A stretch of 64,000 bases of DNA from Ignavibacteria bacterium (GCA_030835085.1 JAUQWQ010000076.1:8389-72388), one strand, 5' to 3'. Counted from the stretch's first letter, positions 1 to 64,000 are shown. Numbers and translations: made by a program. The notes: a model not told the origin generated them from the letters alone.

Positions 1-237
1 AAATGTCAGTTCAGAATTATGCCAGTTCAGGTTACCTTCAACTAAAAGGAATTTTTTGAACTTACCCTTATCAAGATACTTATTAACTTTCGGGAAAACT
101 GACTTTAACAGAAACGGCTCGAAATTGATGGTTTGACTTGTATTATCGTTAAATGTCATTTCTATCGAGTAACCTGTTGTATAATGTGCTTCTGTTATGC
201 TGATAAGTTTCTGCTCTGAATTCTTCAGCTCTTCCAT
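1..237 (-). CDS. DUF2442-like small protein (partial; C-terminus runs off window)
   Basis: ATG at 237-235 (minus) opens a frame to position 1: MEELKNSEQKLISITEAHYTTGYSIEMTFNDNTSQTINFEPFLL... This resembles small DUF2442-type proteins. It is absent from the ORF track because it lacks a stop. Confidence 0.4.
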   Translation of the reverse strand, partial: MEELKNSEQKLISITEAHYTTGYSIEMTFNDNTSQTINFEPFLLKSVFPKVNKYLDKGKFKKFLLVEGNLNWHNSELTF

Positions 238-334
238 ACTCAATTCCAATTCTCTTTTATATTAAGTAAATATAGCTATCCTTATAACGGATAACTATAT
301 AATATACAGTATCCATACAGCAAAACAGGCTGAT

Positions 335-721
335 TTAAAGACTTTCTGATTCTATAACACTTAAAATATTACCCGAGGGGTCAGTAAACCATGCGATATT
401 GGGACCATTTCCGCGCATGATCCCTTTTTCATCAGTCTTTATTGTTCCATAATCATATTGCAAAAAGGTTACACCGCGCGTGGAAAGTTCATCAACAGCA
501 TCATCAATATTACTTACCGGAAAATTCAGGATAGTGAACTCTGCGGGTACATGGTTTGGCTTTGGATAAATAATTACTGTGCTGCCATGGGATATTGTAA
601 CTTGCAGTATTCCCATTTCGTTTTCCGTTACCTTCATACCAAGAGTTTTAGCATAAAACTCTTTCGCTTTGGAAATATCATTTACCGAAAATCCGCTGAA
701 CGCCTTGTTTGCATCGAACAT
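335..721 (-). CDS. VOC/glyoxalase-family protein
   Basis: ORF 335..772. Preferred start is M18 (MFDANKAF...) at 721, preceded by GGAG. Glyoxalase/bleomycin-resistance-like pattern (SVNDISKAKEFYAKTLGMKV ... FTDPSGNILSVIE). Confidence 0.75.
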   Translation of the reverse strand: MFDANKAFSGFSVNDISKAKEFYAKTLGMKVTENEMGILQVTISHGSTVIIYPKPNHVPAEFTILNFPVSNIDDAVDELSTRGVTFLQYDYGTIKTDEKGIMRGNGPNIAWFTDPSGNILSVIESESL

Positions 722-802
722 AACCTGATCTCCATTACTTCTGTTTGTTAAATTAACATTGTATAATAACAAAAAGGTTCAATTGCTGCAAATTCAGAGA
801 GG

Positions 803-1705
803 TCAGTTTTTAGTCTTCTCAGCAATTAATCCGGCAAATATATCAGCAGCAGGCGGGTACATGCGGAGCCATAAAGCAGGTTCAAATACCTCCAGTTCAC
901 CCAGCGAGAGCTTATCCGCATTATCCCGCATTACATCTACCCTCGCATAAATGATTCCCGGTTTAGCCTTTTCTACGACCATTTGGGCAAATTCAATTTC
1001 ATCAGCGGCAGGTGAGTAGTCATGAACGGTTCCTCCGAAATTTTCCTGAACTCTGAAATCTCTGGCTTTACCTTTTTTTAATACAGCATGGGTGAACTTT
1101 CCGCCAAAGACCATATAGGAAACTTCGCCTTCACTTAAAATACTCTTCTGATATTCCTGCACGAGCATTGATCTCTCCTGTATCAGCTCACTGTAAATTG
1201 CCTCATGTTCAGAAATGTTATCCCTGTTCAATCTGTATGTATGCCACGCACCTCCTGATATTGCGGGCTTTAAAATAAATTCATCCCAGTTGAGCTCTTT
1301 GGTGATTTCATCAAGTGTTCTTGTATCACCGGGCTCAATAAATACTGTAGGCGGAATATTAATTCCCGCTTTTTCCAGATCAAGCATGTAATGCTTATCG
1401 ATGTTCCAGTTAATGATCTCTAATGGATTAATGAATTTTGTGATCTTACTTGCTTCCTTAAGCCATGGTTCAAACTCGCTGTAACGGTTAAAGTAATCCC
1501 AGGGTGTTCTGAATACCACATATTTTGTGTCGGCCCAGTTAAAGTCCGGGTTATCCCAATTGGTGCGTGTTACTTTGAGTCCGTGTTTACCCAGTGCCGC
1601 ACTCAGCAGCCTGTCTTCTTCCAGAATGTTTTCTGTAAACTCATCACCCGGTTCTGCAATTATGTACTTTGAGGATGTGAGGAGAGTAATATCAAACTTT
1701 GGCAT
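803..1705 (-). CDS. ATP-grasp domain protein (RimK/glutathione-synthetase-like ligase)
   Basis: 300 aa. ATP-grasp-like layout (FILKPAISGGAWHTYR ... MLVQEYQ ... YARVDVMRD ... LGELEVFEPAL). Overlaps the upstream gene by 14 nt. Confidence 0.7.
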   Translation of the reverse strand: MPKFDITLLTSSKYIIAEPGDEFTENILEEDRLLSAALGKHGLKVTRTNWDNPDFNWADTKYVVFRTPWDYFNRYSEFEPWLKEASKITKFINPLEIINWNIDKHYMLDLEKAGINIPPTVFIEPGDTRTLDEITKELNWDEFILKPAISGGAWHTYRLNRDNISEHEAIYSELIQERSMLVQEYQKSILSEGEVSYMVFGGKFTHAVLKKGKARDFRVQENFGGTVHDYSPAADEIEFAQMVVEKAKPGIIYARVDVMRDNADKLSLGELEVFEPALWLRMYPPAADIFAGLIAEKTKN

Positions 1706-2339
1706 TTAGTGTTTTATTATATTTATATAATCCTATTAATAGCCCAATTATACCAATTGCTAAACAAACAGTCACCCATAAAAAAATATTGTAACCTGTA
1801 ACTCCTGCTCTGTAAATAGCTGTAAACAAGAATAAAGCAAGTCCGGTAATTTCCCAAATGCGCATATTCTCAAATCGGTTTGGCTGCGGCATTACGGGAG
1901 TTTTATTCACAAGAACTTTTAGCTCATCCCAATCCCATAACACAAGCATAATATTTGCGACCAGCATAAGGCCGGTAATTATGGGAGTTCCCCTAAAATC
2001 ATACGATAAAGTTATGACGAATACATTTGATATTATTGGCAGGAACATAAGCGCTCCCAGTTTAGCATATCTCTGAGTCATAAGCAGCAGACCCGCTATT
2101 AGCTGACCAAGACCCATAACTTTCCACCATAGCCCGGATTGATAAAGCGTTTCAAACATATGCCAAGCCGAGTTTATAGGTTCATTGATGCCATCAATTG
2201 TAGTGAAGCGTTTACCCTGAATTTTCACAACACTTGCAAACACAAATGCCGCTCCTATAAGGTAACGTGTATAGATTACGAAAAGCTGAGGGATTATTTT
2301 GGATTTGAGTTTATGCAAATGATTTATCGATAATTGCAA
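1692..2339 (-). CDS. polytopic membrane protein (possibly DoxX-like)
   Basis: 215 aa with about 5-6 hydrophobic segments. Overlaps both neighbours (29 nt and 14 nt), so the start is uncertain. Confidence 0.5.
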   Translation of the reverse strand: MQLSINHLHKLKSKIIPQLFVIYTRYLIGAAFVFASVVKIQGKRFTTIDGINEPINSAWHMFETLYQSGLWWKVMGLGQLIAGLLLMTQRYAKLGALMFLPIISNVFVITLSYDFRGTPIITGLMLVANIMLVLWDWDELKVLVNKTPVMPQPNRFENMRIWEITGLALFLFTAIYRAGVTGYNIFLWVTVCLAIGIIGLLIGLYKYNKTLNAKV

Positions 2340-3132
2340 TAGATCTCACTTCCATATAATCTTCATCAATTTTGTTAAACTCAAACATCATAATATATAT
2401 TTCTGATATGCTTTTTTTATTTGTTTTATAAGTTACCAAAAGTTCAATTTGTGCTTTCAGATCTTTCACACTGATTTCTTTAAAGGTTAGTTTAGTTTCT
2501 TCAATGCCATCCGGGAACAAATTAAATAAATTGTCGGCAAATTCATCTTTGTTATAACTAGTATTGTTTAACAACAGGTTTTCCTTAGCTGACCATAATT
2601 GTGTTTGTTCCTTATCTTTCTTCTTTATTCCCCAAAGAAAATAATCAGTGCAATCCTTAATGTTGAGCTTTGGATTTGGGTGAAATTCTTCATAGATGAA
2701 ATTTGTATTCATTCCGGGTATATTCATGAAATCAGTTTCATGCTCCATTAATTCTTCGGTGAGGAATTTGTAAAAATCTTCCGGTTTAACATCATCTTTT
2801 TCAATTACATTAATATTGAAATTTTTTTCCGCATACTTTTCTAAAACTACATCAATTTCATCATCAAGTGAACCCGGTTCTATTTCATCAATCTTCAGGA
2901 AATTTGGATTTCCAAGAATTTCCCTGATCTTTTTTGATTCAGCTTTTTCCCATTGTTCTTCAAATTGCTGAATGTAATCCAGGAAATTATTCATTACTTC
3001 CGGCGGAGCCTCGCTGTTTCCGTCAAAGCTTGTCATACCGTACTTTTCTTCAAGTTCTTTCTGTTTCTTCTTATTCTGCTCGTTAATGTAAAAATTTTTT
3101 GAGTCTTCGGAGTAATCTTTTTTCTTAGCCAT
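2311..3132 (-). CDS. hypothetical acidic protein
   Basis: 273-aa ORF, Glu/Asp/Lys rich, no motif recognised. First gene of a three-gene overlapping minus-strand operon. Confidence 0.5.
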   Translation of the reverse strand: MAKKKDYSEDSKNFYINEQNKKKQKELEEKYGMTSFDGNSEAPPEVMNNFLDYIQQFEEQWEKAESKKIREILGNPNFLKIDEIEPGSLDDEIDVVLEKYAEKNFNINVIEKDDVKPEDFYKFLTEELMEHETDFMNIPGMNTNFIYEEFHPNPKLNIKDCTDYFLWGIKKKDKEQTQLWSAKENLLLNNTSYNKDEFADNLFNLFPDGIEETKLTFKEISVKDLKAQIELLVTYKTNKKSISEIYIMMFEFNKIDEDYMEVRSIAIIDKSFA

Positions 3133-3236
3133 GATACCAGATCAATAAATTATGGATATTGAAACACTCTCTATTATGAGGAAGCTAATATACAAATCTC
3201 CAAAATTTTTATCTATATAAAACCCGATATAAAAAC

Positions 3237-3244
3237 TATATTTG
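3237..3244 (+). promoter_or_regulatory. Bacteroidetes-type -7 box (TATATTTG)
   Basis: Exact TAnnTTTG match 22 nt upstream of the ATG at 3266. Confidence 0.4.
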
Positions 3245-3265
3245 CAGCTAATACAAATATACTCA

Positions 3266-5377
3266 ATGTCTAAACCAAACAAATTAATCAACGAAAAATC
3301 GCCATACCTCATTCAGCATGCGTATAATCCCGTGGAGTGGCACCCGTGGGGCGATGAAGCCTTTCAAAAAGCCAAAGATGAAGATAAACCGATATTTCTT
3401 TCCATAGGATACTCAACCTGCTACTGGTGCCATGTAATGGAACGCGAAGTGTTTGAAAATGAACATATTGCCGCCACTATGAATAAACTTTTTGTGAACA
3501 TAAAGGTCGATAGGGAAGAGCGTCCCGATGTTGACCGAGTGTATATGTCAGCCCTGCAGGCAATGACGGGTTCCGGCGGCTGGCCAATGTCGATGTTCTT
3601 AACCACCGAGCTCAAACCATTCTACGGTGCAACATATGTGCCGCCTACATCAAAATACGGTTTGCCCGGCTTTGAAGACCTTATTCAGCAATTAGCAACA
3701 GGATGGAAGACCCGCCGTGATGAGGTGAATGAATCAGGTGAAAAAATACTTGAGCATATCCGCGAAGCTTCGCAGAATATAACATCGGCAGGTGAGCTGA
3801 ATAAAGAAATGCTGCTCAAAGGCGCGCAGCAATTTAAAAATGGTTTCGATGAAGAGTATGGCGGATTCGGTGAGTCACCGAAATTCCCAAGGCCACCCGG
3901 GATTAATTTTCTGCTGAGAGCATATTACAGGTTTGAGGATTCCGAATCGCTGCAAATGGTTATCCGCACTCTGCTGCAAATGGCAAAAGGGGGAATGTAT
4001 GACCATCTGGGCGGGGGATTCCACCGCTATTCGGTCGACCGTTACTGGCGTGTGCCGCATTTTGAAAAAATGCTGTATGACCAGGCGCAGCTTGCTGTAA
4101 ATTACCTTGAAGCGTACCAGATAACAGGTGATACATATTTTGCCGATATAACCCGTGATGTGCTTGCTTATGTTGGCAGGGTGATGACTGATGCAAATGG
4201 CGGATTTTATTCCGCCGAAGATGCTGAGTCAGTGATTGATCCCGCCGAACCGCATGAAAAGGAAGAAGGCGCATTTTATGTGTGGAGCAAAAGTGAGATT
4301 GATGCGTTACTTGGTGATGATGTAGAAATATTCAATTACTTTTTTGGTGTTAATGATTATGGAAACGCACCGCAGGGCAGTGACCCGCACAGCGTGTTTG
4401 TCGAAAAAAATATTCTGTATAAGGCACATTCGATAAGCGAAACATCAAATAAGTTTGAGCGCTCAACGGATGAAATAAATGATCTTCTCGAAGAATCAAA
4501 AAAAATATTATTTAATGCCCGTGAAAAACGACCGCTGCCGCATAAGGATGATAAGATACTCACTTCATGGAACGGCTTGATGATATCAGCCTTTGCGAAA
4601 GCTTACCAGGTTTTGAATGAACCGGGCTACCTAGAAAAAGCACAAAAGGCTGCTGATTTTATTCTTGAAAACTTATATAATGGAGAAGAAAAAAAGCTGC
4701 TTCACCGCTGGCGTGATGGTGAAGCTAAAATAGATGCGACCCTTGAAGATTTTTCATTTTTTTCGCAAGGACTTATCGATCTGTATGAAGCATCATTTGA
4801 TGAAAAGTATTTGAAGATTGCTGTAGAGTTAAGTGAAGTAATGATAAATGATTTTTACGATGAAGCTGAGGGCGGATTTTTTGATACATCAGGCAAGGAT
4901 AAGAGTATTCTCGTTCGTACTAAGGAAGATTATGATTCCGCAGAACCTACAGGCAACGCTGTTGCCATAAATAATCTGTTAAGGCTTTCAGCTTTAACCG
5001 GTAACACAGAATGGTATGACATGGCGTATAAGTCAGTGCTTGCATTCAGCGGCAAGCTTGAAAAAATGCCTTATGCAATGCCCCAAATGCTCATTGCGCT
5101 TGATTCATTGTTATATAAGCCTAAGCAGATAATCATAGCCGGATGCAATAATGATGAAACAGTATACAGAATGATGCGGGAGATATTTACAAGGTTCATG
5201 CCTGATAAAGTAGTTGTAAAAATTGATCCGAAAGATGCACAAAACAGCATTACATTTGCTTCCAAAGTTGTACAAAGCTCCCCTGAAACTACGGCTTATG
5301 TGTGCGAAAATTTCGCATGCAGGCTTCCTGTTAAAACCGTAAAAGAACTTCTGGGACTGTTTGAAACCCAGGTATAA
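3266..5377 (+). CDS. thioredoxin-domain protein, DUF255/YyaL family (N-terminal thioredoxin fold plus six-hairpin glycosidase-like domain)
   Basis: ORF 3242..5377. Preferred start is MSKPNKL at 3266. Family-typical N-terminus [41 protein letters not shown] and later [25 protein letters not shown]. Confidence 0.85.
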
Positions 5378-5413
5378 AATAACAAGTCCTTAAGAGAAAC
5401 TAAAGGAGGTATC

Positions 5414-5908
5414 ATGTTTCCAGTTATATTATTTGTCATCGGAATAACCGCAGCAATAATCAGAATAGTGGTTTCCAAAACTAAATTAACCAGTACTGAA
5501 AGAACAGGGATCTTTCTTCTGTATCTGATTGTAATGAATATCGGAGCAGCTGGTTTATATGCATTTATGGGACATGCGTTTTTAGCGAACAAGGTAGCAG
5601 AGGAGATCGGATGGCCTACAGGAAGCCCGTTCCAGTTTGAAATTGCTATTGCCAATCTTTCATATGGCCTGCTTGGTTTTTTATGCATTTTTATCAGGGG
5701 GAAGTTCTGGATGGCAGTTGTTATCGGGAATTGTATTTTTTTGTGAGGCGCGGCGTACGGTCATTTTGTTCAGATGACAAAAGGGGATAATTCACCTTAT
5801 AATTCAGGTATTTTCCTTTATGCCGGTGATATTATTATTCCCTTAATAATTTTTATTTTGATGGTTTATTACTACCGATCGGGGACTGTTAAATCAGTAA
5901 AAGGATAA
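5414..5908 (+). pseudogene. small membrane protein interrupted by an in-frame TGA (5744-5746)
   Basis: The 110-aa ORF ends at TGA 5744-5746. The same frame then stays open for 53 more codons (GAAYGHFVQMTKGDNSPYNSGIFLYAGDIIIPLIIFILMVYYY...) to TAA 5906-5908. That tail is hydrophobic and looks coding. Confidence 0.5.
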
Positions 5909-5910
5909 AA

Positions 5911-6414
5911 TTGAAGAACTTTGAACTGAAAGCAGTATGCGTTGATAGCAGGGGTGCTTTAAAAGCTGTAAAAATGCTTAAAGCATCGTACAAGGGTATC
6001 CTGATTCAGCGTGATGTATATTTTAATATATCTCCCGGCAGACTAAAGTTGAGATCAATAAATGAATCTATACATCAATTAATATATTACAAACGTTCAA
6101 ACAGGGCAATGGCGAGGTTCAGTAACTATTACATTTGTGAGATCAAACATCCAAAACGGGTTGAAGATACACTAAGTGAAATTTATGGAATCAAAGTAAT
6201 TGTTTCAAAAAGAAGAAAATTGTATTTGTGGCAAAATGTTAGAATTCACTTTGATACAGTCCGGAAACTTGGGAAGTTCATTGAGTTTGAGATAGTTTGC
6301 AGGTCGAAAATACAGGAAACAAAATCCGCTGAAAAAATGAGATTCCTTTATAAATTTTTCAATATTACAAAGGAGAGTATCATAAACACATCATATTCAG
6401 ATATGCTTTTTTGA
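5911..6414 (+). CDS. CYTH-domain protein / class IV adenylate cyclase (CyaB)-like
   Basis: 167 aa with a TTG start 3 nt after the TAA at 5906-5908. N-terminal ELKA plus RIHFDTVRKLGKFIEFEI match the CYTH/CyaB pattern. Ends in TGA. Confidence 0.6.
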   Translation: MKNFELKAVCVDSRGALKAVKMLKASYKGILIQRDVYFNISPGRLKLRSINESIHQLIYYKRSNRAMARFSNYYICEIKHPKRVEDTLSEIYGIKVIVSKRRKLYLWQNVRIHFDTVRKLGKFIEFEIVCRSKIQETKSAEKMRFLYKFFNITKESIINTSYSDMLF

Positions 6415-6563
6415 CAGATATTTGTATTTAAATAATCATACTTTTTAATATAAATGTGAGATTAAGGTCCAAAATTGAAGATTGTAGTAGCGTGAATGTA
6501 CTAACGCAAAATAGCTAGTTTAGTTATGGTATGTTAATTATGATTGTATGATATTTACTTCAG

Positions 6564-7031
6564 ATGAAATACATAACAATAATACTATTTTCAGCACTTG
6601 TAATTTTTTCAGCATGCGATCCTCCGATGGAAGTTAACAGGCCGGGTGATAAACTTTCCGGTTATATAACTCATTGCGATTCTGTTCTTTATATGAACGG
6701 AGGGTATTATTCAATATCACTATATAATGCTGATAGTATTAATCCTTTCAATAGGGTTCCTGTAAGAACTGATTCACTTAATTTAAAAACAAGAGATTGG
6801 CTGTATGAAACGCAGTTCAGTATGGATGGAATACCTTCAGGGAGATTTTACCTGGCAGCTACATGGTCTGTGTATCCCAAGGATCCTAATGAAGTACCGA
6901 TTGTTCTCGGAATTTTAGGCTGTGATACTGCTGTAAACTGTTCAAATTATAAGCTGCTTCCATATCCTAATTATGAAGGGCATTTCAGGAATATTACGGC
7001 CTGGACGAATCCTGCAAAGAGATTGAATTAA
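6564..7031 (+). CDS. hypothetical lipoprotein
   Basis: Signal peptide with lipobox-like LVIFSAC. 155 aa, no recognised domain. Confidence 0.5.
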   Translation: MKYITIILFSALVIFSACDPPMEVNRPGDKLSGYITHCDSVLYMNGGYYSISLYNADSINPFNRVPVRTDSLNLKTRDWLYETQFSMDGIPSGRFYLAATWSVYPKDPNEVPIVLGILGCDTAVNCSNYKLLPYPNYEGHFRNITAWTNPAKRLN

Positions 7032-7056
7032 AAAAATAAAATAGCCATAAATTATA

Positions 7057-7084
7057 AAGCGGAAAGATTATTCCGCTTTTTTTA
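7057..7084 (+). terminator. rho-independent terminator
   Basis: aagcggaa / ttccgctt stem followed by a T-run. Confidence 0.7.
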
Positions 7085-7183
7085 TGATCAAAATTTATCA
7101 GCCCTTCTTAAGAATTCATTGAGAGTTCAACTGAAGAATGCACTCACGAAAAAGTTACTTTAAGGAGAAAATAAAATACGCTG

Positions 7184-8959
7184 TTATTTATTTTTAAATT
7201 TAACTGTGAATTTAGAACCTGAGTTCAATCTTGACTGAAGGCTGATTTCCGCACCAAGCAAATCACAGAGTTTTTTCACAATAGAAAGTCCAAGACCGGT
7301 TGAGTGTTCATTTCCGGTAGGTTTTGCACTTAATTTTGTGAAGTTGGAATACAGTTTCTTCAGGTCCTCGTTTGAAAATCCCGGGCCCTGATCCTCAATT
7401 TCCAGTATTGAACTATCGTCAGAACAAATGCATCTTAAATGAATATTTGTACCCGGTTCTGAAAATTTAATTGCGTTTGATAACAGGTTTTCAAGTACCT
7501 GGTACAGCAGTTCTGCATCGGTATGTATTATTGTCCCCGAGCATGTACATTCATTTATTATGTTAATATCTTTTTTAACTGCCAGTATGCTTGCCTGCTT
7601 TACTATTTTAGAAGTAAGTTCGCTGATTAAAAAATCAGTTATATTCATTTTAATACTGCCGCTCTCAATTGACCGGTAATCAAGCATACGGTTTATAAGA
7701 TTCAGCATCCTTCCGGATTGCTCCTTGATATTAACTGCCATTTCATCCCTGAAGGGTTTATCTTCGGTTTCGCTGCGCATCAATCTTACGGATGAAAGGA
7801 TGCTTTGAAGCGGATTCTTCAGATCGTGAGCAAGAATACCCATCAGGTTGTTTTTTTCATTATGCATCATTTTAAGCTCATCATTCAGCAAATGTACTTC
7901 ATTCAGAGCTTTAGAAAGTCTTTGGTTATTTTCCTTTTCTTTTTCAACTTCTTTTTTGATCTTCTCCGTATCAGTTTCGATATTTAATTGTTCAATTTTA
8001 AGCTGAATATCATTTTCCAAATGATTAATGTGATCCTTATAAAGTTCTTCATAAAGGTTCAGCATTTTATCTTTTTGTCCCAGTTTCCTGTAGGTATCTA
8101 TAATATTTTTCTGAATTGCAAATTTAATACTTCGGTCGCCTACACTGTTAAGAGCTTTAACAGCTTTTTCGAAATATCCCAATGCTTCAGTATATTTACC
8201 GTTATTGTACCAAATTTTTCCCAGTAAGCGCAGGCCTAAAGCCTCAAAATCATAATAATTATATTCACTGCTGATATTTATCTGCCTTTTAGCAAGTTCT
8301 TCTGCGCTTGTGTAGTCTTTTTCATCAAATTTCATTGATGAAATAAAATGCAGAGCATTTGCTTCTGCAAAATGATTTGCTGAAAGTCCAAGTGATTCTT
8401 CAAAGTATTTTTTCGCTTCCGCTGTATTACCCGTTTTATAGTAACATGCGCCTATTGCCATTAGAGATGCCTGCAGCGGATCATTATTTTCATTTTGTTT
8501 TGATATTTCTAAAGAGCGCAATGCATAATCAAGGGCTTTTTCATTTAAATGAATTTTTGTATATAAAGAAGAAATGCCAAGCATAACCATATGCAGGTTC
8601 TGCATATGCCGGCATTTTATACTGGCTTCTTCAGCCAAAAAGAAATATTTAAGTGCTTCTCTGTAATTATAAATTTTGGAATGATTTCCGGCTATTCCTC
8701 TTAGAATTTCAGCCTGAAGTTCTCTGTTATTCAGGGCGTAATCAGTATTAAGTGAATCCTCGAAATACAAAATGGATTTTTTATAGTTTCCAAGTATAAG
8801 GTATGTGATAGCAATGTTAAAAAGTGAAATTGTTCTGAATTCTTCATTAGAGATCAATTCAGATTCATTCAATACCTCAGTAAAAATATCCAGGGCTTTT
8901 TCGGGCATATTTTGCCTGATACGGGAGCCCTCATCTATAAGAGATGATAAATTTTTCAT
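7184..8959 (-). CDS. soluble TPR-repeat sensor histidine kinase (TPR, coiled coil, HisKA, HATPase_c)
   Basis: 591 aa with no TM segment. H-box ILAHDLKNPLQSI, then N/G boxes (LLSNAIKFS, DQGPGF, GLGLSIVKKLC). Confidence 0.85.
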   Translation of the reverse strand: MKNLSSLIDEGSRIRQNMPEKALDIFTEVLNESELISNEEFRTISLFNIAITYLILGNYKKSILYFEDSLNTDYALNNRELQAEILRGIAGNHSKIYNYREALKYFFLAEEASIKCRHMQNLHMVMLGISSLYTKIHLNEKALDYALRSLEISKQNENNDPLQASLMAIGACYYKTGNTAEAKKYFEESLGLSANHFAEANALHFISSMKFDEKDYTSAEELAKRQINISSEYNYYDFEALGLRLLGKIWYNNGKYTEALGYFEKAVKALNSVGDRSIKFAIQKNIIDTYRKLGQKDKMLNLYEELYKDHINHLENDIQLKIEQLNIETDTEKIKKEVEKEKENNQRLSKALNEVHLLNDELKMMHNEKNNLMGILAHDLKNPLQSILSSVRLMRSETEDKPFRDEMAVNIKEQSGRMLNLINRMLDYRSIESGSIKMNITDFLISELTSKIVKQASILAVKKDINIINECTCSGTIIHTDAELLYQVLENLLSNAIKFSEPGTNIHLRCICSDDSSILEIEDQGPGFSNEDLKKLYSNFTKLSAKPTGNEHSTGLGLSIVKKLCDLLGAEISLQSRLNSGSKFTVKFKNK

Positions 8960-9218
8960 TTAATTTTATTTGATTATGGTCACTATTAGTTTAGTGATTT
9001 ATAAGTGTTATTTATCTTTATAATAAAGATAAAAAATTATTGTACTTTCCTGCCAGGTTTTTACTCATTACATATAAAACAGAACATCATAATTAACCGA
9101 AACTATGAACTATATAATTTTCTGAATATGAGTTACTTTCTGCTGTTAAAATACAAAGGTTTTTAATAAATGTAATAACGTGAATAAGTTATGCTGAAAT
9201 ATCTGTTATATCAGAAGT

Positions 9219-11030
9219 TTAATTTCCGCGCTTTAAGGAAATTGTAAATTTTGCACCTTCATTTTCCCTGCTTTCCAGTTTTAAATTTGCTCCGATAAAT
9301 TCACATAATTTTTTAACGATAGAAAGTCCAAGTCCGGTTGAATGTTCGTTTCCGGTTGGTTTTGCACTTAGCCGGGCAAATTTGTTGAAAATTTTCTTTT
9401 TATCTTCATCACTGAATCCTGGTCCATTATCAATAACTTCGAATCTTACATGGTTACCTTCAGAAAAAACTTTCAGATAAATACTTTTATTTTCGGGTGA
9501 AAATTTTAATGCATTGGATACAAGGTTCTGAAGAATCTCATATAAAATGACTTTATCGGTGTAAACTACAACTTCACCTTCTGCTTCCCGGAGCTCAAGG
9601 TTTAATTTTTTTCTTTCTGCATCTTCCCTGAAGTTTGAAATAAGCTCCCTGCAGAGGGCATTTACATCAAAACCCGAGATATTTATTTTTAACTCACCCT
9701 GGTCAATAGCATTATGATCAAGCAGCTTCTTTATGATATTGAACATCCTGTCTGTCTGGTTTATGATATTTGTTGTGAACTCTTCCATTTCAGCCCTGGG
9801 GAGATCTTCGCTTCTTTTAAGTATTCTTGCAGTTGAAAGAATATTCTGAAGAGGGTTTTTCAGGTCATGTACTGCTATTGCCATGAATTCATTCTTTTCA
9901 TCATTAAGATCTTTCAGGCTGACATTCAGTTTTTTTACATCCTCCAGTGCCTGTGCAAGTTCAATATTTTTTAATCTTTGTATTTCTGCTTCTTTCTGAG
10001 CCTGTTCAATTTCAAGCTGTGTTGAAATATTTTTAGCTCTCAGCTCTGCTTCTTCCTTAAGCAGCTCCAGCTCTTTCTGATATGCAATTTTTAAATGATA
10101 CAGGGCTTTTGCTGAATTTTCTGTTTTTTCATATGCATTAGAAAGCATTTTATGCAGTTCATGAATTGATCTTTTTATTCCAAGTTCGGTTGCAAGCTCC
10201 AGTGCTTTTTCCAGATTTATTCTGGCTTCGGTGATATTGTTTTCTAACAGCTGCAACCCGCCAATGGTACTGTAAATCTTAACTAATCCGCGTTTATCTT
10301 CAATCTCCAGCTTAAGCTTTCTGCTTTCTTCAAACAGCCGGAATGCTTCTTCATTATTTTTCAGCTTAATGTTCGTTTCTGCAATATGATCAAGAGCCGC
10401 TGAAGCCCTGCGTTTATCATTGGAAGCAGATGCCCGGTTATATGCATCATAAAGGAATTTTAATGCTTCTTCAAAATTACCAAGCTGTGAGTGCGTTAAA
10501 CCAATATTTATGTTCGTTATCAGCAAAGATTCGCCGTCGTTCTCTTCTTCGGCAATATCAAGTGCATGAGAGTAGAACTTGAGCGCATTGCGGTAATCTT
10601 TAATGTTGGTATATATCAGGCCTATATTAGAGAGGACAATAGCGATCTTCTTATTTTCTTTTACATCCTCGTAGATCTTCAATGCCCTGAAATATGCTTT
10701 TAAAGCATTTGAATAGTTGTTCAGGTTATCATGTATCACACCTACATAATTCAATGCATCACCCATGATCTTTTTTTCCCCCAGATGCTGTGCAAGCTTA
10801 ATTGCCTCTGAAAGGTATTTCATTGCCTGGGGATAACTTGACATGATCTCATGGCAAACGCCGAGCAAATAAAGGCTATTTGCTTCCAGAACTTCGTCGG
10901 CAGATTTCAATGACTGAACATAAACAAAATTTGCAAGTTCCAGAGCTTTTTTAGGTTCACTGAATTTTATTCTATTCACTTCATCAATAAGGTGATAAAG
11001 TTTGCCGTTATATCCGGAAGGAAGATTCAT
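9219..11030 (-). CDS. soluble TPR-repeat sensor histidine kinase (paralog of 7184..8959)
   Basis: 603 aa with the same architecture. AVHDLKNPLQNI H-box. C-terminal stretch LSAKPTGNEHSTGLGLSIVKKLC is identical to the neighbour. Confidence 0.85.
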   Translation of the reverse strand: MNLPSGYNGKLYHLIDEVNRIKFSEPKKALELANFVYVQSLKSADEVLEANSLYLLGVCHEIMSSYPQAMKYLSEAIKLAQHLGEKKIMGDALNYVGVIHDNLNNYSNALKAYFRALKIYEDVKENKKIAIVLSNIGLIYTNIKDYRNALKFYSHALDIAEEENDGESLLITNINIGLTHSQLGNFEEALKFLYDAYNRASASNDKRRASAALDHIAETNIKLKNNEEAFRLFEESRKLKLEIEDKRGLVKIYSTIGGLQLLENNITEARINLEKALELATELGIKRSIHELHKMLSNAYEKTENSAKALYHLKIAYQKELELLKEEAELRAKNISTQLEIEQAQKEAEIQRLKNIELAQALEDVKKLNVSLKDLNDEKNEFMAIAVHDLKNPLQNILSTARILKRSEDLPRAEMEEFTTNIINQTDRMFNIIKKLLDHNAIDQGELKINISGFDVNALCRELISNFREDAERKKLNLELREAEGEVVVYTDKVILYEILQNLVSNALKFSPENKSIYLKVFSEGNHVRFEVIDNGPGFSDEDKKKIFNKFARLSAKPTGNEHSTGLGLSIVKKLCEFIGANLKLESRENEGAKFTISLKRGN

Positions 11031-11292
11031 ATAATATGATAATTTTACAAATATTGTAAAGAATATGTTAAATTAAAACCCTTTTACATTCTTATTCACG
11101 TTATTTTTCGGTATGAATTCTGTTTAATAATATGATTTTTAAGATTTTGTATTCATTTTTGACTTGAAGTACTTTTATTAGAACATAATATTGTACAAAA
11201 TACTGAAATGCTCTTGAAAGAGGGGCTCCCTGATTTTAGTTATTACATTGAGACCCTGATATCATTATTCTTAGTAAAACAGAATCAAATTT

Positions 11293-13230
11293 ATGAAAGA
11301 TAGATCACGCTCTGATACAGTTGTACTTTTATGCGGGTATTTAATCATCATAACCGGAATTTTATTCTTTTTCGGTTTATTACTCGGAATAGCACCTTTT
11401 TTGAATGTATTACCCGGTTATGTACCTATGAATTCTGTGACTGCACTTTGTTTTATTGCATTAGGTCTTTCATTAATTTTACTGGTATTAAAAATCCCTA
11501 ACAGATCTTTGATAATAATGATTTCGGTATTTGTAATTTTGAATGCATTTTTGGCATTAAGTTATCACATTACCGGTGAATATACCACTCTGGATGTTCT
11601 GCTTCCTCAAATCCTTCGGAGTTCCAGTAAAATGGCTCCGAATACGGCAGTTCTGCTGATTGCTGCAGGAGTTATTATACTTTTTTTGAAAAGACCTGAA
11701 CCTTTGATCAGAAACGTTATCCAGTATATATTATTTGGAGCGGGATTTATTTCATTATTTGCCTCTCTTGGATTCCTTTACCGTATATCTTCTTTTTATC
11801 ATGTCGGCAATTATACACCCATGGCTCTGAATACTTCAGTCATGTTCCTGGTCTTATTTGGCGGACTGATGCTTGCTGATAACCAAAGCAAATTCATGGA
11901 ACTGGTAAAGGGCAGCTCTCCCAGTGCTGTTATTAGCAGGCGCATGATACCTTTTGTTATCCTCCTTCCAATCCTTCTGGGCTGGCTGCGGATCTTTGGT
12001 GAAAATGCAGGACTGTACGGATATTCAACTGGGGTAGCGATTTTTGTAATATGTGTTATAGTTGCACTTTTTATAATGGTAGTTTATAATGCTGCACATT
12101 TAAAAAAGGAAGAATATGAAAAAAGTAAGTATGAAAAAGAAATTATTGAAAGCGAAAGGAAATTAAGGGCTGTAATAGATAATTCAACTTCAGCTATATA
12201 CCTGAAAGACCTGAACAGAAGGTTTATCATGGTAAATAAAGCAACACAGAAAAACCATGGATTAAACGAAAAGGAATTTCTGGGCAAAACTTTAACTGAC
12301 CTTTTCCCTCAGCATCCTGAAGCTGTGAAAGTATATGAGGAACATGACCGCGCGGTAATTGATAGCGCACAGGCTTATGAATTTGAAGAAACAGCATTAT
12401 TACCTGATGGCATACACATATATCTTTCACAAAAGTTTCCTCTTACAGATATTAACGGTAAAGTGTACGCAATGTGCGGAATTTCAACAGATATTACTGA
12501 AAGGAAAAAAACCGAGGAGAGAACTGCAACTTTGAATAAATTGCTGCAGGAAAGCAATAGTGAGCTTGAATCATTCAGCTATTCTGTGTCACATGATCTT
12601 AGAGCCCCGCTGAGGCACATTATTGGATTCGGGGAAAAACTAAAAAGGATATCAGAAGAACATTTGAATAATGAAGAACTGAGGCTGCTTGGAAAAATAA
12701 ATACCAGCGCAGCGAAGATGGGAAGGCTCATTGATGATCTGCTGATGTTCTCCAGGGTTGGAAGAACAGGTCTTTCTGTAACAAGACTGGAATTGAATAA
12801 TATAATTGATGAATATATTTCGGAGTATTTAAATAACTCTAATGACGGAGAAATACAATGGAATGTTGAGAGGCTGCCGGCTGCTGATGCTGACCCGTTC
12901 CAGATAAAAATTGTTCTTGATAATCTGCTATCTAATGCTGTTAAATATACTGCCAAAGCTGATAAACGAGTTATAGAAATAACAGGAACAGAAAGTGTAG
13001 AAGAGAATATATACACTGTTAAGGATTCCGGCTGCGGTTTTGATACGGATTATATTGATAAATTATTCGGTGTGTTCCAGAGACTGCATAGAGATGATGA
13101 ATATGAAGGAACAGGTATCGGTCTGGCTACAGTTAAAAGAATAATTAACCGGCACAATGGAAGAGTATGGGCTGAAAGCCGGCAGGGAGAAGGAGCTTCC
13201 TTTCACTTTACTTTGCCAAAAAACAGATAA
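11293..13230 (+). CDS. membrane sensor histidine kinase (multi-TM N-domain, PAS, HisKA, HATPase_c)
   Basis: 645 aa with about 7 N-terminal hydrophobic helices. PAS-like region, H-box SYSVSHDLRAPLRHI, and HATPase motifs (DNLLSNAVKYT, DSGCGF, GTGIGLATVKRI). Confidence 0.85.
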   Translation: MKDRSRSDTVVLLCGYLIIITGILFFFGLLLGIAPFLNVLPGYVPMNSVTALCFIALGLSLILLVLKIPNRSLIIMISVFVILNAFLALSYHITGEYTTLDVLLPQILRSSSKMAPNTAVLLIAAGVIILFLKRPEPLIRNVIQYILFGAGFISLFASLGFLYRISSFYHVGNYTPMALNTSVMFLVLFGGLMLADNQSKFMELVKGSSPSAVISRRMIPFVILLPILLGWLRIFGENAGLYGYSTGVAIFVICVIVALFIMVVYNAAHLKKEEYEKSKYEKEIIESERKLRAVIDNSTSAIYLKDLNRRFIMVNKATQKNHGLNEKEFLGKTLTDLFPQHPEAVKVYEEHDRAVIDSAQAYEFEETALLPDGIHIYLSQKFPLTDINGKVYAMCGISTDITERKKTEERTATLNKLLQESNSELESFSYSVSHDLRAPLRHIIGFGEKLKRISEEHLNNEELRLLGKINTSAAKMGRLIDDLLMFSRVGRTGLSVTRLELNNIIDEYISEYLNNSNDGEIQWNVERLPAADADPFQIKIVLDNLLSNAVKYTAKADKRVIEITGTESVEENIYTVKDSGCGFDTDYIDKLFGVFQRLHRDDEYEGTGIGLATVKRIINRHNGRVWAESRQGEGASFHFTLPKNR

Positions 13231-13265
13231 AAAATGTTTTTTCATAAATTAAACAAATTAATATT

Positions 13266-13706
13266 ATGGCTGTTAATAATTTAAACAGGATATTGATAGT
13301 TGAAGATAATGAAAATGATCTTGAGCTTACCATTGACGCATTATCTGAACATAATTTCGCTAATTTTATAGATGTTACAAGAGATGGAGAGGAAGCACTT
13401 GACTATCTTTACAAACGGGGAAAATTTTCAAAAAGAGAAAATGGAAATCCGGTAGTTATATTACTTGATCTTAAACTTCCTAAAATAAACGGTCAGGAAG
13501 TTCTGAATGAGATAAAAAATTCAGCTGACTTCAAAGCAATTCCCGTAGTAATACTTACCTCTTCAAAAGAAGAATCAGATCTCATAAGCAGTTATCAAAA
13601 AGGTGTTAATGCTTATGTAGTAAAACCGGTAGATTTTCATGATTTTGTTGATGCAGTAAAGAATCTTGGTATTTTCTGGGCTTTAATAAATGAAACACCC
13701 CGATAA
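13266..13706 (+). CDS. single-domain response regulator (REC only)
   Basis: 146 aa. ILIVEDNENDLE ... ILLDLKLPKINGQEVL ... VVILTSS ... AYVVKP. Confidence 0.9.
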   Translation: MAVNNLNRILIVEDNENDLELTIDALSEHNFANFIDVTRDGEEALDYLYKRGKFSKRENGNPVVILLDLKLPKINGQEVLNEIKNSADFKAIPVVILTSSKEESDLISSYQKGVNAYVVKPVDFHDFVDAVKNLGIFWALINETPR

Positions 13707-13733
13707 TCTTTGTAGAATTTATATTAACTTAAT

Positions 13734-15149
13734 ATGACTGATAAACTTAATATTTTACATCTTGAAGATGACGATAATGACTCAGAACTGGTTTTAAATG
13801 AGCTGGAATCTGCCGGATTTAAATTTGAATACAAAAGAGTAGATAATGAAAGTGATTTTACATATTCCCTGATCCACTCGAGTTATGATATAATTTTCAG
13901 TGATTTCAGCCTTCCGACTTATAACGGGTTAAAAGCACTTGAAAGATCCATGAGTATCCGCCCGGAAGTTCCATTTATACTGGTTTCGGGAACGCTTGGC
14001 GAAGATGCAGCGGTTGAATCAATGAAAAAAGGGGCTACTGATTATGTGCTGAAGAACAAGCTATATAAATTACTTCCTACAATTAACAGAGCATTAGTAG
14101 AAGCCAAAGAAAAAAAGTTAAGAGAATCAGCTGAAAACAGGTATGGGATATTAATTGAATCAGCAAGAGATATAATTTTTACAATTTCCACCGGCGGTTT
14201 AATTATTTCATTGAATAATGCTTTCAATGAAATTACCGGGCTGAACAGGGAAGACTGGATAGGAAAGGAATTTTCAGGTTTAATACATCCTGATGATCGG
14301 GATTTAGCTTTATTCAGATTTAACAGTGTAAAAGAAGGCAGCAGGTCCGAAAGCTACGAAATGAGATTTATCAATTCCTCCGGAGAATATTTTTATGGTG
14401 AAATTCTGACTGCATATATTGACCGGGGTAATATCAACGGTGAGATACTTGGTATTGTAAGAGATGTTACTGAACGAAGGAACGCTGAACTTATCATTCT
14501 TAATTCATTAAAAGAAAAAGAGATCCTCCTGAAAGAAATTCATCACCGCGTGAAAAATAATCTCCAGATCATAATCAGCCTTATTAATATGCAGTCTTCA
14601 GAAATTAATGATACTTCTGTTCTAAACTCATTCAGGGAAATACAGAACAGGGTTGTATCAATGTCACTTATACACCAGAGCTTTTATCAGTCGAACAGTC
14701 TTTCTGAAATAGATTTTTCTCATTACATTAAACGGCTTGCTGAAAACTTATTCAGGATCTTCGGGATAAAAAAGGATAGAATTGAGTTATTCATTGATAC
14801 AGCGGGAATAAATATCAGTATTGATACAGCGATTCCTTTGGGATTATTGATCAATGAAGTATTTTCAAATTCACTTAAGCATGGATTTGAAGTAGGCAGT
14901 TCCGGCAGGATGTTTATAGAGCTAAGAAAATCGGAAGGTGACTATATTCTTCGGATAGGTGATAATGGCTGTGGCTTGCCAGCTGGAATTCAGCCTGGAA
15001 AAACAAATTCTCTTGGAATGACCCTTATCAAAATGCTTTGTGATCAGATTGATGGAGAGATAACTCTGAATAACGAAAACGGAACGGTATATTATGTGAA
15101 ATTTGCATCAAAAAGCTATAGAGACCGTCTGGATGGCATTATACATTAA
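13734..15149 (+). CDS. hybrid REC-PAS-HisKA_2-type histidine kinase
   Basis: 471 aa. N-terminal receiver (ILHLEDDDND ... IFSDFSLPTYNG), PAS, then HHRVKNNLQIIISLINMQ (HisKA_2/HWE-like H-box) and an ATPase domain. Confidence 0.85.
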   Translation: MTDKLNILHLEDDDNDSELVLNELESAGFKFEYKRVDNESDFTYSLIHSSYDIIFSDFSLPTYNGLKALERSMSIRPEVPFILVSGTLGEDAAVESMKKGATDYVLKNKLYKLLPTINRALVEAKEKKLRESAENRYGILIESARDIIFTISTGGLIISLNNAFNEITGLNREDWIGKEFSGLIHPDDRDLALFRFNSVKEGSRSESYEMRFINSSGEYFYGEILTAYIDRGNINGEILGIVRDVTERRNAELIILNSLKEKEILLKEIHHRVKNNLQIIISLINMQSSEINDTSVLNSFREIQNRVVSMSLIHQSFYQSNSLSEIDFSHYIKRLAENLFRIFGIKKDRIELFIDTAGINISIDTAIPLGLLINEVFSNSLKHGFEVGSSGRMFIELRKSEGDYILRIGDNGCGLPAGIQPGKTNSLGMTLIKMLCDQIDGEITLNNENGTVYYVKFASKSYRDRLDGIIH

Positions 15150-15238
15150 TCTAAACTTATAATATTCATATAAATATTACAGCATTTCAATTTATTACTG
15201 GAAAATATTATTATATATTAAAACCTTTTAATACAGCT

Positions 15239-15246
15239 TATATTTG
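15239..15246 (+). promoter_or_regulatory. Bacteroidetes-type -7 box (TATATTTG)
   Basis: Exact TAnnTTTG match 53 nt upstream of the ATG at 15299. Confidence 0.4.
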
Positions 15247-15298
15247 TATGGTGTAATTCGTTCTTATAAATAATTCTTACACCAGGAGCTAATAAAAC

Positions 15299-18200
15299 AT
15301 GAAGCGCTTTACCGCAGCCGTGATTGCTGTTGTTTTGCTGTGCACGGTAGTAAGTTTTGTTTCATATTCACAGGGCATTAACAGTGTTAAACTGATCAAA
15401 GCTAAGGGTGGATACGAAATAGAATTCAGCCTTCCGGCATACAGTTACCAGACTGTAACAAAAGAAGGTGAATCATTTGATATCATAAATGTAGAAAATT
15501 TTGGTATCACACCAAATGAAGGCTTACCAATGTTACCCCAGCTCACTTTCATCCTGATAATAGATAAAGCAGAAATTTCACCGGATTTTTATATACTGAA
15601 TCAATCCCTTGAAGAAAATTATCTTCAGCGGAAATTATTCCCCACACAGGCACCCTGGGAAAAATCACGGGAGCTTAAAGACCGCCCCTTTACTATAAAC
15701 AGGGGTTATTATTCAACAACAGGAAGCATCCTTGACCCTCTTGTACACATCTCTGAACCTGTAATTATCGGTGGTGTAAAAGCAGTAATGATTTCAGTTA
15801 TGCCCTTCAGATACGACCCTTCTTCAGGCAGACTATTAATTACAAAAAACGCCAGAATTAAAATAGGGCTCTCAGCAGGAATCCCCCGATATACATCCAT
15901 TGCCGGCTCTTTCAAAGAAATATTCGGTGCATTGGCTGTAAATTCAGAAACTGTGAATTATGCCGGTACTAATAATTACCTCATAATTACTCCACCTGAA
16001 TATGAAGCTGTAATGGGACCCTTTGCTTCGTATAAATCAAGTATGGGGTATAGTGTACTTATGGTGAACACAAGTATAACAGGAACTACCACTTCAGCAA
16101 TTTTGAGTTATATTCAGAACAGGTATAATAATATTGCTACCAGGCCAGAGTTCATTCTGCTGGCAGGTGATATTGATAAAATACCGGAATGGACAGGTAT
16201 CGGTTCTGATAATCCTCATACAGACCTGAACTATACGATGCTTGAAGGGAACGATCCGTTTGCAGACGCTTTTATCGGAAGGTTTTCCTGTGCTAATACC
16301 ACAGAACTTACCAATTTGATTACTAAAACTATTTATATGGAAAGTAATATTGGCGGGCTTCCAAAAAAGAATGTATTTATGGCATCAACAGATAACTGGG
16401 CAATTACCGAAGGAACTCATAATTTTGTAATTGATAGTTTTTTTATCCCTTCAACATATACAAATGTTAAACTCTTTACTCATACTTATAATGCAACAAC
16501 CCAGCAGCTTATTGATGCTTTGAATAACAACCAGGTCTATGCAATTTATTCCGGGCATGGCAGCACAACAAGCTGGGCAGATGGTCCGCCGCTGAATCAA
16601 ACCCAGGTTAATGCATTGAACAACAGTTATTTCCCGTTTGTTTATTCTTTTGCATGTCTTACTGGGCAGTATCAGAATTCCGAATGTTTTGGTGAGACAT
16701 GGATACGCAGACCCAAAGCAGGGTCAGTATTCTGGGGATCATCGGTCAACTCTTTCTGGGATGAAGATGATATTCTTGAGCGCAGACTTTTCAGGGCAAT
16801 GTTTACCGATGGACTTAAAAAAACCGCTCCTATGTTTGTTATGGCAAAATACTACCTCGTACAGCACTATGGCAGTGTTACAACTGATATGAGAAGGTAT
16901 TTGGAAATGTATAATTGCTTCGGCGATCCTTCTATTTACCAGGCTGCTTATGGACCTGTTATTGCACATTCCTGTTTACCTAACACAGAAAATCTTAACG
17001 GGCCGTATAATGTAAACTGCGTAATAACTCCTTCAGGTTCAAGTATTGATCCTTCCAAAACAAAACTTTTCTGGACAAGGGGAAGTGCTTTTACCGATAG
17101 TATTTCAATGACGAATTCATCCGGCAATAACTGGAGCGCATCAATACCGGGTAACGGGTCATCATCGGTTTACAAATATTATCTTAAAACATGTGATATG
17201 CTGAACCGGGTAACAATACTTCCGCCGGATGCACCTTCTGGATTTTTCAGCTTTACCGCATCAGCAGATGTAACGCCTCCTGTAATTACACACACTCAGA
17301 TAGGGAGTACCGGGCAGCCGATGTGGCCGGTTACAGTAACGGCCACTGTAACTGATAATATAGGGCTTGACAGTGTTTGGGTTGAATGGTACAAAAATAC
17401 TCCTGCACCTGTTAAAAGATTCAGGCTGAATAATACCGGAGGAAGCACTTTCAGCGGAATTTTTAATTCTATCAACAGTGATGTTGTTCCGGGTGACTCA
17501 GTGTTTTATCTCATAAAGGCAATGGATAATTCATCAAACCATAACACAGGTGTTATACCTTCATCGGGTTATTTCAGGTTTTTGATAACCACTCAGGCTT
17601 TCTCAAGTTTCTGCAAACAGACTAATGTGCCTATCAATGATAACCAGGTATCGTATGATACCTTATCCATTGCTCAATACGGTACTATTGTTGATCTTAA
17701 TTTTAAAATGGAATCCCTGATACATACCTATGATGGTGATATATCGATCAGTATAATTTCACCAACCGGACTTGAAGTATCACTTTCTAACAGGCGCGGT
17801 GGCGGAGGAGATAATTACACTAATACTTTGTTTGATGATTCATCTACGGTTTCCATATCAACAGGCACAGCACCGTTTACAGGTACATTCAGGCCGGAGA
17901 GCCCTTTGAATGTATTCAACGGACTTGATGTTCACGGAAGCTGGATACTTAAAGTTAACGACCAGGCAACAGGTGATACAGGCAGGATCGAAAGATATTG
18001 TCTGAATATAATATACAACGCTGTGCTTGCAGTTAATAATCAGCAGATACCGGTTAAATATGAATTGGCTCAGAATTATCCAAATCCGTTCAATCCGATA
18101 ACAAAAATAAAATATTCTGTACCAAAACAATCTTTTGTAGAAATAAAGATCTATGACATTTTGGGCAGGGAAATAAAAACACTTGTTAATGAAATAAGAA

Positions 18201-18316
18201 CTGCAGGGAATTATGAAGTGGATTTCAACGCTTCATTTCTTGCCAGCGGCGTTTATTTTTACAGAATGGAATCTGGTGATTTCACTGATGTGAAAAAGCT
18301 TGTATTGCTGAAGTAG
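15299..18316 (+). CDS. gingipain-like peptidase C25 with proprotein-convertase P-domain and T9SS C-terminal sorting domain
   Basis: 1005 aa with a signal peptide. C25-like His (AIYSGHGSTTSW) and Cys (VYSFACLTGQY) motifs. P-domain-like segment (HTYDGDISISIISPTGLEVSLSNRRGGGGDNY). CTD QNYPNPFNPITKIKYS...VKKLVLLK. Confidence 0.8.
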   Translation: MKRFTAAVIAVVLLCTVVSFVSYSQGINSVKLIKAKGGYEIEFSLPAYSYQTVTKEGESFDIINVENFGITPNEGLPMLPQLTFILIIDKAEISPDFYILNQSLEENYLQRKLFPTQAPWEKSRELKDRPFTINRGYYSTTGSILDPLVHISEPVIIGGVKAVMISVMPFRYDPSSGRLLITKNARIKIGLSAGIPRYTSIAGSFKEIFGALAVNSETVNYAGTNNYLIITPPEYEAVMGPFASYKSSMGYSVLMVNTSITGTTTSAILSYIQNRYNNIATRPEFILLAGDIDKIPEWTGIGSDNPHTDLNYTMLEGNDPFADAFIGRFSCANTTELTNLITKTIYMESNIGGLPKKNVFMASTDNWAITEGTHNFVIDSFFIPSTYTNVKLFTHTYNATTQQLIDALNNNQVYAIYSGHGSTTSWADGPPLNQTQVNALNNSYFPFVYSFACLTGQYQNSECFGETWIRRPKAGSVFWGSSVNSFWDEDDILERRLFRAMFTDGLKKTAPMFVMAKYYLVQHYGSVTTDMRRYLEMYNCFGDPSIYQAAYGPVIAHSCLPNTENLNGPYNVNCVITPSGSSIDPSKTKLFWTRGSAFTDSISMTNSSGNNWSASIPGNGSSSVYKYYLKTCDMLNRVTILPPDAPSGFFSFTASADVTPPVITHTQIGSTGQPMWPVTVTATVTDNIGLDSVWVEWYKNTPAPVKRFRLNNTGGSTFSGIFNSINSDVVPGDSVFYLIKAMDNSSNHNTGVIPSSGYFRFLITTQAFSSFCKQTNVPINDNQVSYDTLSIAQYGTIVDLNFKMESLIHTYDGDISISIISPTGLEVSLSNRRGGGGDNYTNTLFDDSSTVSISTGTAPFTGTFRPESPLNVFNGLDVHGSWILKVNDQATGDTGRIERYCLNIIYNAVLAVNNQQIPVKYELAQNYPNPFNPITKIKYSVPKQSFVEIKIYDILGREIKTLVNEIRTAGNYEVDFNASFLASGVYFYRMESGDFTDVKKLVLLK

Positions 18317-18347
18317 GAATTATTCCAGATCAAAAATTAGAACAATA

Positions 18348-18372
18348 AAAGCCGGTTAACAACCGGCTTTTA
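18348..18372. terminator. bidirectional hairpin terminator between convergent genes
   Basis: gccggtt-aac-aaccggc stem flanked by an A-run and a T-run. Confidence 0.7.
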
Positions 18373-18393
18373 TGCTAAATAAGTTAAATTTGT

Positions 18394-19734
18394 TCATCTT
18401 ACCATAAATGGCTTAAGCTTTTCTTCCAGGCCGGGGTCATAAAGTATAGCCTTTTCAAAATCATTTGTAGCCTGTTTATATAATCCTAAATTAAAATAAC
18501 AAATACCTCTGTTTTCATAAGCACGGCTTGATTTTGGGTTTACTTTCAGTATATTATCAAAATATGTAAAAGCATTTCTGTACTCATCAACATTTATCAA
18601 TAAGTAACCCATTCCCATCAGAGCAAGTGTATCATTAGGGTTCAGAAATAATGCTTCTTTAAAATCCGTTTCAGCTTCGGCAAATTTGTTTGCATTAAAA
18701 AAAAGGTATCCCCTGAGACTAATTGCAGGCGAAAACTTTGCGTTCATTTGAAGCGCTTTTTCCGAATAGATCATTGCAATTGAATCGTTACCGGTCATGA
18801 AATAATATATTCCCTTTTTATACAGCGCTATCGTATCAGTAGGCTGCAAAGTAAGAGCTGAATTAAGATCTTTCAATGCAAGGCTGTCTTTTCCGAGTAT
18901 AAAATAAATATCAGAACGCTTTCTGAGGCACACCGGAATAGAAAGTCCTGTACCTGGATATTCTATTGTTTTATTTAAATAAAATAACGCTGTATCAAAT
19001 TTTTTCTTTGCTGAATTCATTTCAGCCATTTCGAAATATGCTGGGGTATACGTAGAATCGACCTTGATGCAATTTAAAATATATCCTGTTGCGTTATCAG
19101 TATCATTCTGTTTTAAAAGAGTTTTCCCAATGTAATAAGAGAATTTTGGGTTTAATGAATCAAGAATGAATGCACTTCTGAAATGGAATAATGCGCTGTT
19201 CAAATCTCCTGTCTCAAATGAGGTTTTGCCAAGTGAAAAATTAATTTCCGGATAGAAAGGGTCAATTTGAAGGGCTTTATTGTAATTTTCAGAAGCTTTT
19301 TCAATATTTCCTTCACTCAGATATATATTACCCAACTCTATATAACCATCGGCGAATTCTTTATCAGTTTCAACGGATTTTTGGAAAAATTGGAGAGCTA
19401 AAGAGTTTGATTTTTTGTCTTTATAATACTTTCCCAGTCTTAAGAACATTTCTGCATCCTTGTAACCTAGTTCGTTCGCTTTCAGATAATCAGTAACCGC
19501 CTCTTCAATTTTATTCAATTCATAATATGAATTACCTCTAAGGTAAAAAATTTCATCATGCATAGTTGCTGATTTTAGGTAAATATTGAAGTTTTCGATC
19601 GCCTCTTCGTAATTATCACTTTTATATGCATTCAATCCTTTTTCAAAACTCGTTTGAATTGAATCTAACGGGATACTGAAGATTGGTTGTATAGATAAAA
19701 GAAATAACAGTGCAAAAATTGCTTTTAAAGTCAT
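18394..19734 (-). CDS. secreted TPR-repeat protein
   Basis: 446 aa with a signal peptide. Repeated 34-aa TPR-like units throughout. Confidence 0.8.
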   Translation of the reverse strand: MTLKAIFALLFLLSIQPIFSIPLDSIQTSFEKGLNAYKSDNYEEAIENFNIYLKSATMHDEIFYLRGNSYYELNKIEEAVTDYLKANELGYKDAEMFLRLGKYYKDKKSNSLALQFFQKSVETDKEFADGYIELGNIYLSEGNIEKASENYNKALQIDPFYPEINFSLGKTSFETGDLNSALFHFRSAFILDSLNPKFSYYIGKTLLKQNDTDNATGYILNCIKVDSTYTPAYFEMAEMNSAKKKFDTALFYLNKTIEYPGTGLSIPVCLRKRSDIYFILGKDSLALKDLNSALTLQPTDTIALYKKGIYYFMTGNDSIAMIYSEKALQMNAKFSPAISLRGYLFFNANKFAEAETDFKEALFLNPNDTLALMGMGYLLINVDEYRNAFTYFDNILKVNPKSSRAYENRGICYFNLGLYKQATNDFEKAILYDPGLEEKLKPFMVR

Positions 19735-19869
19735 TATTCAGATTTTATTAAGTAATACTAATATAATAAGAATTTAATTTTTAATTAAACAATTAAAAAT
19801 TCACAATATAAGAATTTTGTATAAGTCATTAATAAATATAGAATGTAATAGATTCTCGAATACTATATA

Positions 19870-20049
19870 TTATTGAAAAACTATGTCAAATTGGGGATGC
19901 TCTGAATAATGCATGATAAGGGGAATTCTGTTTTTTGTAGATTTTACTTTACCATAATTATGTTGTTTAAGCCTGCTTTCAATATTACCTGTTGAGCCAT
20001 AGTAATATTTGTTATCCTTCAGGCTTTTGAGAATATAAACGAAATACAT
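19870..20049 (-). CDS. GIY-YIG nuclease family protein, short/truncated (59 aa)
   Basis: Hand translation gives MYFVYILKSLKDNKYYYGSTGNIESRLKQHNYGKVKSTKNRIPLIMHYSEHPQFDIVFQ*. GIY/YYG and RLKQHN motifs are present, but the C-terminal helix with the conserved Glu is missing. Below the 60-aa ORF-track cut-off. Its ATG lies 4 nt from the tRNA-Ser 3' end. Confidence 0.55.
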   Translation of the reverse strand: MYFVYILKSLKDNKYYYGSTGNIESRLKQHNYGKVKSTKNRIPLIMHYSEHPQFDIVFQ

Positions 20050-20053
20050 TTTG

Positions 20054-20140
20054 CGGAGAAGGTGGGATTCGAACCCACGATACCCTTGCAGGTATACTAC
20101 CTTTCCAGGGTAGCCTCTTCAACCACTCGAGCACCTCTCC
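20054..20140 (-). tRNA. tRNA-Ser (anticodon GGA)
   Basis: An 87-nt cloverleaf folded by hand: acceptor GGAGAGG/CTTCTCC, anticodon loop CTGGAAA, long variable arm, T-loop GTGGGTTCGAATCCCAC, discriminator G. No encoded CCA. Confidence 0.9.
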
Positions 20141-20151
20141 TGAACAGAATG

Positions 20152-20177
20152 AAACAAGGGGTTACAACCCCTTGTTT
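20152..20177. other. perfect 10-bp hairpin between the two tRNA genes
   Basis: aaacaagggg-ttacaa-ccccttgttt. Possibly a processing or termination structure of the tRNA transcript. Confidence 0.4.
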
Positions 20178-20189
20178 ATAATATGTTTG

Positions 20190-20271
20190 CGGAGAGCGAG
20201 GGACTCGAACCCCCACAGGCTTGCGCCCGGCGGTTTTCAAGACCGCTGCAATACCATTATGCGAGCTCTCC
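20190..20271 (-). tRNA. tRNA-Ser (anticodon UGA)
   Basis: 82-nt class II tRNA: acceptor GGAGAGC/GCTCTCC, anticodon stem-loop GCGGT-CTTGAAA-ACCGC, 15-nt variable arm, T-arm GGGGGTTCGAGTCCCTC, discriminator G. Confidence 0.85.
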
Positions 20272-20288
20272 TCTGTAATGATAATTAT

Positions 20289-20296
20289 CAAATATA
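20289..20296 (-). promoter_or_regulatory. Bacteroidetes-type -7 box (TATATTTG on minus strand) for the tRNA-Ser pair
   Basis: Plus-strand caaatata is TATATTTG on the minus strand, about 18 nt upstream of the tRNA 5' end at 20271. Confidence 0.45.
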
Positions 20297-20486
20297 CTCA
20301 TTTTTTATATTTTGTAAAACCCTCTTTCTTATCCGGTTTCCGGGTTGCATCATGCACTATTAACTTATGTTCACATTTATTCTATATGTTCATTTTTTGA
20401 TGTTTATCTTATTAGCTCGCTTTGCATTGAAAAAGCATTAAAATTGAGTTATTTATGTAATATTATTATAACTTATAAGTGTTTTT

Positions 20487-22205
20487 ATGAAAAGTTTCAG
20501 TGATTTAAAAAGAAATCTGAAAAAAGACTTTTCTGCGCTGCCGGTTAAGAAAGTTGCAGTGCTGGGAGATACTTCAACGCAGTTTCTTGTGCAGGCAATC
20601 AAAGGTATTGGTTTTGATGAGGGTATCAATCTGGATATTTTTGAAGCAGAATATGACCAGATAGATCACGAAATATTTGACTCCGGTTCTGACCTGTATT
20701 CTTCAAACCCAGATTATGTGATCATTTTTCAGTCTTCCCTGAAACTTTTAAGCAGGTATAACAAATTACCTGAAGAACAGAAAAAAACATTCGCAGCTGA
20801 TACGCTTGTACATTTAAATGAACTCTTTACTATCATAAACAGCAGGATACCTGCGAGAATTATATTCTTTAACTTTGCCGAAATAAACGATAATGTTTTC
20901 GGAAACTTTGCTAATAAACTTGATTTTTCATTCATCTATAATTTACGGAAGATCAATCTGGGTCTAATGGATATGTGCAGGGAATTAAAATACCTGTTCA
21001 TTAATGATATGAACCTGCTGCAAAGCAATTATGGATATGACAGATCATTTGACGCCAAGTTATACATAACCGTCGATATGGTACTCAGTCTGGATTTTAT
21101 CCCTTTTGCAGCAAAAAGTATTGTAGATATTATACTTTCACTTTCCGGAAAAGTTAAAAAATGCATTATACTTGATCTTGATAATACTATGTGGGGCGGA
21201 ATAATTGGTGATGACGGAGTAGAAAACATACAGATAGGTGATCTTGGCATAGGTAAAGCTTTTACACAGCTGCAATACTGGGTTAAACAGCTTAAACAAA
21301 GAGGAATAATTTTAGCTGTAAGCAGTAAAAATGACCATGATGTTGCAAAAAGCGCTTTTGATAATCACCCTGATATGGTACTGAAGTATGAGGATTTCGC
21401 AGTATTCAAAGCTAACTGGAACAATAAGGCTGAAAATATTAAAGCTATACAGGAATTTCTGAATATTGGTTTTGACTCAATGGTATTTCTTGATGATAAC
21501 CCGTTTGAAAGGAACCTTGTAAAATCTTTTATTCCGGAACTTACAGTTCCGGACCTGCCCGAAGACCCTGCTGAATACCTGGTTTATTTAAGTAAACTGA
21601 ACCTGTTTGAAACATCTTCATATTCCGAAGAGGATTCCGGCAGAAGCGATCAGTATAGAGTGGAATTTCAGCGCAGCCAGGTAAAAGAAGCTTTTACAAA
21701 TGAAGATGAATACCTCACCAGTCTTGAAATGACCTCAGAATTTAAACACTTCGATGATTATTCTATTCCACGGGTATCTCAGCTTACACAAAGATCAAAC
21801 CAGTTTAACTTAAGGACTCAGAGATATTCTGAAAATGATATTAAAATTATTGCAGCATCAGATGAATACCTTACATTTTCATTTACTTTAGAAGATAAAT
21901 TCGGTCATTATGGATTGATAAGTTTGATAATACTGCATAAAGAAAATGATTCTTTATTTATTGATACATGGATAATGAGCTGCCGCGTTCTGAAGCGCAC
22001 CATGGAAAATTTCGTTCTGAACAGTATTGTTAATGCGGCTAAAAGTAAAGGCTACACAAAGCTAATTGGTGAGTATATACCGACAGCCAAAAATAAAATG
22101 GTTAAAGATCATTACAGAGAACTTGGATTTTCGGAAATTGATGGTAAATGGGTGCTTGAAATAAATAATTATTCAGAAAAATTAACATTTATAAAAGAAA
22201 AATAA
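20487..22205 (+). CDS. FkbH-like / HAD-IIIC family protein (carrier-protein loading enzyme-like)
   Basis: 572 aa. HAD motif I ILDLDNTMWGG, motif II AVSSKND, motif III/IV K...FLDDNPFE. C-terminal GNAT-like region with IMSCRVLKR, typical of the FkbH family. Confidence 0.8.
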   Translation: MKSFSDLKRNLKKDFSALPVKKVAVLGDTSTQFLVQAIKGIGFDEGINLDIFEAEYDQIDHEIFDSGSDLYSSNPDYVIIFQSSLKLLSRYNKLPEEQKKTFAADTLVHLNELFTIINSRIPARIIFFNFAEINDNVFGNFANKLDFSFIYNLRKINLGLMDMCRELKYLFINDMNLLQSNYGYDRSFDAKLYITVDMVLSLDFIPFAAKSIVDIILSLSGKVKKCIILDLDNTMWGGIIGDDGVENIQIGDLGIGKAFTQLQYWVKQLKQRGIILAVSSKNDHDVAKSAFDNHPDMVLKYEDFAVFKANWNNKAENIKAIQEFLNIGFDSMVFLDDNPFERNLVKSFIPELTVPDLPEDPAEYLVYLSKLNLFETSSYSEEDSGRSDQYRVEFQRSQVKEAFTNEDEYLTSLEMTSEFKHFDDYSIPRVSQLTQRSNQFNLRTQRYSENDIKIIAASDEYLTFSFTLEDKFGHYGLISLIILHKENDSLFIDTWIMSCRVLKRTMENFVLNSIVNAAKSKGYTKLIGEYIPTAKNKMVKDHYRELGFSEIDGKWVLEINNYSEKLTFIKEK

Positions 22206-22208
22206 TTT

Positions 22209-22466
22209 ATGGATATTAAAACAGTATTAAGTGAGGTAACTTCAGTTTTTAAAGATGTACTTGATAATGACGATATTGAACTGCAAAATGAAACTACAGC
22301 CAATGATGTTGAAGACTGGGATTCACTTTCTCATATCCAGATAATTGTTGCTGTTGAAAAACATTTTAATATCCGTTTTACTTCGGGTGAAATACAGAAA
22401 TTTAAAAATGTTGGCGAAATGTGCGATGCCATATTAAAGAAGATACAGAATACTGCTGCAGAATAA
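22209..22466 (+). CDS. acyl carrier protein
   Basis: 85 aa, 3 nt after the FkbH-like gene. Phosphopantetheine-site motif EDWDSLSHIQIIVAVE. Confidence 0.8.
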   Translation: MDIKTVLSEVTSVFKDVLDNDDIELQNETTANDVEDWDSLSHIQIIVAVEKHFNIRFTSGEIQKFKNVGEMCDAILKKIQNTAAE

Positions 22467-22554
22467 GGAAAATTGTCTTAAACTTCAAACCTGAACATTT
22501 AATTTAACAATTATTGTGAAGCTTATGTATATTTTATATTATATTGATATATAG

Positions 22555-23379
22555 CTATATCACGGCCTTTTGGATCACGTAAAACCTGTTTGAAGATTTT
22601 ATGGGAAGAGTAAGATAATTGTGAGGAATTACTTCATTATACGTTACTTCAAACCCCATTGTTTTCAGTTCATTTATAAACTGTTCATCATCATCCCTGA
22701 AATTATAAAGATGGTCGAATTGAGGAATATCAACAGCTGTAGTCAGGGCTATTCTGCCTCCTGTTTTTAAAGATTTGTAACAAATTTTTAATAATTCATA
22801 CGGATCCTTAAGATGCTCAAGTATTTCTATAAGATATATAACATCGAAATAGTTCTCATTTTGGCCTGTATATAAAGATTTTTGTATTATTACATCTGAA
22901 AATTCCTTTAATAAAAAATCATTAACAGTAAGATCATATGCGTGTTTTTCGATGTGTTTTGTTTTTGTGAGCGATATTTCAAGGCCGGGTCCGATCCCAA
23001 TATACAAAGCTCTTTCTGCAAATTGCTGCTGATTTAACAATTCCATAATTCTGTAACGGTGTTTTGTAAACAAAACAGAAAGTAGCAGAGCAACATCATA
23101 TTCAATTCTGTTGAAAGATACTTTTCCTGGTTTTTCTTCTTCAAACGGATATTTACCTGTTTTGCAAAATGCTTTGAAATGTTTATTATACGCTGCAATA
23201 AAGGATGAATATGAAGAATTCAGCACTTCCGAAGTAAGCCCGTTATATTGTGAATATTTTTCAATATATAAAATTATTTCGTTATATAATTCAGCAGTAC
23301 GGATCTCCTCAGGGAGATTTTCATACAATATACTGAATAACCTGCTGGTATCTAAAAGGTTATCTAAGAATTTATTCAT
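22555..23379 (-). CDS. class I SAM-dependent methyltransferase
   Basis: 274 aa. Motif I-like ALYIGIGPGLE and post-I/II pattern (DVIYLIEILEHL, GGRIALTT). Confidence 0.7.
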   Translation of the reverse strand: MNKFLDNLLDTSRLFSILYENLPEEIRTAELYNEIILYIEKYSQYNGLTSEVLNSSYSSFIAAYNKHFKAFCKTGKYPFEEEKPGKVSFNRIEYDVALLLSVLFTKHRYRIMELLNQQQFAERALYIGIGPGLEISLTKTKHIEKHAYDLTVNDFLLKEFSDVIIQKSLYTGQNENYFDVIYLIEILEHLKDPYELLKICYKSLKTGGRIALTTAVDIPQFDHLYNFRDDDEQFINELKTMGFEVTYNEVIPHNYLTLPIKSSNRFYVIQKAVI

Positions 23380-23439
23380 TATTAATAAAATAAAATTTTT
23401 TTATTTGCAGCAAGCAGCATAAACTAAAGAACATAAAAT

Positions 23440-24471
23440 TTAAAACCCTAAATTTCTCAGGTTCTTAAAAAGAAATTCAGCGGTAACTTCATGTCCGTGT
23501 AAATTCCAATGTCCCTTTGTATTTGAACCTTTCCAGTAATCAATATTTTCCCCGTTATTACGGCACCTTTCAAACTCACCGGCAAGGTCAAATACCGGAA
23601 TATTTGAGTTTCTGATGATCCTGTTATAATTTTCTGAATATTCTTCTGACTTAACAAAGATATTCAAGGTTTGCCCGTTCTTATTTATATTTTCATAAAT
23701 TTTAATTATTACACTGTCAATTTCTATATATGGGTCTTCAGTAACATAGTTTGAGTTATTATGAATAACTGAAGGTTCTTTGTATAGTGAACCAAGTATT
23801 AATTTCCCCGGTGTGCTCAGCTGGTAAAATTCATATCCTCTTTTAAGCAGGTTGCCAATTGCTGTTAATCTGAGAAATTTATATCTTGTTCTTAACTTAA
23901 ACTGGCTGCTTTCAGCAAAACTGTAATCTGTTACCAGTGAATCATTTTGTAACCGATATTCAGGTCCGGGTTTATCATCTTTTGCTATAAAGGTATTTCC
24001 CCCGATAAAAATCAGATTAATATCAGGGTGAAATTCAGAAGCTATATATTTCTGAGTTGTATAAGCACCCCTGAAATCAATACCGCCCCTGCCAAAATTT
24101 AATATTTCAACTTTTTTCCCCGAAGCTGCTGAAAGCTTATCTTCAAGTAATTTTCTGAAATGCTGCCAGTCGAAAACTTCGAGACCCTGTACAATTGAAG
24201 CACCAATGAGTGCAATTCTTAAAGTATTCCCGTCTTTTTCTTTCGGATATCCCGGACCGAGATAACCATATTCGTTCACTCTACCCATACCAAACCCTTC
24301 ATTCAAAGATAAGTACGGGGCATTTGGCTTTCTTAACAGACCAAGTCTCGGATCATCATAAACCATTGACGGTAAAAATACTTCTGAAAAACGAAAAAAT
24401 ACTTCCAGGGCAATTATAGTTAATATAAATGCTGAAGAAAATTTTAATATTGAAAGTAATTTCTTTTTCAT
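23440..24471 (-). CDS. membrane-anchored SGNH/AlgJ/DltD-like putative acyl-/esterase-transferase
   Basis: 343 aa with an N-terminal TM. RIALIGASIVQG (Ser in a GDS-like block) and C-terminal NTKGHWNLHGH (the D/HW-type block seen in AlgJ/AlgX-type proteins). Starts 3 nt after the MBOAT gene. Confidence 0.5.
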   Translation of the reverse strand: MKKKLLSILKFSSAFILTIIALEVFFRFSEVFLPSMVYDDPRLGLLRKPNAPYLSLNEGFGMGRVNEYGYLGPGYPKEKDGNTLRIALIGASIVQGLEVFDWQHFRKLLEDKLSAASGKKVEILNFGRGGIDFRGAYTTQKYIASEFHPDINLIFIGGNTFIAKDDKPGPEYRLQNDSLVTDYSFAESSQFKLRTRYKFLRLTAIGNLLKRGYEFYQLSTPGKLILGSLYKEPSVIHNNSNYVTEDPYIEIDSVIIKIYENINKNGQTLNIFVKSEEYSENYNRIIRNSNIPVFDLAGEFERCRNNGENIDYWKGSNTKGHWNLHGHEVTAEFLFKNLRNLGF

Positions 24472-24474
24472 TTT

Positions 24475-25896
24475 TCAGAATTGAAAATATACAAACGGCA
24501 TCGGTGAACTTTGGAGAATATATGGTATTATTACTAACCATAGGGCAAAACTTATCCCTATCATACTTGGTGTACTGAATTTCAATAAAAAAGCATGCGT
24601 TTTATATCTTATCTCAAGCAGGTCAAGGAAAAATGAAATAAACAAATAAGATAAAATTATTAATATTATTCTTCCGAAGAATTCACCTTCATGCCAGCTG
24701 AAGATCCTTCCCAAAATTATAAATACATCATTTACTGAAGCTGATTTAAAGAATATTAATGCAAATGTAAAAAAAATAAATACCATAAGCATACAAAGTC
24801 TGTCATATAAAACAGCGGGTATTTTCTGGCTTAGTTTTTTACGGAACTTCCTTGATAGTGCCTCATATACCAGAACAGAACCATTCAGTGCTCCGAAAAT
24901 AATATATGTCCAGCCGGCACCGTGCCATAAACCGACGAGAATAAAAGTAAAGAATAAAGAAAAAGCGACCGAAAATTTCCCCCAGTTACGCGTACTGATA
25001 GATAGCGGGATAAATACATAATCTCTGATGTATGTTGATAGTGATATGTGCCATCTGCGCCATAACTCGGTTACACTCTGTGAAAAATACGGCTGCTCGA
25101 AATTTTCCATAATATTGATACCAAACATTTTAGCGGTGCCGCGCGCAATATTGGTATACCCTGAAAAATCCGCATAAATCTGAATTGTAAAGAGTATAAT
25201 TCCCATTATAAGTTCAATTGATGCGTAATAAGAAGGTTCGGCAAAGATCTGATTAACTATTTTACCTGCTGTATCACCTATAATTACTTTTTTAAACATA
25301 CCAAGGGTAATTAAAACGAATCCTTCTTTAAACTGAGAAAGTTCAAATCTGCGCTCATTTTTTAACTGCGGCAGAATATTTCTTGCTCTTTCGATAGGCC
25401 CGGCAAGGATCTGCGGGAAAAATGAAACAAATAATGCAACATCAATAATTGAATCAGAAGGTTCTGACTCACCCCTGTAAATATCCAAAACATATGTTAA
25501 TGCCTGAAAAGTATAAAATGAAATTCCAATAGGTAATATTAAATTAATATGAAGCCAGTCGAGATTACCTCCAAATACAGAAAATGCACTATTAAAGGAA
25601 TCAATAAAGAAATTATAATATTTGAATAATCCCAGAATTCCAAGATTGATAATTAAGCTTATATAAAGGAAGAATTTTTTTTTATTTTGTTCTTTACTTT
25701 CAAAAATATATTTACCGCATAAATAAACTGTTAATGTAGTTACTGCAAGCAATGAACAAAATCGCCAGTCCCAATATGCGTAGAATAGATAACTGCAAAT
25801 AAGAAGAAAAGGATTTTTGAGCTTTGAAGGTAAAAGATAGAATACGGGAATTACTACTAGAATGAAACTGAGATATGTGAACGAGTTAAATAGCAA
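24475..25896 (-). CDS. MBOAT family O-acyltransferase (AlgI/DltB/PatA-like)
   Basis: 473 aa, polytopic. Signature WRRWHISLSTYIRDYVFIPL with the conserved His. Confidence 0.9.
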   Translation of the reverse strand: MLFNSFTYLSFILVVIPVFYLLPSKLKNPFLLICSYLFYAYWDWRFCSLLAVTTLTVYLCGKYIFESKEQNKKKFFLYISLIINLGILGLFKYYNFFIDSFNSAFSVFGGNLDWLHINLILPIGISFYTFQALTYVLDIYRGESEPSDSIIDVALFVSFFPQILAGPIERARNILPQLKNERRFELSQFKEGFVLITLGMFKKVIIGDTAGKIVNQIFAEPSYYASIELIMGIILFTIQIYADFSGYTNIARGTAKMFGINIMENFEQPYFSQSVTELWRRWHISLSTYIRDYVFIPLSISTRNWGKFSVAFSLFFTFILVGLWHGAGWTYIIFGALNGSVLVYEALSRKFRKKLSQKIPAVLYDRLCMLMVFIFFTFALIFFKSASVNDVFIILGRIFSWHEGEFFGRIILIILSYLFISFFLDLLEIRYKTHAFLLKFSTPSMIGISFALWLVIIPYILQSSPMPFVYFQF

Positions 25897-25978
25897 ATAA
25901 TCAATATTTTATATGTAAAATCTGAATGCAATATATCATTATATTTTAAAAATATCTATTATGAAAAATTTATTAATT

Positions 25979-26794
25979 TTAATATACACTGAAATAAATG
26001 TATGGTGTTCCGTTTTGTGTTATGCACCGGTTATTGTAGTTAATGGAATCGTATACTTTCCATCCTCCTGAAATATCGAAATTGACTTTGCCTTTATATA
26101 TTCCGTTCCCTATATATACGGGATTCACGTTCCCTTCTGAAAAATGATTTAACGAGTCGAGTTTTGGGGTCAAATACATTTCTGCTGAATTTACCTGGGT
26201 GAAATTCACAAAATCAGGTGACTCATGCAGCAAACAGGAAAAATCGTTCAAACCTATTACCGGGATACTGGGTGATGTTAGTGTTATCAAATAACTCATC
26301 TGTGCATTTATATCAGTAAATATTTTGAATTTAGTTTTAGTATCCCATCCAACATCAAAGTTGGCTGAATCAATACTTAATTCATTATTATAATTATAAT
26401 AACCATACCACCTGCTTGATGTGTCAGAAGGCATAAGCATGATGATGTACCCGGCAAACATACCCAAAGCAGGGTCATAATTATACTGCGGCTCAACGGG
26501 AGTTGCGTGGAATTCTGTAGAGGTAAAATGAAACATCTTTGCATAGAATTTAACATAGCCGGTGGTTTTTTCATTATTATTTTCATATACCCTAAAGCCT
26601 ACTTTGTTGTAACCTGTCATTAAGGTGTCATTTCCTGTTGTCCAGATCTCAAACCTGGTATTTCCTTCTTCTGCTGTGATAATTTTCACGTAATTGTCAC
26701 CGGTTCCGTTTAACAACAATGGAACTGTATTATCACCGCACCCTGATAAAAGAAAAAGAAAACCGAAAAATACACAATAAATATATGATTTCAT
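25979..26794 (-). CDS. hypothetical lipoprotein
   Basis: ORF 25979..26851. Preferred start M20 (MKSYIYCVFFGFLFLLSGCGD), which gives a signal peptide and lipobox. Confidence 0.5.
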   Translation of the reverse strand: MKSYIYCVFFGFLFLLSGCGDNTVPLLLNGTGDNYVKIITAEEGNTRFEIWTTGNDTLMTGYNKVGFRVYENNNEKTTGYVKFYAKMFHFTSTEFHATPVEPQYNYDPALGMFAGYIIMLMPSDTSSRWYGYYNYNNELSIDSANFDVGWDTKTKFKIFTDINAQMSYLITLTSPSIPVIGLNDFSCLLHESPDFVNFTQVNSAEMYLTPKLDSLNHFSEGNVNPVYIGNGIYKGKVNFDISGGWKVYDSINYNNRCITQNGTPYIYFSVY

Positions 26795-27010
26795 GCCTTG
26801 ACCGTTTAGATTGCGTAAGTTAATAATACATAATTTAACATTTAATGACAATTTGAGTAAGTTTGAATTGCTTAGCTTAACTGATATACATCATTATAAA
26901 ACATGATTCTTATCGTTTATAATTAAATAACTTTTTACGGTTAGTTTAGTTAATTCTAACAAAAACTATATTTACACTGTGAATACTTATTAACCTTTGC
27001 TTTAACTTTT

Positions 27011-30000
27011 ATGAAAAAAATTATTTTACTTTTACTTATCAGCTTCTCTGCCACTATTCTTTATTCGCAAATAAGTTCATATAATTTCAGCAGTAATTCA
27101 GGGGTATATACTGAAATATCCGGGGGTACAGTATTGGGAACAACTGCCAATGATGAGCAGGTATTTAATAATAATACATCCGGGGAAACAGGTACCCAGA
27201 CTGATATTGGTTTTCCCATCGGTTTTAATTTTAACTTTAACGGTATAGTTTACGATAGGTTTGCTGTTAACAGCAACGGTTGGATAAAACTTGGCACAGG
27301 TACTTTTACGATCGGGAGTACAAATACTCCTATTAGCTATTCAGGTACAACCGGATTTGAAAATATTATATCACCAATGGGACGTGACCTGCAGGGCCAA
27401 ACAGGCTCTGAGCTAAGTTACCTGCTTACAGGGGCATCACCCAACAGAGTGTTAATAGTTCAATGGAAAAATTACAGGAAATATAATGCTGCATCCGGCG
27501 AGAATTACAATTTCCAAATCAGGCTTAATGAGAATAACTATATAATTCAATTTGTTTACGGTTCTGTTACAACTGCCAATACAAGTACATCAACTTCAAA
27601 TAATCCTACACAGCTTGGTATTCGCGGTTTGCTTAATTCAGATTATAAAAACCGTACCACTACCAGCAGCTGGTCTTCAAGTTCAGCAGGAACAATAAAT
27701 ACTGCAACAATGCGCCTTACGACTAGTGTAAAACCATCATCCGGTCTGACATATTCATTCACCCCGGCAAATATGTCATATGTTTCAAGTACTACTGTAA
27801 TAGCTGATACTTCATCTGTGAAAAAAAATTCCGTTAATAATCCTGTTATCAGAATACAGGTTGTAGTATCAGGCGTATTAAATCCTGTTTCGGTAACATC
27901 TCTTGTTTGCAAAACAAGCGGAACGAGCAGTAGTTCCGATATTACAAATGCACGTATTTGGTATACCGGTAATTCATCAGTTTTTTCTGCTGTACAGCAA
28001 TTTGGTTCAGTTATTGCCAATCCGGGCGGTACTATAAGTTTTAATGATACTGAGCTTCTTAACAGCGGTACAAATTACTTCTGGCTTACATATGATATTC
28101 CTTTAACAGCAGTTACGGGTAATTCAATTGATGGTGAATGCAGTTCAATTACCGTAGGCTCCTCAAGGACACCATCCACACAGGCACCCTCAGGTAACAG
28201 AAAGATAGCAAGCAGCCCTCTCTCGGGTATATATTCAATTGGACTTACAATGTTCAATTTCGTTACAGGGATGAACCTGCACTATCAAAAGATACAAAAG
28301 TCCTCAATAATTACCGGGTATAAAGGTAATTCAAATGAAAATATGAAACAGGAAAGCAAACTTGATCATTTTGATATATACAGTGATCTGAAAGAAACTG
28401 AATATTCCGCAAAAACAGATACATTTATTCTGATGGACGGGAATACGCAATATACTCAGGAGGGGTTTGCAGAAATAACTCCCCAAATAAGGAATAAACT
28501 TGGAAGTTCATTTTTAAATGATGAGATTAACGGAGTGTATTCTAGCCTTACGGCTGCAGTATCAGATCTCAATGCAAGGGGGATCCTGGGTCCCGTTCTT
28601 TTCAGCATGGTAGATGCTCTGTATAATACAGAAACATTTCCTTTGGTACTGAATGATATCAATGGTTCCGGTACGGTTAATACTATCACCATTAAGCCTG
28701 CCGAAGGTGTTAATGCACAAATAGTGATGACAACAGGCACATCGATTTTCAGAATATTTAATACCGGTAATATTACAATAGATGGTTCAAACACAGTTAA
28801 CGGCACAACCAGAAATCTGAGTATTATCAGCAATTATTCTAACTTATCGAATTGTATCTGGATAAGCTCTTCGGGAACTGCACCTGTTTCAAATATCACC
28901 ATAAAAAACTGTAATATAAAATCAGGCGAAAGCAGTCTTGGTTCTTCGTGTATTATTGTTTCTGATGGTTTGGTTGCCGGCAATCCTGGATATTTCACGG
29001 ATATAAACATATTCAATAATTTCATTCAGAAAGGAAGACAGGGAATTTACATAAACGGCGGCATACTTCCGCAAAACGGTTCAAATGTCTTCATATATGA
29101 TAATGTGATCAATTCCACCGGTACGGATGCAACCGGGTATCTTGGTATATACTTGCAGGGTGTAAATTTTGCTGTCATCAGGGATAACGAGGTGGCGAAC
29201 CTGAACAATACTTCTGCCGAAGATGATAAAGCTATATGGATTGCAAACGGGTCTCACAGCATCACTGCAGAAAGGAATAAGATTTACAACATAGGGTATT
29301 ACGGCAATTCAGGCCAGGGCGGTCATGGTATTTATGTTTCATCAAATCATTTGAATGCCGATGTGATCCTGAAAAATAATTTAATATACAATGTTTACGG
29401 AGATGGATGGAATCATAATGATGCATCATACTTTCTGGATAATCCTGCAGGCATAATGCTGTACTCATCATCTGCGCAAAGTGGTTTAAGCATATATAAT
29501 AATTCAATTAATCTGTACGGCAATACTTTAAACAGCGCGTCTTCTATTTCAAGCGGAATATTTGTTACAGCCCGGACAACTGTTGATATAAGGAATAATT
29601 CCATTACCAATAATCTGGGTGTTATCAGTGATTCTGCGTACGGGAGCTGTGCCGTATACGCGCAAACAAACTCGGAGCAATTTTTGAATATCGATTATAA
29701 CAATTATTATGTTAACCCGTCCGGAACGGGTGTAAAAGCTATCGGTAAAATATCGGGCAGCGGGTATTTAACACTTCCCGACTGGGTTTTGGCAACCTCG
29801 AAGGACAGAAGTTCACTGAGTTATAACCCGGGTTATACATCTGATGTGAATCTGTTTCCTGATGTAACAGGGGCAAATTGCTGGTCATTAAACGGCAGAG
29901 GCACACAATTAGCTGAAGTAAATAGTGATTATTCACTGAATACCAGGAGTACTTCAGCAGTAAACGGTGCACCTGATATCGGAGCTTATGAATTCACTCC

Positions 30001-30988
30001 GGTCACAGTACCGCCTTCGCTGGTTCAAACAGGTACAATTGCCAATGGAAGCTCAACTTTATATATGTTTGGCGGTGATACGGTTGCTGTGATTACCTGG
30101 CATGGAGCAAGTTTGCCGTCATCATTAACGGCAAAGTATTATTCAGGTACAAATCCGCCATTGGCTTCAACCGGTAAATTCGGGAATGCATACGTTTCTT
30201 TCATTCCTGTCGGCGGTTCAGGATATACTTTTGACATAAAATTATTTTATGACCCTGCATTGATCGGAACAATATCTAATGAAAACAGGATATCTATGGC
30301 AAATTTTGTAAGCAGCATATGGAGCCATTATGATGCCGAGCTGAATAATAATTTAAGAACTGTTTACAAAACCGGACTTACAGGACTGGCAGTATTTGCA
30401 ATTGACGATTATGACGATCCGCTTCCGGTTATGCTTTCATCATTTAATGCGGCTCTCAACGGAAGAAATGTTAAACTGAGCTGGGAAACCACTTTTGAGT
30501 TTAATAATGCCGGATTTGATATCGAAAGAAGATCTGAATTTGATACCAAATGGATCAGCCTGGGATTTGTTCAGGGAAGCGGTACAACAAGCGGTGTTAA
30601 TATATATAGCTATTATGATAATAACCTGAATACCGCAAAATATTCTTACAGGCTTAAACAGACAGATTATAACGGCAGCTATGTTTTTTTTAACCTTGGA
30701 AATGATATTATAGTTGGTAAACCCGTAAAATATGAAGTTTCGCAAAATTACCCCAATCCATCTAATCCTAACTCCCGCATTAATTTTCAGGTACCCGCAG
30801 ACGCAAATGTTACACTAAAGGTATATGATATCAGCGGAAAGGAAGTTAAGACATTGATAGAAAATTACCTGCCGGCCGGTTATTACACGGCTGATTTTGA
30901 CGGTACAAATATAGCAAGCGGAATTTATTTCTACAGGTTGAATGCAGAAGGTTATTCCAAAACTTTAAAATTGATTTTAGTAAAATAA
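27011..30988 (+). CDS. large secreted right-handed beta-helix repeat protein with T9SS C-terminal sorting domain
   Basis: 1325 aa with a signal peptide. Repeated NxxIxNN / IxxN beta-helix-like turns in the middle, GAPDIGAYEF, and CTD QNYPNPSNPNSRINF...LKLILVK. Confidence 0.75.
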   Translation: MKKIILLLLISFSATILYSQISSYNFSSNSGVYTEISGGTVLGTTANDEQVFNNNTSGETGTQTDIGFPIGFNFNFNGIVYDRFAVNSNGWIKLGTGTFTIGSTNTPISYSGTTGFENIISPMGRDLQGQTGSELSYLLTGASPNRVLIVQWKNYRKYNAASGENYNFQIRLNENNYIIQFVYGSVTTANTSTSTSNNPTQLGIRGLLNSDYKNRTTTSSWSSSSAGTINTATMRLTTSVKPSSGLTYSFTPANMSYVSSTTVIADTSSVKKNSVNNPVIRIQVVVSGVLNPVSVTSLVCKTSGTSSSSDITNARIWYTGNSSVFSAVQQFGSVIANPGGTISFNDTELLNSGTNYFWLTYDIPLTAVTGNSIDGECSSITVGSSRTPSTQAPSGNRKIASSPLSGIYSIGLTMFNFVTGMNLHYQKIQKSSIITGYKGNSNENMKQESKLDHFDIYSDLKETEYSAKTDTFILMDGNTQYTQEGFAEITPQIRNKLGSSFLNDEINGVYSSLTAAVSDLNARGILGPVLFSMVDALYNTETFPLVLNDINGSGTVNTITIKPAEGVNAQIVMTTGTSIFRIFNTGNITIDGSNTVNGTTRNLSIISNYSNLSNCIWISSSGTAPVSNITIKNCNIKSGESSLGSSCIIVSDGLVAGNPGYFTDINIFNNFIQKGRQGIYINGGILPQNGSNVFIYDNVINSTGTDATGYLGIYLQGVNFAVIRDNEVANLNNTSAEDDKAIWIANGSHSITAERNKIYNIGYYGNSGQGGHGIYVSSNHLNADVILKNNLIYNVYGDGWNHNDASYFLDNPAGIMLYSSSAQSGLSIYNNSINLYGNTLNSASSISSGIFVTARTTVDIRNNSITNNLGVISDSAYGSCAVYAQTNSEQFLNIDYNNYYVNPSGTGVKAIGKISGSGYLTLPDWVLATSKDRSSLSYNPGYTSDVNLFPDVTGANCWSLNGRGTQLAEVNSDYSLNTRSTSAVNGAPDIGAYEFTPVTVPPSLVQTGTIANGSSTLYMFGGDTVAVITWHGASLPSSLTAKYYSGTNPPLASTGKFGNAYVSFIPVGGSGYTFDIKLFYDPALIGTISNENRISMANFVSSIWSHYDAELNNNLRTVYKTGLTGLAVFAIDDYDDPLPVMLSSFNAALNGRNVKLSWETTFEFNNAGFDIERRSEFDTKWISLGFVQGSGTTSGVNIYSYYDNNLNTAKYSYRLKQTDYNGSYVFFNLGNDIIVGKPVKYEVSQNYPNPSNPNSRINFQVPADANVTLKVYDISGKEVKTLIENYLPAGYYTADFDGTNIASGIYFYRLNAEGYSKTLKLILVK

Positions 30989-31017
30989 TTTATAAAAAAT
31001 ATACGGAGAGATCTATA

Positions 31018-32307
31018 ATGAAACCTTTATTAATTTTTAACATAACGCTCAGCAGATGCTTTATACTGACTTTTATGCTTTTAACCTGTATTGTAACTGC
31101 GAATTCAATTTCTCAGTACAAACCTTTAACTAATGATCTGTGGTGCATGGAATTTTTTGACGAATCCAGCGGCATTACCGTTGGCAGTACAGGTACTGTA
31201 ATGCAGACAAATGATGGCGGTGTAAGCTGGACAGAAAAAACGAGCGGGACAATAAACACTCTTAAAAAAACTGCTATACTCTCCGATGACAATATTGTTG
31301 TTGTTGGCTTAAGGGGGACGATCATTAAAACTACAGACCATGGTGAAACATGGAAACCAAAAGCTTCCGGGTTAAATATTGACCTGTATGGTGTGTGTTT
31401 TGGAGGCAGACTATCTGAAACAGGCATTGCTGTAGGTGATAATGGCACTATATTAAGATCAACTGACCAGGGCGAAACTTGGAATGCAGTTACTATGGAT
31501 ATCAATATTGGCAAGAAAGTGAATTACCGCTCTGTTGCATTTGGAAGTGAAAGCAACGGAGTTATCGTTGGACAGAACGGTGCACTGCTGCTAACATCCG
31601 ATGGAGGAATTTCATGGTATAGTTCTCCTTCAATTGTCCCTTGTGTGAATTACGTTTTCGCAATAATGACCAACGATTTTACAGCATTTGCTACCGGCGA
31701 TAACGGCGTTATAATCAGGTCTACCAATGCCGGAGAAAGCTGGGAAACTCTTAATACCGGGGTGAGTAATACTCTGTACAGGATCAGGTTCGCAGATGAT
31801 CAAAATGCTATTTCTGTAGGCAAAGAAGGTACGATACTGAAAACTACAGATGGTGGTCTAAGCTGGACCAGTGAATCTGGCGGTTATTCCAATGACCTTA
31901 ATTGCCTTTTTGTGGTTGATGAACAGGTCTCATATGCGGGAGGTTCTGATGGGTTAATACTGAAAACAACTGATGGAGGAATTAGCTGGGTTCAGCAGGG
32001 CGTAAATAAAAATAACCGAAATGGTTTTGAACAGAATGAGCAAAAAATATCGGTGTTTCCTAATCCTTCCAATCCGATATCAGTCATAAATTATTCTGTT
32101 TCAGAATTATCATTTGTCACAATAAAAATTTACGATGTTCTGGGTAAGGAGCTTGATCTGCTGGTAAATGAAATTCACAGCAAAGGTACATACTCGGTTT
32201 TATTTGACGGCACAAAACTTTCAAGCGGCATGTATTTCTGCAAAATGGCAGTACAAAATGAAAATGGCATCACAGCTAAAACGATGAAGATCATTTTAGT
32301 GAAGTAA
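31018..32307 (+). CDS. BNR/Asp-box (Ycf48-/sialidase-like beta-propeller) protein with T9SS C-terminal sorting domain
   Basis: 429 aa. Seven SxDxGxxW-type boxes (TNDGGVSW, TTDHGETW, STDQGETW, TSDGGISW, STNAGESW, TTDGGLSW, TTDGGISW). CTD FPNPSNPISVINYS...MKIILVK. Confidence 0.75.
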   Translation: MKPLLIFNITLSRCFILTFMLLTCIVTANSISQYKPLTNDLWCMEFFDESSGITVGSTGTVMQTNDGGVSWTEKTSGTINTLKKTAILSDDNIVVVGLRGTIIKTTDHGETWKPKASGLNIDLYGVCFGGRLSETGIAVGDNGTILRSTDQGETWNAVTMDINIGKKVNYRSVAFGSESNGVIVGQNGALLLTSDGGISWYSSPSIVPCVNYVFAIMTNDFTAFATGDNGVIIRSTNAGESWETLNTGVSNTLYRIRFADDQNAISVGKEGTILKTTDGGLSWTSESGGYSNDLNCLFVVDEQVSYAGGSDGLILKTTDGGISWVQQGVNKNNRNGFEQNEQKISVFPNPSNPISVINYSVSELSFVTIKIYDVLGKELDLLVNEIHSKGTYSVLFDGTKLSSGMYFCKMAVQNENGITAKTMKIILVK

Positions 32308-32320
32308 AGGTAAAATAAGG

Positions 32321-32353
32321 AACAGGCGTTCATTTAGAGCGCCTGTTTTTTTT
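32321..32353. terminator. rho-independent terminator between convergent genes
   Basis: aacaggcg ... cgcctgtt stem followed by T8. Confidence 0.75.
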
Positions 32354-32364
32354 AAACTCTTCTG

Positions 32365-33747
32365 TTATTTCAACAATACCATTTTTTTTCGCATTATATA
32401 CTCTCCGGCTGTAATCACATAAAAATATATTCCACTTGCAATGCCTGTGCCATCAAATTCAATTTTATGAGTTCCCGATGTTAAAGACCCATCAGCAAGT
32501 TTTGCGATTTCTCTTCCTGTCAAATCAAAGATCTTAAGAGTAACATAGCTGTTTTCAGGTAAATCAAAACTGATTGTAGTTATTGGGTTGAAAGGATTGG
32601 GATAATTTTGATGCAAAAAGTATTCTGACGGAACATTTATTTCGCTATTGTTAACCCCTATAACAACAGCAGTATCTATCAGTTTAAATATCTTCACACC
32701 GGTAGAAGACCATGCATAGATCTTCCCGCTCAGTTTCACAGCTTCTAGATCGGTAACTAAACCACTATTACTCTCAAATGTCATATCAGTCCAGTGTAAA
32801 CCCTCATCAGTGGATTTATAAATATGATTTAATATATTATTTGAGTCCAAGCCAACACCGCCTAAATACCATACTGTTGAGGCCGGTACGGATACTAAGC
32901 TTGAAGGATAAAAATTAACAGGAAACGCAAATTGTCCTGTCCAATTCAAACCTCCATTATGTGAGTAAGACATTATCTCTGATGTATTGTTTAAATGTGA
33001 AAATGAAATTCCGTACAAATTATCATCTTTAAATGTTACGGCATTGCTTAGACGCCTCCCGGGTTCTCTATCGGAAAACAGCCAGCTTAATCCGCCGTTA
33101 GTAGTATAAGCAATTCTAACTGAAGGACAATTGCTTGTTATGCATCCTAAAGAATACCAGACGTGAATTGAGTCAGTAACACATGCAGTAATACCATAGT
33201 AATTCCCGAAGTTAGGAGTGAACATCTGCCATGTGTTACCATAATCTGTGGTTTTATATATTTTAAAACCAGCTGGTCCGTATGGGCGCGAACAAAAAAC
33301 ATAACCAGTATTCCTTTGCTGCCTTGAAAACTCTATCGCATTAACTACATAAGTATTCTCACCCGCATTTAAGATCTCTGACCAGTTATAGCCCCTATTA
33401 GTAGTTTTGTAAACCTTGCCGAATTCACTTCCTACAATTGCTGAGTCGCTGTCAATTCCCGCTATTGAAGTGTAGATAGTTTGCTGAGGAAGATCATTCC
33501 AGAAATGTGTTTCCCAGTATTGCCCCGGTAATTTAATATATGTTACAGCTGTATCCCACATATTAAATGAAGAATATCCCAGCGCCCAAACTGTGCCGGT
33601 ATCTACAATACTGATATTTTGCATTATACAGCCGGGTGAAGCTGAATATTCGTGCTCCCATTGCGATTCTACAATAGCAGTATTAATTAATGGAGAGAGT
33701 ATTATACAGAAGAGAATAACGATAGTGTTCTTTCCTAAATACTTCAT
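32365..33747 (-). CDS. Asp-box-like beta-propeller protein with T9SS C-terminal sorting domain
   Basis: 460 aa. Degenerate boxes (TTNRGYNW, TTDYGNTW, TTNGGLSW, SHNGGLNW, STDEGLHW). CTD QNYPNPFNPITTISFD...KKMVLLK. Confidence 0.7.
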   Translation of the reverse strand: MKYLGKNTIVILFCIILSPLINTAIVESQWEHEYSASPGCIMQNISIVDTGTVWALGYSSFNMWDTAVTYIKLPGQYWETHFWNDLPQQTIYTSIAGIDSDSAIVGSEFGKVYKTTNRGYNWSEILNAGENTYVVNAIEFSRQQRNTGYVFCSRPYGPAGFKIYKTTDYGNTWQMFTPNFGNYYGITACVTDSIHVWYSLGCITSNCPSVRIAYTTNGGLSWLFSDREPGRRLSNAVTFKDDNLYGISFSHLNNTSEIMSYSHNGGLNWTGQFAFPVNFYPSSLVSVPASTVWYLGGVGLDSNNILNHIYKSTDEGLHWTDMTFESNSGLVTDLEAVKLSGKIYAWSSTGVKIFKLIDTAVVIGVNNSEINVPSEYFLHQNYPNPFNPITTISFDLPENSYVTLKIFDLTGREIAKLADGSLTSGTHKIEFDGTGIASGIYFYVITAGEYIMRKKMVLLK

Positions 33748-33752
33748 TTTAT

Positions 33753-34346
33753 TTACAATACCTTTCTATACCTGTGACATTCAACTAAGTGATCATTCAC
33801 CATTCCTGTTGCCTGCATATGTGCGTAACAAATAGTTGAACCGACAAATTTAAATCCATCTTTAATTAACTGCTTGCTCATTGCGTCAGATTCTGCTGTT
33901 CTTGCGGGGAGCTCACTCAAAGATCTCCACTGGTTCTTTTTAACTTTTCCGCCTGTGAACTGCCACAAGTAATCAGTAAATGAACCGGTTTTATCCCGGA
34001 TATCCAGATAGGCTTTTGCATTAGTAATAGTTGCAGCAATTTTCAGCCTGTTCCTTATAATGCCCGCATCATTCAGCAATTTCCGAACTTTGCTTTCAGT
34101 ATACCGGGCAATTTTTTGCGCGTTAAATCCGTCAAAGGCCTTCCTGAAGTTTTCACGCTTGTATAAAATTGTCCTCCAGCTTAATCCTGCCTGGAAACCT
34201 TCCAAAATAAGGAATTCAAAAAGTTTATCATCATCTCTCAGCGGGACACCCCATTCTTCATCGTGATATTTTATATACAACGGGTCACTTCCGCACCAGG
34301 GGCAGCGTATTATTTCTTTTGGCATGATATTTTCTGTATGCAGCAC
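33753..34346 (-). CDS. tag: DNA-3-methyladenine glycosylase I
   Basis: RCPWCGSDPLYIKYHDEEWGVP and FEFLILEGFQAGLSW are Tag signatures. An alternative start at M8 (34325) is possible. Confidence 0.9.
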   Translation of the reverse strand: MLHTENIMPKEIIRCPWCGSDPLYIKYHDEEWGVPLRDDDKLFEFLILEGFQAGLSWRTILYKRENFRKAFDGFNAQKIARYTESKVRKLLNDAGIIRNRLKIAATITNAKAYLDIRDKTGSFTDYLWQFTGGKVKKNQWRSLSELPARTAESDAMSKQLIKDGFKFVGSTICYAHMQATGMVNDHLVECHRYRKVL

Positions 34347-34430
34347 AGGTAATTATACCTGTGCAGTTAATAAATTATTCAAAATTATTAACTATTATGT
34401 AAAAAGCCAAATCATTAAATTCGCAGTAAC

Positions 34431-35246
34431 ATGGAACTGTTCAAAATAGGCTTTATTACCGTAAATTTAATTGATATAATTGATATAATTATAGTCACTT
34501 ATATATTTTACAAGCTCTACCTTGTAATGCGCGGTACTATTGCCTCACAGATATTCCTTGGGTTAACCCTTATAATACTTGCCTCTTTAATTGCGCAGAC
34601 GTTTAATATGAAATCCCTTGGCTGGATATTCAGCAGGTTGACTGATATCTGGGTCATTGCATTCATTATACTTTTCCAGCCGGAAATACGAAGGCTGCTG
34701 CTGGTAATAGGCAGAACAAGGATAGCCCGGTATTTCCTTAAGATCAATGCCAGTGAGACTATTAACGAAATTGTTGAAGGATTGCGTGAACTTAAGGACC
34801 GCAAACAGGGTGCGCTTATCGTTATTTCGATGGGAGACAGGCTTACCAGTTTTGTTGAAACAGGCGAACAGCTTCAGGCAAAAGTCAGTAAGGAACTGCT
34901 CATTTCAATTTTCAGTACAAAATCTCCGCTGCACGATGGCGCGGTGATAATAAATAATAATACAATAGAAGCAGCGCGCTGCATACTGCCGCTATCATCC
35001 ACAGAAAAGATCGGTACACGCAAACTCGGCACACGTCACCGCGCCGGGCTCGGCGCATCGGAAGATGTGAACGCCATGGTGATAATTCTTTCTGAAGAAA
35101 CCGGGGGCTTATCAATTGCCGAAGACGGTAAGCTTAAATTTGTTTCAGGGCTTGATGAACTGAGCAGAGAAATGAAAAAGGAACTTGAATCATCCGATGT
35201 TAAAGAAGAAGTAAAGGAAATTTTCGAAGAAATGGATGAGGAGTAG
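34431..35246 (+). CDS. cdaA: diadenylate cyclase CdaA (three N-terminal TM helices plus DAC domain)
   Basis: 271 aa. DAC motifs PLHDGAVII and GTRHRAGLGASEDVNAMVIILSEETGGLS. Confidence 0.9.
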   Translation: MELFKIGFITVNLIDIIDIIIVTYIFYKLYLVMRGTIASQIFLGLTLIILASLIAQTFNMKSLGWIFSRLTDIWVIAFIILFQPEIRRLLLVIGRTRIARYFLKINASETINEIVEGLRELKDRKQGALIVISMGDRLTSFVETGEQLQAKVSKELLISIFSTKSPLHDGAVIINNNTIEAARCILPLSSTEKIGTRKLGTRHRAGLGASEDVNAMVIILSEETGGLSIAEDGKLKFVSGLDELSREMKKELESSDVKEEVKEIFEEMDEE

Positions 35247-35251
35247 AATTT

Positions 35252-35890
35252 ATGCTTCTGCTTGAAGAAGAAAAACGAAAGCTTGTAGAAGGTCTTTGGG
35301 GCAAAGGAATAAAAGATGAAAATGTTCTAAAGGCTATATACGATATCCCCCGCGAAAAATTTATTTCAAACGCTTTAAGAAAATTTGCGTATGATGATAA
35401 CGCACTGCCAATAGAATGCGCCCAGACAATTTCCCAGCCATTTACAGTTGCATATATGACCCAGGTACTGGCGATCAGGCCCGGAGATAAAATTCTGGAG
35501 ATCGGCACAGGCTCCGGTTACCAGGCAGCAGTTTTATGCAAATTAGGCGCAGTTGTATATTCAGTTGAAAGAATTGAAAAACTATATGAAAACGCATCCG
35601 TTCTGCTTCCGGAACTGGGTTTTGAAGTATATTTAAAACTTGATGACGGCACACTGGGATGGGAAGAGAACGCGCCCTATGATAAAATAATTGTTACTGC
35701 GGGCGCACCTGATATTCCCCATCACCTTGTTGAACAGCTGAATTTTGGAGGCAAACTTGTTATACCGGTAGGTGACCAGCAGACACAGAAACTTTTTGAG
35801 ATCACAAGGACCGAAACAGGAATAGAAAAGAAATTTTATGATTATTTTAAATTTGTCCCTTTAATAGGGGCAGAAGGCTGGAAAGCATAA
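35252..35890 (+). CDS. pcm: protein-L-isoaspartate O-methyltransferase
   Basis: 212 aa. ISQPFTVAYMTQ, LEIGTGSGYQAAVL, GGKLVIPVG. Confidence 0.9.
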   Translation: MLLLEEEKRKLVEGLWGKGIKDENVLKAIYDIPREKFISNALRKFAYDDNALPIECAQTISQPFTVAYMTQVLAIRPGDKILEIGTGSGYQAAVLCKLGAVVYSVERIEKLYENASVLLPELGFEVYLKLDDGTLGWEENAPYDKIIVTAGAPDIPHHLVEQLNFGGKLVIPVGDQQTQKLFEITRTETGIEKKFYDYFKFVPLIGAEGWKA

Positions 35891-35898
35891 GTAATACT

Positions 35899-36825
35899 AT
35901 GGCAAAGCCAAAAGTCATAGTAATAACAGGACCCACAGCTTCAGGAAAAACAGCCCTTGCTTTAAAGACAGCACAAAATATTGAAAGTAAAACTGGCAAG
36001 ACAGTTGAGATAATTTCAGCTGATTCACGTCAGGTATACAAACATATACCAATTACAACAGCACAGCCATCACAGGAAGAATTAAGCAGGTTCAAACATC
36101 ATTTTGTAAATATGCTTGAGCTTGATGAAGAATTTAATGCCGGTGAGTTCGGCTCACAGGCAAGGATTTTGATCGATAAATTGTTTAACGAAGGGAAAAT
36201 TCCACTGGTAGTTGGCGGCAGCGGATTGTATGTTAATTCACTTGTCTATGGATTTTTTGAAATTGGAAGCGATGATAAACTGCTTTCCGAAAAATTCAAA
36301 ATAAAACGTGATGAAATTTACAGGCTCAAAGAAGAAAAAGGTCTTGAACATTTACTGGATGAACTGAAAAAATATGATGCAGTAACTTTCGCCCGGATGA
36401 AGGAAGTTAAAGAACGGCGCGTTATCCGCGCGCTGGAAGTATTTTACGTTACGGGTATTCCCATTTCGCAGCACCAAAGCCATAAAATTGAAATAAATTT
36501 TGATGTTTTAATGTATGGTATCCAAAAGGAGCGAAGCGTGTTATATGAGAGGATCAACAAAAGAACTGATGTTATGTTAAGCAGCGGTATGATAGAAGAA
36601 ATTGAAGCGCTAAAAGATCTGAGTTACCATTATAAAACTCATAATTCATTGAACACAGTAGGAGCAAGGGAGATATTTGATTTCCTTGATAGATTGATAA
36701 CAAAAGAAAGAATGACCGAACTTATCAAACAGAATACCCGCCGTTTTGCCAAACGGCAATTGACATGGTTCAGAAGAGATGAAAATATTAAGTGGATAGG
36801 TAAGGATAGTGAAATCAGAGTTTAG
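35899..36825 (+). CDS. miaA: tRNA dimethylallyltransferase
   Basis: 308 aa. P-loop ITGPTASGKTALA, SADSRQVYK, GGSGLY, RRFAKRQLTWFR. Confidence 0.92.
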   Translation: MAKPKVIVITGPTASGKTALALKTAQNIESKTGKTVEIISADSRQVYKHIPITTAQPSQEELSRFKHHFVNMLELDEEFNAGEFGSQARILIDKLFNEGKIPLVVGGSGLYVNSLVYGFFEIGSDDKLLSEKFKIKRDEIYRLKEEKGLEHLLDELKKYDAVTFARMKEVKERRVIRALEVFYVTGIPISQHQSHKIEINFDVLMYGIQKERSVLYERINKRTDVMLSSGMIEEIEALKDLSYHYKTHNSLNTVGAREIFDFLDRLITKERMTELIKQNTRRFAKRQLTWFRRDENIKWIGKDSEIRV

Positions 36826-36853
36826 TCATAAGACTTCAGAAGTCTCATGACTA
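36823..36853. terminator. hairpin spanning both stop codons of convergent genes
   Basis: agtcataagacttc-a-gaagtctcatgact, 13 of 14 positions paired. Overlaps the miaA stop and the stop of the 36851..37525 gene. Confidence 0.55.
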
Positions 36854-37525
36854 AACATAAAACCTCTTATTCAAATTCGCCATTTCTTTCAATATCGGGT
36901 GCGGACGGTAACGGTCTTCCCCGAAATCACGCTGTAAAGCGGCCAGAATGTTGTAAACCAGCTCAACTCCAAGTATGTCAGCCCACTCCAATGGACCAAA
37001 AGGATAATTTGTACCCAGCTTCATTGCTGTATCAATATCTTCTTTGGAGGCAATTTGCTCACTGTACACCTGCGCAGCTTCATTTATTATCATAGATACT
37101 ATTCTCGGGAAAATCAATCCCACTCTATCAGGCACTATTGAGTAGTTTATTCCCGCTTCGCTTAAGAAACTTTCTGCATTTTTAAGTATTTCCGCATCTG
37201 TTATTTTTGATGGCGCAATTTCAATTCTTTTAGCTTTTGAAAAAGTATCGTATAGACCAATTCCTATCAGTCTTTCGGGGTCCTTCTGAAGCCTGCATTG
37301 CTCTGATACTGATACACATAGTGATGAAGTGAAGATGGGTATAGTATCAGGGGTTACTGATTCAATGTATTGCAGCTCTTCAGACTTTTCATATTCCGGA
37401 AAGTTTGTTGTATTGAAAATTATTCCGGCTTCTTCGGGATTTTCTGTAAACTCAGCTTTCCCGTCCAGTAATTCTTTAATTTCGTTATTTATTGATTCCG
37501 AACCTGATAAATAAACTTTAGTCAT
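36851..37525 (-). CDS. 3-hydroxyacyl-CoA dehydrogenase-like protein with degenerate cofactor/catalytic motifs
   Basis: 224 aa. The C-terminal half is typical 3HCDH_C (IINEAAQVYSEQIASKEDIDTAMKLGTNYPFGPLEWADILGVE). The N-terminus has VYLSGSES where GxGxxG is expected and GLYDT where HFFNP is expected. Confidence 0.6.
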   Translation of the reverse strand: MTKVYLSGSESINNEIKELLDGKAEFTENPEEAGIIFNTTNFPEYEKSEELQYIESVTPDTIPIFTSSLCVSVSEQCRLQKDPERLIGIGLYDTFSKAKRIEIAPSKITDAEILKNAESFLSEAGINYSIVPDRVGLIFPRIVSMIINEAAQVYSEQIASKEDIDTAMKLGTNYPFGPLEWADILGVELVYNILAALQRDFGEDRYRPHPILKEMANLNKRFYV

Positions 37526-37532
37526 TTTATAG

Positions 37533-38309
37533 TTGAATAATTCTGAATTAAAAGAAAAATTAGAAGCTCATTACCTGAAGTACAGGCAAAAATTCTCATC
37601 AAAAGATCCTGTCTGGATGCTTCACAGGTTCACCGATGAACGGGATATTGAGCTTGTTGGATTAATTACAGCGGCTTATGCCTACGGTGCTGTTGACCAG
37701 ATAAACAGGTTCATTAATGAACTTCTGCAGAAAACCGGTAATAAACCATACGAATTTACCATTAATTTTTCCAAACGTAAAGATAAAAAGCATCTTGAAG
37801 GTCTGTATTACAGGTTCAATTCCTGCTTTGATATCATCAATATGTTCAGTTCGCTGAATAAAGCGCTTATAAGATCAGGTTCACTTAAGAACTTATTCCT
37901 TTCGCATTATAATGCTTCGGACAGCACTATTATTCCTGCGCTTGGCGGTTTCACCAATGAGCTGAATAAAAATATAATTAAAATTGATAACAGGTATTAC
38001 CATTACCTTTTTTCAAATCCCGTAAATAACAGCACGTGCAAACGAATGAACTTATTTTTACGATGGATGGTGCGTAAAGATGATATTGATACCGGGTTAT
38101 GGAGCGATATCCCGGCATCAAAACTCATAATGCCGGTTGATACACATATAGCCCGGATTTCGAAAAAGCTGAATCTGGTGAAGAGGAAAAGTATCGATCT
38201 GAAATTCGCACTTGAGCTGACAGATAAACTGAAAAAGTTTGATCCGGTTGACCCTGTAAAATATGATTTTGCTTTATGCCATATAGGTATAGATAAAAAA
38301 GAATTTTAA
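37533..38309 (+). CDS. TIGR02757/DUF2400 family protein
   Basis: 258 aa, TTG start. CKRMNLFLRWMVRKDDIDTGLW ... MPVDTHIARISKKLNL matches my recollection of this family. Confidence 0.6.
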   Translation: MNNSELKEKLEAHYLKYRQKFSSKDPVWMLHRFTDERDIELVGLITAAYAYGAVDQINRFINELLQKTGNKPYEFTINFSKRKDKKHLEGLYYRFNSCFDIINMFSSLNKALIRSGSLKNLFLSHYNASDSTIIPALGGFTNELNKNIIKIDNRYYHYLFSNPVNNSTCKRMNLFLRWMVRKDDIDTGLWSDIPASKLIMPVDTHIARISKKLNLVKRKSIDLKFALELTDKLKKFDPVDPVKYDFALCHIGIDKKEF

Positions 38310-38429
38310 TTTTGATTCGTCATAAAATTAAAGGCTATACTTGGGTGTTAGTAACTATAAACATTAATTCTTATTTTACAACTCTCAATAAAAAAGCATT
38401 TCCGGAATTCTTCTAAATATATATTATTT

Positions 38430-39590
38430 ATGAAAATAGGCATTCTTTGTTATCCAACTTACGGCGGAAGCGGCGTAGTAGCCACTGAGCTTGGCATTGA
38501 GCTTGCTGCCCGCGGTCACCAGGTGCATTTTATTTCTTACAGTATGCCCATGAGGCTCAATATGGGATTCTCTGATAACATCTCATTTCACAAAGTTGAA
38601 ATAGCCTCATACCCGCTGTTTGATTTTCCGTTATACAGCATTGCTCTTGCAAGCAAAATTGTTGAAGTGGCAAAATTCAACGGACTTGACCTGGTTCACG
38701 CACATTACGCAATACCGCATGCTACAAGCGCCTACCTTGCCAGGGAAATAATCAAAGAAGAAGTTCTTTCAAAGAAAAAAAACAACAGGAATATAAAGAT
38801 AATTACTACACTTCACGGTACCGATATAACTCTTACCGGACTTGAAATAAGTTTCCTGCCGACCATGAAATTTTCAGTGCAGAAATCTGACGGCGTTACA
38901 GCCGTATCTGAGTTCCTCAAAACGAAGACGCAATCTCAATACGAAATTACAAAAGATATAAAAGTTATACCCAATTTTATTAACCAGGATATTTACAAGA
39001 AAATTGATAATACAGAAACCAAATGCTTAAAAGAGAAGCTTTCGAAAAACGGTGAAAAGATCCTGGTCCATACTTCCAACTTCAGGCCTCTGAAAAGAGT
39101 TGATGATGCCATTAGAGCTTTTAAGATAATAAACGATAAAATACCTTCAAAATTATTATTGATTGGTGACGGACCTGAAAGAAGTAAATGCGAATACCTT
39201 GTAAAAGATCTTGGCTTGATAGATAATGTGAAGTTTTACGGTGAGCAGGAATCATTTACCGAAATACTTTCAGTTTCGGACCTGTTCCTCATGCCTTCGC
39301 AGTCAGAAAGTTTCGGGCTCTCAGCGCTCGAAGCAATGGCATGCGGTGTGCCGGTAATTTCATCTAATGCAGGCGGATTGCCTGAACTTAACCTTCATGG
39401 CGAAACCGGTTACATTGCTGAAATAGGTGATGTAGATAAAATGGCTGATTACGCAATAAGGCTTCTGGAAGACCCGAATAAGTATAAGATATTTTCAGAA
39501 AATGCCCTTGATAGAGCCACAACTCTGTTTTCTGCAGAGAAGATAATTCCCGAGTATGAAAAATATTACGAAGATATATTAGCTTCCTGA
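38430..39590 (+). CDS. bshA: GT4 glycosyltransferase, N-acetyl-alpha-D-glucosaminyl L-malate synthase (BshA)-like
   Basis: 386 aa. N-terminus MKIGILCYPTYGGSGVVATELGIELAARGHQVHFISY and C-terminal SESFGLSALEAMACGVPVISSNAGGLPE are BshA-like. Confidence 0.75.
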   Translation: MKIGILCYPTYGGSGVVATELGIELAARGHQVHFISYSMPMRLNMGFSDNISFHKVEIASYPLFDFPLYSIALASKIVEVAKFNGLDLVHAHYAIPHATSAYLAREIIKEEVLSKKKNNRNIKIITTLHGTDITLTGLEISFLPTMKFSVQKSDGVTAVSEFLKTKTQSQYEITKDIKVIPNFINQDIYKKIDNTETKCLKEKLSKNGEKILVHTSNFRPLKRVDDAIRAFKIINDKIPSKLLLIGDGPERSKCEYLVKDLGLIDNVKFYGEQESFTEILSVSDLFLMPSQSESFGLSALEAMACGVPVISSNAGGLPELNLHGETGYIAEIGDVDKMADYAIRLLEDPNKYKIFSENALDRATTLFSAEKIIPEYEKYYEDILAS

Positions 39591-39606
39591 TATTTTCAAT
39601 AGACAG

Positions 39607-41100
39607 TTAGAACTCATCAGCCTTATCTGTCAGCCAGGCCTTGTGCGGTAATAGGCTAGAATTTACCAGCTCATCCTTAGTTTCATTGTTTAACCTCAGG
39701 CCGCCGCCTGATGCCTTTACTTTTAAAATCTCCCTGTAAAAATTCAGGAATCTCAAATAATTATTCACTTCATTCTTTCTTATCTTTTTGTTGGATGTCA
39801 GAAAGTGTGAAAATGAATCAACAAGCGAATAGGCTTCTTCAATATAATTTAGTTCATAATAGAGTTTCAGCATCAATACTTTTACCGGGAGCTTAAGTCT
39901 GAATAATTTTAATTTTACTTTCGATAAAGATGCAAGAGATCTTTCGAATTGTTTTTTACTGAAAAACAATTCAGCGAATGAATACCCGATCATATCTTCT
40001 GAATATTCAGGAGAGATCTGTTCGCCATATTTCCGCAGAAATTCCGCAGCCCAGCCGCTTTCATTAAGCTGAAGCGCAGTCTGGAATATTATTATAAAAT
40101 TATTCACATCCATATATTGCGCAGTGTATGATGTGTACAGGTCAAGAGATGCTGCTCTTTTTATGATCTCGAAGTTTATCCTCTGGTATTTTTCGTCGTT
40201 TAAAGATGTTCTTTTCCTGTTACAGCATGTTGCCAGCATCAAATGCAGGTTTTGCAGCTCGTTTTTCCCGAAGAGCTCTGAATACCTGCCTACATAATCA
40301 TTCATCTTATTAAAATAATCTTCGTCTGTATCGTCCAGGACTGTTATCATGAAACAAAGGTAGATCTTAAGTACTTTTATCAATCTTTCATTTTGGGCTA
40401 TTTTTATCCCCCCGTCTTCATTTCCTTCAATATATTCCAGTATCTTTCTGTAATCAATATTTTTCAGATACTCGAATACAATGTTATCCTTTAACGGAAG
40501 GTTGTAAGTATGGCTTACCTGGTGAAGTATCTGGTAAATATGTGAAAGCTCCACAAACGAACTGAAGAGCTGAAGCTCACCCTGTTCATATCTTTTTTCA
40601 ATAATTGGCTCCTGAATGTTTGAAAGGAAATATAACTGGTGCCATATCAGGGTAATATCTTCCTTGTTGTATATATACTCTCCGCCTATAAGATTATCTT
40701 TATCGAGTGAACTTTCAAGTGCCAAAAGATTTTTGCCCGCCAGCCCGAATAATCTTCTTTCAGTCATATCATCAATAACATACTTCCTGATCTCAACTTC
40801 ATTTCTTTCAAACATAGATATTGCCAGGTATTTTTCCAACAGGCTGTATAATGATGAGAGCAGGTAACGGTATGTTTTTTCTTCATATTTCCTCGTGCCA
40901 TATATCTTTCTGAACATGGCTTCCGGGCTCATTTTGGAGTCGTGAAAATCAAAAGCAGGGTAAAAAGCAGCAATTAACTTAAAGAGTTTGCTTACGCTTT
41001 CATTGGTATTAAAATAATCAGAGCTGATAAACCTTCTGAATTTCTTCAGTTCAGCCTTATCAAACGTCTTCAATATCTCTATAAGTTTTTTTAGAAGCAT
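39607..41100 (-). CDS. hypothetical all-helical (TPR-like) protein, module copy 1
   Basis: 497 aa. N-terminus LIEILKTFDKAELKKFRRFISS resembles that of 43590..45131 (LFQLIKSMSKSEKGYFKKFAS). No enzymatic motif. Confidence 0.6.
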   Translation of the reverse strand: MLLKKLIEILKTFDKAELKKFRRFISSDYFNTNESVSKLFKLIAAFYPAFDFHDSKMSPEAMFRKIYGTRKYEEKTYRYLLSSLYSLLEKYLAISMFERNEVEIRKYVIDDMTERRLFGLAGKNLLALESSLDKDNLIGGEYIYNKEDITLIWHQLYFLSNIQEPIIEKRYEQGELQLFSSFVELSHIYQILHQVSHTYNLPLKDNIVFEYLKNIDYRKILEYIEGNEDGGIKIAQNERLIKVLKIYLCFMITVLDDTDEDYFNKMNDYVGRYSELFGKNELQNLHLMLATCCNRKRTSLNDEKYQRINFEIIKRAASLDLYTSYTAQYMDVNNFIIIFQTALQLNESGWAAEFLRKYGEQISPEYSEDMIGYSFAELFFSKKQFERSLASLSKVKLKLFRLKLPVKVLMLKLYYELNYIEEAYSLVDSFSHFLTSNKKIRKNEVNNYLRFLNFYREILKVKASGGGLRLNNETKDELVNSSLLPHKAWLTDKADEF

Positions 41101-41253
41101 TTTCCGGTTCTATTTTCTGAGTGAAGTTACTAGAATTTTAGATTAAAGTAAATGCCGTTTTTGAAGAAATTTAAAGGTTTTTTTATGATTTCCCATACTG
41201 AAAATCACTTTAATCTCTCAGAAAACTTCTTTGTCCGTGTGCACTCTGGCGGA

Positions 41254-41261
41254 TATCTTTG
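41254..41261 (+). promoter_or_regulatory. Bacteroidetes-type -7 box (TATCTTTG)
   Basis: TAnnTTTG match 40 nt upstream of the ATG at 41301. Confidence 0.4.
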
Positions 41262-41267
41262 TAACAT

Positions 41268-41285
41268 AAAAGTGCACATGCACTT
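41268..41285. promoter_or_regulatory. palindromic candidate operator (aaagtgca-ca-tgcacttt)
   Basis: 8-bp inverted arms with a 2-nt spacer, between the -7 box and the RHH-like ORF start. A third GTGCACT copy lies at 41239-41245. Confidence 0.35.
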
Positions 41286-41300
41286 TGAATAAAACCGAAA

Positions 41301-41498
41301 ATGAGAAAGAAACAGAACAACATAACAGAAGCAATTGCAAAAGGGTACAGGTTAAAACCTGAAACGCATGAACTGGTTGAGAAATTAAGCATGAAGATCG
41401 GCGGGACTAAAGATGAAGTCATAAGTAGAGCCTGCAGGATGTTTGAAAGTTCTGTCAACAGGGCAATTAAAAAAAGAAACAGTAAAAATATTAATTAA
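41301..41498 (+). CDS. small ribbon-helix-helix-like DNA-binding protein (putative)
   Basis: 65 aa. KGYRLKPETHELVEKLSMKIGGTKDEVISRACRMF fits a strand-helix-helix (CopG/Arc-like) pattern with a basic tail. It competes with the antisense ORF 41210..41458. Confidence 0.45.
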   Translation: MRKKQNNITEAIAKGYRLKPETHELVEKLSMKIGGTKDEVISRACRMFESSVNRAIKKRNSKNIN

Positions 41499-41551
41499 CT
41501 TAATACAGTAACAAAAAATTAACTATTAATTAAACCAAAAAGGAGCAAACA

Positions 41552-43477
41552 ATGAAACACTTTTCATCCATTAACACCAAACAAGCTTTAAGCAGTGTAC
41601 TCATGGCAGTGCTGATTATTTTCTTAGTGAATACCCATAGGGTACATTCACAGGATAAACAGGGCGGGAACATACCGGCACAGTTTAATTACACCGGCAG
41701 TACAACAGGAAGTACATCAAATCCGATGTTGACTTCAATTCAGCCTGTAGAGCAGCAGTTCACCCCTGAAAAACAATCATTACTTGAGCAGTTAAGGACC
41801 GCAAGGCTGAATAATGACCTTGTAAGGGCAGGGCAGCTGCGAACCAGTCTTGATCAATTAGACGGTTTAACAACTTATGTACCCCAGGAAAGCAATGATC
41901 CTTCCAACAATCCTATCAGGGAAAAGTATGTAACCATGAATGTAAAACCTCCATTTGTGTACGAAGGTGATTATTCGGTTTCTACAATTTCATCTGCGGG
42001 GATCTGGGCAGTTGCAACGGCAAGCTCTAACCGTTCATCCGCGATCTATGCCGCAACTACTGAGTATGTAGCCGGGTCGGGTGATAATGTAAAAATATTT
42101 GTTTCTTATAACGGCGGCGCAACTTGGATCCTTAAATATACATACAATGGTTATGCCGCAGGCGTTGATTGCCGCGCGGGCGAGCTTGATATTGAACCAA
42201 TTATCAGCGGAAATGATACGCTGGTTTATTGTGCTGTTGGTATAAATTACAACAATCATGCATGGTCAACAATGGTAGTGGCAAATATCGGCACCGGTGC
42301 TGGATCCGGCACAACATGGAGTTTTGGAGGCTACCTGAACGCGAACGTGAATTACTACAATCCTAAAGTTACAAGCGATAATACTACTTATACATCTGCT
42401 ACCTATGTATATATGACCTCTTCATTTGATTCAGCGGGTACAACAAGATATACTTCAAGATTTCTCCTTGTTACAAGTCCGTTTACAACCTCACCAACAT
42501 ATACTTACAGGCAGCCTAATGCACCAAACGGTTTCTGGTGGCAGTCAAATGGTTTGAGCCCAAACGCTTATCTGCATCAGGATATCTGTTATTATAATAA
42601 CGGCACCGTAGACAGGGTTTACACGGTTTATAATCATGCAGGAACTGCAACTAATAAAAATGTTTATATAGCATGGAGCAATGACTATGGCGTAACAGTT
42701 GGTTCAGGCAATACTTTGACTCTCACAGAAAGTACTGATATCCAGGGTGCAATTTGCGCGGCAAACGGGGGAACAAGCAGACAGACAATGGCCATTGGCT
42801 ACAGACTCCTTTTTTCTTCAGGTGACTGGGACTATCGCATACAATATTCACCTTCAGGCGGAACCACATCGGGGGTATTTACAGGTCAATATATTGAATA
42901 TACAAGCGATACAACTCTATTGATAAGTCTTCAGGCTGTGGATCTTGCGAACGGAAGATTTGTAACCGGTAGTGCAAGGAACGGAGGTGAACATTACTAC
43001 AGGTCGTTTAATGGAACTTCATTGGGCACATTGTTCCAGACAAACAATATAACCGGTGATGTTAGCTATGGCGGATGCCGTGCAGGATACTGGAACTCGC
43101 CGAACCCTGATTCATGTATAGTTGTTTGGTCACCAAATCTGGGCTCAGGTGCATTTTGCTCAAGATTGATCTGCAGCACAGTCGGGATACAGAATAACGG
43201 TAATGGTGTGCCATCTGATTTTTCTTTAAAGCAGAATTATCCTAATCCGTTCAATCCTGTGACTAATATCAAATTCAGTATACCTAAATCATCATTTGTA
43301 AAGATAACAGTGTTTGATATTACAGGCAGGGAAGTTACAAAACTAGTCAATGAAAACATGAATGCAGGTTCTTATACAGTAGACTTCAATGCATCCAACC
43401 TGGCTACGGGAGTTTATTTATACAGAATTGATGCTGATGGATTTACAGATGTGAAAAAAATGATGTTGATAAAATAG
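41552..43477 (+). CDS. secreted Cys-rich Asp-box/beta-propeller-like protein with T9SS C-terminal sorting domain, module copy 1
   Basis: 641 aa. RBS aaggag, signal peptide, SYNGGATW and AWSNDYGVT boxes. CTD QNYPNPFNPVTNIKFS...KKMMLIK. Confidence 0.75.
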   Translation: MKHFSSINTKQALSSVLMAVLIIFLVNTHRVHSQDKQGGNIPAQFNYTGSTTGSTSNPMLTSIQPVEQQFTPEKQSLLEQLRTARLNNDLVRAGQLRTSLDQLDGLTTYVPQESNDPSNNPIREKYVTMNVKPPFVYEGDYSVSTISSAGIWAVATASSNRSSAIYAATTEYVAGSGDNVKIFVSYNGGATWILKYTYNGYAAGVDCRAGELDIEPIISGNDTLVYCAVGINYNNHAWSTMVVANIGTGAGSGTTWSFGGYLNANVNYYNPKVTSDNTTYTSATYVYMTSSFDSAGTTRYTSRFLLVTSPFTTSPTYTYRQPNAPNGFWWQSNGLSPNAYLHQDICYYNNGTVDRVYTVYNHAGTATNKNVYIAWSNDYGVTVGSGNTLTLTESTDIQGAICAANGGTSRQTMAIGYRLLFSSGDWDYRIQYSPSGGTTSGVFTGQYIEYTSDTTLLISLQAVDLANGRFVTGSARNGGEHYYRSFNGTSLGTLFQTNNITGDVSYGGCRAGYWNSPNPDSCIVVWSPNLGSGAFCSRLICSTVGIQNNGNGVPSDFSLKQNYPNPFNPVTNIKFSIPKSSFVKITVFDITGREVTKLVNENMNAGSYTVDFNASNLATGVYLYRIDADGFTDVKKMMLIK

Positions 43478-43554
43478 CGGAGCTATTTTAGAAACCTTGT
43501 TCCCAAGGTTGAAACTGTAACATAGTGAATTATAACAACGCTTCAAGGATCAAT

Positions 43555-43590
43555 AAAAATGAGACTTCCTGGACAGAAGTCTCATTTTTT
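43555..43590. terminator. bidirectional rho-independent terminator
   Basis: aaaaatgagacttc-ctggaca-gaagtctcattttt with an A-run and a T-run, between convergent genes. Confidence 0.7.
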
Positions 43591-45131
43591 TAACCAGCTT
43601 TCTTTTTAAGAACATTAAGCATTCCTGTATGCATCAGCTTGCTTTCAATCCAGGAAACGAAATCAAACTGCTCCAGTATATTCTTTTCAAATTTATCATT
43701 GGAGATCTTTTCTATAGAGTATTTCAGATCTTCGTACAGCCCCAGTCTTTGCTCATCTTCACTGTAATTCATAGCCTTTGTTATAAAATCAAGAATTAAC
43801 TTTTCAAATTTATATATCCTGTTTGATCTTTCCAGAAATCTCCTGGTTGATTTAACAGTATATTCCAGCAGGTCAAAGTTTCCTGCTTCAAAGTGCACTA
43901 TAAGGCTCCTGATCCTTGCAAATACGTGCTGTTCCGGATCTATCTTCGGATTCGACGCATTCAGTATTCGGTTCAGATACTCAATACTCTTATCGAAATC
44001 CTTTATAAGGAAGAAAGCATATGCCATCCTGTTATAGATGGAAAGTTTTCTGTTTTCGTTTATAGAGTTTCTGTAATGCTTAAAGCCTGATTCTATAAGG
44101 CCTGTAATATTCTTCAGGTTATCCGTATTTAAAGATCTGATGGAATAATTCAGCTCCAGGTCGCTGGTAAGCAAAAATATTCTTGATTGTATCTCAAGGT
44201 ATTCTTTTTTGTTTTCGAACTGTTTGGAAAACTGCTTAAGCCTCTTCATGTAAATTTCAAACTCAGAATTCTTATCTGTAAGTACACAGGCGTGAAGGTA
44301 ATTATTGAGCGCAAGCACATAACTCCTCGGGTTTTCCCGGATGTACTTTTTATCACTTTCCATTAAAAGGACAAGCTCTTTTCTGTATTTTAACCAGTTT
44401 GGCCGGTCATCAACTATTCTGTAGTAGTGTCCAAGCACTGTATAGAATTTGAACTTTGAATCGAACGTCTTCGCAAAAGAAATATCCTGCATTATGGGAT
44501 TATTAAAAATACTGTTCAGCTTTTCCAGGTCTTTCTCATCCCGTATATTACCGGTATCTTTTGTGAACATGAACATATCATTATATATAATATGATACTG
44601 CTCATTTAAACTCAGGTTCTGAAGGTTATCCAGAGTATTTTTTTTCAGACTTTCATAGTCCATTTCTTCATTGTTGGCATAATAGTCGGTTGCAAGGCAG
44701 GTCAAAGCTTTGTTATATAGAAGCGCGAGATAGAACGGTTTATCATTTTCTTTGGCCATTGCTATAGCTTTGTTCAGCAGGGTTTTAAATTGTTTGTAAA
44801 GCCCTTTTTCAAACAGTACATTCAGCTCTATCATCATCATGTTCAGTTTCGATACCGCAAACTTTTCAGCATGGTAAGAACTGAGTGCTTTAAGTATAAG
44901 GTTGAACAGGTAGTTTTTAGTTGAATAAAGCTTTTCAGCGAATTTTTCACCGGTAAATTTTTTTTTGATCTGCTGTTCATCGTAAACCGGAAGCATATCA
45001 ATTGCATCAAACAACTTTACATAAGTATTCTTTTCTCCAATTGTATGTTTTGAGGCAAATTTCTTAAAATAGCCTTTTTCAGACTTACTCATAGACTTAA
45101 TGAGCTGAAACAGATCATCTGATACTTTCAT
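43590..45131 (-). CDS. hypothetical all-helical (TPR-like) protein, module copy 2
   Basis: 513 aa, distant paralog of 39607..41100. The N-terminal pattern LFQLIKSMSKSEKGYFKKFA...YVKLFDAI recalls a conserved uncharacterised Bacteroidota family. Confidence 0.6.
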   Translation of the reverse strand: MKVSDDLFQLIKSMSKSEKGYFKKFASKHTIGEKNTYVKLFDAIDMLPVYDEQQIKKKFTGEKFAEKLYSTKNYLFNLILKALSSYHAEKFAVSKLNMMMIELNVLFEKGLYKQFKTLLNKAIAMAKENDKPFYLALLYNKALTCLATDYYANNEEMDYESLKKNTLDNLQNLSLNEQYHIIYNDMFMFTKDTGNIRDEKDLEKLNSIFNNPIMQDISFAKTFDSKFKFYTVLGHYYRIVDDRPNWLKYRKELVLLMESDKKYIRENPRSYVLALNNYLHACVLTDKNSEFEIYMKRLKQFSKQFENKKEYLEIQSRIFLLTSDLELNYSIRSLNTDNLKNITGLIESGFKHYRNSINENRKLSIYNRMAYAFFLIKDFDKSIEYLNRILNASNPKIDPEQHVFARIRSLIVHFEAGNFDLLEYTVKSTRRFLERSNRIYKFEKLILDFITKAMNYSEDEQRLGLYEDLKYSIEKISNDKFEKNILEQFDFVSWIESKLMHTGMLNVLKKKAG

Positions 45132-45259
45132 CGACTTCTATGCACTCCGGTGTTAATTTTCACAATAATAGCCAAAAAACGAACATATAATGATGTAATA
45201 AAGGGTATTGACTTATGAATTAGCAGAAAATTCGATTTTTTAAGCACATTTACTAAATA

Positions 45260-45267
45260 TATATTTG
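45260..45267 (+). promoter_or_regulatory. Bacteroidetes-type -7 box (TATATTTG)
   Basis: Exact TAnnTTTG match 47 nt upstream of the ATG at 45314. Confidence 0.4.
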
Positions 45268-45313
45268 CTGTGTTTAGGGGGAATTAATTAAACTAATATA
45301 AACGGAGAACAAA

Positions 45314-47191
45314 ATGAAACGATTCAAACTTATTGCAGTTTTATCTGCAGTTTTACTTACTTTTTCTGCTTCTGCGCAGGATAAAGTAGGCGGCAACGAA
45401 CCTTCAGGGCAGTATTACTCAAACAGTCCTGATGGAAGTACTTCAAATTCTATGCAAACCACTATTCAGCCTCAATCCACAGAATTTTCAGCAGAAAAGC
45501 AAAACCTGCTGAATCAGCTTAGAGCAGCAAGACTCAACAATGATCTTGTAATGGCTTCCCAGTTTCAAAACATGCTTAATGATATTGACGGGTTAGTGCC
45601 ATATACACCTGTTTATAATCCTTCATTGGATCCTATCAAAGAGAAGTTTCAGAACATGCCTGTTAAATCACCATATTCATATGAAGGTGATTACCAGGTA
45701 ACAACAATTCAGAACGGAGGCAACTGGGCAGTTGCTACAGCCAGTTCAAACCGCACTGGCACAATATTCGCTGCTGTTACTGAATATGTAAACGGCGGGA
45801 GCGACCTTGTAAAAGTATATGCTTCATATAATGGCGGAGCAACCTGGGTACTTAAATACACTTATTCAGGATTTGCTGCAGGTGTTGATTGCCGCGCGGG
45901 CGAACTTGATATCGAACCCATAATCAACGGCTCTGATACACTGGTATATTGTGCAGTTGGTATTAATTACAACAGTCATGCATGGTCCACTATGGTCATA
46001 GCTAATATAGGTACCGGTGCCGGTTCAGGCTCAACATGGAGCTTTGGCGGTTACTTAAGTGCAAATGTTAATTACTACAATCCAAAAGTAACAAGTGATA
46101 ATACAAATTACACAGGTGCAACATATGTGTATATGACATCTTCATTCGATTCAGCAGGTACAACAAGATTTACAACCAGGTTTCTTGTAGTTACCAGCCC
46201 GTTCACAATTTCACCTACATTCATTTACAGGCAGCCAAATGCTCCAAATGGCTTCTGGTGGCAGTCTAATGGTTTAACACCAACAGCTTATTTGCATCAG
46301 GATATATGTTATTACAATGCTGCAGGTACTGACAGGATATATACTGTATATAATCATTCAGGTGCAGCAACTAATCAGAATATTTATATTGCATGGAGCA
46401 ATGACTATGGCGTAACTGTGGGTGCAGGAAATACACTGACATTTGCGGAATCTGCTAATATTCAGGGAGCAATTTGCGCTACTAACGGCGGTACATCTCA
46501 AAGTTTATTAATAGGATACAGAAGATTCTTTAGTCCTGACTGGGATTACAGGGTTCAGTATTCACCTTCAGGCGGTATAACTTCAGGGACATTTACTGCT
46601 AACTATATTGAGTTTACAGGTGACACTACTTTGCTTATTAATATGCAGGGAATAGATCTGGGCAACGGAAGATTTGTTACAGGCCATGCCCGTAATGGCG
46701 GTGAGCATTATTACAGGTCTTTTAATGCAAATAATATGGGTACCTCATTTCAGACAAACAGTGTAACAGGTGATGTTGGCTTCGGAGGTTGCAGGGCAGG
46801 ATACTGGAATTCACAGAATGCAGATTCATGTGTTGTAGTATGGTCAGGCTCAAATGGTGCTAACGCATACTGCTCCAGGCTTATTTGCAGCACAGTAGGT
46901 ATTGAAAATAACGGCAATGAAATACCTGAAATGTTTTCATTAAGCCAGAACTATCCGAATCCGTTCAATCCTGTAACAAATATCAAGTTTTCAATTCCCG
47001 CAGGCGGAAATGTAAAACTTACTGTATTTGATATCACAGGAAAAGAAGTAGCTGTACTGGTGAATCAAAATATGAATGCAGGAAATTATACTGCAGATTT
47101 TGATGCATCACAGCTTTCAAGCGGTATTTACTTCTATACTTTATCATCAGGTAGTTACACAGATACCAAAAAGATGGTTTTAGTAAAATAA
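45314..47191 (+). CDS. secreted Cys-rich Asp-box/beta-propeller-like protein with T9SS C-terminal sorting domain, module copy 2
   Basis: 625 aa, close paralog of 41552..43477 with long identical runs (e.g. AGVDCRAGELDIEPII, YRQPNAPNGFWWQSNGL, CSRLICSTVGI). Confidence 0.75.
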   Translation: MKRFKLIAVLSAVLLTFSASAQDKVGGNEPSGQYYSNSPDGSTSNSMQTTIQPQSTEFSAEKQNLLNQLRAARLNNDLVMASQFQNMLNDIDGLVPYTPVYNPSLDPIKEKFQNMPVKSPYSYEGDYQVTTIQNGGNWAVATASSNRTGTIFAAVTEYVNGGSDLVKVYASYNGGATWVLKYTYSGFAAGVDCRAGELDIEPIINGSDTLVYCAVGINYNSHAWSTMVIANIGTGAGSGSTWSFGGYLSANVNYYNPKVTSDNTNYTGATYVYMTSSFDSAGTTRFTTRFLVVTSPFTISPTFIYRQPNAPNGFWWQSNGLTPTAYLHQDICYYNAAGTDRIYTVYNHSGAATNQNIYIAWSNDYGVTVGAGNTLTFAESANIQGAICATNGGTSQSLLIGYRRFFSPDWDYRVQYSPSGGITSGTFTANYIEFTGDTTLLINMQGIDLGNGRFVTGHARNGGEHYYRSFNANNMGTSFQTNSVTGDVGFGGCRAGYWNSQNADSCVVVWSGSNGANAYCSRLICSTVGIENNGNEIPEMFSLSQNYPNPFNPVTNIKFSIPAGGNVKLTVFDITGKEVAVLVNQNMNAGNYTADFDASQLSSGIYFYTLSSGSYTDTKKMVLVK

Positions 47192-47342
47192 TGTAATTCT
47201 AAAATTGCTGTCTTCTTCAATACAGCTTAAAAAATATGTTAATTGAATAAAAGCTTCTTTATATTACCCCCGTAGTACAAAGGAAGAGGAAGCAGCGAGG
47301 ACAAACAGCCGGTGGTGGGGAATGGCCAAACCGGCTGAATAT

Positions 47343-47376
47343 AGAGGGAACTTTAATTTAAAGTTCCCTCTTTTAA
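47343..47376 (+). terminator. rho-independent terminator (perfect 29-nt palindrome plus T-run)
   Basis: agagggaactttaatttaaagttccctct followed by tttt, located about 150 nt after the stop at 47191. Confidence 0.65.
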
Positions 47377-47423
47377 TTTGTATATACTGCGGGAATTTGA
47401 AATATCCCGTAAATTCCCTCTGA

Positions 47424-47456
47424 TTTGAGATTTTTCATTACATTTTTTTACGTTTG
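47424..47456 (+). promoter_or_regulatory. Bacteroidetes-type promoter (-33 TTTG / -7 TACGTTTG)
   Basis: TTTG at 47424-47427 and TAnnTTTG at 47449-47456, spaced 21 nt apart, upstream of the ATG at 47524. Confidence 0.45.
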
Positions 47457-47523
47457 TAGCAGTATTAATCAATTGATTTAATAACCATTAATTATTATTC
47501 TGTACTTAATTAGATAGCAAAAA

Positions 47524-48018
47524 ATGAAAAAAATTGCATTATTAGCAGTAGTATTAGCCCTCGTAACCGGTATTTCATTTTCGCAGTTTAAAGAAATTCC
47601 CAATAAAACAAAAACACAGCTGAAATCCGGCAATGGTCTTCTGCTCGGATTCATTAATCCCAAGAATTTTTCCATTTCTCATTCTTTCAGTATGAATGTT
47701 ATGACTGGCGGAAATACTTCTGTAAGTCTTGCATCTTATACTGCAACAATGAATTATAAAGTGTTAAAGAACCTGAACCTGAGCGCTGATGTTACTATGC
47801 AGTATTCACCTTACGCTTCAATTGGTTCAAATAATCCTGCTATCAATAAAGATTTTCAGAATTCATTGAACGGCATAAATTTAAGCCGGGTTTCACTTGA
47901 TTACAGGCCTACAAAAGATATGTCTATAAGCATAAATTATTTTAACCACAAAGGCAGTTATTACGGTTACGATAATTACTATAACAGCTATTACAATCCA
48001 TACTGGTCCGGCAGGTAA
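47524..48018 (+). CDS. hypothetical secreted protein (Tyr/Asn-rich C-terminus)
   Basis: 164 aa with a signal peptide. Alternating beta-like pattern, no recognised domain. Confidence 0.5.
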   Translation: MKKIALLAVVLALVTGISFSQFKEIPNKTKTQLKSGNGLLLGFINPKNFSISHSFSMNVMTGGNTSVSLASYTATMNYKVLKNLNLSADVTMQYSPYASIGSNNPAINKDFQNSLNGINLSRVSLDYRPTKDMSISINYFNHKGSYYGYDNYYNSYYNPYWSGR

Positions 48019-48064
48019 GCTGCCAAAGCCGGTTTCAACATTCATATAATTAATACGGTTATTA

Positions 48065-48580
48065 ATGCCACCAGCAAATTCAGGTGAATTTGTAAGTAAG
48101 TTCAAAAATTATTCCATTAACATATTAATTGTTCTGTTGGCAGTTGTAACAATTTACCTTTTCTATAATCTTTTTAAGCGCCTTACAACTCCCCAAACAG
48201 ATGTTAAAACACAGGTGGTCGATTCCACTACTTATCTGACCAAGCAGCCATCCGGCGGCACACTGCAAATTGATGTGCAAAACGGATGCGGTGTATCAGG
48301 CATTGCTGATAAATTCACTGAGTACCTGCGTTCAAAAGGGTTTGATGTAGTTGAAATGGGTAACTTCACAACACAGGATATTAAGACCACGATGGTTATA
48401 GATAGAGCCGGCAATATGAAGAATGCAAAACGTGTTGCACAGTCACTGGGGGTATCGGATAAGTTCGTAATACAGCAGATGAATAAAAATTATTTCCTCG
48501 ATGCGACAGTTGTTATTGGGAAAGATTACGAGGATCTGATTCCTTTCAAACACCAGACGGAAACTCAGACAAAACCTTAG
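48065..48580 (+). CDS. LytR_C (LytR cell-envelope-related C-terminal) domain protein
   Basis: 171 aa with an N-terminal TM. LQIDVQNGCGVSGIADKFTEYLRSKGFDVVEMGN is typical of LytR_C. Confidence 0.65.
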   Translation: MPPANSGEFVSKFKNYSINILIVLLAVVTIYLFYNLFKRLTTPQTDVKTQVVDSTTYLTKQPSGGTLQIDVQNGCGVSGIADKFTEYLRSKGFDVVEMGNFTTQDIKTTMVIDRAGNMKNAKRVAQSLGVSDKFVIQQMNKNYFLDATVVIGKDYEDLIPFKHQTETQTKP

Positions 48581-48696
48581 TTGTGTAATTCCTGCCTGCC
48601 TGGTAAAGTCAGGTGAAAGCGGGAATGTATGAAGATATTACTTGATTTTTAAAAATCATTAAACTTAATCAATAATTTATAGAAAGTTTATACAAC

Positions 48697-49197
48697 TTGG
48701 ATTCCAAAACACTTGCTTTAAAACTCGCAGAACTTGCCTTAACAAAAAAGGCTGATGATATCAAAATACTTGACCTCAGGAAAATTACCACAATTGCTGA
48801 TTTTTTCGTGATTTGCACTGCCCACTCTGAACCGCAGGTTAAAGCTGTTGCAGATGCAATACTTGAAGGCGCTAAGAAAGACGGTGAAACCGTCTGGCAT
48901 AAAGAAGGTACCAACATGAAATCATGGGTACTTCTGGATTTCATTGATGTTGTGGTACATGTATTCCTGAAAGATACGCGCAGTTTCTATTCGCTCGAAA
49001 AGCTGTGGGGTGATGCTGAGATCACAGAAGTAACCGATGAAGCTCCGCAGGGAAAATTAATGGCTAAAACGGCAAAACCCAAAGCTGTAAAAAAGCCGGC
49101 GGTAAAAAAATCTGCTGTTAAAAAGGGAGCCTCGGCAAAAAAAAGTGCGGCTAAAAAACCGGCCGCAAAAAGAAAAACTGCCGTTAAACGCAAGTAA
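48697..49197 (+). CDS. rsfS: ribosome silencing factor RsfS with C-terminal Lys/Ala-rich histone-H1-like tail
   Basis: 166 aa, TTG start. RsfS core (ADDIKILDLRKITTIADFFVICTAHSEPQVKAV ... WVLLDFIDVVVHVF ... YSLEKLWGDA) followed by AKTAKPKAVKKPAVKKSAVKKGASAKKSAAKKPAAKRKTAVKRK. Confidence 0.8.
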   Translation: MDSKTLALKLAELALTKKADDIKILDLRKITTIADFFVICTAHSEPQVKAVADAILEGAKKDGETVWHKEGTNMKSWVLLDFIDVVVHVFLKDTRSFYSLEKLWGDAEITEVTDEAPQGKLMAKTAKPKAVKKPAVKKSAVKKGASAKKSAAKKPAAKRKTAVKRK

Positions 49198-49220
49198 CCT
49201 GATTGAACAAGCTGCCTGCA

Positions 49221-49250
49221 AAAGAGGTTATTTAATAACCTCTTTTTTTG
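49221..49250 (+). terminator. rho-independent terminator
   Basis: agaggtta...taacctct stem followed by T7. Confidence 0.75.
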
Positions 49251-49446
49251 TTTTTCTATACTGATCCATGAAAATTTTACCTGTTTTATGCAGGATTCGT
49301 TCAATTTAATGAGTACTTTTCTGTATTAGCTTGTTATTACTGCGGTTAATCTATATTTTGTGTTATCAATATTATAATAAGTAATATTGGTTTTCAAAAC
49401 CCTATTGAAAGTGATTTAATTTTAAAAAGTAATTTCTATATAATAT

Positions 49447-50097
49447 TTGAAAAGAATCAGACTAATAGTTATCGAAGATAACAGGCTCCTTCGTGACGGC
49501 ATTTGCGCAATGCTGAAGAAAGAGGCTGATTTTAATGTTGTTGCTGCATTTGATGACGCTGATTTTGCCCCGGAAAAGTTAACTGAACTCAAGCCGAATA
49601 TTGTTTTACTTGACCTTAGTTTGACCGAAAAAGACAGTTTAGAACTTGTCAATCTGCTGAGGAAAGAGCACAAGGATGTAAAAGTTATTGTTATGGATCT
49701 TCTTCCGCTGCAGGAAGATATTCTGCAATTTGTTGAAGCCGGGGTTTCAGGGTTTATTATGAAAGATGATACAATTGCGGAATTCCTTAAAACTATCCGC
49801 GCTGTACACGCAGGTGAAAAAATACTGCCTCCAACTGCTACCGGTTCACTTTTTTCGCAGATAATGGAATACGGAGTTAAGGAACTGGGTCCTCAAAAAC
49901 TGATACAGTCAGTTAGAATGACAAACAGGGAGAGAGAAATTGTACAGTTAATTGCAGAAGGATTGGCAAATAAAGAAATAGCGTTCAAACTTAATCTGTC
50001 TATTTACACCGTAAAGAGTCATGTCCATAATATCCTCGATAAAATGGCGCTTAACACGCGGGTACAGATAGCTATCAACGCAAAGTTAGTTGAATAA
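49447..50097 (+). CDS. NarL/FixJ-type response regulator (REC plus LuxR HTH)
   Basis: 216 aa, TTG start. IRLIVIEDNRLL ... VLLDLSL. C-terminal LTNREREIVQLIAEGLANKEIAFKLNLSIYTVKSHVHNILDKM. Confidence 0.85.
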   Translation: MKRIRLIVIEDNRLLRDGICAMLKKEADFNVVAAFDDADFAPEKLTELKPNIVLLDLSLTEKDSLELVNLLRKEHKDVKVIVMDLLPLQEDILQFVEAGVSGFIMKDDTIAEFLKTIRAVHAGEKILPPTATGSLFSQIMEYGVKELGPQKLIQSVRMTNREREIVQLIAEGLANKEIAFKLNLSIYTVKSHVHNILDKMALNTRVQIAINAKLVE

Positions 50098-50138
50098 ATA
50101 TTTTAGTTAAGCATTGATCTGTAAATAAGAGTTTACTT

Positions 50139-50459
50139 TTATATTGATAAAAATACTTTTTTGCCTTTAACACTATAATTCAATTCAGCTAGCATTAATT
50201 CCCTGTTTGAAAGATCCCCAATGATGTTTCTTCTGGGCAGAGGCATTCTGAGCACTAATGTTGGTATTGCCAATACCTGGTTCTCACGTGCAAGCTTTGG
50301 GTTCTTCAGTATGTCAATAACTTCCAGTTTATACATCCCTTTTAAAACCTCATTGCAAATGAATTTCAGATTCTTTAAAGCGGTGATACTTTTTATAGTT
50401 TTTCCCGCAACAAACAGGCTGATAACAGGTCTATTTTTTCGTAATTTCTTAATATTCAT
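50139..50459 (-). CDS. kaiB: KaiB (thioredoxin-like clock protein)
   Basis: 106 aa. ISLFVAGKTIKSITALKNLKFICNEVLKGMYKLEVIDILKNPKLARENQVLAIPTLV. Lies 14 nt downstream of kaiC. Confidence 0.85.
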   Translation of the reverse strand: MNIKKLRKNRPVISLFVAGKTIKSITALKNLKFICNEVLKGMYKLEVIDILKNPKLARENQVLAIPTLVLRMPLPRRNIIGDLSNRELMLAELNYSVKGKKVFLSI

Positions 50460-50473
50460 AAGAATCTATTTCT

Positions 50474-52213
50474 TTATTTTTTGGATTTTTTCATCACGAT
50501 CTTTTTTAATGGTGCATCACCTCTTCTGCTTTTTGCCATCTCCACTTTCACTTTTTTAAAACTCTCATTTCTTGCTTTTTCTATGTTTATGATCTTCAGC
50601 GACTCAGATTCTTCGGCTTCAAATTCTGATCTTAGCACAACTATCTGTGCTTCCATAGCTTCACGTTTTCGCTCCAGGCTGAACTGTTTGCTGCCAATTT
50701 CCTGCTGACGCAATAACTTTTCAGCGTCGTCTTCCATTTCTCTTGATAAACGCGCTGAGCCGGTTAAAACACCATCTACTCCTACATATACATCCACAAG
50801 CTCTATGCCGCTGTTTGTAAGCTTGAACTCACGGATCTGGTTGGAATGTGCCATACCCCTTGATTTGAGTACATAAAGCCCCCTGTTGCGCTCACCGCCT
50901 ATTTCTATATCCCTCAAAAGCAGCCATGTATCAATTAATGATGAAACATAAACATCGCTGTTTTCCAGGTTATCACCCGCGCTGGTTAAACTTGTGAAGA
51001 ATGCAGTGATGTGTTTCATTTTTAGAAAGTCTACAAGCCTGAGCAGCATATTCTTTACTTCTGATTGATTTTCACCTATCATAAACCCGTTTATCGGATC
51101 AAGAATTACTATTGCAGGTTTGAAAGTATTAATGAGTTTTATACTTGTTGTTAAATGAGATTCCAATCCGTAAAGCGTTGGTCTTGTCGCGTGAAATTGC
51201 AGTAACCCTTTTTTCTCCCATTGTTCCAAATGTATCCCAATTGATTTCATATTTCTCATAAGCTGGCTTGATGATTCTTCAAAAGTAAAGTATAGCACTC
51301 GTTCTCCTCTTCTGCATGCCGCTTCAACAAACTGCGCTGCAATGCTGGTTTTTCCGGTACCCGCAGTACCTGATACAAGCACCGTACTTCCCTGAAAATA
51401 ACCCTTCCCTGAAAGCATTGTATCTAGTCTTGGAATTCCGGTGGAGATCCTTTCAAGTGATGAATCATGGTTCAGCCCGAGCGATGTTACCGGCAGCACT
51501 GAAAAACCATCTTCATCTATTAAGAACGGATACTCATTTGTTCCATGAGTTGAACCGCGGTACTTTACAATGCGCAGCCTTCTTATAGAAGATTGGTCAG
51601 TTACTCTGTGATCCAGAAGTATAACGCAGTCAGAAACATACTCTTCAAGTCCGCTGCGGGTAAAGGCCCCGTCACCCTGCTCTGCGGTTATGATCGTTGT
51701 TACACCCTTTTTCTTCAGCCAGCTGAATAAACGTTTAAGTTCCGAACGGAGTATTCTTGAATTCGGCAGCTCAGAAAAAAGTGTTTCCAGTGTATCAAGT
51801 ACTATCCTTTTGGCCCCGATGCTTTCAATGGCATAATGAATTCTTACAAACAGACCCTCAAGGTCAAAATCACCGTTTTGTTTGGTTTCTTCGCGTTTGA
51901 CGTAAATGTTTTCAAGCCATAGTTTTTTCTGAGCTATCAGTTTATTAAGGTCGAATCCTAATGATGAAACATTCTGAATGAGTTCTTTTTCGGTTTCTTC
52001 AAAAGAAATAAAAACACCCGGTTCGTTGAATTCATTAGCTCCGCGAACAAGGAATTCCATTGCGAAAAGTGTTTTTCCGCAGCCTGCACCGCCGCAAATG
52101 AGTGTGGGTCTGCCTTTTGGCAAACCGCCGCCTGTAATTTCATCAAGTCCATGGATACTGGTCGGTGATTTAGGAAGAGGGCTGCGTTTGAAGTAATTCT
52201 TATTTTTTTTCAT
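50474..52213 (-). CDS. kaiC: KaiC (double RecA-like ATPase/autokinase) with long C-terminal extension
   Basis: 579 aa. CI Walker A GGAGCGKT plus FEETE, CII Walker A GTAGTGKT plus FEESS, CII phosphosite-region YVSSLIDTW. The last 70-odd residues are a charged, heptad-like tail. Confidence 0.9.
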   Translation of the reverse strand: MKKNKNYFKRSPLPKSPTSIHGLDEITGGGLPKGRPTLICGGAGCGKTLFAMEFLVRGANEFNEPGVFISFEETEKELIQNVSSLGFDLNKLIAQKKLWLENIYVKREETKQNGDFDLEGLFVRIHYAIESIGAKRIVLDTLETLFSELPNSRILRSELKRLFSWLKKKGVTTIITAEQGDGAFTRSGLEEYVSDCVILLDHRVTDQSSIRRLRIVKYRGSTHGTNEYPFLIDEDGFSVLPVTSLGLNHDSSLERISTGIPRLDTMLSGKGYFQGSTVLVSGTAGTGKTSIAAQFVEAACRRGERVLYFTFEESSSQLMRNMKSIGIHLEQWEKKGLLQFHATRPTLYGLESHLTTSIKLINTFKPAIVILDPINGFMIGENQSEVKNMLLRLVDFLKMKHITAFFTSLTSAGDNLENSDVYVSSLIDTWLLLRDIEIGGERNRGLYVLKSRGMAHSNQIREFKLTNSGIELVDVYVGVDGVLTGSARLSREMEDDAEKLLRQQEIGSKQFSLERKREAMEAQIVVLRSEFEAEESESLKIINIEKARNESFKKVKVEMAKSRRGDAPLKKIVMKKSKK

Positions 52214-52283
52214 GGATGATTATTTTTAATGATCTTTTAGCAAGATCGATATACATTTTGTTCCTGTATATTCTTACCTGAAT

Positions 52284-53165
52284 CTAAATTCTCTTTTTTA
52301 ATTTACTCAATTGAGAAATAACTGAGGAATATAACCTGTCGCCTTCTTCTTTTGTCGGACGGGATTGGACTGTTTCGCTGACAGATTTTTCTGCTATAAG
52401 CTGGCGGATGAAAGCAATTCTTTTATCCATCCATTGAGAGGTAAGTTGTTTTAACTCAAGAACTCCCTGGTCTTTATTGCCTGCAGAGTATTTCAGATTG
52501 CTGCTTTCTTTATCAAGTGATTCCATACTTTTACTGTAGTCACTCTTTGTGTTCAGCGGAGCTGTTCTGGCTGACTGATAGACGCCTTCAAACCTCGAAA
52601 TTGAAGTGCTTAATCTTGATAAATAATCTCTCGATTGTTCTATATCAGCCTGTTTTTGAGGGTCAACCGGCTCTTCCGCCTTGCCGTTTTTTATTATCGT
52701 TTGCTTCTGAATAATTACAGTATCTTTGTTTTTCTTTAAGGAATCTATCTGTGCCAGGAGATTTCCGCCTGAGTTAACATCATTGATTTTTTCAAGCATT
52801 AGCTGTGCATCATGATAGTATTCATCATTAGTAATTACTTTTGAAAGGAACACTATTGCTTCCGGATTTTTGCCTTCATTGTATGAACGTAATCCGTTTA
52901 TGTAATATATTTTAGACTGTGCGTTATTGAAATCCTTATCACCGGGACTTACACGCTGGAACTCATATAATGCCTCAGTATACTTTTTTTCTTTAAGGTA
53001 GTTGGTCCCTTTTTCATAATCAGATTTCCAGAGAAAAGCGTACCACAATACTGCGCCCGTAACGATAAAAAGCAAAAGAAAAGAAATTATGATCAGCGGA
53101 ATTGAACTTTTATTCTTTTTCCTGTCCTGATCATTACTATATGTATTTTGATTATTATTATCCAT
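52284..53165 (-). CDS. hypothetical single-pass membrane protein with TPR-like ectodomain
   Basis: 293 aa. Polar N-terminus, one TM (IPLIIISFLLLFIVTGAVLWYAF), then a helical repeat-like region. Confidence 0.55.
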   Translation of the reverse strand: MDNNNQNTYSNDQDRKKNKSSIPLIIISFLLLFIVTGAVLWYAFLWKSDYEKGTNYLKEKKYTEALYEFQRVSPGDKDFNNAQSKIYYINGLRSYNEGKNPEAIVFLSKVITNDEYYHDAQLMLEKINDVNSGGNLLAQIDSLKKNKDTVIIQKQTIIKNGKAEEPVDPQKQADIEQSRDYLSRLSTSISRFEGVYQSARTAPLNTKSDYSKSMESLDKESSNLKYSAGNKDQGVLELKQLTSQWMDKRIAFIRQLIAEKSVSETVQSRPTKEEGDRLYSSVISQLSKLKKRI

Positions 53166-53194
53166 TTTTTTATTGTTTTACAATTTTACAGGTT

Positions 53195-53773
53195 CTATTT
53201 AACAACATTCGGGTTTGAATGTTTAATTTTACCCCAATACTCTTCATAGTTAAAGCTTTTGAATGTAGGACTATCTGAATTGTGACATGTAACGCAGAAT
53301 TCAGCACCGTTTTCATGTATTACAAGTCCGTTTGCTATCGATTGTTCCTTATCTTTCATTATAGTAAGTCTTTTATATTCCGAGCCCGGTCCATGGCAGG
53401 TTTCGCACTGTACGCCCTGGGTTTTATCAAATGTATCTGCAAGTTCTTCGGGGTCTATATCTTTGCCCAAAATGTGGCATTTCATACAAAGCGGTGTTTC
53501 GGCAGCCGGTGTGGTGAAACCTTTATCTTTTGCAATCTTATCAGCTTCGGGTGTTTGCAGGGTTAAGAATGCCTTTGAGTGTTTTGATTCTTCCCAAATT
53601 TCAAGTTGTTTGCCTTTGGTTTCGCTTTTGTGGCATGTTGATGCGCAGTTATTTACTCCTACATATTTAAAATACGGCGCTGCTTCTTTGTTCTTAATCC
53701 CGGTGTTTCCCGAAAAAATAAATACAAAGATAAGCGCTGCCAGTAATGCAGGTATATAGATTATCTTTTTCAT
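53195..53773 (-). CDS. multihaem c-type cytochrome (3x CxxCH plus 1x CxxxCH)
   Basis: ORF 53195..53800. Preferred start M10 (MKKIIYIPALLAALIF, signal peptide). Haem motifs CASTCH, CMKCH, CETCH, CVTCH. Confidence 0.75.
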   Translation of the reverse strand: MKKIIYIPALLAALIFVFIFSGNTGIKNKEAAPYFKYVGVNNCASTCHKSETKGKQLEIWEESKHSKAFLTLQTPEADKIAKDKGFTTPAAETPLCMKCHILGKDIDPEELADTFDKTQGVQCETCHGPGSEYKRLTIMKDKEQSIANGLVIHENGAEFCVTCHNSDSPTFKSFNYEEYWGKIKHSNPNVVK

Positions 53774-53805
53774 AATAGTAATTATTATAGTTGAGTACAA
53801 AGTTG

Positions 53806-53813
53806 CAAAAGTA
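53806..53813 (-). promoter_or_regulatory. Bacteroidetes-type -7 box (TACTTTTG on minus strand)
   Basis: Plus-strand caaaagta, 33 nt upstream of the cytochrome start. No comparable box was seen in the 29-nt, 70-nt or 14-nt gaps down to kaiB. Confidence 0.45.
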
Positions 53814-53903
53814 TTTTGTAATGTAGAATAGTCCGTAAGGTTGAAATAAGGATTAGTTCCTGTTTCAACCTAAAGCGTAATTGTGGAATGTTTTATTCTG
53901 CCG

Positions 53904-53911
53904 TAGCTTTG
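53904..53911 (+). promoter_or_regulatory. Bacteroidetes-type -7 box (TAGCTTTG)
   Basis: TAnnTTTG match 21 nt upstream of the ATG at 53932. Confidence 0.35.
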
Positions 53912-53931
53912 TATACAATAAAAATAACACA

Positions 53932-54468
53932 ATGAAAAAATTAACAATTTTACTCTGTATGTTACTTGGATTTTTTGCTGCTGATAAAAAAATTATGTCT
54001 TCAGAAGATCCTGCTGTTCCTAAAACAGTTTTTACCAATGCTGATATCCAGTCACTTGCTTCGGTTTACCTGGAAAATAACCTTGGTATTAAAAATCCCG
54101 CAATTGTAGATGTGGATAAAGACGGCGATTTTGATATTCTTGTTTTCAAAGAGGGTAACGTAGAATTTTATAAAAATACAGGCACACTTGAAAAACCGTC
54201 ATTTGTTCCGGAAAATATGAATTACGATAAATACAGCACAACATTGCCAATACATCTTGACCTTCCGTACCCGGTCTTCTTTGCTGATAAAAACGGTGAC
54301 AGCAGTCCCGATATGTTCGTTATACAGGATAAAGTATATGATACACAGCAGCAAAAAACTGAATATAAGGTATTGTATGCTGAAAATGTACTTGGACTCG
54401 ATACAGGTGTTCTTATTACCATAGTGCTTGTACTGCTTATAATTGTTTTGGTTCTTGCAATTTTATAA
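53932..54468 (+). CDS. small secreted FG-GAP/VCBS-like repeat protein with C-terminal TM anchor
   Basis: ORF 53881..54468. Preferred start MKKLTILLCML. VDVDKDGDFDILVF and DKNGDSSPDMFV resemble Ca-binding FG-GAP turns. Hydrophobic tail VLITIVLVLLIIVLVLAIL. Confidence 0.5.
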   Translation: MKKLTILLCMLLGFFAADKKIMSSEDPAVPKTVFTNADIQSLASVYLENNLGIKNPAIVDVDKDGDFDILVFKEGNVEFYKNTGTLEKPSFVPENMNYDKYSTTLPIHLDLPYPVFFADKNGDSSPDMFVIQDKVYDTQQQKTEYKVLYAENVLGLDTGVLITIVLVLLIIVLVLAIL

Positions 54469-54499
54469 TAATGCTTAAAATAACAGAATTGGAGGTAAG

Positions 54500-54682
54500 A
54501 TGTCTTTAATAACAATTTTAATAACATTGGTCGTTGTAGGTTTTCTTCTCTGGCTCATAAATCTTATTCCAATGCAGCCCACCATTAAGAAAATAGTTAA
54601 TGCAGTGGTAATAATATTTGCGGTTGTATGGTTATTTAAGATCTTTGGCTTATGGACCTATTTGGCAAATATTACAGTATAG
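54500..54682 (+). CDS. small two-TM membrane protein (resembles Thivi_2564-type family)
   Basis: 60 aa, RBS ggagg. MSLITILITLVVVGFLLWLINLIPMQPTIKKIVNAVVIIFAVVWLFKIFGLW. Confidence 0.55.
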   Translation: MSLITILITLVVVGFLLWLINLIPMQPTIKKIVNAVVIIFAVVWLFKIFGLWTYLANITV

Positions 54683-54711
54683 AAATTTAATAATTTAAAG
54701 AAAGAAATATT

Positions 54712-55521
54712 TTGAAACATATCAGATCAATCACAATTTTAGCGGGGGTTTTCGTACTAATGCTGGGTACTTTATTTGCACAGCAAAAAGGAACTGGACT
54801 TTCGGACCAGTATGATAATGCTTCATACTTATCACAATCAACGCCCGGAACTATGCTGCCCGGACAAAGTTATGGGGTATCGGTTACCATGAAGAATACC
54901 GGCCGCAGTACATGGAAGCAGGGTGGGTATGCATTGAAGCTTATTAATGTAAATGAATCAACTGTGAAAACATGGTCCGTAAGCAGTGTTGATGTAAATT
55001 CCTCAGTCAGCCCCGGAAATGAAGTAGTATTTAACTTTACTATAATCGCTCCTGTTGACGGAAGTTATAATATTCAGTGGCAGATGGCAAACGGAAATGA
55101 CTTCTTCGGTGAAACCAGTTCAAACATTCCGGTCAGAGTTTCAGGTCCTGATCTTCCGACAGAAGTGCCGAATATCATAGAAAATAATGCAATGTTCATT
55201 TCTCAGAGTGTACCATCAGAAATGGAAACAGGCTTAACATATGATGTAACAGTAATTATGAAAAACACGGGATTAACTACATGGAAACCAGGTGTGAACA
55301 AATTAAAAGTATCCACCACAGGCGCAGATAACACTCTGAATGCATGGGTTGTTGCCAATGTTGAGCTCTCAGGTGAAGTTGCACCGCGTTCGGAAGTTGT
55401 ATTCAGTTTTAAGGTAACTGCTCCAAATAAATCAGGTTTATATAACCTGCAGTCTCAGATAGTTAAAGACGGAATATTTTTCGGTCAGCCAACAACAAAT
55501 GTGGTAATAAATGTGAATTGA
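54712..55521 (+). CDS. secreted protein with two tandem NBR1-like Ig-fold domains
   Basis: 269 aa, TTG start, signal peptide. Two homologous halves (SQSTPGTMLPGQSYGVSVTMKNTGRSTWK... / SQSVPSEMETGLTYDVTVIMKNTGLTTWK...). Confidence 0.55.
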   Translation: MKHIRSITILAGVFVLMLGTLFAQQKGTGLSDQYDNASYLSQSTPGTMLPGQSYGVSVTMKNTGRSTWKQGGYALKLINVNESTVKTWSVSSVDVNSSVSPGNEVVFNFTIIAPVDGSYNIQWQMANGNDFFGETSSNIPVRVSGPDLPTEVPNIIENNAMFISQSVPSEMETGLTYDVTVIMKNTGLTTWKPGVNKLKVSTTGADNTLNAWVVANVELSGEVAPRSEVVFSFKVTAPNKSGLYNLQSQIVKDGIFFGQPTTNVVINVN

Positions 55522-55562
55522 CCAGCCATCCATAGCCCTTTACAAGTGAAGTGATTGATAAA

Positions 55563-55596
55563 AAGTTATCCCCGAAATGGGGGGATAACTTTTTTC
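55563..55596 (+). terminator. rho-independent terminator
   Basis: aagttatcccc-gaaatg-ggggataactt followed by a T-run. Confidence 0.75.
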
Positions 55597-55741
55597 TTCC
55601 CAAACAGATCATGCAGGGAGACTACACCATTAGATGTAGTTCTTTTTTCATCCTTACGTATAATTGAATTAGCGCGGTTCTTGTTGTAGTTTAGTATCAA
55701 TGAATAAACAGAAATGAATCAAATAACAGGAATAACAATCA

Positions 55742-57439
55742 ATGATAAAAATGAATACAGATTATTTAAAAATTAAGAAGTTTTTTTTCAGTTTTCTTGT
55801 TATGGCAGTATTATTTCCTTTTGCCATTTACTCACAATCACCGGGAAACCCGGTAAGCATTGCAGGTAATCATCAAACAAATCCTGTGATGACTACCGAT
55901 GGAAGCGGCGGAACGATCATTGCCTGGCAGGATAACCGTAATGGCAAATACGAGATCTACGCGCAGAGAATGAATGGTGACGGCAATGCAGTATGGAGTG
56001 TTAACGGTCTGCCTGTTTGCCAGCAGGATAGTAATTTTAAACCAATGATAGTAAGCGATGGCTCCGGCGGTGCAATTATTGCATGGCAGTCATACCGCGG
56101 AAGTTCGACCGCTGATATTTACGCGCAGCGTATAAATTCAACCGGTAATATTATGTGGAGCTTAAATGGTCTCCCTGTTTGTGTAGTTGTTTTTGAGCAG
56201 GATACCATTTCAATGGTAAGTGATGGCCTGGGGGGTGCTATACTTACCTGGCAGGATTACCGCAGTAATAATGGTTTTGCTGATATATATGCACAGCGTA
56301 TTAACCCAAGCGGTACAATGATATGGACCGCAAACGGAGTAAATATCTGCAACCAGGCCGCATCACAGCGCGGACCGAAAATAATCGGCGATGGTTCAGG
56401 CGGCGCTTTCATAACATGGTATGATAACAGGGCAGGCAATTATGATATATATTCGCAGCGAGTTGCCTCAGCGGGTGCCGTAGTATGGACAACAAACGGT
56501 GTTGCCACATGTACAATGGCAGCTGATCAATTGACACCTGATGTTGCCGGAGACGGTGCCGACGGGGTCATTATTACCTGGACGGATTACAGAAGCTCAA
56601 CTGATTTTAATATTTACGCACAAAGAGTGGGTCCTTCAGGCGCAATTGTTTGGGTTGTAGATGGTGTAGTTATGAACAATAATGTAGCATACGCTCAAAC
56701 AGATCCTAAGATCGTTAGTGATGGTTTAGGCGGTGCGATAATTTCGTGGACTGATTACAGAACCGGAATTACTGCTGATATTTATGCACAGCGGGTGAAT
56801 TCAACCGGGGCTGTTCAGTGGACTGCTACGGGTGTAATAATCTGTACTGCATCAGGAGACCAGATATTTTCTCAGTTAACAAGCGATGGTAATAACGGAG
56901 CTTATATTACCTGGGAAGATCACAGGAATGCAGGAAATTCTGATATATACGCGCAGCGAATTTCTTCAAATTCTGCATTGAACTGGGCAGCTACAGGTTA
57001 TGAAATATGCACAATTGCCAGTGACCAGCTAAGGCCTAATTTAGTCAGTAACGGAAACCTGGGGGCAATTGTTGTATGGCAGGATTACAGAAGCGGCAGC
57101 AGTTTTGATGTTTATGAAGTTGGTTTTAACACAACAGGAATTATAGGAATTGATCCGTTTGGCAATCTTACTCCCTCTGAATATTCTTTATCGCAGAATT
57201 TTCCTAATCCGTTCAATCCGGTTACCACTATAAACTATGGGCTTAGATCATCCGGAAATGTTAAAGTAAGTATATACAGCATACTCGGTGAAAATGTAAG
57301 TGTGCTGGTAAATGAAGTGCAAAATGCAGGGGAATACTCAGTAATATGGGACGCTTCAGGCTTTCCCAGCGGAGTATACTTCTATAAGCTTGAGTCAGGT
57401 TCATTTACATCACACAAAAAAATGATATTGATCAAATAA
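55742..57439 (+). CDS. secreted protein with about 8 tandem repeats of roughly 55 aa and a T9SS C-terminal sorting domain
   Basis: 565 aa with a signal peptide. Repeat consensus by eye: SDGxGGAIIxWxDYRxxxxxDIYAQR(I/V)NSxGxxxWxxNGVxxC. CTD QNFPNPFNPVTTINYG...KKMILIK. Confidence 0.75.
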   Translation: MIKMNTDYLKIKKFFFSFLVMAVLFPFAIYSQSPGNPVSIAGNHQTNPVMTTDGSGGTIIAWQDNRNGKYEIYAQRMNGDGNAVWSVNGLPVCQQDSNFKPMIVSDGSGGAIIAWQSYRGSSTADIYAQRINSTGNIMWSLNGLPVCVVVFEQDTISMVSDGLGGAILTWQDYRSNNGFADIYAQRINPSGTMIWTANGVNICNQAASQRGPKIIGDGSGGAFITWYDNRAGNYDIYSQRVASAGAVVWTTNGVATCTMAADQLTPDVAGDGADGVIITWTDYRSSTDFNIYAQRVGPSGAIVWVVDGVVMNNNVAYAQTDPKIVSDGLGGAIISWTDYRTGITADIYAQRVNSTGAVQWTATGVIICTASGDQIFSQLTSDGNNGAYITWEDHRNAGNSDIYAQRISSNSALNWAATGYEICTIASDQLRPNLVSNGNLGAIVVWQDYRSGSSFDVYEVGFNTTGIIGIDPFGNLTPSEYSLSQNFPNPFNPVTTINYGLRSSGNVKVSIYSILGENVSVLVNEVQNAGEYSVIWDASGFPSGVYFYKLESGSFTSHKKMILIK

Positions 57440-57747
57440 AATATCGGAAGAAAATTTTGCTTAACAGAATATTTTTTATAGTTATCGTAATTCTTGCAGT
57501 GCTGTATTTTAGCTTTACGATCTTAACAATGGCAGGCAGATAATAAGTAAACTGATTAAATAATTTACAAAGTGATTTTTCAGGCAGTGGCGGAATGAAA
57601 AAATAATTACTTCAAAATAAAGCGAACTGTAACTTAGTTTTCTCCTACTTAAGTTACCGTTTTTTTGGGGGACCTTAAAGGTTCCTCATTTCCGCCACGC
57701 TTGAATTTTTTGAGGAACAAAAATTTATTAAAAATAAGGAAAAGACA

Positions 57748-58119
57748 ATGACAACAAAAAGAACGGGTGGTTTTGTATTAAGTTTTCTCATTGGCAGTGC
57801 CGTTGGAAGCGCAATTGCATTAATGTTCGCACCGAAATCAGGAAGAAATTTGAGAAATGACATCAGCAGGAAGACGGGTGAATTGATAGACCAGGGTAAA
57901 AAATTAACCTATGATTCCTGGAACGGGGCAAAAGAAACTGCAGAAACTACTTTTGAAAGTGCAAATGAATTTCTCAATTCAGGCGTAGAGAAGATTGTTG
58001 GTAAAGCTGAACGCGTGAAGGATTCTTTTAAAACCGGAATTGAAGCATTCAAAGAAGAACGCAGATCTTCTAAAGATACCGGCAGCCCGGCAAAAAAAGA
58101 AGCAGATAAAACATATTAA
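57748..58119 (+). CDS. YtxH domain protein
   Basis: 123 aa. GFVLSFLIGSAVGSAIALMFAPKSGRNLRNDI is the YtxH signature, followed by a helical charged tail. Confidence 0.75.
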   Translation: MTTKRTGGFVLSFLIGSAVGSAIALMFAPKSGRNLRNDISRKTGELIDQGKKLTYDSWNGAKETAETTFESANEFLNSGVEKIVGKAERVKDSFKTGIEAFKEERRSSKDTGSPAKKEADKTY

Positions 58120-58298
58120 CACATTAAGATTTTCAGTTTTCCTTCAATAATGTTGCAGTAACAGCAGCATTAAGACGTCATCATAGTAATTGCAGAGATA
58201 ATAATTTTTTACACTTATGATAAAGCTTGTAACACTTTATTTTATCTCTGCAATACTTTTAAAACGGCATTTAATCTAAATATAAAAGGAGCAAAAAC

Positions 58299-58448
58299 AT
58301 GTTGTGGACAATATTTATAATTCTGGTAGTACTTTGGCTGGTTGGCTTTGTAAGCTCATATACTATGGGCGGATTTATTCATATCCTGCTTGTAGCGGCA
58401 GTAATAATTCTGGTCTTTAGACTGGTAACCGGCAGAAAAGTTGCTTAA
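58299..58448 (+). CDS. lmo0937-family small membrane protein (49 aa)
   Basis: Hand translation: MLWTIFIILVVLWLVGFVSSYTMGGFIHILLVAAVIILVFRLVTGRKVA*. RBS aaaggag. Below the ORF-track cut-off. Confidence 0.65.
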   Translation: MLWTIFIILVVLWLVGFVSSYTMGGFIHILLVAAVIILVFRLVTGRKVA

Positions 58449-58485
58449 ACCTTAAATTAAATAAAGATTATAAATAATCAATATT

Positions 58486-58893
58486 ATGGCTAATATACTG
58501 AAGTATGCAGCTTTTATTCTTGTTATGATGCTGATAATTACTATTGGTGTGATGTACTACAGTAATGATAAAACTCAGAATACTGAGCATCAATCAGCAA
58601 ACAAAACGGTCCAAAATGAATCAACCAGCGAACAGTACAAGATATTCTTCAATTTTAACGGTGATGAAACCCAAATAATTGATCTTATAAAAGGGACAGC
58701 CGAAATTATACTGGTTTATGAAGGAACTTCTGAATTTACAGCCAGGATATTTAACACAGACGGTACACTTTTTACTGAACTGGTTGATACACACGGACCC
58801 ATAAATGATAAACAAATTATTTCTGTTCCTAAAACCGGCGCATATCTGCTGGAAGTGAAAACTACCGGTGAATGGTCAATGAACAGAAAATAG
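58486..58893 (+). CDS. hypothetical membrane-anchored protein
   Basis: 135 aa with an N-terminal TM and a beta-rich C-terminal domain. No motif recognised. Confidence 0.45.
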   Translation: MANILKYAAFILVMMLIITIGVMYYSNDKTQNTEHQSANKTVQNESTSEQYKIFFNFNGDETQIIDLIKGTAEIILVYEGTSEFTARIFNTDGTLFTELVDTHGPINDKQIISVPKTGAYLLEVKTTGEWSMNRK

Positions 58894-58938
58894 ATCCAAA
58901 ATATTAATCAAAATTTCAAATAACTAAATAATTAATAA

Positions 58939-59619
58939 ATGAAACCAGTATTAAAATATTCCAAACAAGTCACAGCAATGTTATTCATAGCATTATTCGC
59001 ATTTATAGCGGGGTGTGCTGATGAGACAACAGACCCGAATACAACTTATGAAGATAACCCGAATGTATTTTCATTCGATAGCATCGGCGTAGATGAAGAT
59101 TCTGCGGCATTTTATTCATATACTGGGCTAAACCTTCTAAATGGTTCAAACACTCTTGATACAGCTGCTTCACGTGACTGCAGTTTGAATGACCAGAATA
59201 ACCTGGGAATGGATTTCTTTCTTCAGAATGGTCAGTTCCTGAACAGTCCTCTGCCTTCAGGATATGAGATAAGGTTTTTCAGGGTTTACTCTGATCTTAC
59301 TGCTCAGTCATTTGATACTCTATCGGCTATTTTTACAACTGGTCATGATAGTTTAAGGGCAATTGATTTTACCGAGGACGGCACCGGCGCATGGGGATAC
59401 TTTAACGCTCCGCTTAGCTCAGCCCCGGTATATTGTTTCTGGCTAAAGGGAAAAAAAGACGCAGGTGTAACACTCAGAAATGTATATGGTATTCTTCAGC
59501 CGCGCGAAGCAACAGACAGGCTTCCGTTTTCTGTATATGGTTACAGAATGTCATTCCGCGTAAGGATCAATACAAACGGCGATAACGATTTCAGGTCACA
59601 GATTTTAAGTGTGAATTGA
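58939..59619 (+). CDS. hypothetical lipoprotein
   Basis: 226 aa. Signal peptide plus lipobox FIAGCADE. Confidence 0.5.
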   Translation: MKPVLKYSKQVTAMLFIALFAFIAGCADETTDPNTTYEDNPNVFSFDSIGVDEDSAAFYSYTGLNLLNGSNTLDTAASRDCSLNDQNNLGMDFFLQNGQFLNSPLPSGYEIRFFRVYSDLTAQSFDTLSAIFTTGHDSLRAIDFTEDGTGAWGYFNAPLSSAPVYCFWLKGKKDAGVTLRNVYGILQPREATDRLPFSVYGYRMSFRVRINTNGDNDFRSQILSVN

Positions 59620-59674
59620 TAATAGTTCATTTTCAATAAAATGATTCTTTTAATAAATATGGAGCTGCAATACA

Positions 59675-59878
59675 ATGTATAAGTTAATTGTAAAAACAAT
59701 AGATGACAGCATTCTGCTTTTATCAGTAGTTGGAAGCAATGAACAAAGCCTGCTTGAATACGGTATCAATTTTGCAAGCGGAAAGGGGTACAGAAGGAAT
59801 GAGGTAGAAATTAATGTTACCAATTTTCCGGAAAAGTACCAAAAGACCTTTAAAGATTGCAGCATTTATGTTTATTAG
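59675..59878 (+). CDS. hypothetical small protein
   Basis: 67-aa ORF with no recognisable motif. An overlapping antisense ORF is equally long. Confidence 0.3.
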   Translation: MYKLIVKTIDDSILLLSVVGSNEQSLLEYGINFASGKGYRRNEVEINVTNFPEKYQKTFKDCSIYVY

Positions 59879-60053
59879 TTAAAAATGTGCCAAAATGACC
59901 AAAAAACAGGGGTTTTCAAATCATTCATAAGGTGTAGTTCTTAATTCATCCTATAGACTGATTGGAATACCCCGCAAATAAAGTTAGATTGTTATATCAA
60001 AGATTCAAATAAAAGGTTTCATAATTCACTAAACTAAAAGGAGATTTAAAAAA

Positions 60054-60836
60054 TTGAAAAAAGTTAATACATTAGTAGTTGTTTTAATGCTGCTTTTTGC
60101 CGCATCAGGCCTGAAAGCACAAACATTTGCCGTACCTAAATGGAACATACATTTCCATGGCGGATATACACTATCTTTGCCTGATCTAAAAGGAACATTC
60201 CCTGCAGACCTTGAATCAGGTAAAAATCCAACTCCGTATTTTGTGAATAACGGTTTCAACGCAGGAGCGGATATAAAGTATTACATAGATAAAAAAAGTA
60301 CCTTCGGCCTTCTTTTATCTTTAACATATACCGGCTTAAGCAGCGGCGATATCGGTGTCTCAAATCTTGATAGTAACAGTATTCTGGGTATCGGTTCAGG
60401 TACGTGGAGATCCAACATGAATATATTCACAATTGGTGTGGGTGCTGAATATGACTTTGCACCGAAGAGACCGGCTAACCCGTTTGTTAACGCTCAGTTT
60501 ACAACTAATATAATAGGCGGTAACACTAAGTTTGATCAAAGCGGCGGATTTGTTGAAAGTTATTCACGAGACATGTCTTCAGCAGTAAGATTCGGTGCTA
60601 TGTTTGCTGCCGGAGTTGATGTTAAGCTCAGCAAAAATGTAGGTATCGTTATTGGCGGCAGGTATTCATTTGCCAACCTGTTCGGCAAAGATTCAACAGA
60701 AAGCACAAGTACTACGTATGGTTTAAACGATAAAGAAACCACAACAATGAAGTCAAGGAAAATGGCTTATCTCCAGTTCTATGCAGGTGTAAGTTTATAT
60801 TTCGGTCAGCCTAAAAGACCTTTGAAGAAGAAATAA
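60054..60836 (+). CDS. outer-membrane beta-barrel protein (OmpW/porin-family-like)
   Basis: 260 aa. TTG start with aggag RBS, signal peptide ending LKAQ, alternating beta-strand pattern with an aromatic near the C-terminus (YFGQP). Confidence 0.6.
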   Translation: MKKVNTLVVVLMLLFAASGLKAQTFAVPKWNIHFHGGYTLSLPDLKGTFPADLESGKNPTPYFVNNGFNAGADIKYYIDKKSTFGLLLSLTYTGLSSGDIGVSNLDSNSILGIGSGTWRSNMNIFTIGVGAEYDFAPKRPANPFVNAQFTTNIIGGNTKFDQSGGFVESYSRDMSSAVRFGAMFAAGVDVKLSKNVGIVIGGRYSFANLFGKDSTESTSTTYGLNDKETTTMKSRKMAYLQFYAGVSLYFGQPKRPLKKK

Positions 60837-60849
60837 GATTGTAAACAAC

Positions 60850-60902
60850 GCTCATGTTTTGTACCGGATCGGAATGCCCTAAGCTCTGATCCGGTTATGA
60901 GC
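60850..60902 (+). terminator. compound hairpin downstream of the OMP gene (possible terminator)
   Basis: gctcat...accggatc-(17 nt)-gatccggt-t-atgagc followed by ttt. The T-run is weak. Confidence 0.35.
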
Positions 60903-61041
60903 TTTAACTTCCTTCTTTCGTAAGCTTGTTACCTCCCTTGTAAATACTCTAGATAAAATATGGTCAGCAAAATTTAAACAGATATCTGAAACAGATACCA
61001 AGTGCAGGGTTTATACCCTGTAAAATTAAAAGTAAACAACA

Positions 61042-61539
61042 ATGAAAACTTCAATTTATTCTTTATTATTCATGATCGCACTTACTGCTTCATCGTTTGG
61101 TCAGTTAAAAGAAGGCGATAACATGATGGGCGGTACCCTGGGTTTTTGGGCAAAAAATCAAACCCCGACTTTTGGTTTCAACTATGAAAACCAGGTAACA
61201 CAGGCTGGTATCGGTTCAATTGGGCTTGGCGCACTGCTCAGGTATTCCAGCTACCCCGATGACAGGTTTGAGAGATTTTCAAACGTATTTGTTGGCGGAC
61301 AGGCTAATTACCAGTTCAACCAGGTGGGCAGCGGAAAGTTTGTGCCGTTCCTTGGCGTTGTATTAGGGTTCTTTTCATCCTCACCTAACGGTAATTCCTT
61401 AAAGGAAAGCGGTTTATGGGCATGGGGACAGGCCGGGGGAAGATATTTCTTCAGTCCTGCAGTGGCGGGTGTTTTCAGGTTCGGGCTTGGCAACTTCAAC
61501 TTTAACGCACTTGAATTAGGCGTAGATTTTAAGTTCTAG
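61042..61539 (+). CDS. small outer-membrane beta-barrel protein
   Basis: 165 aa with a signal peptide and a C-terminal ...LELGVDFKF terminal-Phe signature. Confidence 0.55.
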   Translation: MKTSIYSLLFMIALTASSFGQLKEGDNMMGGTLGFWAKNQTPTFGFNYENQVTQAGIGSIGLGALLRYSSYPDDRFERFSNVFVGGQANYQFNQVGSGKFVPFLGVVLGFFSSSPNGNSLKESGLWAWGQAGGRYFFSPAVAGVFRFGLGNFNFNALELGVDFKF

Positions 61540-61579
61540 CTTTTTGATTCTAATTTAAAAAGAATTGAGTTTTTCAAAA

Positions 61580-62917
61580 ATGGATACAAAAATTATTTTA
61601 CGTTCTCTTAGCATCGTTTTGATCATGCTGGGTTCATTCATGTTCTATTCATGCACAAAAACAGCCGATGGCAACCTATCCAAGGACCAGTCAGGCGAAG
61701 AAAATAAAGATCTTGAAGCTACAGCTGTAGAAGATAAGGATCTGGCCGAATCAGATGAAGATCTTACAACAGTTGATTACAAAGAATTTTATGAACAGCT
61801 TGCGCCTCATGGCGAATGGATCCAGGTTAAACCTGAAGATATCGGCATGAAACCACAGACTGTTCAATCTGATCTCAAAAATAAGAGCGTCATCACGCTT
61901 TCCGGCCTTTTGGGAATTCAGAACGCTTACGCTTCTTCATACGAAAACAATGGATTAGTATATGTATGGAAACCTTCTCCAACTCTTGCGGTAATGAGTG
62001 TTGAAGGAGCAGACCCGGTTTACGTTCCCTACAGCAACGGTAAATGGGTAAATACAAAATCGGGCTGGTACTTCAAAGCAAATACTCCCCCCGAAGAAAC
62101 AACCTCACACTACGGAAGGTGGGTTAAAAACCCCGAAGCCGGCTGGTTATGGGTTCCGGGCAGAGTTTGGGCACCTGCATGGGTTGACTGGAAACAGAAC
62201 GACCAGTATGTATCATGGGCGCCTCTTCCTCCATCAGTTTACATGGTTAACGGCTCTATGAGCACGCCAGTAATTGATAACAGCAATTACATGATAGTTG
62301 AAAAAAAATACTTTGTTGAACCCGATGTTTATAAACACAACAATTACTATGATCAAAGCGGTGAGCGCATTCTTGTGAATGATTTTACGTCACTGGCAGG
62401 TTTGGTTTTAGTTGATAATATATTGGTGAACAGAGGTCCCGATGTAGGACTCATTCAGACAATTTACGGCAGGAATATTGAGCTTATCAGCATTCAGCCT
62501 GTAAGAACCTATACTGAAGTAAGATATACCGGTAATGAATATTATGTATTTAAACCGGGCTTCAAAAGGTACAAAAGCAAAGACAATAAAAAATTTAACG
62601 TTAATCAGCCCAAATCTTATAAAAAATACGGCGAGTGGAATGTGAACCGGTCCGATGGAAAAGATAATAAAGACTATGAAAAACAACTGAAAAATGAAGA
62701 GAAAGAAATAAAGAAGTATGAAAAGGAATTAAAAAAAGAAATTAAGAAGAGCGATGATGGAGATATGTATGATAAAAATAAGGGAAAAAAAGATGATGGA
62801 AATGTGAAAGATAATAACAAAAAAGGCAATGATAACAATGGCAACGAAAAAGGGAACAAACAAAACGGCAATGATGGCAACAAGGATAAAAATAACGGGA
62901 ACAAAAAAAATAAATAA
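61580..62917 (+). CDS. DUF6600/YXWGXW-like repeat protein with Lys/Asn/Gly low-complexity tail
   Basis: ORF 61565..62917. ATG at 61580 preferred. HYGRWVKNPEAGWLWVPGRVWAPAWVDW...WAPLPP. The last 100-odd residues are K/N/G/D/E-rich. Confidence 0.55.
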   Translation: MDTKIILRSLSIVLIMLGSFMFYSCTKTADGNLSKDQSGEENKDLEATAVEDKDLAESDEDLTTVDYKEFYEQLAPHGEWIQVKPEDIGMKPQTVQSDLKNKSVITLSGLLGIQNAYASSYENNGLVYVWKPSPTLAVMSVEGADPVYVPYSNGKWVNTKSGWYFKANTPPEETTSHYGRWVKNPEAGWLWVPGRVWAPAWVDWKQNDQYVSWAPLPPSVYMVNGSMSTPVIDNSNYMIVEKKYFVEPDVYKHNNYYDQSGERILVNDFTSLAGLVLVDNILVNRGPDVGLIQTIYGRNIELISIQPVRTYTEVRYTGNEYYVFKPGFKRYKSKDNKKFNVNQPKSYKKYGEWNVNRSDGKDNKDYEKQLKNEEKEIKKYEKELKKEIKKSDDGDMYDKNKGKKDDGNVKDNNKKGNDNNGNEKGNKQNGNDGNKDKNNGNKKNK

Positions 62918-62921
62918 AACA

Positions 62922-63626
62922 ATGAAAACTATAAATTTAAAATACAAAATAAGTGCGCTTATAATTATGGCATTTATTTCAATGGCGGCTTTTAATAGCT
63001 GCGGAGATTCAACAGTTTCAACCACACAGGCGGATAATCTGAGCTTCAGCGGAGTGAGCTCTGTTGATTCAGTTGGTGATAACCAGAATATCTTGATTCT
63101 TGATACAGTAAAGATCCTGATAAAGGATATAAAAGTAAAAGTAGCAAATAATAACGAGGATTCTACAAATTTCAAAGTTGGTCCATTTGTCTTATTTCTA
63201 AACCTTAATACAAATGTAAATGTTATCAGTACTGCTATTATTCCTGCAGGAAATTACAGGAAGATAAAGTTTGAAATTCATAAACTTGAAGATGCCGAAG
63301 CTATCCCTGATCCTGAATTTGCAGATGCAAACGGAAGGTATTCAGTTATAGTAAAAGGTACTTATCTTGGTGTGTACTTTGTATATAAATCAAGCAAATC
63401 AGCTCACCAGATTCTTCAGTTCCCCAATGATGTTCCTGTTTCGGTAGGAGCAGCGACTAATGTAACGCTGCTTGTAAAACCGTATATATGGTTCATAAAA
63501 GATAACGCTTACTTGAACCCAATGGATCCCACTAACATGAACGATATTGATAACAATATCAAAGACAACATTAAAAATAACTTCAAAGCTTTCAGGGATA
63601 ACGATAAAAACGGATTACCGGATTAG
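62922..63626 (+). CDS. hypothetical lipoprotein (DUF4382-like?)
   Basis: ORF 62829..63626. Preferred start MKTINLKYKISALIIMAFISMAAFNSCGD at 62922, which gives a signal peptide and lipobox. Confidence 0.5.
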   Translation: MKTINLKYKISALIIMAFISMAAFNSCGDSTVSTTQADNLSFSGVSSVDSVGDNQNILILDTVKILIKDIKVKVANNNEDSTNFKVGPFVLFLNLNTNVNVISTAIIPAGNYRKIKFEIHKLEDAEAIPDPEFADANGRYSVIVKGTYLGVYFVYKSSKSAHQILQFPNDVPVSVGAATNVTLLVKPYIWFIKDNAYLNPMDPTNMNDIDNNIKDNIKNNFKAFRDNDKNGLPD

Positions 63627-63648
63627 TATTTTACATTTAACTGGAAAA

Positions 63649-63678
63649 AGGGCAATTTAAAAATTGCCTTTTTTTTTG
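63649..63678 (+). terminator. rho-independent terminator
   Basis: ggcaattt-aa-aaattgcc stem followed by T9. Confidence 0.75.
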
Positions 63679-63728
63679 ATAAAAATATTCAAATAAAGAT
63701 AAAATTATGAAACTTAATAAGAGATATC

Positions 63729-64000
63729 ATGAACAGAGTTAAAGATAAAGTTGCAATTGTTACAGGCGGAAGCCTTGGCATCGGAAGATCAGCAAGCATT
63801 TTGCTTGCAAAAGAAGGAGCGAAAGTAGCAGTAACCGATATTCTTGATACCGAAGGTAACGCTTTGGCTGAAGAGATCAAAGCCATGGGGTTTGTTGCGG
63901 AGTTCTGGCATTTAGATACATCTAATGAAGCTAATGTAAGAGAGGTATTATTTAACATAGGAGAAAAGTTCGGAGGAATAGACATCCTTGTAAATAATGC
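63729..64000 (+). CDS. SDR-family oxidoreductase (partial; continues beyond window)
   Basis: Hand translation: MNRVKDKVAIVTGGSLGIGRSASILLAKEGAKVAVTD...GGIDILVNNA (TGxxxGxG and NNAG motifs). Not in the ORF track because it has no stop. The listed antisense ORF 63689..63985 is spurious. Confidence 0.85.
   Translation, partial: MNRVKDKVAIVTGGSLGIGRSASILLAKEGAKVAVTDILDTEGNALAEEIKAMGFVAEFWHLDTSNEANVREVLFNIGEKFGGIDILVNN

Follow-up and report, generated by a model that had tools for sequence, protein, structure and literature searches.

What kind of device is a kaiC-kaiB pair that is encoded without kaiA in a member of the Ignavibacteria, and is it tied to the cytochrome c gene situated upstream? 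This question is raised by a 64,000-nt stretch of DNA (referred to below as the window), which the initial annotation had assigned to an FCB-group organism; the closest genomes are indeed those of Ignavibacteria MAGs. A KaiBC timer co-transcribed with a periplasmic redox protein had been proposed. The features discussed are collected in Table 1.

Table 1. Features of the kaiC locus and of its surroundings in the window
Feature	Position	Strand	Size or composition	Evidence or remark
NarL/VraR-type response regulator, convergent	49447..50097	+	receiver and GerE HTH	
kaiB, KaiB2-like	50139..50459	-	106 aa, 14 nt after kaiC	PF07689
kaiC, kaiC2/Rhodobacter type	50474..52213	-	579 aa	NF006799, 8DBA match, catalytic motifs
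KaiC C-terminal extension	residues 486-579 (nt 50477-50758)	-	~90 residues	
Orphan membrane protein, single-pass	52284..53165	-	293 aa	N-terminal transmembrane helix
Cytochrome c, secreted, c554 family	53195..53800; likelier start ATG 53773, giving 53195..53773	-	192 aa	PF13435
Conserved promoter/operator module (predicted)	53793..53874	-	~80 nt	nhmmer profile match, E = 1e-17
Module inverted repeat	53871-53863 / 53846-53838	-	AGGTTGAAA / TTTCAACCT	
Module core	53846-53828	-	TTTCAACCTTACGGACTAT	one exact match in window vs 0.04 expected by chance
-7-like boxes of module	53813-53806 and 53805-53798	-	TACTTTTG and CAACTTTG	
Weak related element copy	55633..55658	+	GTAGTTCTTTTTTCATCC...	nhmmer E = 0.019; ~85 nt before T9SS-tail gene 55742..57439
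Weak related element copy	59932..59963	+		nhmmer E = 2.4, weak alone; before outer-membrane beta-barrel gene 60054..60836

Judged from its sequence, KaiC is of the Rhodobacter type and a member of the kaiC2 clade. The profile search identified the NCBIfam family NF006799 (731 bits vs the cutoff of 408), and PF06745 matched two stretches of the protein (373 bits), as expected of RecA-like KaiC domains arranged in tandem. The two Walker A loops (GGAGCGKT at residue 41 and GTAGTGKT at residue 282), both catalytic EE pairs (residues 72-73 in CI and 312-313 in CII) and the pair of serines previously noted in this 579-aa protein were recovered from the sequence and the profiles. The phosphosite is Ser-Ser rather than Ser-Thr (S424-S425, inside YVSSLIDTW), with serine at position 424 in 78 and at position 425 in all of the 80 aligned sequences, and the two residues align to those mutated in the phosphomimetic S413E/S414E variant of R. 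sphaeroides KaiC (RsKaiC; 8FWI in the PDB). RsKaiC (8DBA) aligns from end to end (660 bits, query 13-576 against 5-566, tail included; 52% identity over 562 residues), compared with ~360 bits for cyanobacterial KaiC. By homology, the protein would combine ATPase and autokinase activity in its two domains and be phosphorylated at the two serines.

The alignment also identifies the C-terminal tail as homologous to that of RsKaiC, in agreement with the earlier description of an extended tail of the Rhodobacter kind: residues 493-576 match residues 482-566 of 8DBA within one HMMER domain, at a low identity of 21/83 residues. All 80 aligned KaiC sequences have such a tail, 77-117 aa long, and their alignment contains no Pro- or Gly-rich columns in this region. 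Residues 500-563 were predicted to form one helix (pLDDT 57-66) in an AF2 monomer model that is poor as a whole (mean pLDDT 53.5). A coiled-coil signal was absent from both the single-sequence heptad score and the alignment periodicity test; however, the proven coil of RsKaiC is equally blank in them, hence both tests are without power. By homology with RsKaiC, the helical extension of ~90 residues most likely holds two hexamers together. The role that the initial annotation had ascribed to the Rhodobacter coil, namely support of KaiA-independent phosphorylation, has to be withdrawn, since removal of the coil left autophosphorylation and nucleotide exchange unchanged (PMC10076222). In RsKaiC it is the exposed A loop, not the coil, that does the autophosphorylation and nucleotide-exchange job, while the coil stabilises the dodecamer and, as the authors propose, is linked allosterically with dephosphorylation (PMC10076222).

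KaiB was identified by its Pfam domain (PF07689, 84.8 bits vs the cutoff of 27); among solved structures it comes closest to KaiB of R. sphaeroides (8FWJ chain M, 4e-24). The short distance to kaiC and the lack of a kaiA-like ORF, both reported before, were confirmed by reading the spacing and by scanning all 56 ORFs of 120 aa or more in the 64-kb window, none of which contains a KaiA domain. A KaiA3-like gene was not found within the 64-kb window either; the NarL-type protein encoded next to kaiB carries a GerE HTH, not a KaiA-like domain. The KaiA-less, tailed pair highlighted in the initial annotation is therefore a Rhodobacter-type pair, with KaiC and KaiB closest to RsKaiC and RsKaiB, yet the combination is not special to this locus and defines a large published clade. 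Tailed kaiC2-type proteins occur in at least 588 species-level genomes, and Bacteroidetes genera encoding only KaiB2 and KaiC2 have already been reported (Schmelling et al. 2017, PMC5520375), thus the Kai core adds one more, ordinary member to the known KaiC2/KaiB2 family of hourglass timers. By analogy with that family, KaiB would promote dephosphorylated KaiC, and the pair would act as an hourglass or an ATP/ADP-responsive switch, not as a self-sustained clock. Membership in the cyanobacterial circadian equivalogs was considered separately and rejected, both for KaiC (TIGR02655: 379 vs the cutoff of 546.25) and for KaiB (TIGR02654: 85 vs 145.3; NF006798: 87.5 vs 110).

The cytochrome, membrane-protein, kaiC and kaiB genes all lie on the minus strand, separated by 29, 70 and 14 nt, respectively; the gene order and gaps given earlier for the region upstream of kaiC proved correct. 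The cytochrome belongs to the c554 family (PF13435, 55.6 bits vs the cutoff of 20.8) and begins with a hydrophobic signal sequence, as read from the translation. Its four haem sites (CASTCH, CMKCH, CETCH and CVTCH) are all kept in 48 relatives, so the description as a secreted four-haem cytochrome stands, except that the first site is Cx3CH and not CxxCH; of the 48 relatives, 29 have Cx3CH at this site and 19 have CxxCH. The Nitrosomonas c554 equivalog NF043010 was tried as a more specific assignment and rejected (42 vs the cutoff of 400). The membrane protein has its bulk on the C-terminal side, predicted to be periplasmic. No Pfam family reaches the cutoff for it, which leaves its earlier classification as TPR-like unsupported. 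The family comprises 58 members only, among 5.8 billion proteins, and in every full-length context examined the gene directly follows that of the cytochrome, in a kaiC locus.

In the window, the predicted module precedes the cytochrome gene, not kaiC, which is preceded by the 70-nt gap only. In related loci, the module is found 5' of the cytochrome gene (L001-L003, L081-L084, L110, L119, L122-L133) and directly 5' of kaiC (L002, L003, L081, L125, L130). A related element is located 50-180 nt upstream of kaiC in ~20 other Ignavibacteria, and further genes of the kaiC neighbourhood, among them narL and radical-SAM genes, are preceded by it as well. Without exception the element is intergenic, and nearly every copy points the same way as the gene that follows. 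The window module departs from this wider Ignavibacteria consensus (TTTCAACC vs TTTCATCC; op.hmm E = 0.16). The module is a lineage-specific upstream element that would drive kaiC in relatives. The box TACTTTTG had been described as the sole TAnnTTTG of the region; others occur on the same strand at 53732, 53435, 51287, 51234 and 50088, but it is the sole intergenic one. In the window as a whole, TAnnTTTG shows no intergenic enrichment (12 of 89 occurrences vs 12.3% intergenic bases).

Comparative anatomy thus suggests that the module most likely drives the cytochrome, the membrane protein, kaiC and kaiB as one operon. Because the cytochrome gene is preceded by the module that belongs to kaiC in relatives, and the 70-nt gap contains neither a module nor a terminator-like site, co-transcription of the four genes in the window is, on the sequence, the most parsimonious reading; between the cytochrome gene and kaiB, no terminator-like site was found except a weak one inside kaiC. 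It is quite unlikely that kaiC-kaiB has an unrecognised promoter of its own, situated either in the gap or within the 3'-terminal part of the gene for the membrane protein, with the cytochrome and the membrane protein forming a separate two-gene operon. Such an arrangement could be argued from the independent module before kaiC in the close relatives L002, L081, L130 and L003, from the sigma-70-like hexamer pairs scattered in the region, though at chance frequency (23 found vs 19.8 expected), and from a modest hairpin in the gap (-12.4 kcal/mol, z = -1.97). However, the hairpin lacks a U-tract and shows no conservation in L123, L128 or L129, the gap holds no TAnnTTTG box in addition to lacking a module copy, and in L001 and L133 only 11-15 nt separate kaiC from the preceding gene. 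The co-transcription from cytochrome to kaiB proposed in the initial annotation is accordingly supported here by the module position and the terminator-free gap, but the link is facultative and limited to one sub-lineage.

The distribution of the cytochrome and membrane-protein genes, which form a two-gene cassette situated between kaiC and the module in this Ignavibacteria sub-lineage, illustrates the point. The four-gene order is found in 8 of 13 distinct related contexts (KaiC identity 75-100%, membrane-protein identity down to 50%), so that the synteny of the cytochrome with kaiCB, suggested as a check, is kept in close relatives and confined to that sub-lineage. Fused operons with a single module (the window, L001, L123, L127-L129, L131 and L133) exist alongside two-module intermediates (L002, L081 and L130). 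L125 and L126 lack the cassette, with KaiC 91% identical and the same flanks, and in L125 the module stands directly before kaiC; in L081 the membrane protein has shrunk to a 44-aa remnant. The cassette is therefore dispensable, and the association of the cytochrome with kaiCB is real but narrow and facultative. A redox input or output role of this link is a matter of pure inference. Could the adjacency be a neutral accident of rearrangement, with no functional relation between Kai and the cytochrome? The cytochrome, with its own lineage-common element, would have landed beside kaiC, and deletions between the modules would have fused the units or removed the cassette. We regard this as unlikely, even though the cassette-free loci and the decayed membrane protein just mentioned fit it well, as does the finding of kaiC downstream of the cytochrome in just 1 of 42 metagenomic loci of its relatives (many of these contigs being too short downstream to exclude kaiC). 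L084 has the cytochrome and its module but lacks a kaiC gene up to a distance of 6 kb, the cassette is parted from kaiC in L003 and L132 by ~2.8-4 kb of genes on the opposite strand, and related elements precede unrelated genes of the window too. On the other hand, the order is kept in most contexts, the orphan membrane protein has turned up in no other setting, and several four-gene contexts have lost the internal module, so that kaiCB would be silent there if there were no functional read-through from the promoter of the cytochrome.

On the other side of kaiB, the convergent NarL-type regulator recognised earlier was confirmed by Pfam matches to Response_reg (56.7 bits) and GerE (60.5 bits). 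It aligns over its full length with VraR, NarL and DevR; the acceptor Asp and the Lys are retained in its receiver, whose Thr/Ser switch residue is replaced by Asp. A homologue is encoded within the locus in 21 of 27 Ignavibacteria-type loci, and it is this regulator that forms the conserved partner of kaiC there, not the PAS-HisKA_3 kinase of other phyla, which is present in most non-Ignavibacteria kaiC2 loci. HisKA_3 kinases normally phosphorylate NarL-type regulators. No HisKA_3 histidine kinase was found within the 64-kb window or in the loci of relatives, thus the kinase, if existing, is encoded elsewhere. Speculatively, and from co-location only, the regulator could be the likeliest binder of the module and carrier of the output. 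With moderate confidence, we favour a joint reading in which a Rhodobacter-type KaiC2/KaiB2 pair is expressed from a single module-driven operon and, more speculatively, the NarL-type regulator would provide binding and output. The deviating module copy, the dispensable cassette, the lack of a HisKA_3 kinase in the window and the replaced switch residue of the receiver count against it.

Or perhaps KaiBC is not a timekeeper, but a regulator of stress or metabolic state that senses energy or redox and signals via the two-component regulator? This is possible, although we would hold it only tentatively. The host belongs to the Ignavibacteria, a group known as non-phototrophic, and 17 of the 27 Ignavibacteria-type loci have no kaiB in the vicinity of kaiC, an observation that speaks against conservation of a KaiB-dependent cycle across the group. 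KaiC2 homologues have been implicated in stress responses (PMC5520375), a role as a stress or metabolic-state regulator has been reported for Legionella KaiC2, and KaiC-like proteins of Pseudomonas act with kinase and regulator neighbours (bioRxiv 10.1101/2022.01.26.477890). In the window, however, kaiB is kept immediately after kaiC and both proteins are closest to the Rhodobacter hourglass pair; moreover, the same pair could be an ATP/ADP-driven hourglass and a metabolic-state sensor at once.

The closest known system to the favoured KaiC2/KaiB2 operon is the KaiBC hourglass of R. (Cereibacter) sphaeroides (Pitsawong et al. 2023, PMC10076222; 8DBA/8FWI, 8FWJ), which shares the double-domain KaiC with Ser-Ser, the aligned C-terminal extension, kaiB directly downstream and the lack of KaiA. 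It differs in host (here Ignavibacteria, FCB group) and in the PAS histidine kinase after kaiB, in place of which the window has the convergent regulator, together with the cytochrome and membrane-protein genes upstream in a probable operon. The typical non-cyanobacterial kaiC2 operon, kaiC-kaiB-(kaiB)-PAS/HisKA_3 kinase, found in this analysis in Acidobacteriota, Pseudomonadota, Bacteroidales and other loci, encodes KaiC of the same clade (60-67% identity) with kaiB immediately downstream, whereas the window and its relatives lack the kinase and, in the window, the NarL-type gene follows kaiB. The kaiC2/kaiB2 subgroup of the published survey (PMC5520375) agrees in the two phosphosite serines, the KaiA-independent type and the co-occurrence of kaiB2 and kaiC2 in the FCB group; gene neighbourhoods in Ignavibacteria, the upstream element and the cytochrome cassette were outside the scope of the survey, and the literature search found no paper that mentions KaiC together with Ignavibacteria. 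The KaiA3-KaiB3-KaiC3 system of Synechocystis (Koebler et al. 2024, PMC11372060) is set apart by the KaiA-like domain at the C-terminus of KaiA3; the regulator encoded in the window carries a true GerE HTH, and the KaiC encoded there is of the KaiC2 type and not of the KaiC3 type. The Pseudomonas KaiC-like systems (bioRxiv 10.1101/2022.01.26.477890) likewise combine a KaiC homologue of a non-phototroph with neighbouring two-component genes, but they have no KaiB and their regulators are single-domain and non-DNA-binding, unlike the regulator with a DNA-binding domain that accompanies KaiB here.

Neither the NarL-type regulator as a general partner of kaiC nor the shared upstream element had been mentioned in the initial annotation. 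Of the two weak copies of the related element listed in Table 1, the one at 55633..55658 has a conserved counterpart at the orthologous position of L125, L001 and L082.

The core Kai system of the window adds one member to a known family; its setting is a lineage-specific variant, in which a cytochrome cassette (the genes of a cytochrome c and of an orphan membrane protein) is present, a kinase is lacking, the partner is of the NarL type and an upstream element is shared. Four genes form a block on the minus strand, with intergenic gaps of 29, 70 and 14 nt (see the table). The profile searches identified the kaiC product as a match to the NCBIfam equivalog NF006799 (731 bits, cutoff 408), with Pfam PF06745 matched twice, and the kaiB product as a match to PF07689 (84.8 bits). 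KaiC exhibits Walker A motifs at residues 41 and 282, EE pairs at 72-73 and 312-313 and an SS pair at 424-425; a KaiA domain is absent from all 56 window ORFs of at least 120 aa. The observations of the initial annotation concerning the gene set, the KaiC motifs and the lack of KaiA in the window were thereby confirmed with small corrections, and its interpretation was supported in part. The cytochrome matches the c554 family PF13435 and, as proposed, possesses four haem sites, the first of which is CASTCH, i.e. of the Cx3CH type (Cx3CH in 29 of 48 relatives, CxxCH in the others). The membrane protein matched no Pfam or NCBIfam profile above any cutoff. The nearest genomes are Ignavibacteria MAGs (KaiC identity 89, 84 and 80%), and the FCB-group host suggested initially fits the window, since T9SS-sorted proteins are numerous in it.

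Genes of the kai locus in the window, and recurrent neighbouring features in related loci (L-numbers: loci from genomes or metagenomes compared with the window)
Feature	Locus	Coordinates	Strand	Remark
Cytochrome c	window	53195..53800	-	likely start ATG at 53773
Membrane protein	window	52284..53165	-	293 aa
kaiC	window	50474..52213	-	579 aa
kaiB	window	50139..50459	-	106 aa
NarL-type response regulator	window	49447..50097	+	convergent with kaiB
Radical-SAM/DUF4070 gene	L003	3228-4802		
Radical-SAM/DUF4070 gene	L132	6878-8362		
Radical-SAM/DUF4070 gene	L021	3059-5092		
Radical-SAM/DUF4070 gene	L017	10260-11741		
Radical-SAM/DUF4070 gene	L004, L052			
Tandem kaiB	L026, L031, L033, L036, L043, L044, L049, L053, L062, L078			

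Among all PDB sequences, the best match of KaiC was the Rhodobacter sphaeroides protein RsKaiC (8DBA, 660 bits, versus ~360 bits for the cyanobacterial KaiC), with residues 13-576 aligned to 5-566 of the template, so that the C-terminal tail is covered. The identity amounts to 52% over 562 residues, in the tail only to 21/83, and the SS pair is aligned with the two residues changed in the S413E/S414E phosphomimetic variant (8FWI). For KaiB, RsKaiB (8FWJ, chain M) is the nearest match. A scan with one genome per species revealed at least 588 loci with KaiC relatives, and the best 80 of them, from many phyla, match the query up to residues ~531-579; in 80/80 aligned sequences the tail is present, 77-117 aa long and lacking any Pro/Gly-rich column. 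A large clade, mostly of the kaiC2 subgroup, with a C-terminal extension of ~50 aa and two serines has been described (Pitsawong et al. 2023, PMC10076222), and Bacteroidetes genera with only KaiB2/KaiC2 have already been reported (Schmelling et al. 2017, PMC5520375). Moreover, the identical KaiC protein is already in NCBI, and several close relatives carry the JGI or NCBI label 'circadian clock protein KaiC'. Because of these alignments, the published clade and the database entries, the Kai pair of the window is classified by its sequence as an ordinary member of the Rhodobacter-type clade. The extended tail pointed out in the initial annotation is thus genuine and homologous to that of RsKaiC, but it is shared clade-wide (at least 588 loci) and not special to the window.

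Two RsKaiC hexamers are joined by a 12-helix bundle that the tails form; truncation of the tail left phosphorylation and nucleotide exchange unchanged and affected stability, and an allosteric link to dephosphorylation has been proposed (PMC10076222). The AF2 monomer model of the window's KaiC, calculated with 40 close homologues, predicts residues 500-563 to be one helix; with a mean pLDDT of 53.5 the model was too poor for fold searches, and the helical state of the tail alone was used. The single-sequence heptad score of the tail was equalled or exceeded by a fraction of 0.54 of the shuffles, a test without power, as the proven coil of RsKaiC also failed it (0.33). Fourier periodicity at 3.5 residues in the hydrophobicity profile of the 80 sequences was not significant (P ~0.45-0.66), and the profile consists of broad hydrophobic patches, which makes this test uninformative.

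KaiB diverges much faster than KaiC among the close relatives (L001, L123-L133): KaiC and KaiB are 96% and 80% identical to those of the window in L127, and 89% and 66% in L001. A KaiB profile search of six-frame ORFs revealed that 17 of 27 Ignavibacteria-type loci (L004, L006, L010, L011, L013-L024, L052) encode a long-tailed KaiC, 72-81% identical to that of the window, with no KaiB-like ORF within ~6 kb. KaiB-less tailed KaiC2 may be common in Ignavibacteria.

The tblastn comparison of the window's neighbouring proteins with 80 genome loci placed the genes of the cassette next to kaiC in three loci only, L001, L002 and L003. Outside Ignavibacteria, kaiC is followed by kaiB, sometimes by a second kaiB, and then by a PAS/HisKA_3 histidine kinase; the window contains no HisKA_3 kinase. 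Within Ignavibacteria, the gene directly upstream of kaiC usually encodes a NarL-type regulator in the same orientation, and a B12-binding radical-SAM gene often precedes it. When metagenomes were scanned with the cytochrome, 42 loci were retrieved, with kaiC downstream only in L081, and the protein database added seven loci with the four-gene order: L123 (KaiC 94%), L127 (96%), L128 (93%), L129 (86%), L130 (86%), L131 (75%) and L133 (90%). The membrane-protein family counts only 58 members among 5.8 billion proteins, and in every full-length context examined the gene directly follows that of the cytochrome, in a kaiC locus. In L125 and L126 (KaiC 91%, GCA_013329015.1), on the other hand, the cassette is absent despite identical flanks on both sides. 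The cytochrome-kaiCB synteny, the conservation of which had been left to be checked in related genomes, is thus conserved in one sub-lineage, yet facultative.

The alignment of upstream regions revealed a conserved block of ~80 nt, composed of an inverted repeat, a core TTTCAAyCTnnCGgACTAT and, ~25 nt further downstream, a TTTG-type -7-like box. In the window this module is located upstream of the cytochrome gene (53793-53874, minus strand; profile E = 1e-17), as it is in all cassette-bearing relatives; in L084 the cytochrome has the module though kaiC is not nearby, and more distant cytochromes lack it. The module is found directly upstream of kaiC in L002, L003, L081, L130 and the cassette-less L125. 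This second copy is absent from the window, L001, L123, L127-L129, L131 and L133, where kaiC is separated from the preceding gene by only 11-91 nt. In ~20 other Ignavibacteria, a related element (consensus TTAGTTCCTTTTTCATCCCTTTGGACTAT) occurs 50-180 nt upstream of kaiC, and it also occurs before neighbouring genes such as narL and radical-SAM. All its copies are intergenic, nearly all have the orientation of the gene, and loci from other phyla contain practically none. Weak further copies of the TAGTTC-TTTTTCATCC element in the window precede the gene of a T9SS-tail protein at 55742 (copy at 55633-55658, plus strand, retained by L125, L001 and L082 at the orthologous position) and that of an outer-membrane beta-barrel at 60054 (copy at 59932-59963, plus strand); both genes could possibly belong to the same regulon.

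Other identities of the module were considered. A known RNA element was ruled out by an Rfam scan of 49000-55000, in which no family came near the threshold, and a sigma-54 or ECF-type promoter was rejected by eye, as the spacings and conserved bases are unlike GG-N10-GC or GGAAC-N16-17-CGT. The TAnnTTTG box, initially taken as a promoter mark, is on its own weak evidence, because the motif is not enriched in intergenic DNA, and its role as a genome-wide promoter signal was rejected. A hairpin in the 70-nt gap was dismissed as a terminator, since it lacks both a U-tract and conservation. As the cassette separates kaiC in the window from the module by which kaiC is served in relatives, and no terminator-like site was found in between, co-transcription of all four genes, which the initial annotation had presumed, appears the most parsimonious reading of the sequence. 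The set of locus architectures suggests that a cytochrome unit arrived beside kaiC together with a module copy of its own, and that later deletions would have removed either the inner module, fusing the units, or the whole cassette. The related loci, taken as a series (two promoters, fused operon, cassette loss), also illustrate clearly and on a small scale how an operon is remodelled when its promoter module is repeated.

The targets and the output route of non-cyanobacterial KaiBC are still largely unknown (PMC5520375), and our literature search found no paper linking KaiC with Ignavibacteria or with multihaem cytochromes. The locus offers two handles: a conserved cis-element marking kaiC promoters together with a small set of other Ignavibacteria genes, and a DNA-binding NarL-type regulator in place of the usual kinase neighbour. 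No other transcription factor accompanies kaiC consistently in Ignavibacteria. The window's protein is not a KaiA3-like chimera, since its HTH is a genuine GerE domain and it can be aligned with VraR and NarL from end to end. Its receiver retains the acceptor Asp and the Lys, but the Thr/Ser switch position is occupied by Asp. The NarL-type regulators linked to KaiC in Ignavibacteria (window and cluster c3, L001-L025) likewise keep the acceptor Asp and Lys and exhibit Asp (or Gly) at the switch position, with 'VIVMDL'. The sensor-kinase cluster at 7184-15149 (two TPR-HisKA, one PAS-HisKA, a stand-alone receiver and a receiver-PAS-HisKA_2 hybrid) was rejected as a source of Kai partners, as these kinases are of HisKA or HisKA_2 types, their distance from the kai locus is ~35 kb, and nothing points to a link. 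Co-location suggests that the NarL-type regulator might bind the module. Perhaps, in what we regard as an unlikely scenario, a KaiC2/KaiB2 hourglass in this non-phototrophic Ignavibacteria lineage could act via the adjacent NarL-type regulator on promoters with TAGTyC-TTTTTCATCC-GGACTAT, including those of its own operon and of the periplasmic four-haem cytochrome. If true, a transcriptional output regulon would be defined by sequence for the first time in a Kai system outside cyanobacteria, and an ATP/ADP timer would be tied to respiratory electron transfer.

Several further features of the neighbourhood were observed. The B12-binding radical-SAM/DUF4070 gene recurs beside kaiC in Ignavibacteria, often with an extra narL paralogue; the Ignavibacteria upstream element precedes it in L017 and, weakly, in L021. 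In many loci, mostly of the Bacteroidales type, two kaiB genes stand in tandem behind kaiC, and a short PAS protein or a kinase is encoded next. In L002, compared with 47472-53996 of the window, the kai locus (KaiC 80%, KaiB 56%, membrane protein 68% identical) differs much more than the flank (LytR_C protein 98%, RsfS 90%), possibly due to recombination, fast evolution or a chimeric MAG. The ribosome-silencing factor RsfS of the window (48697-49197, plus strand) exhibits a histone H1-like C-terminal tail of ~50 residues rich in Lys, Ala and Pro, and a strong terminator-like hairpin (49220-49246) lies behind its gene.
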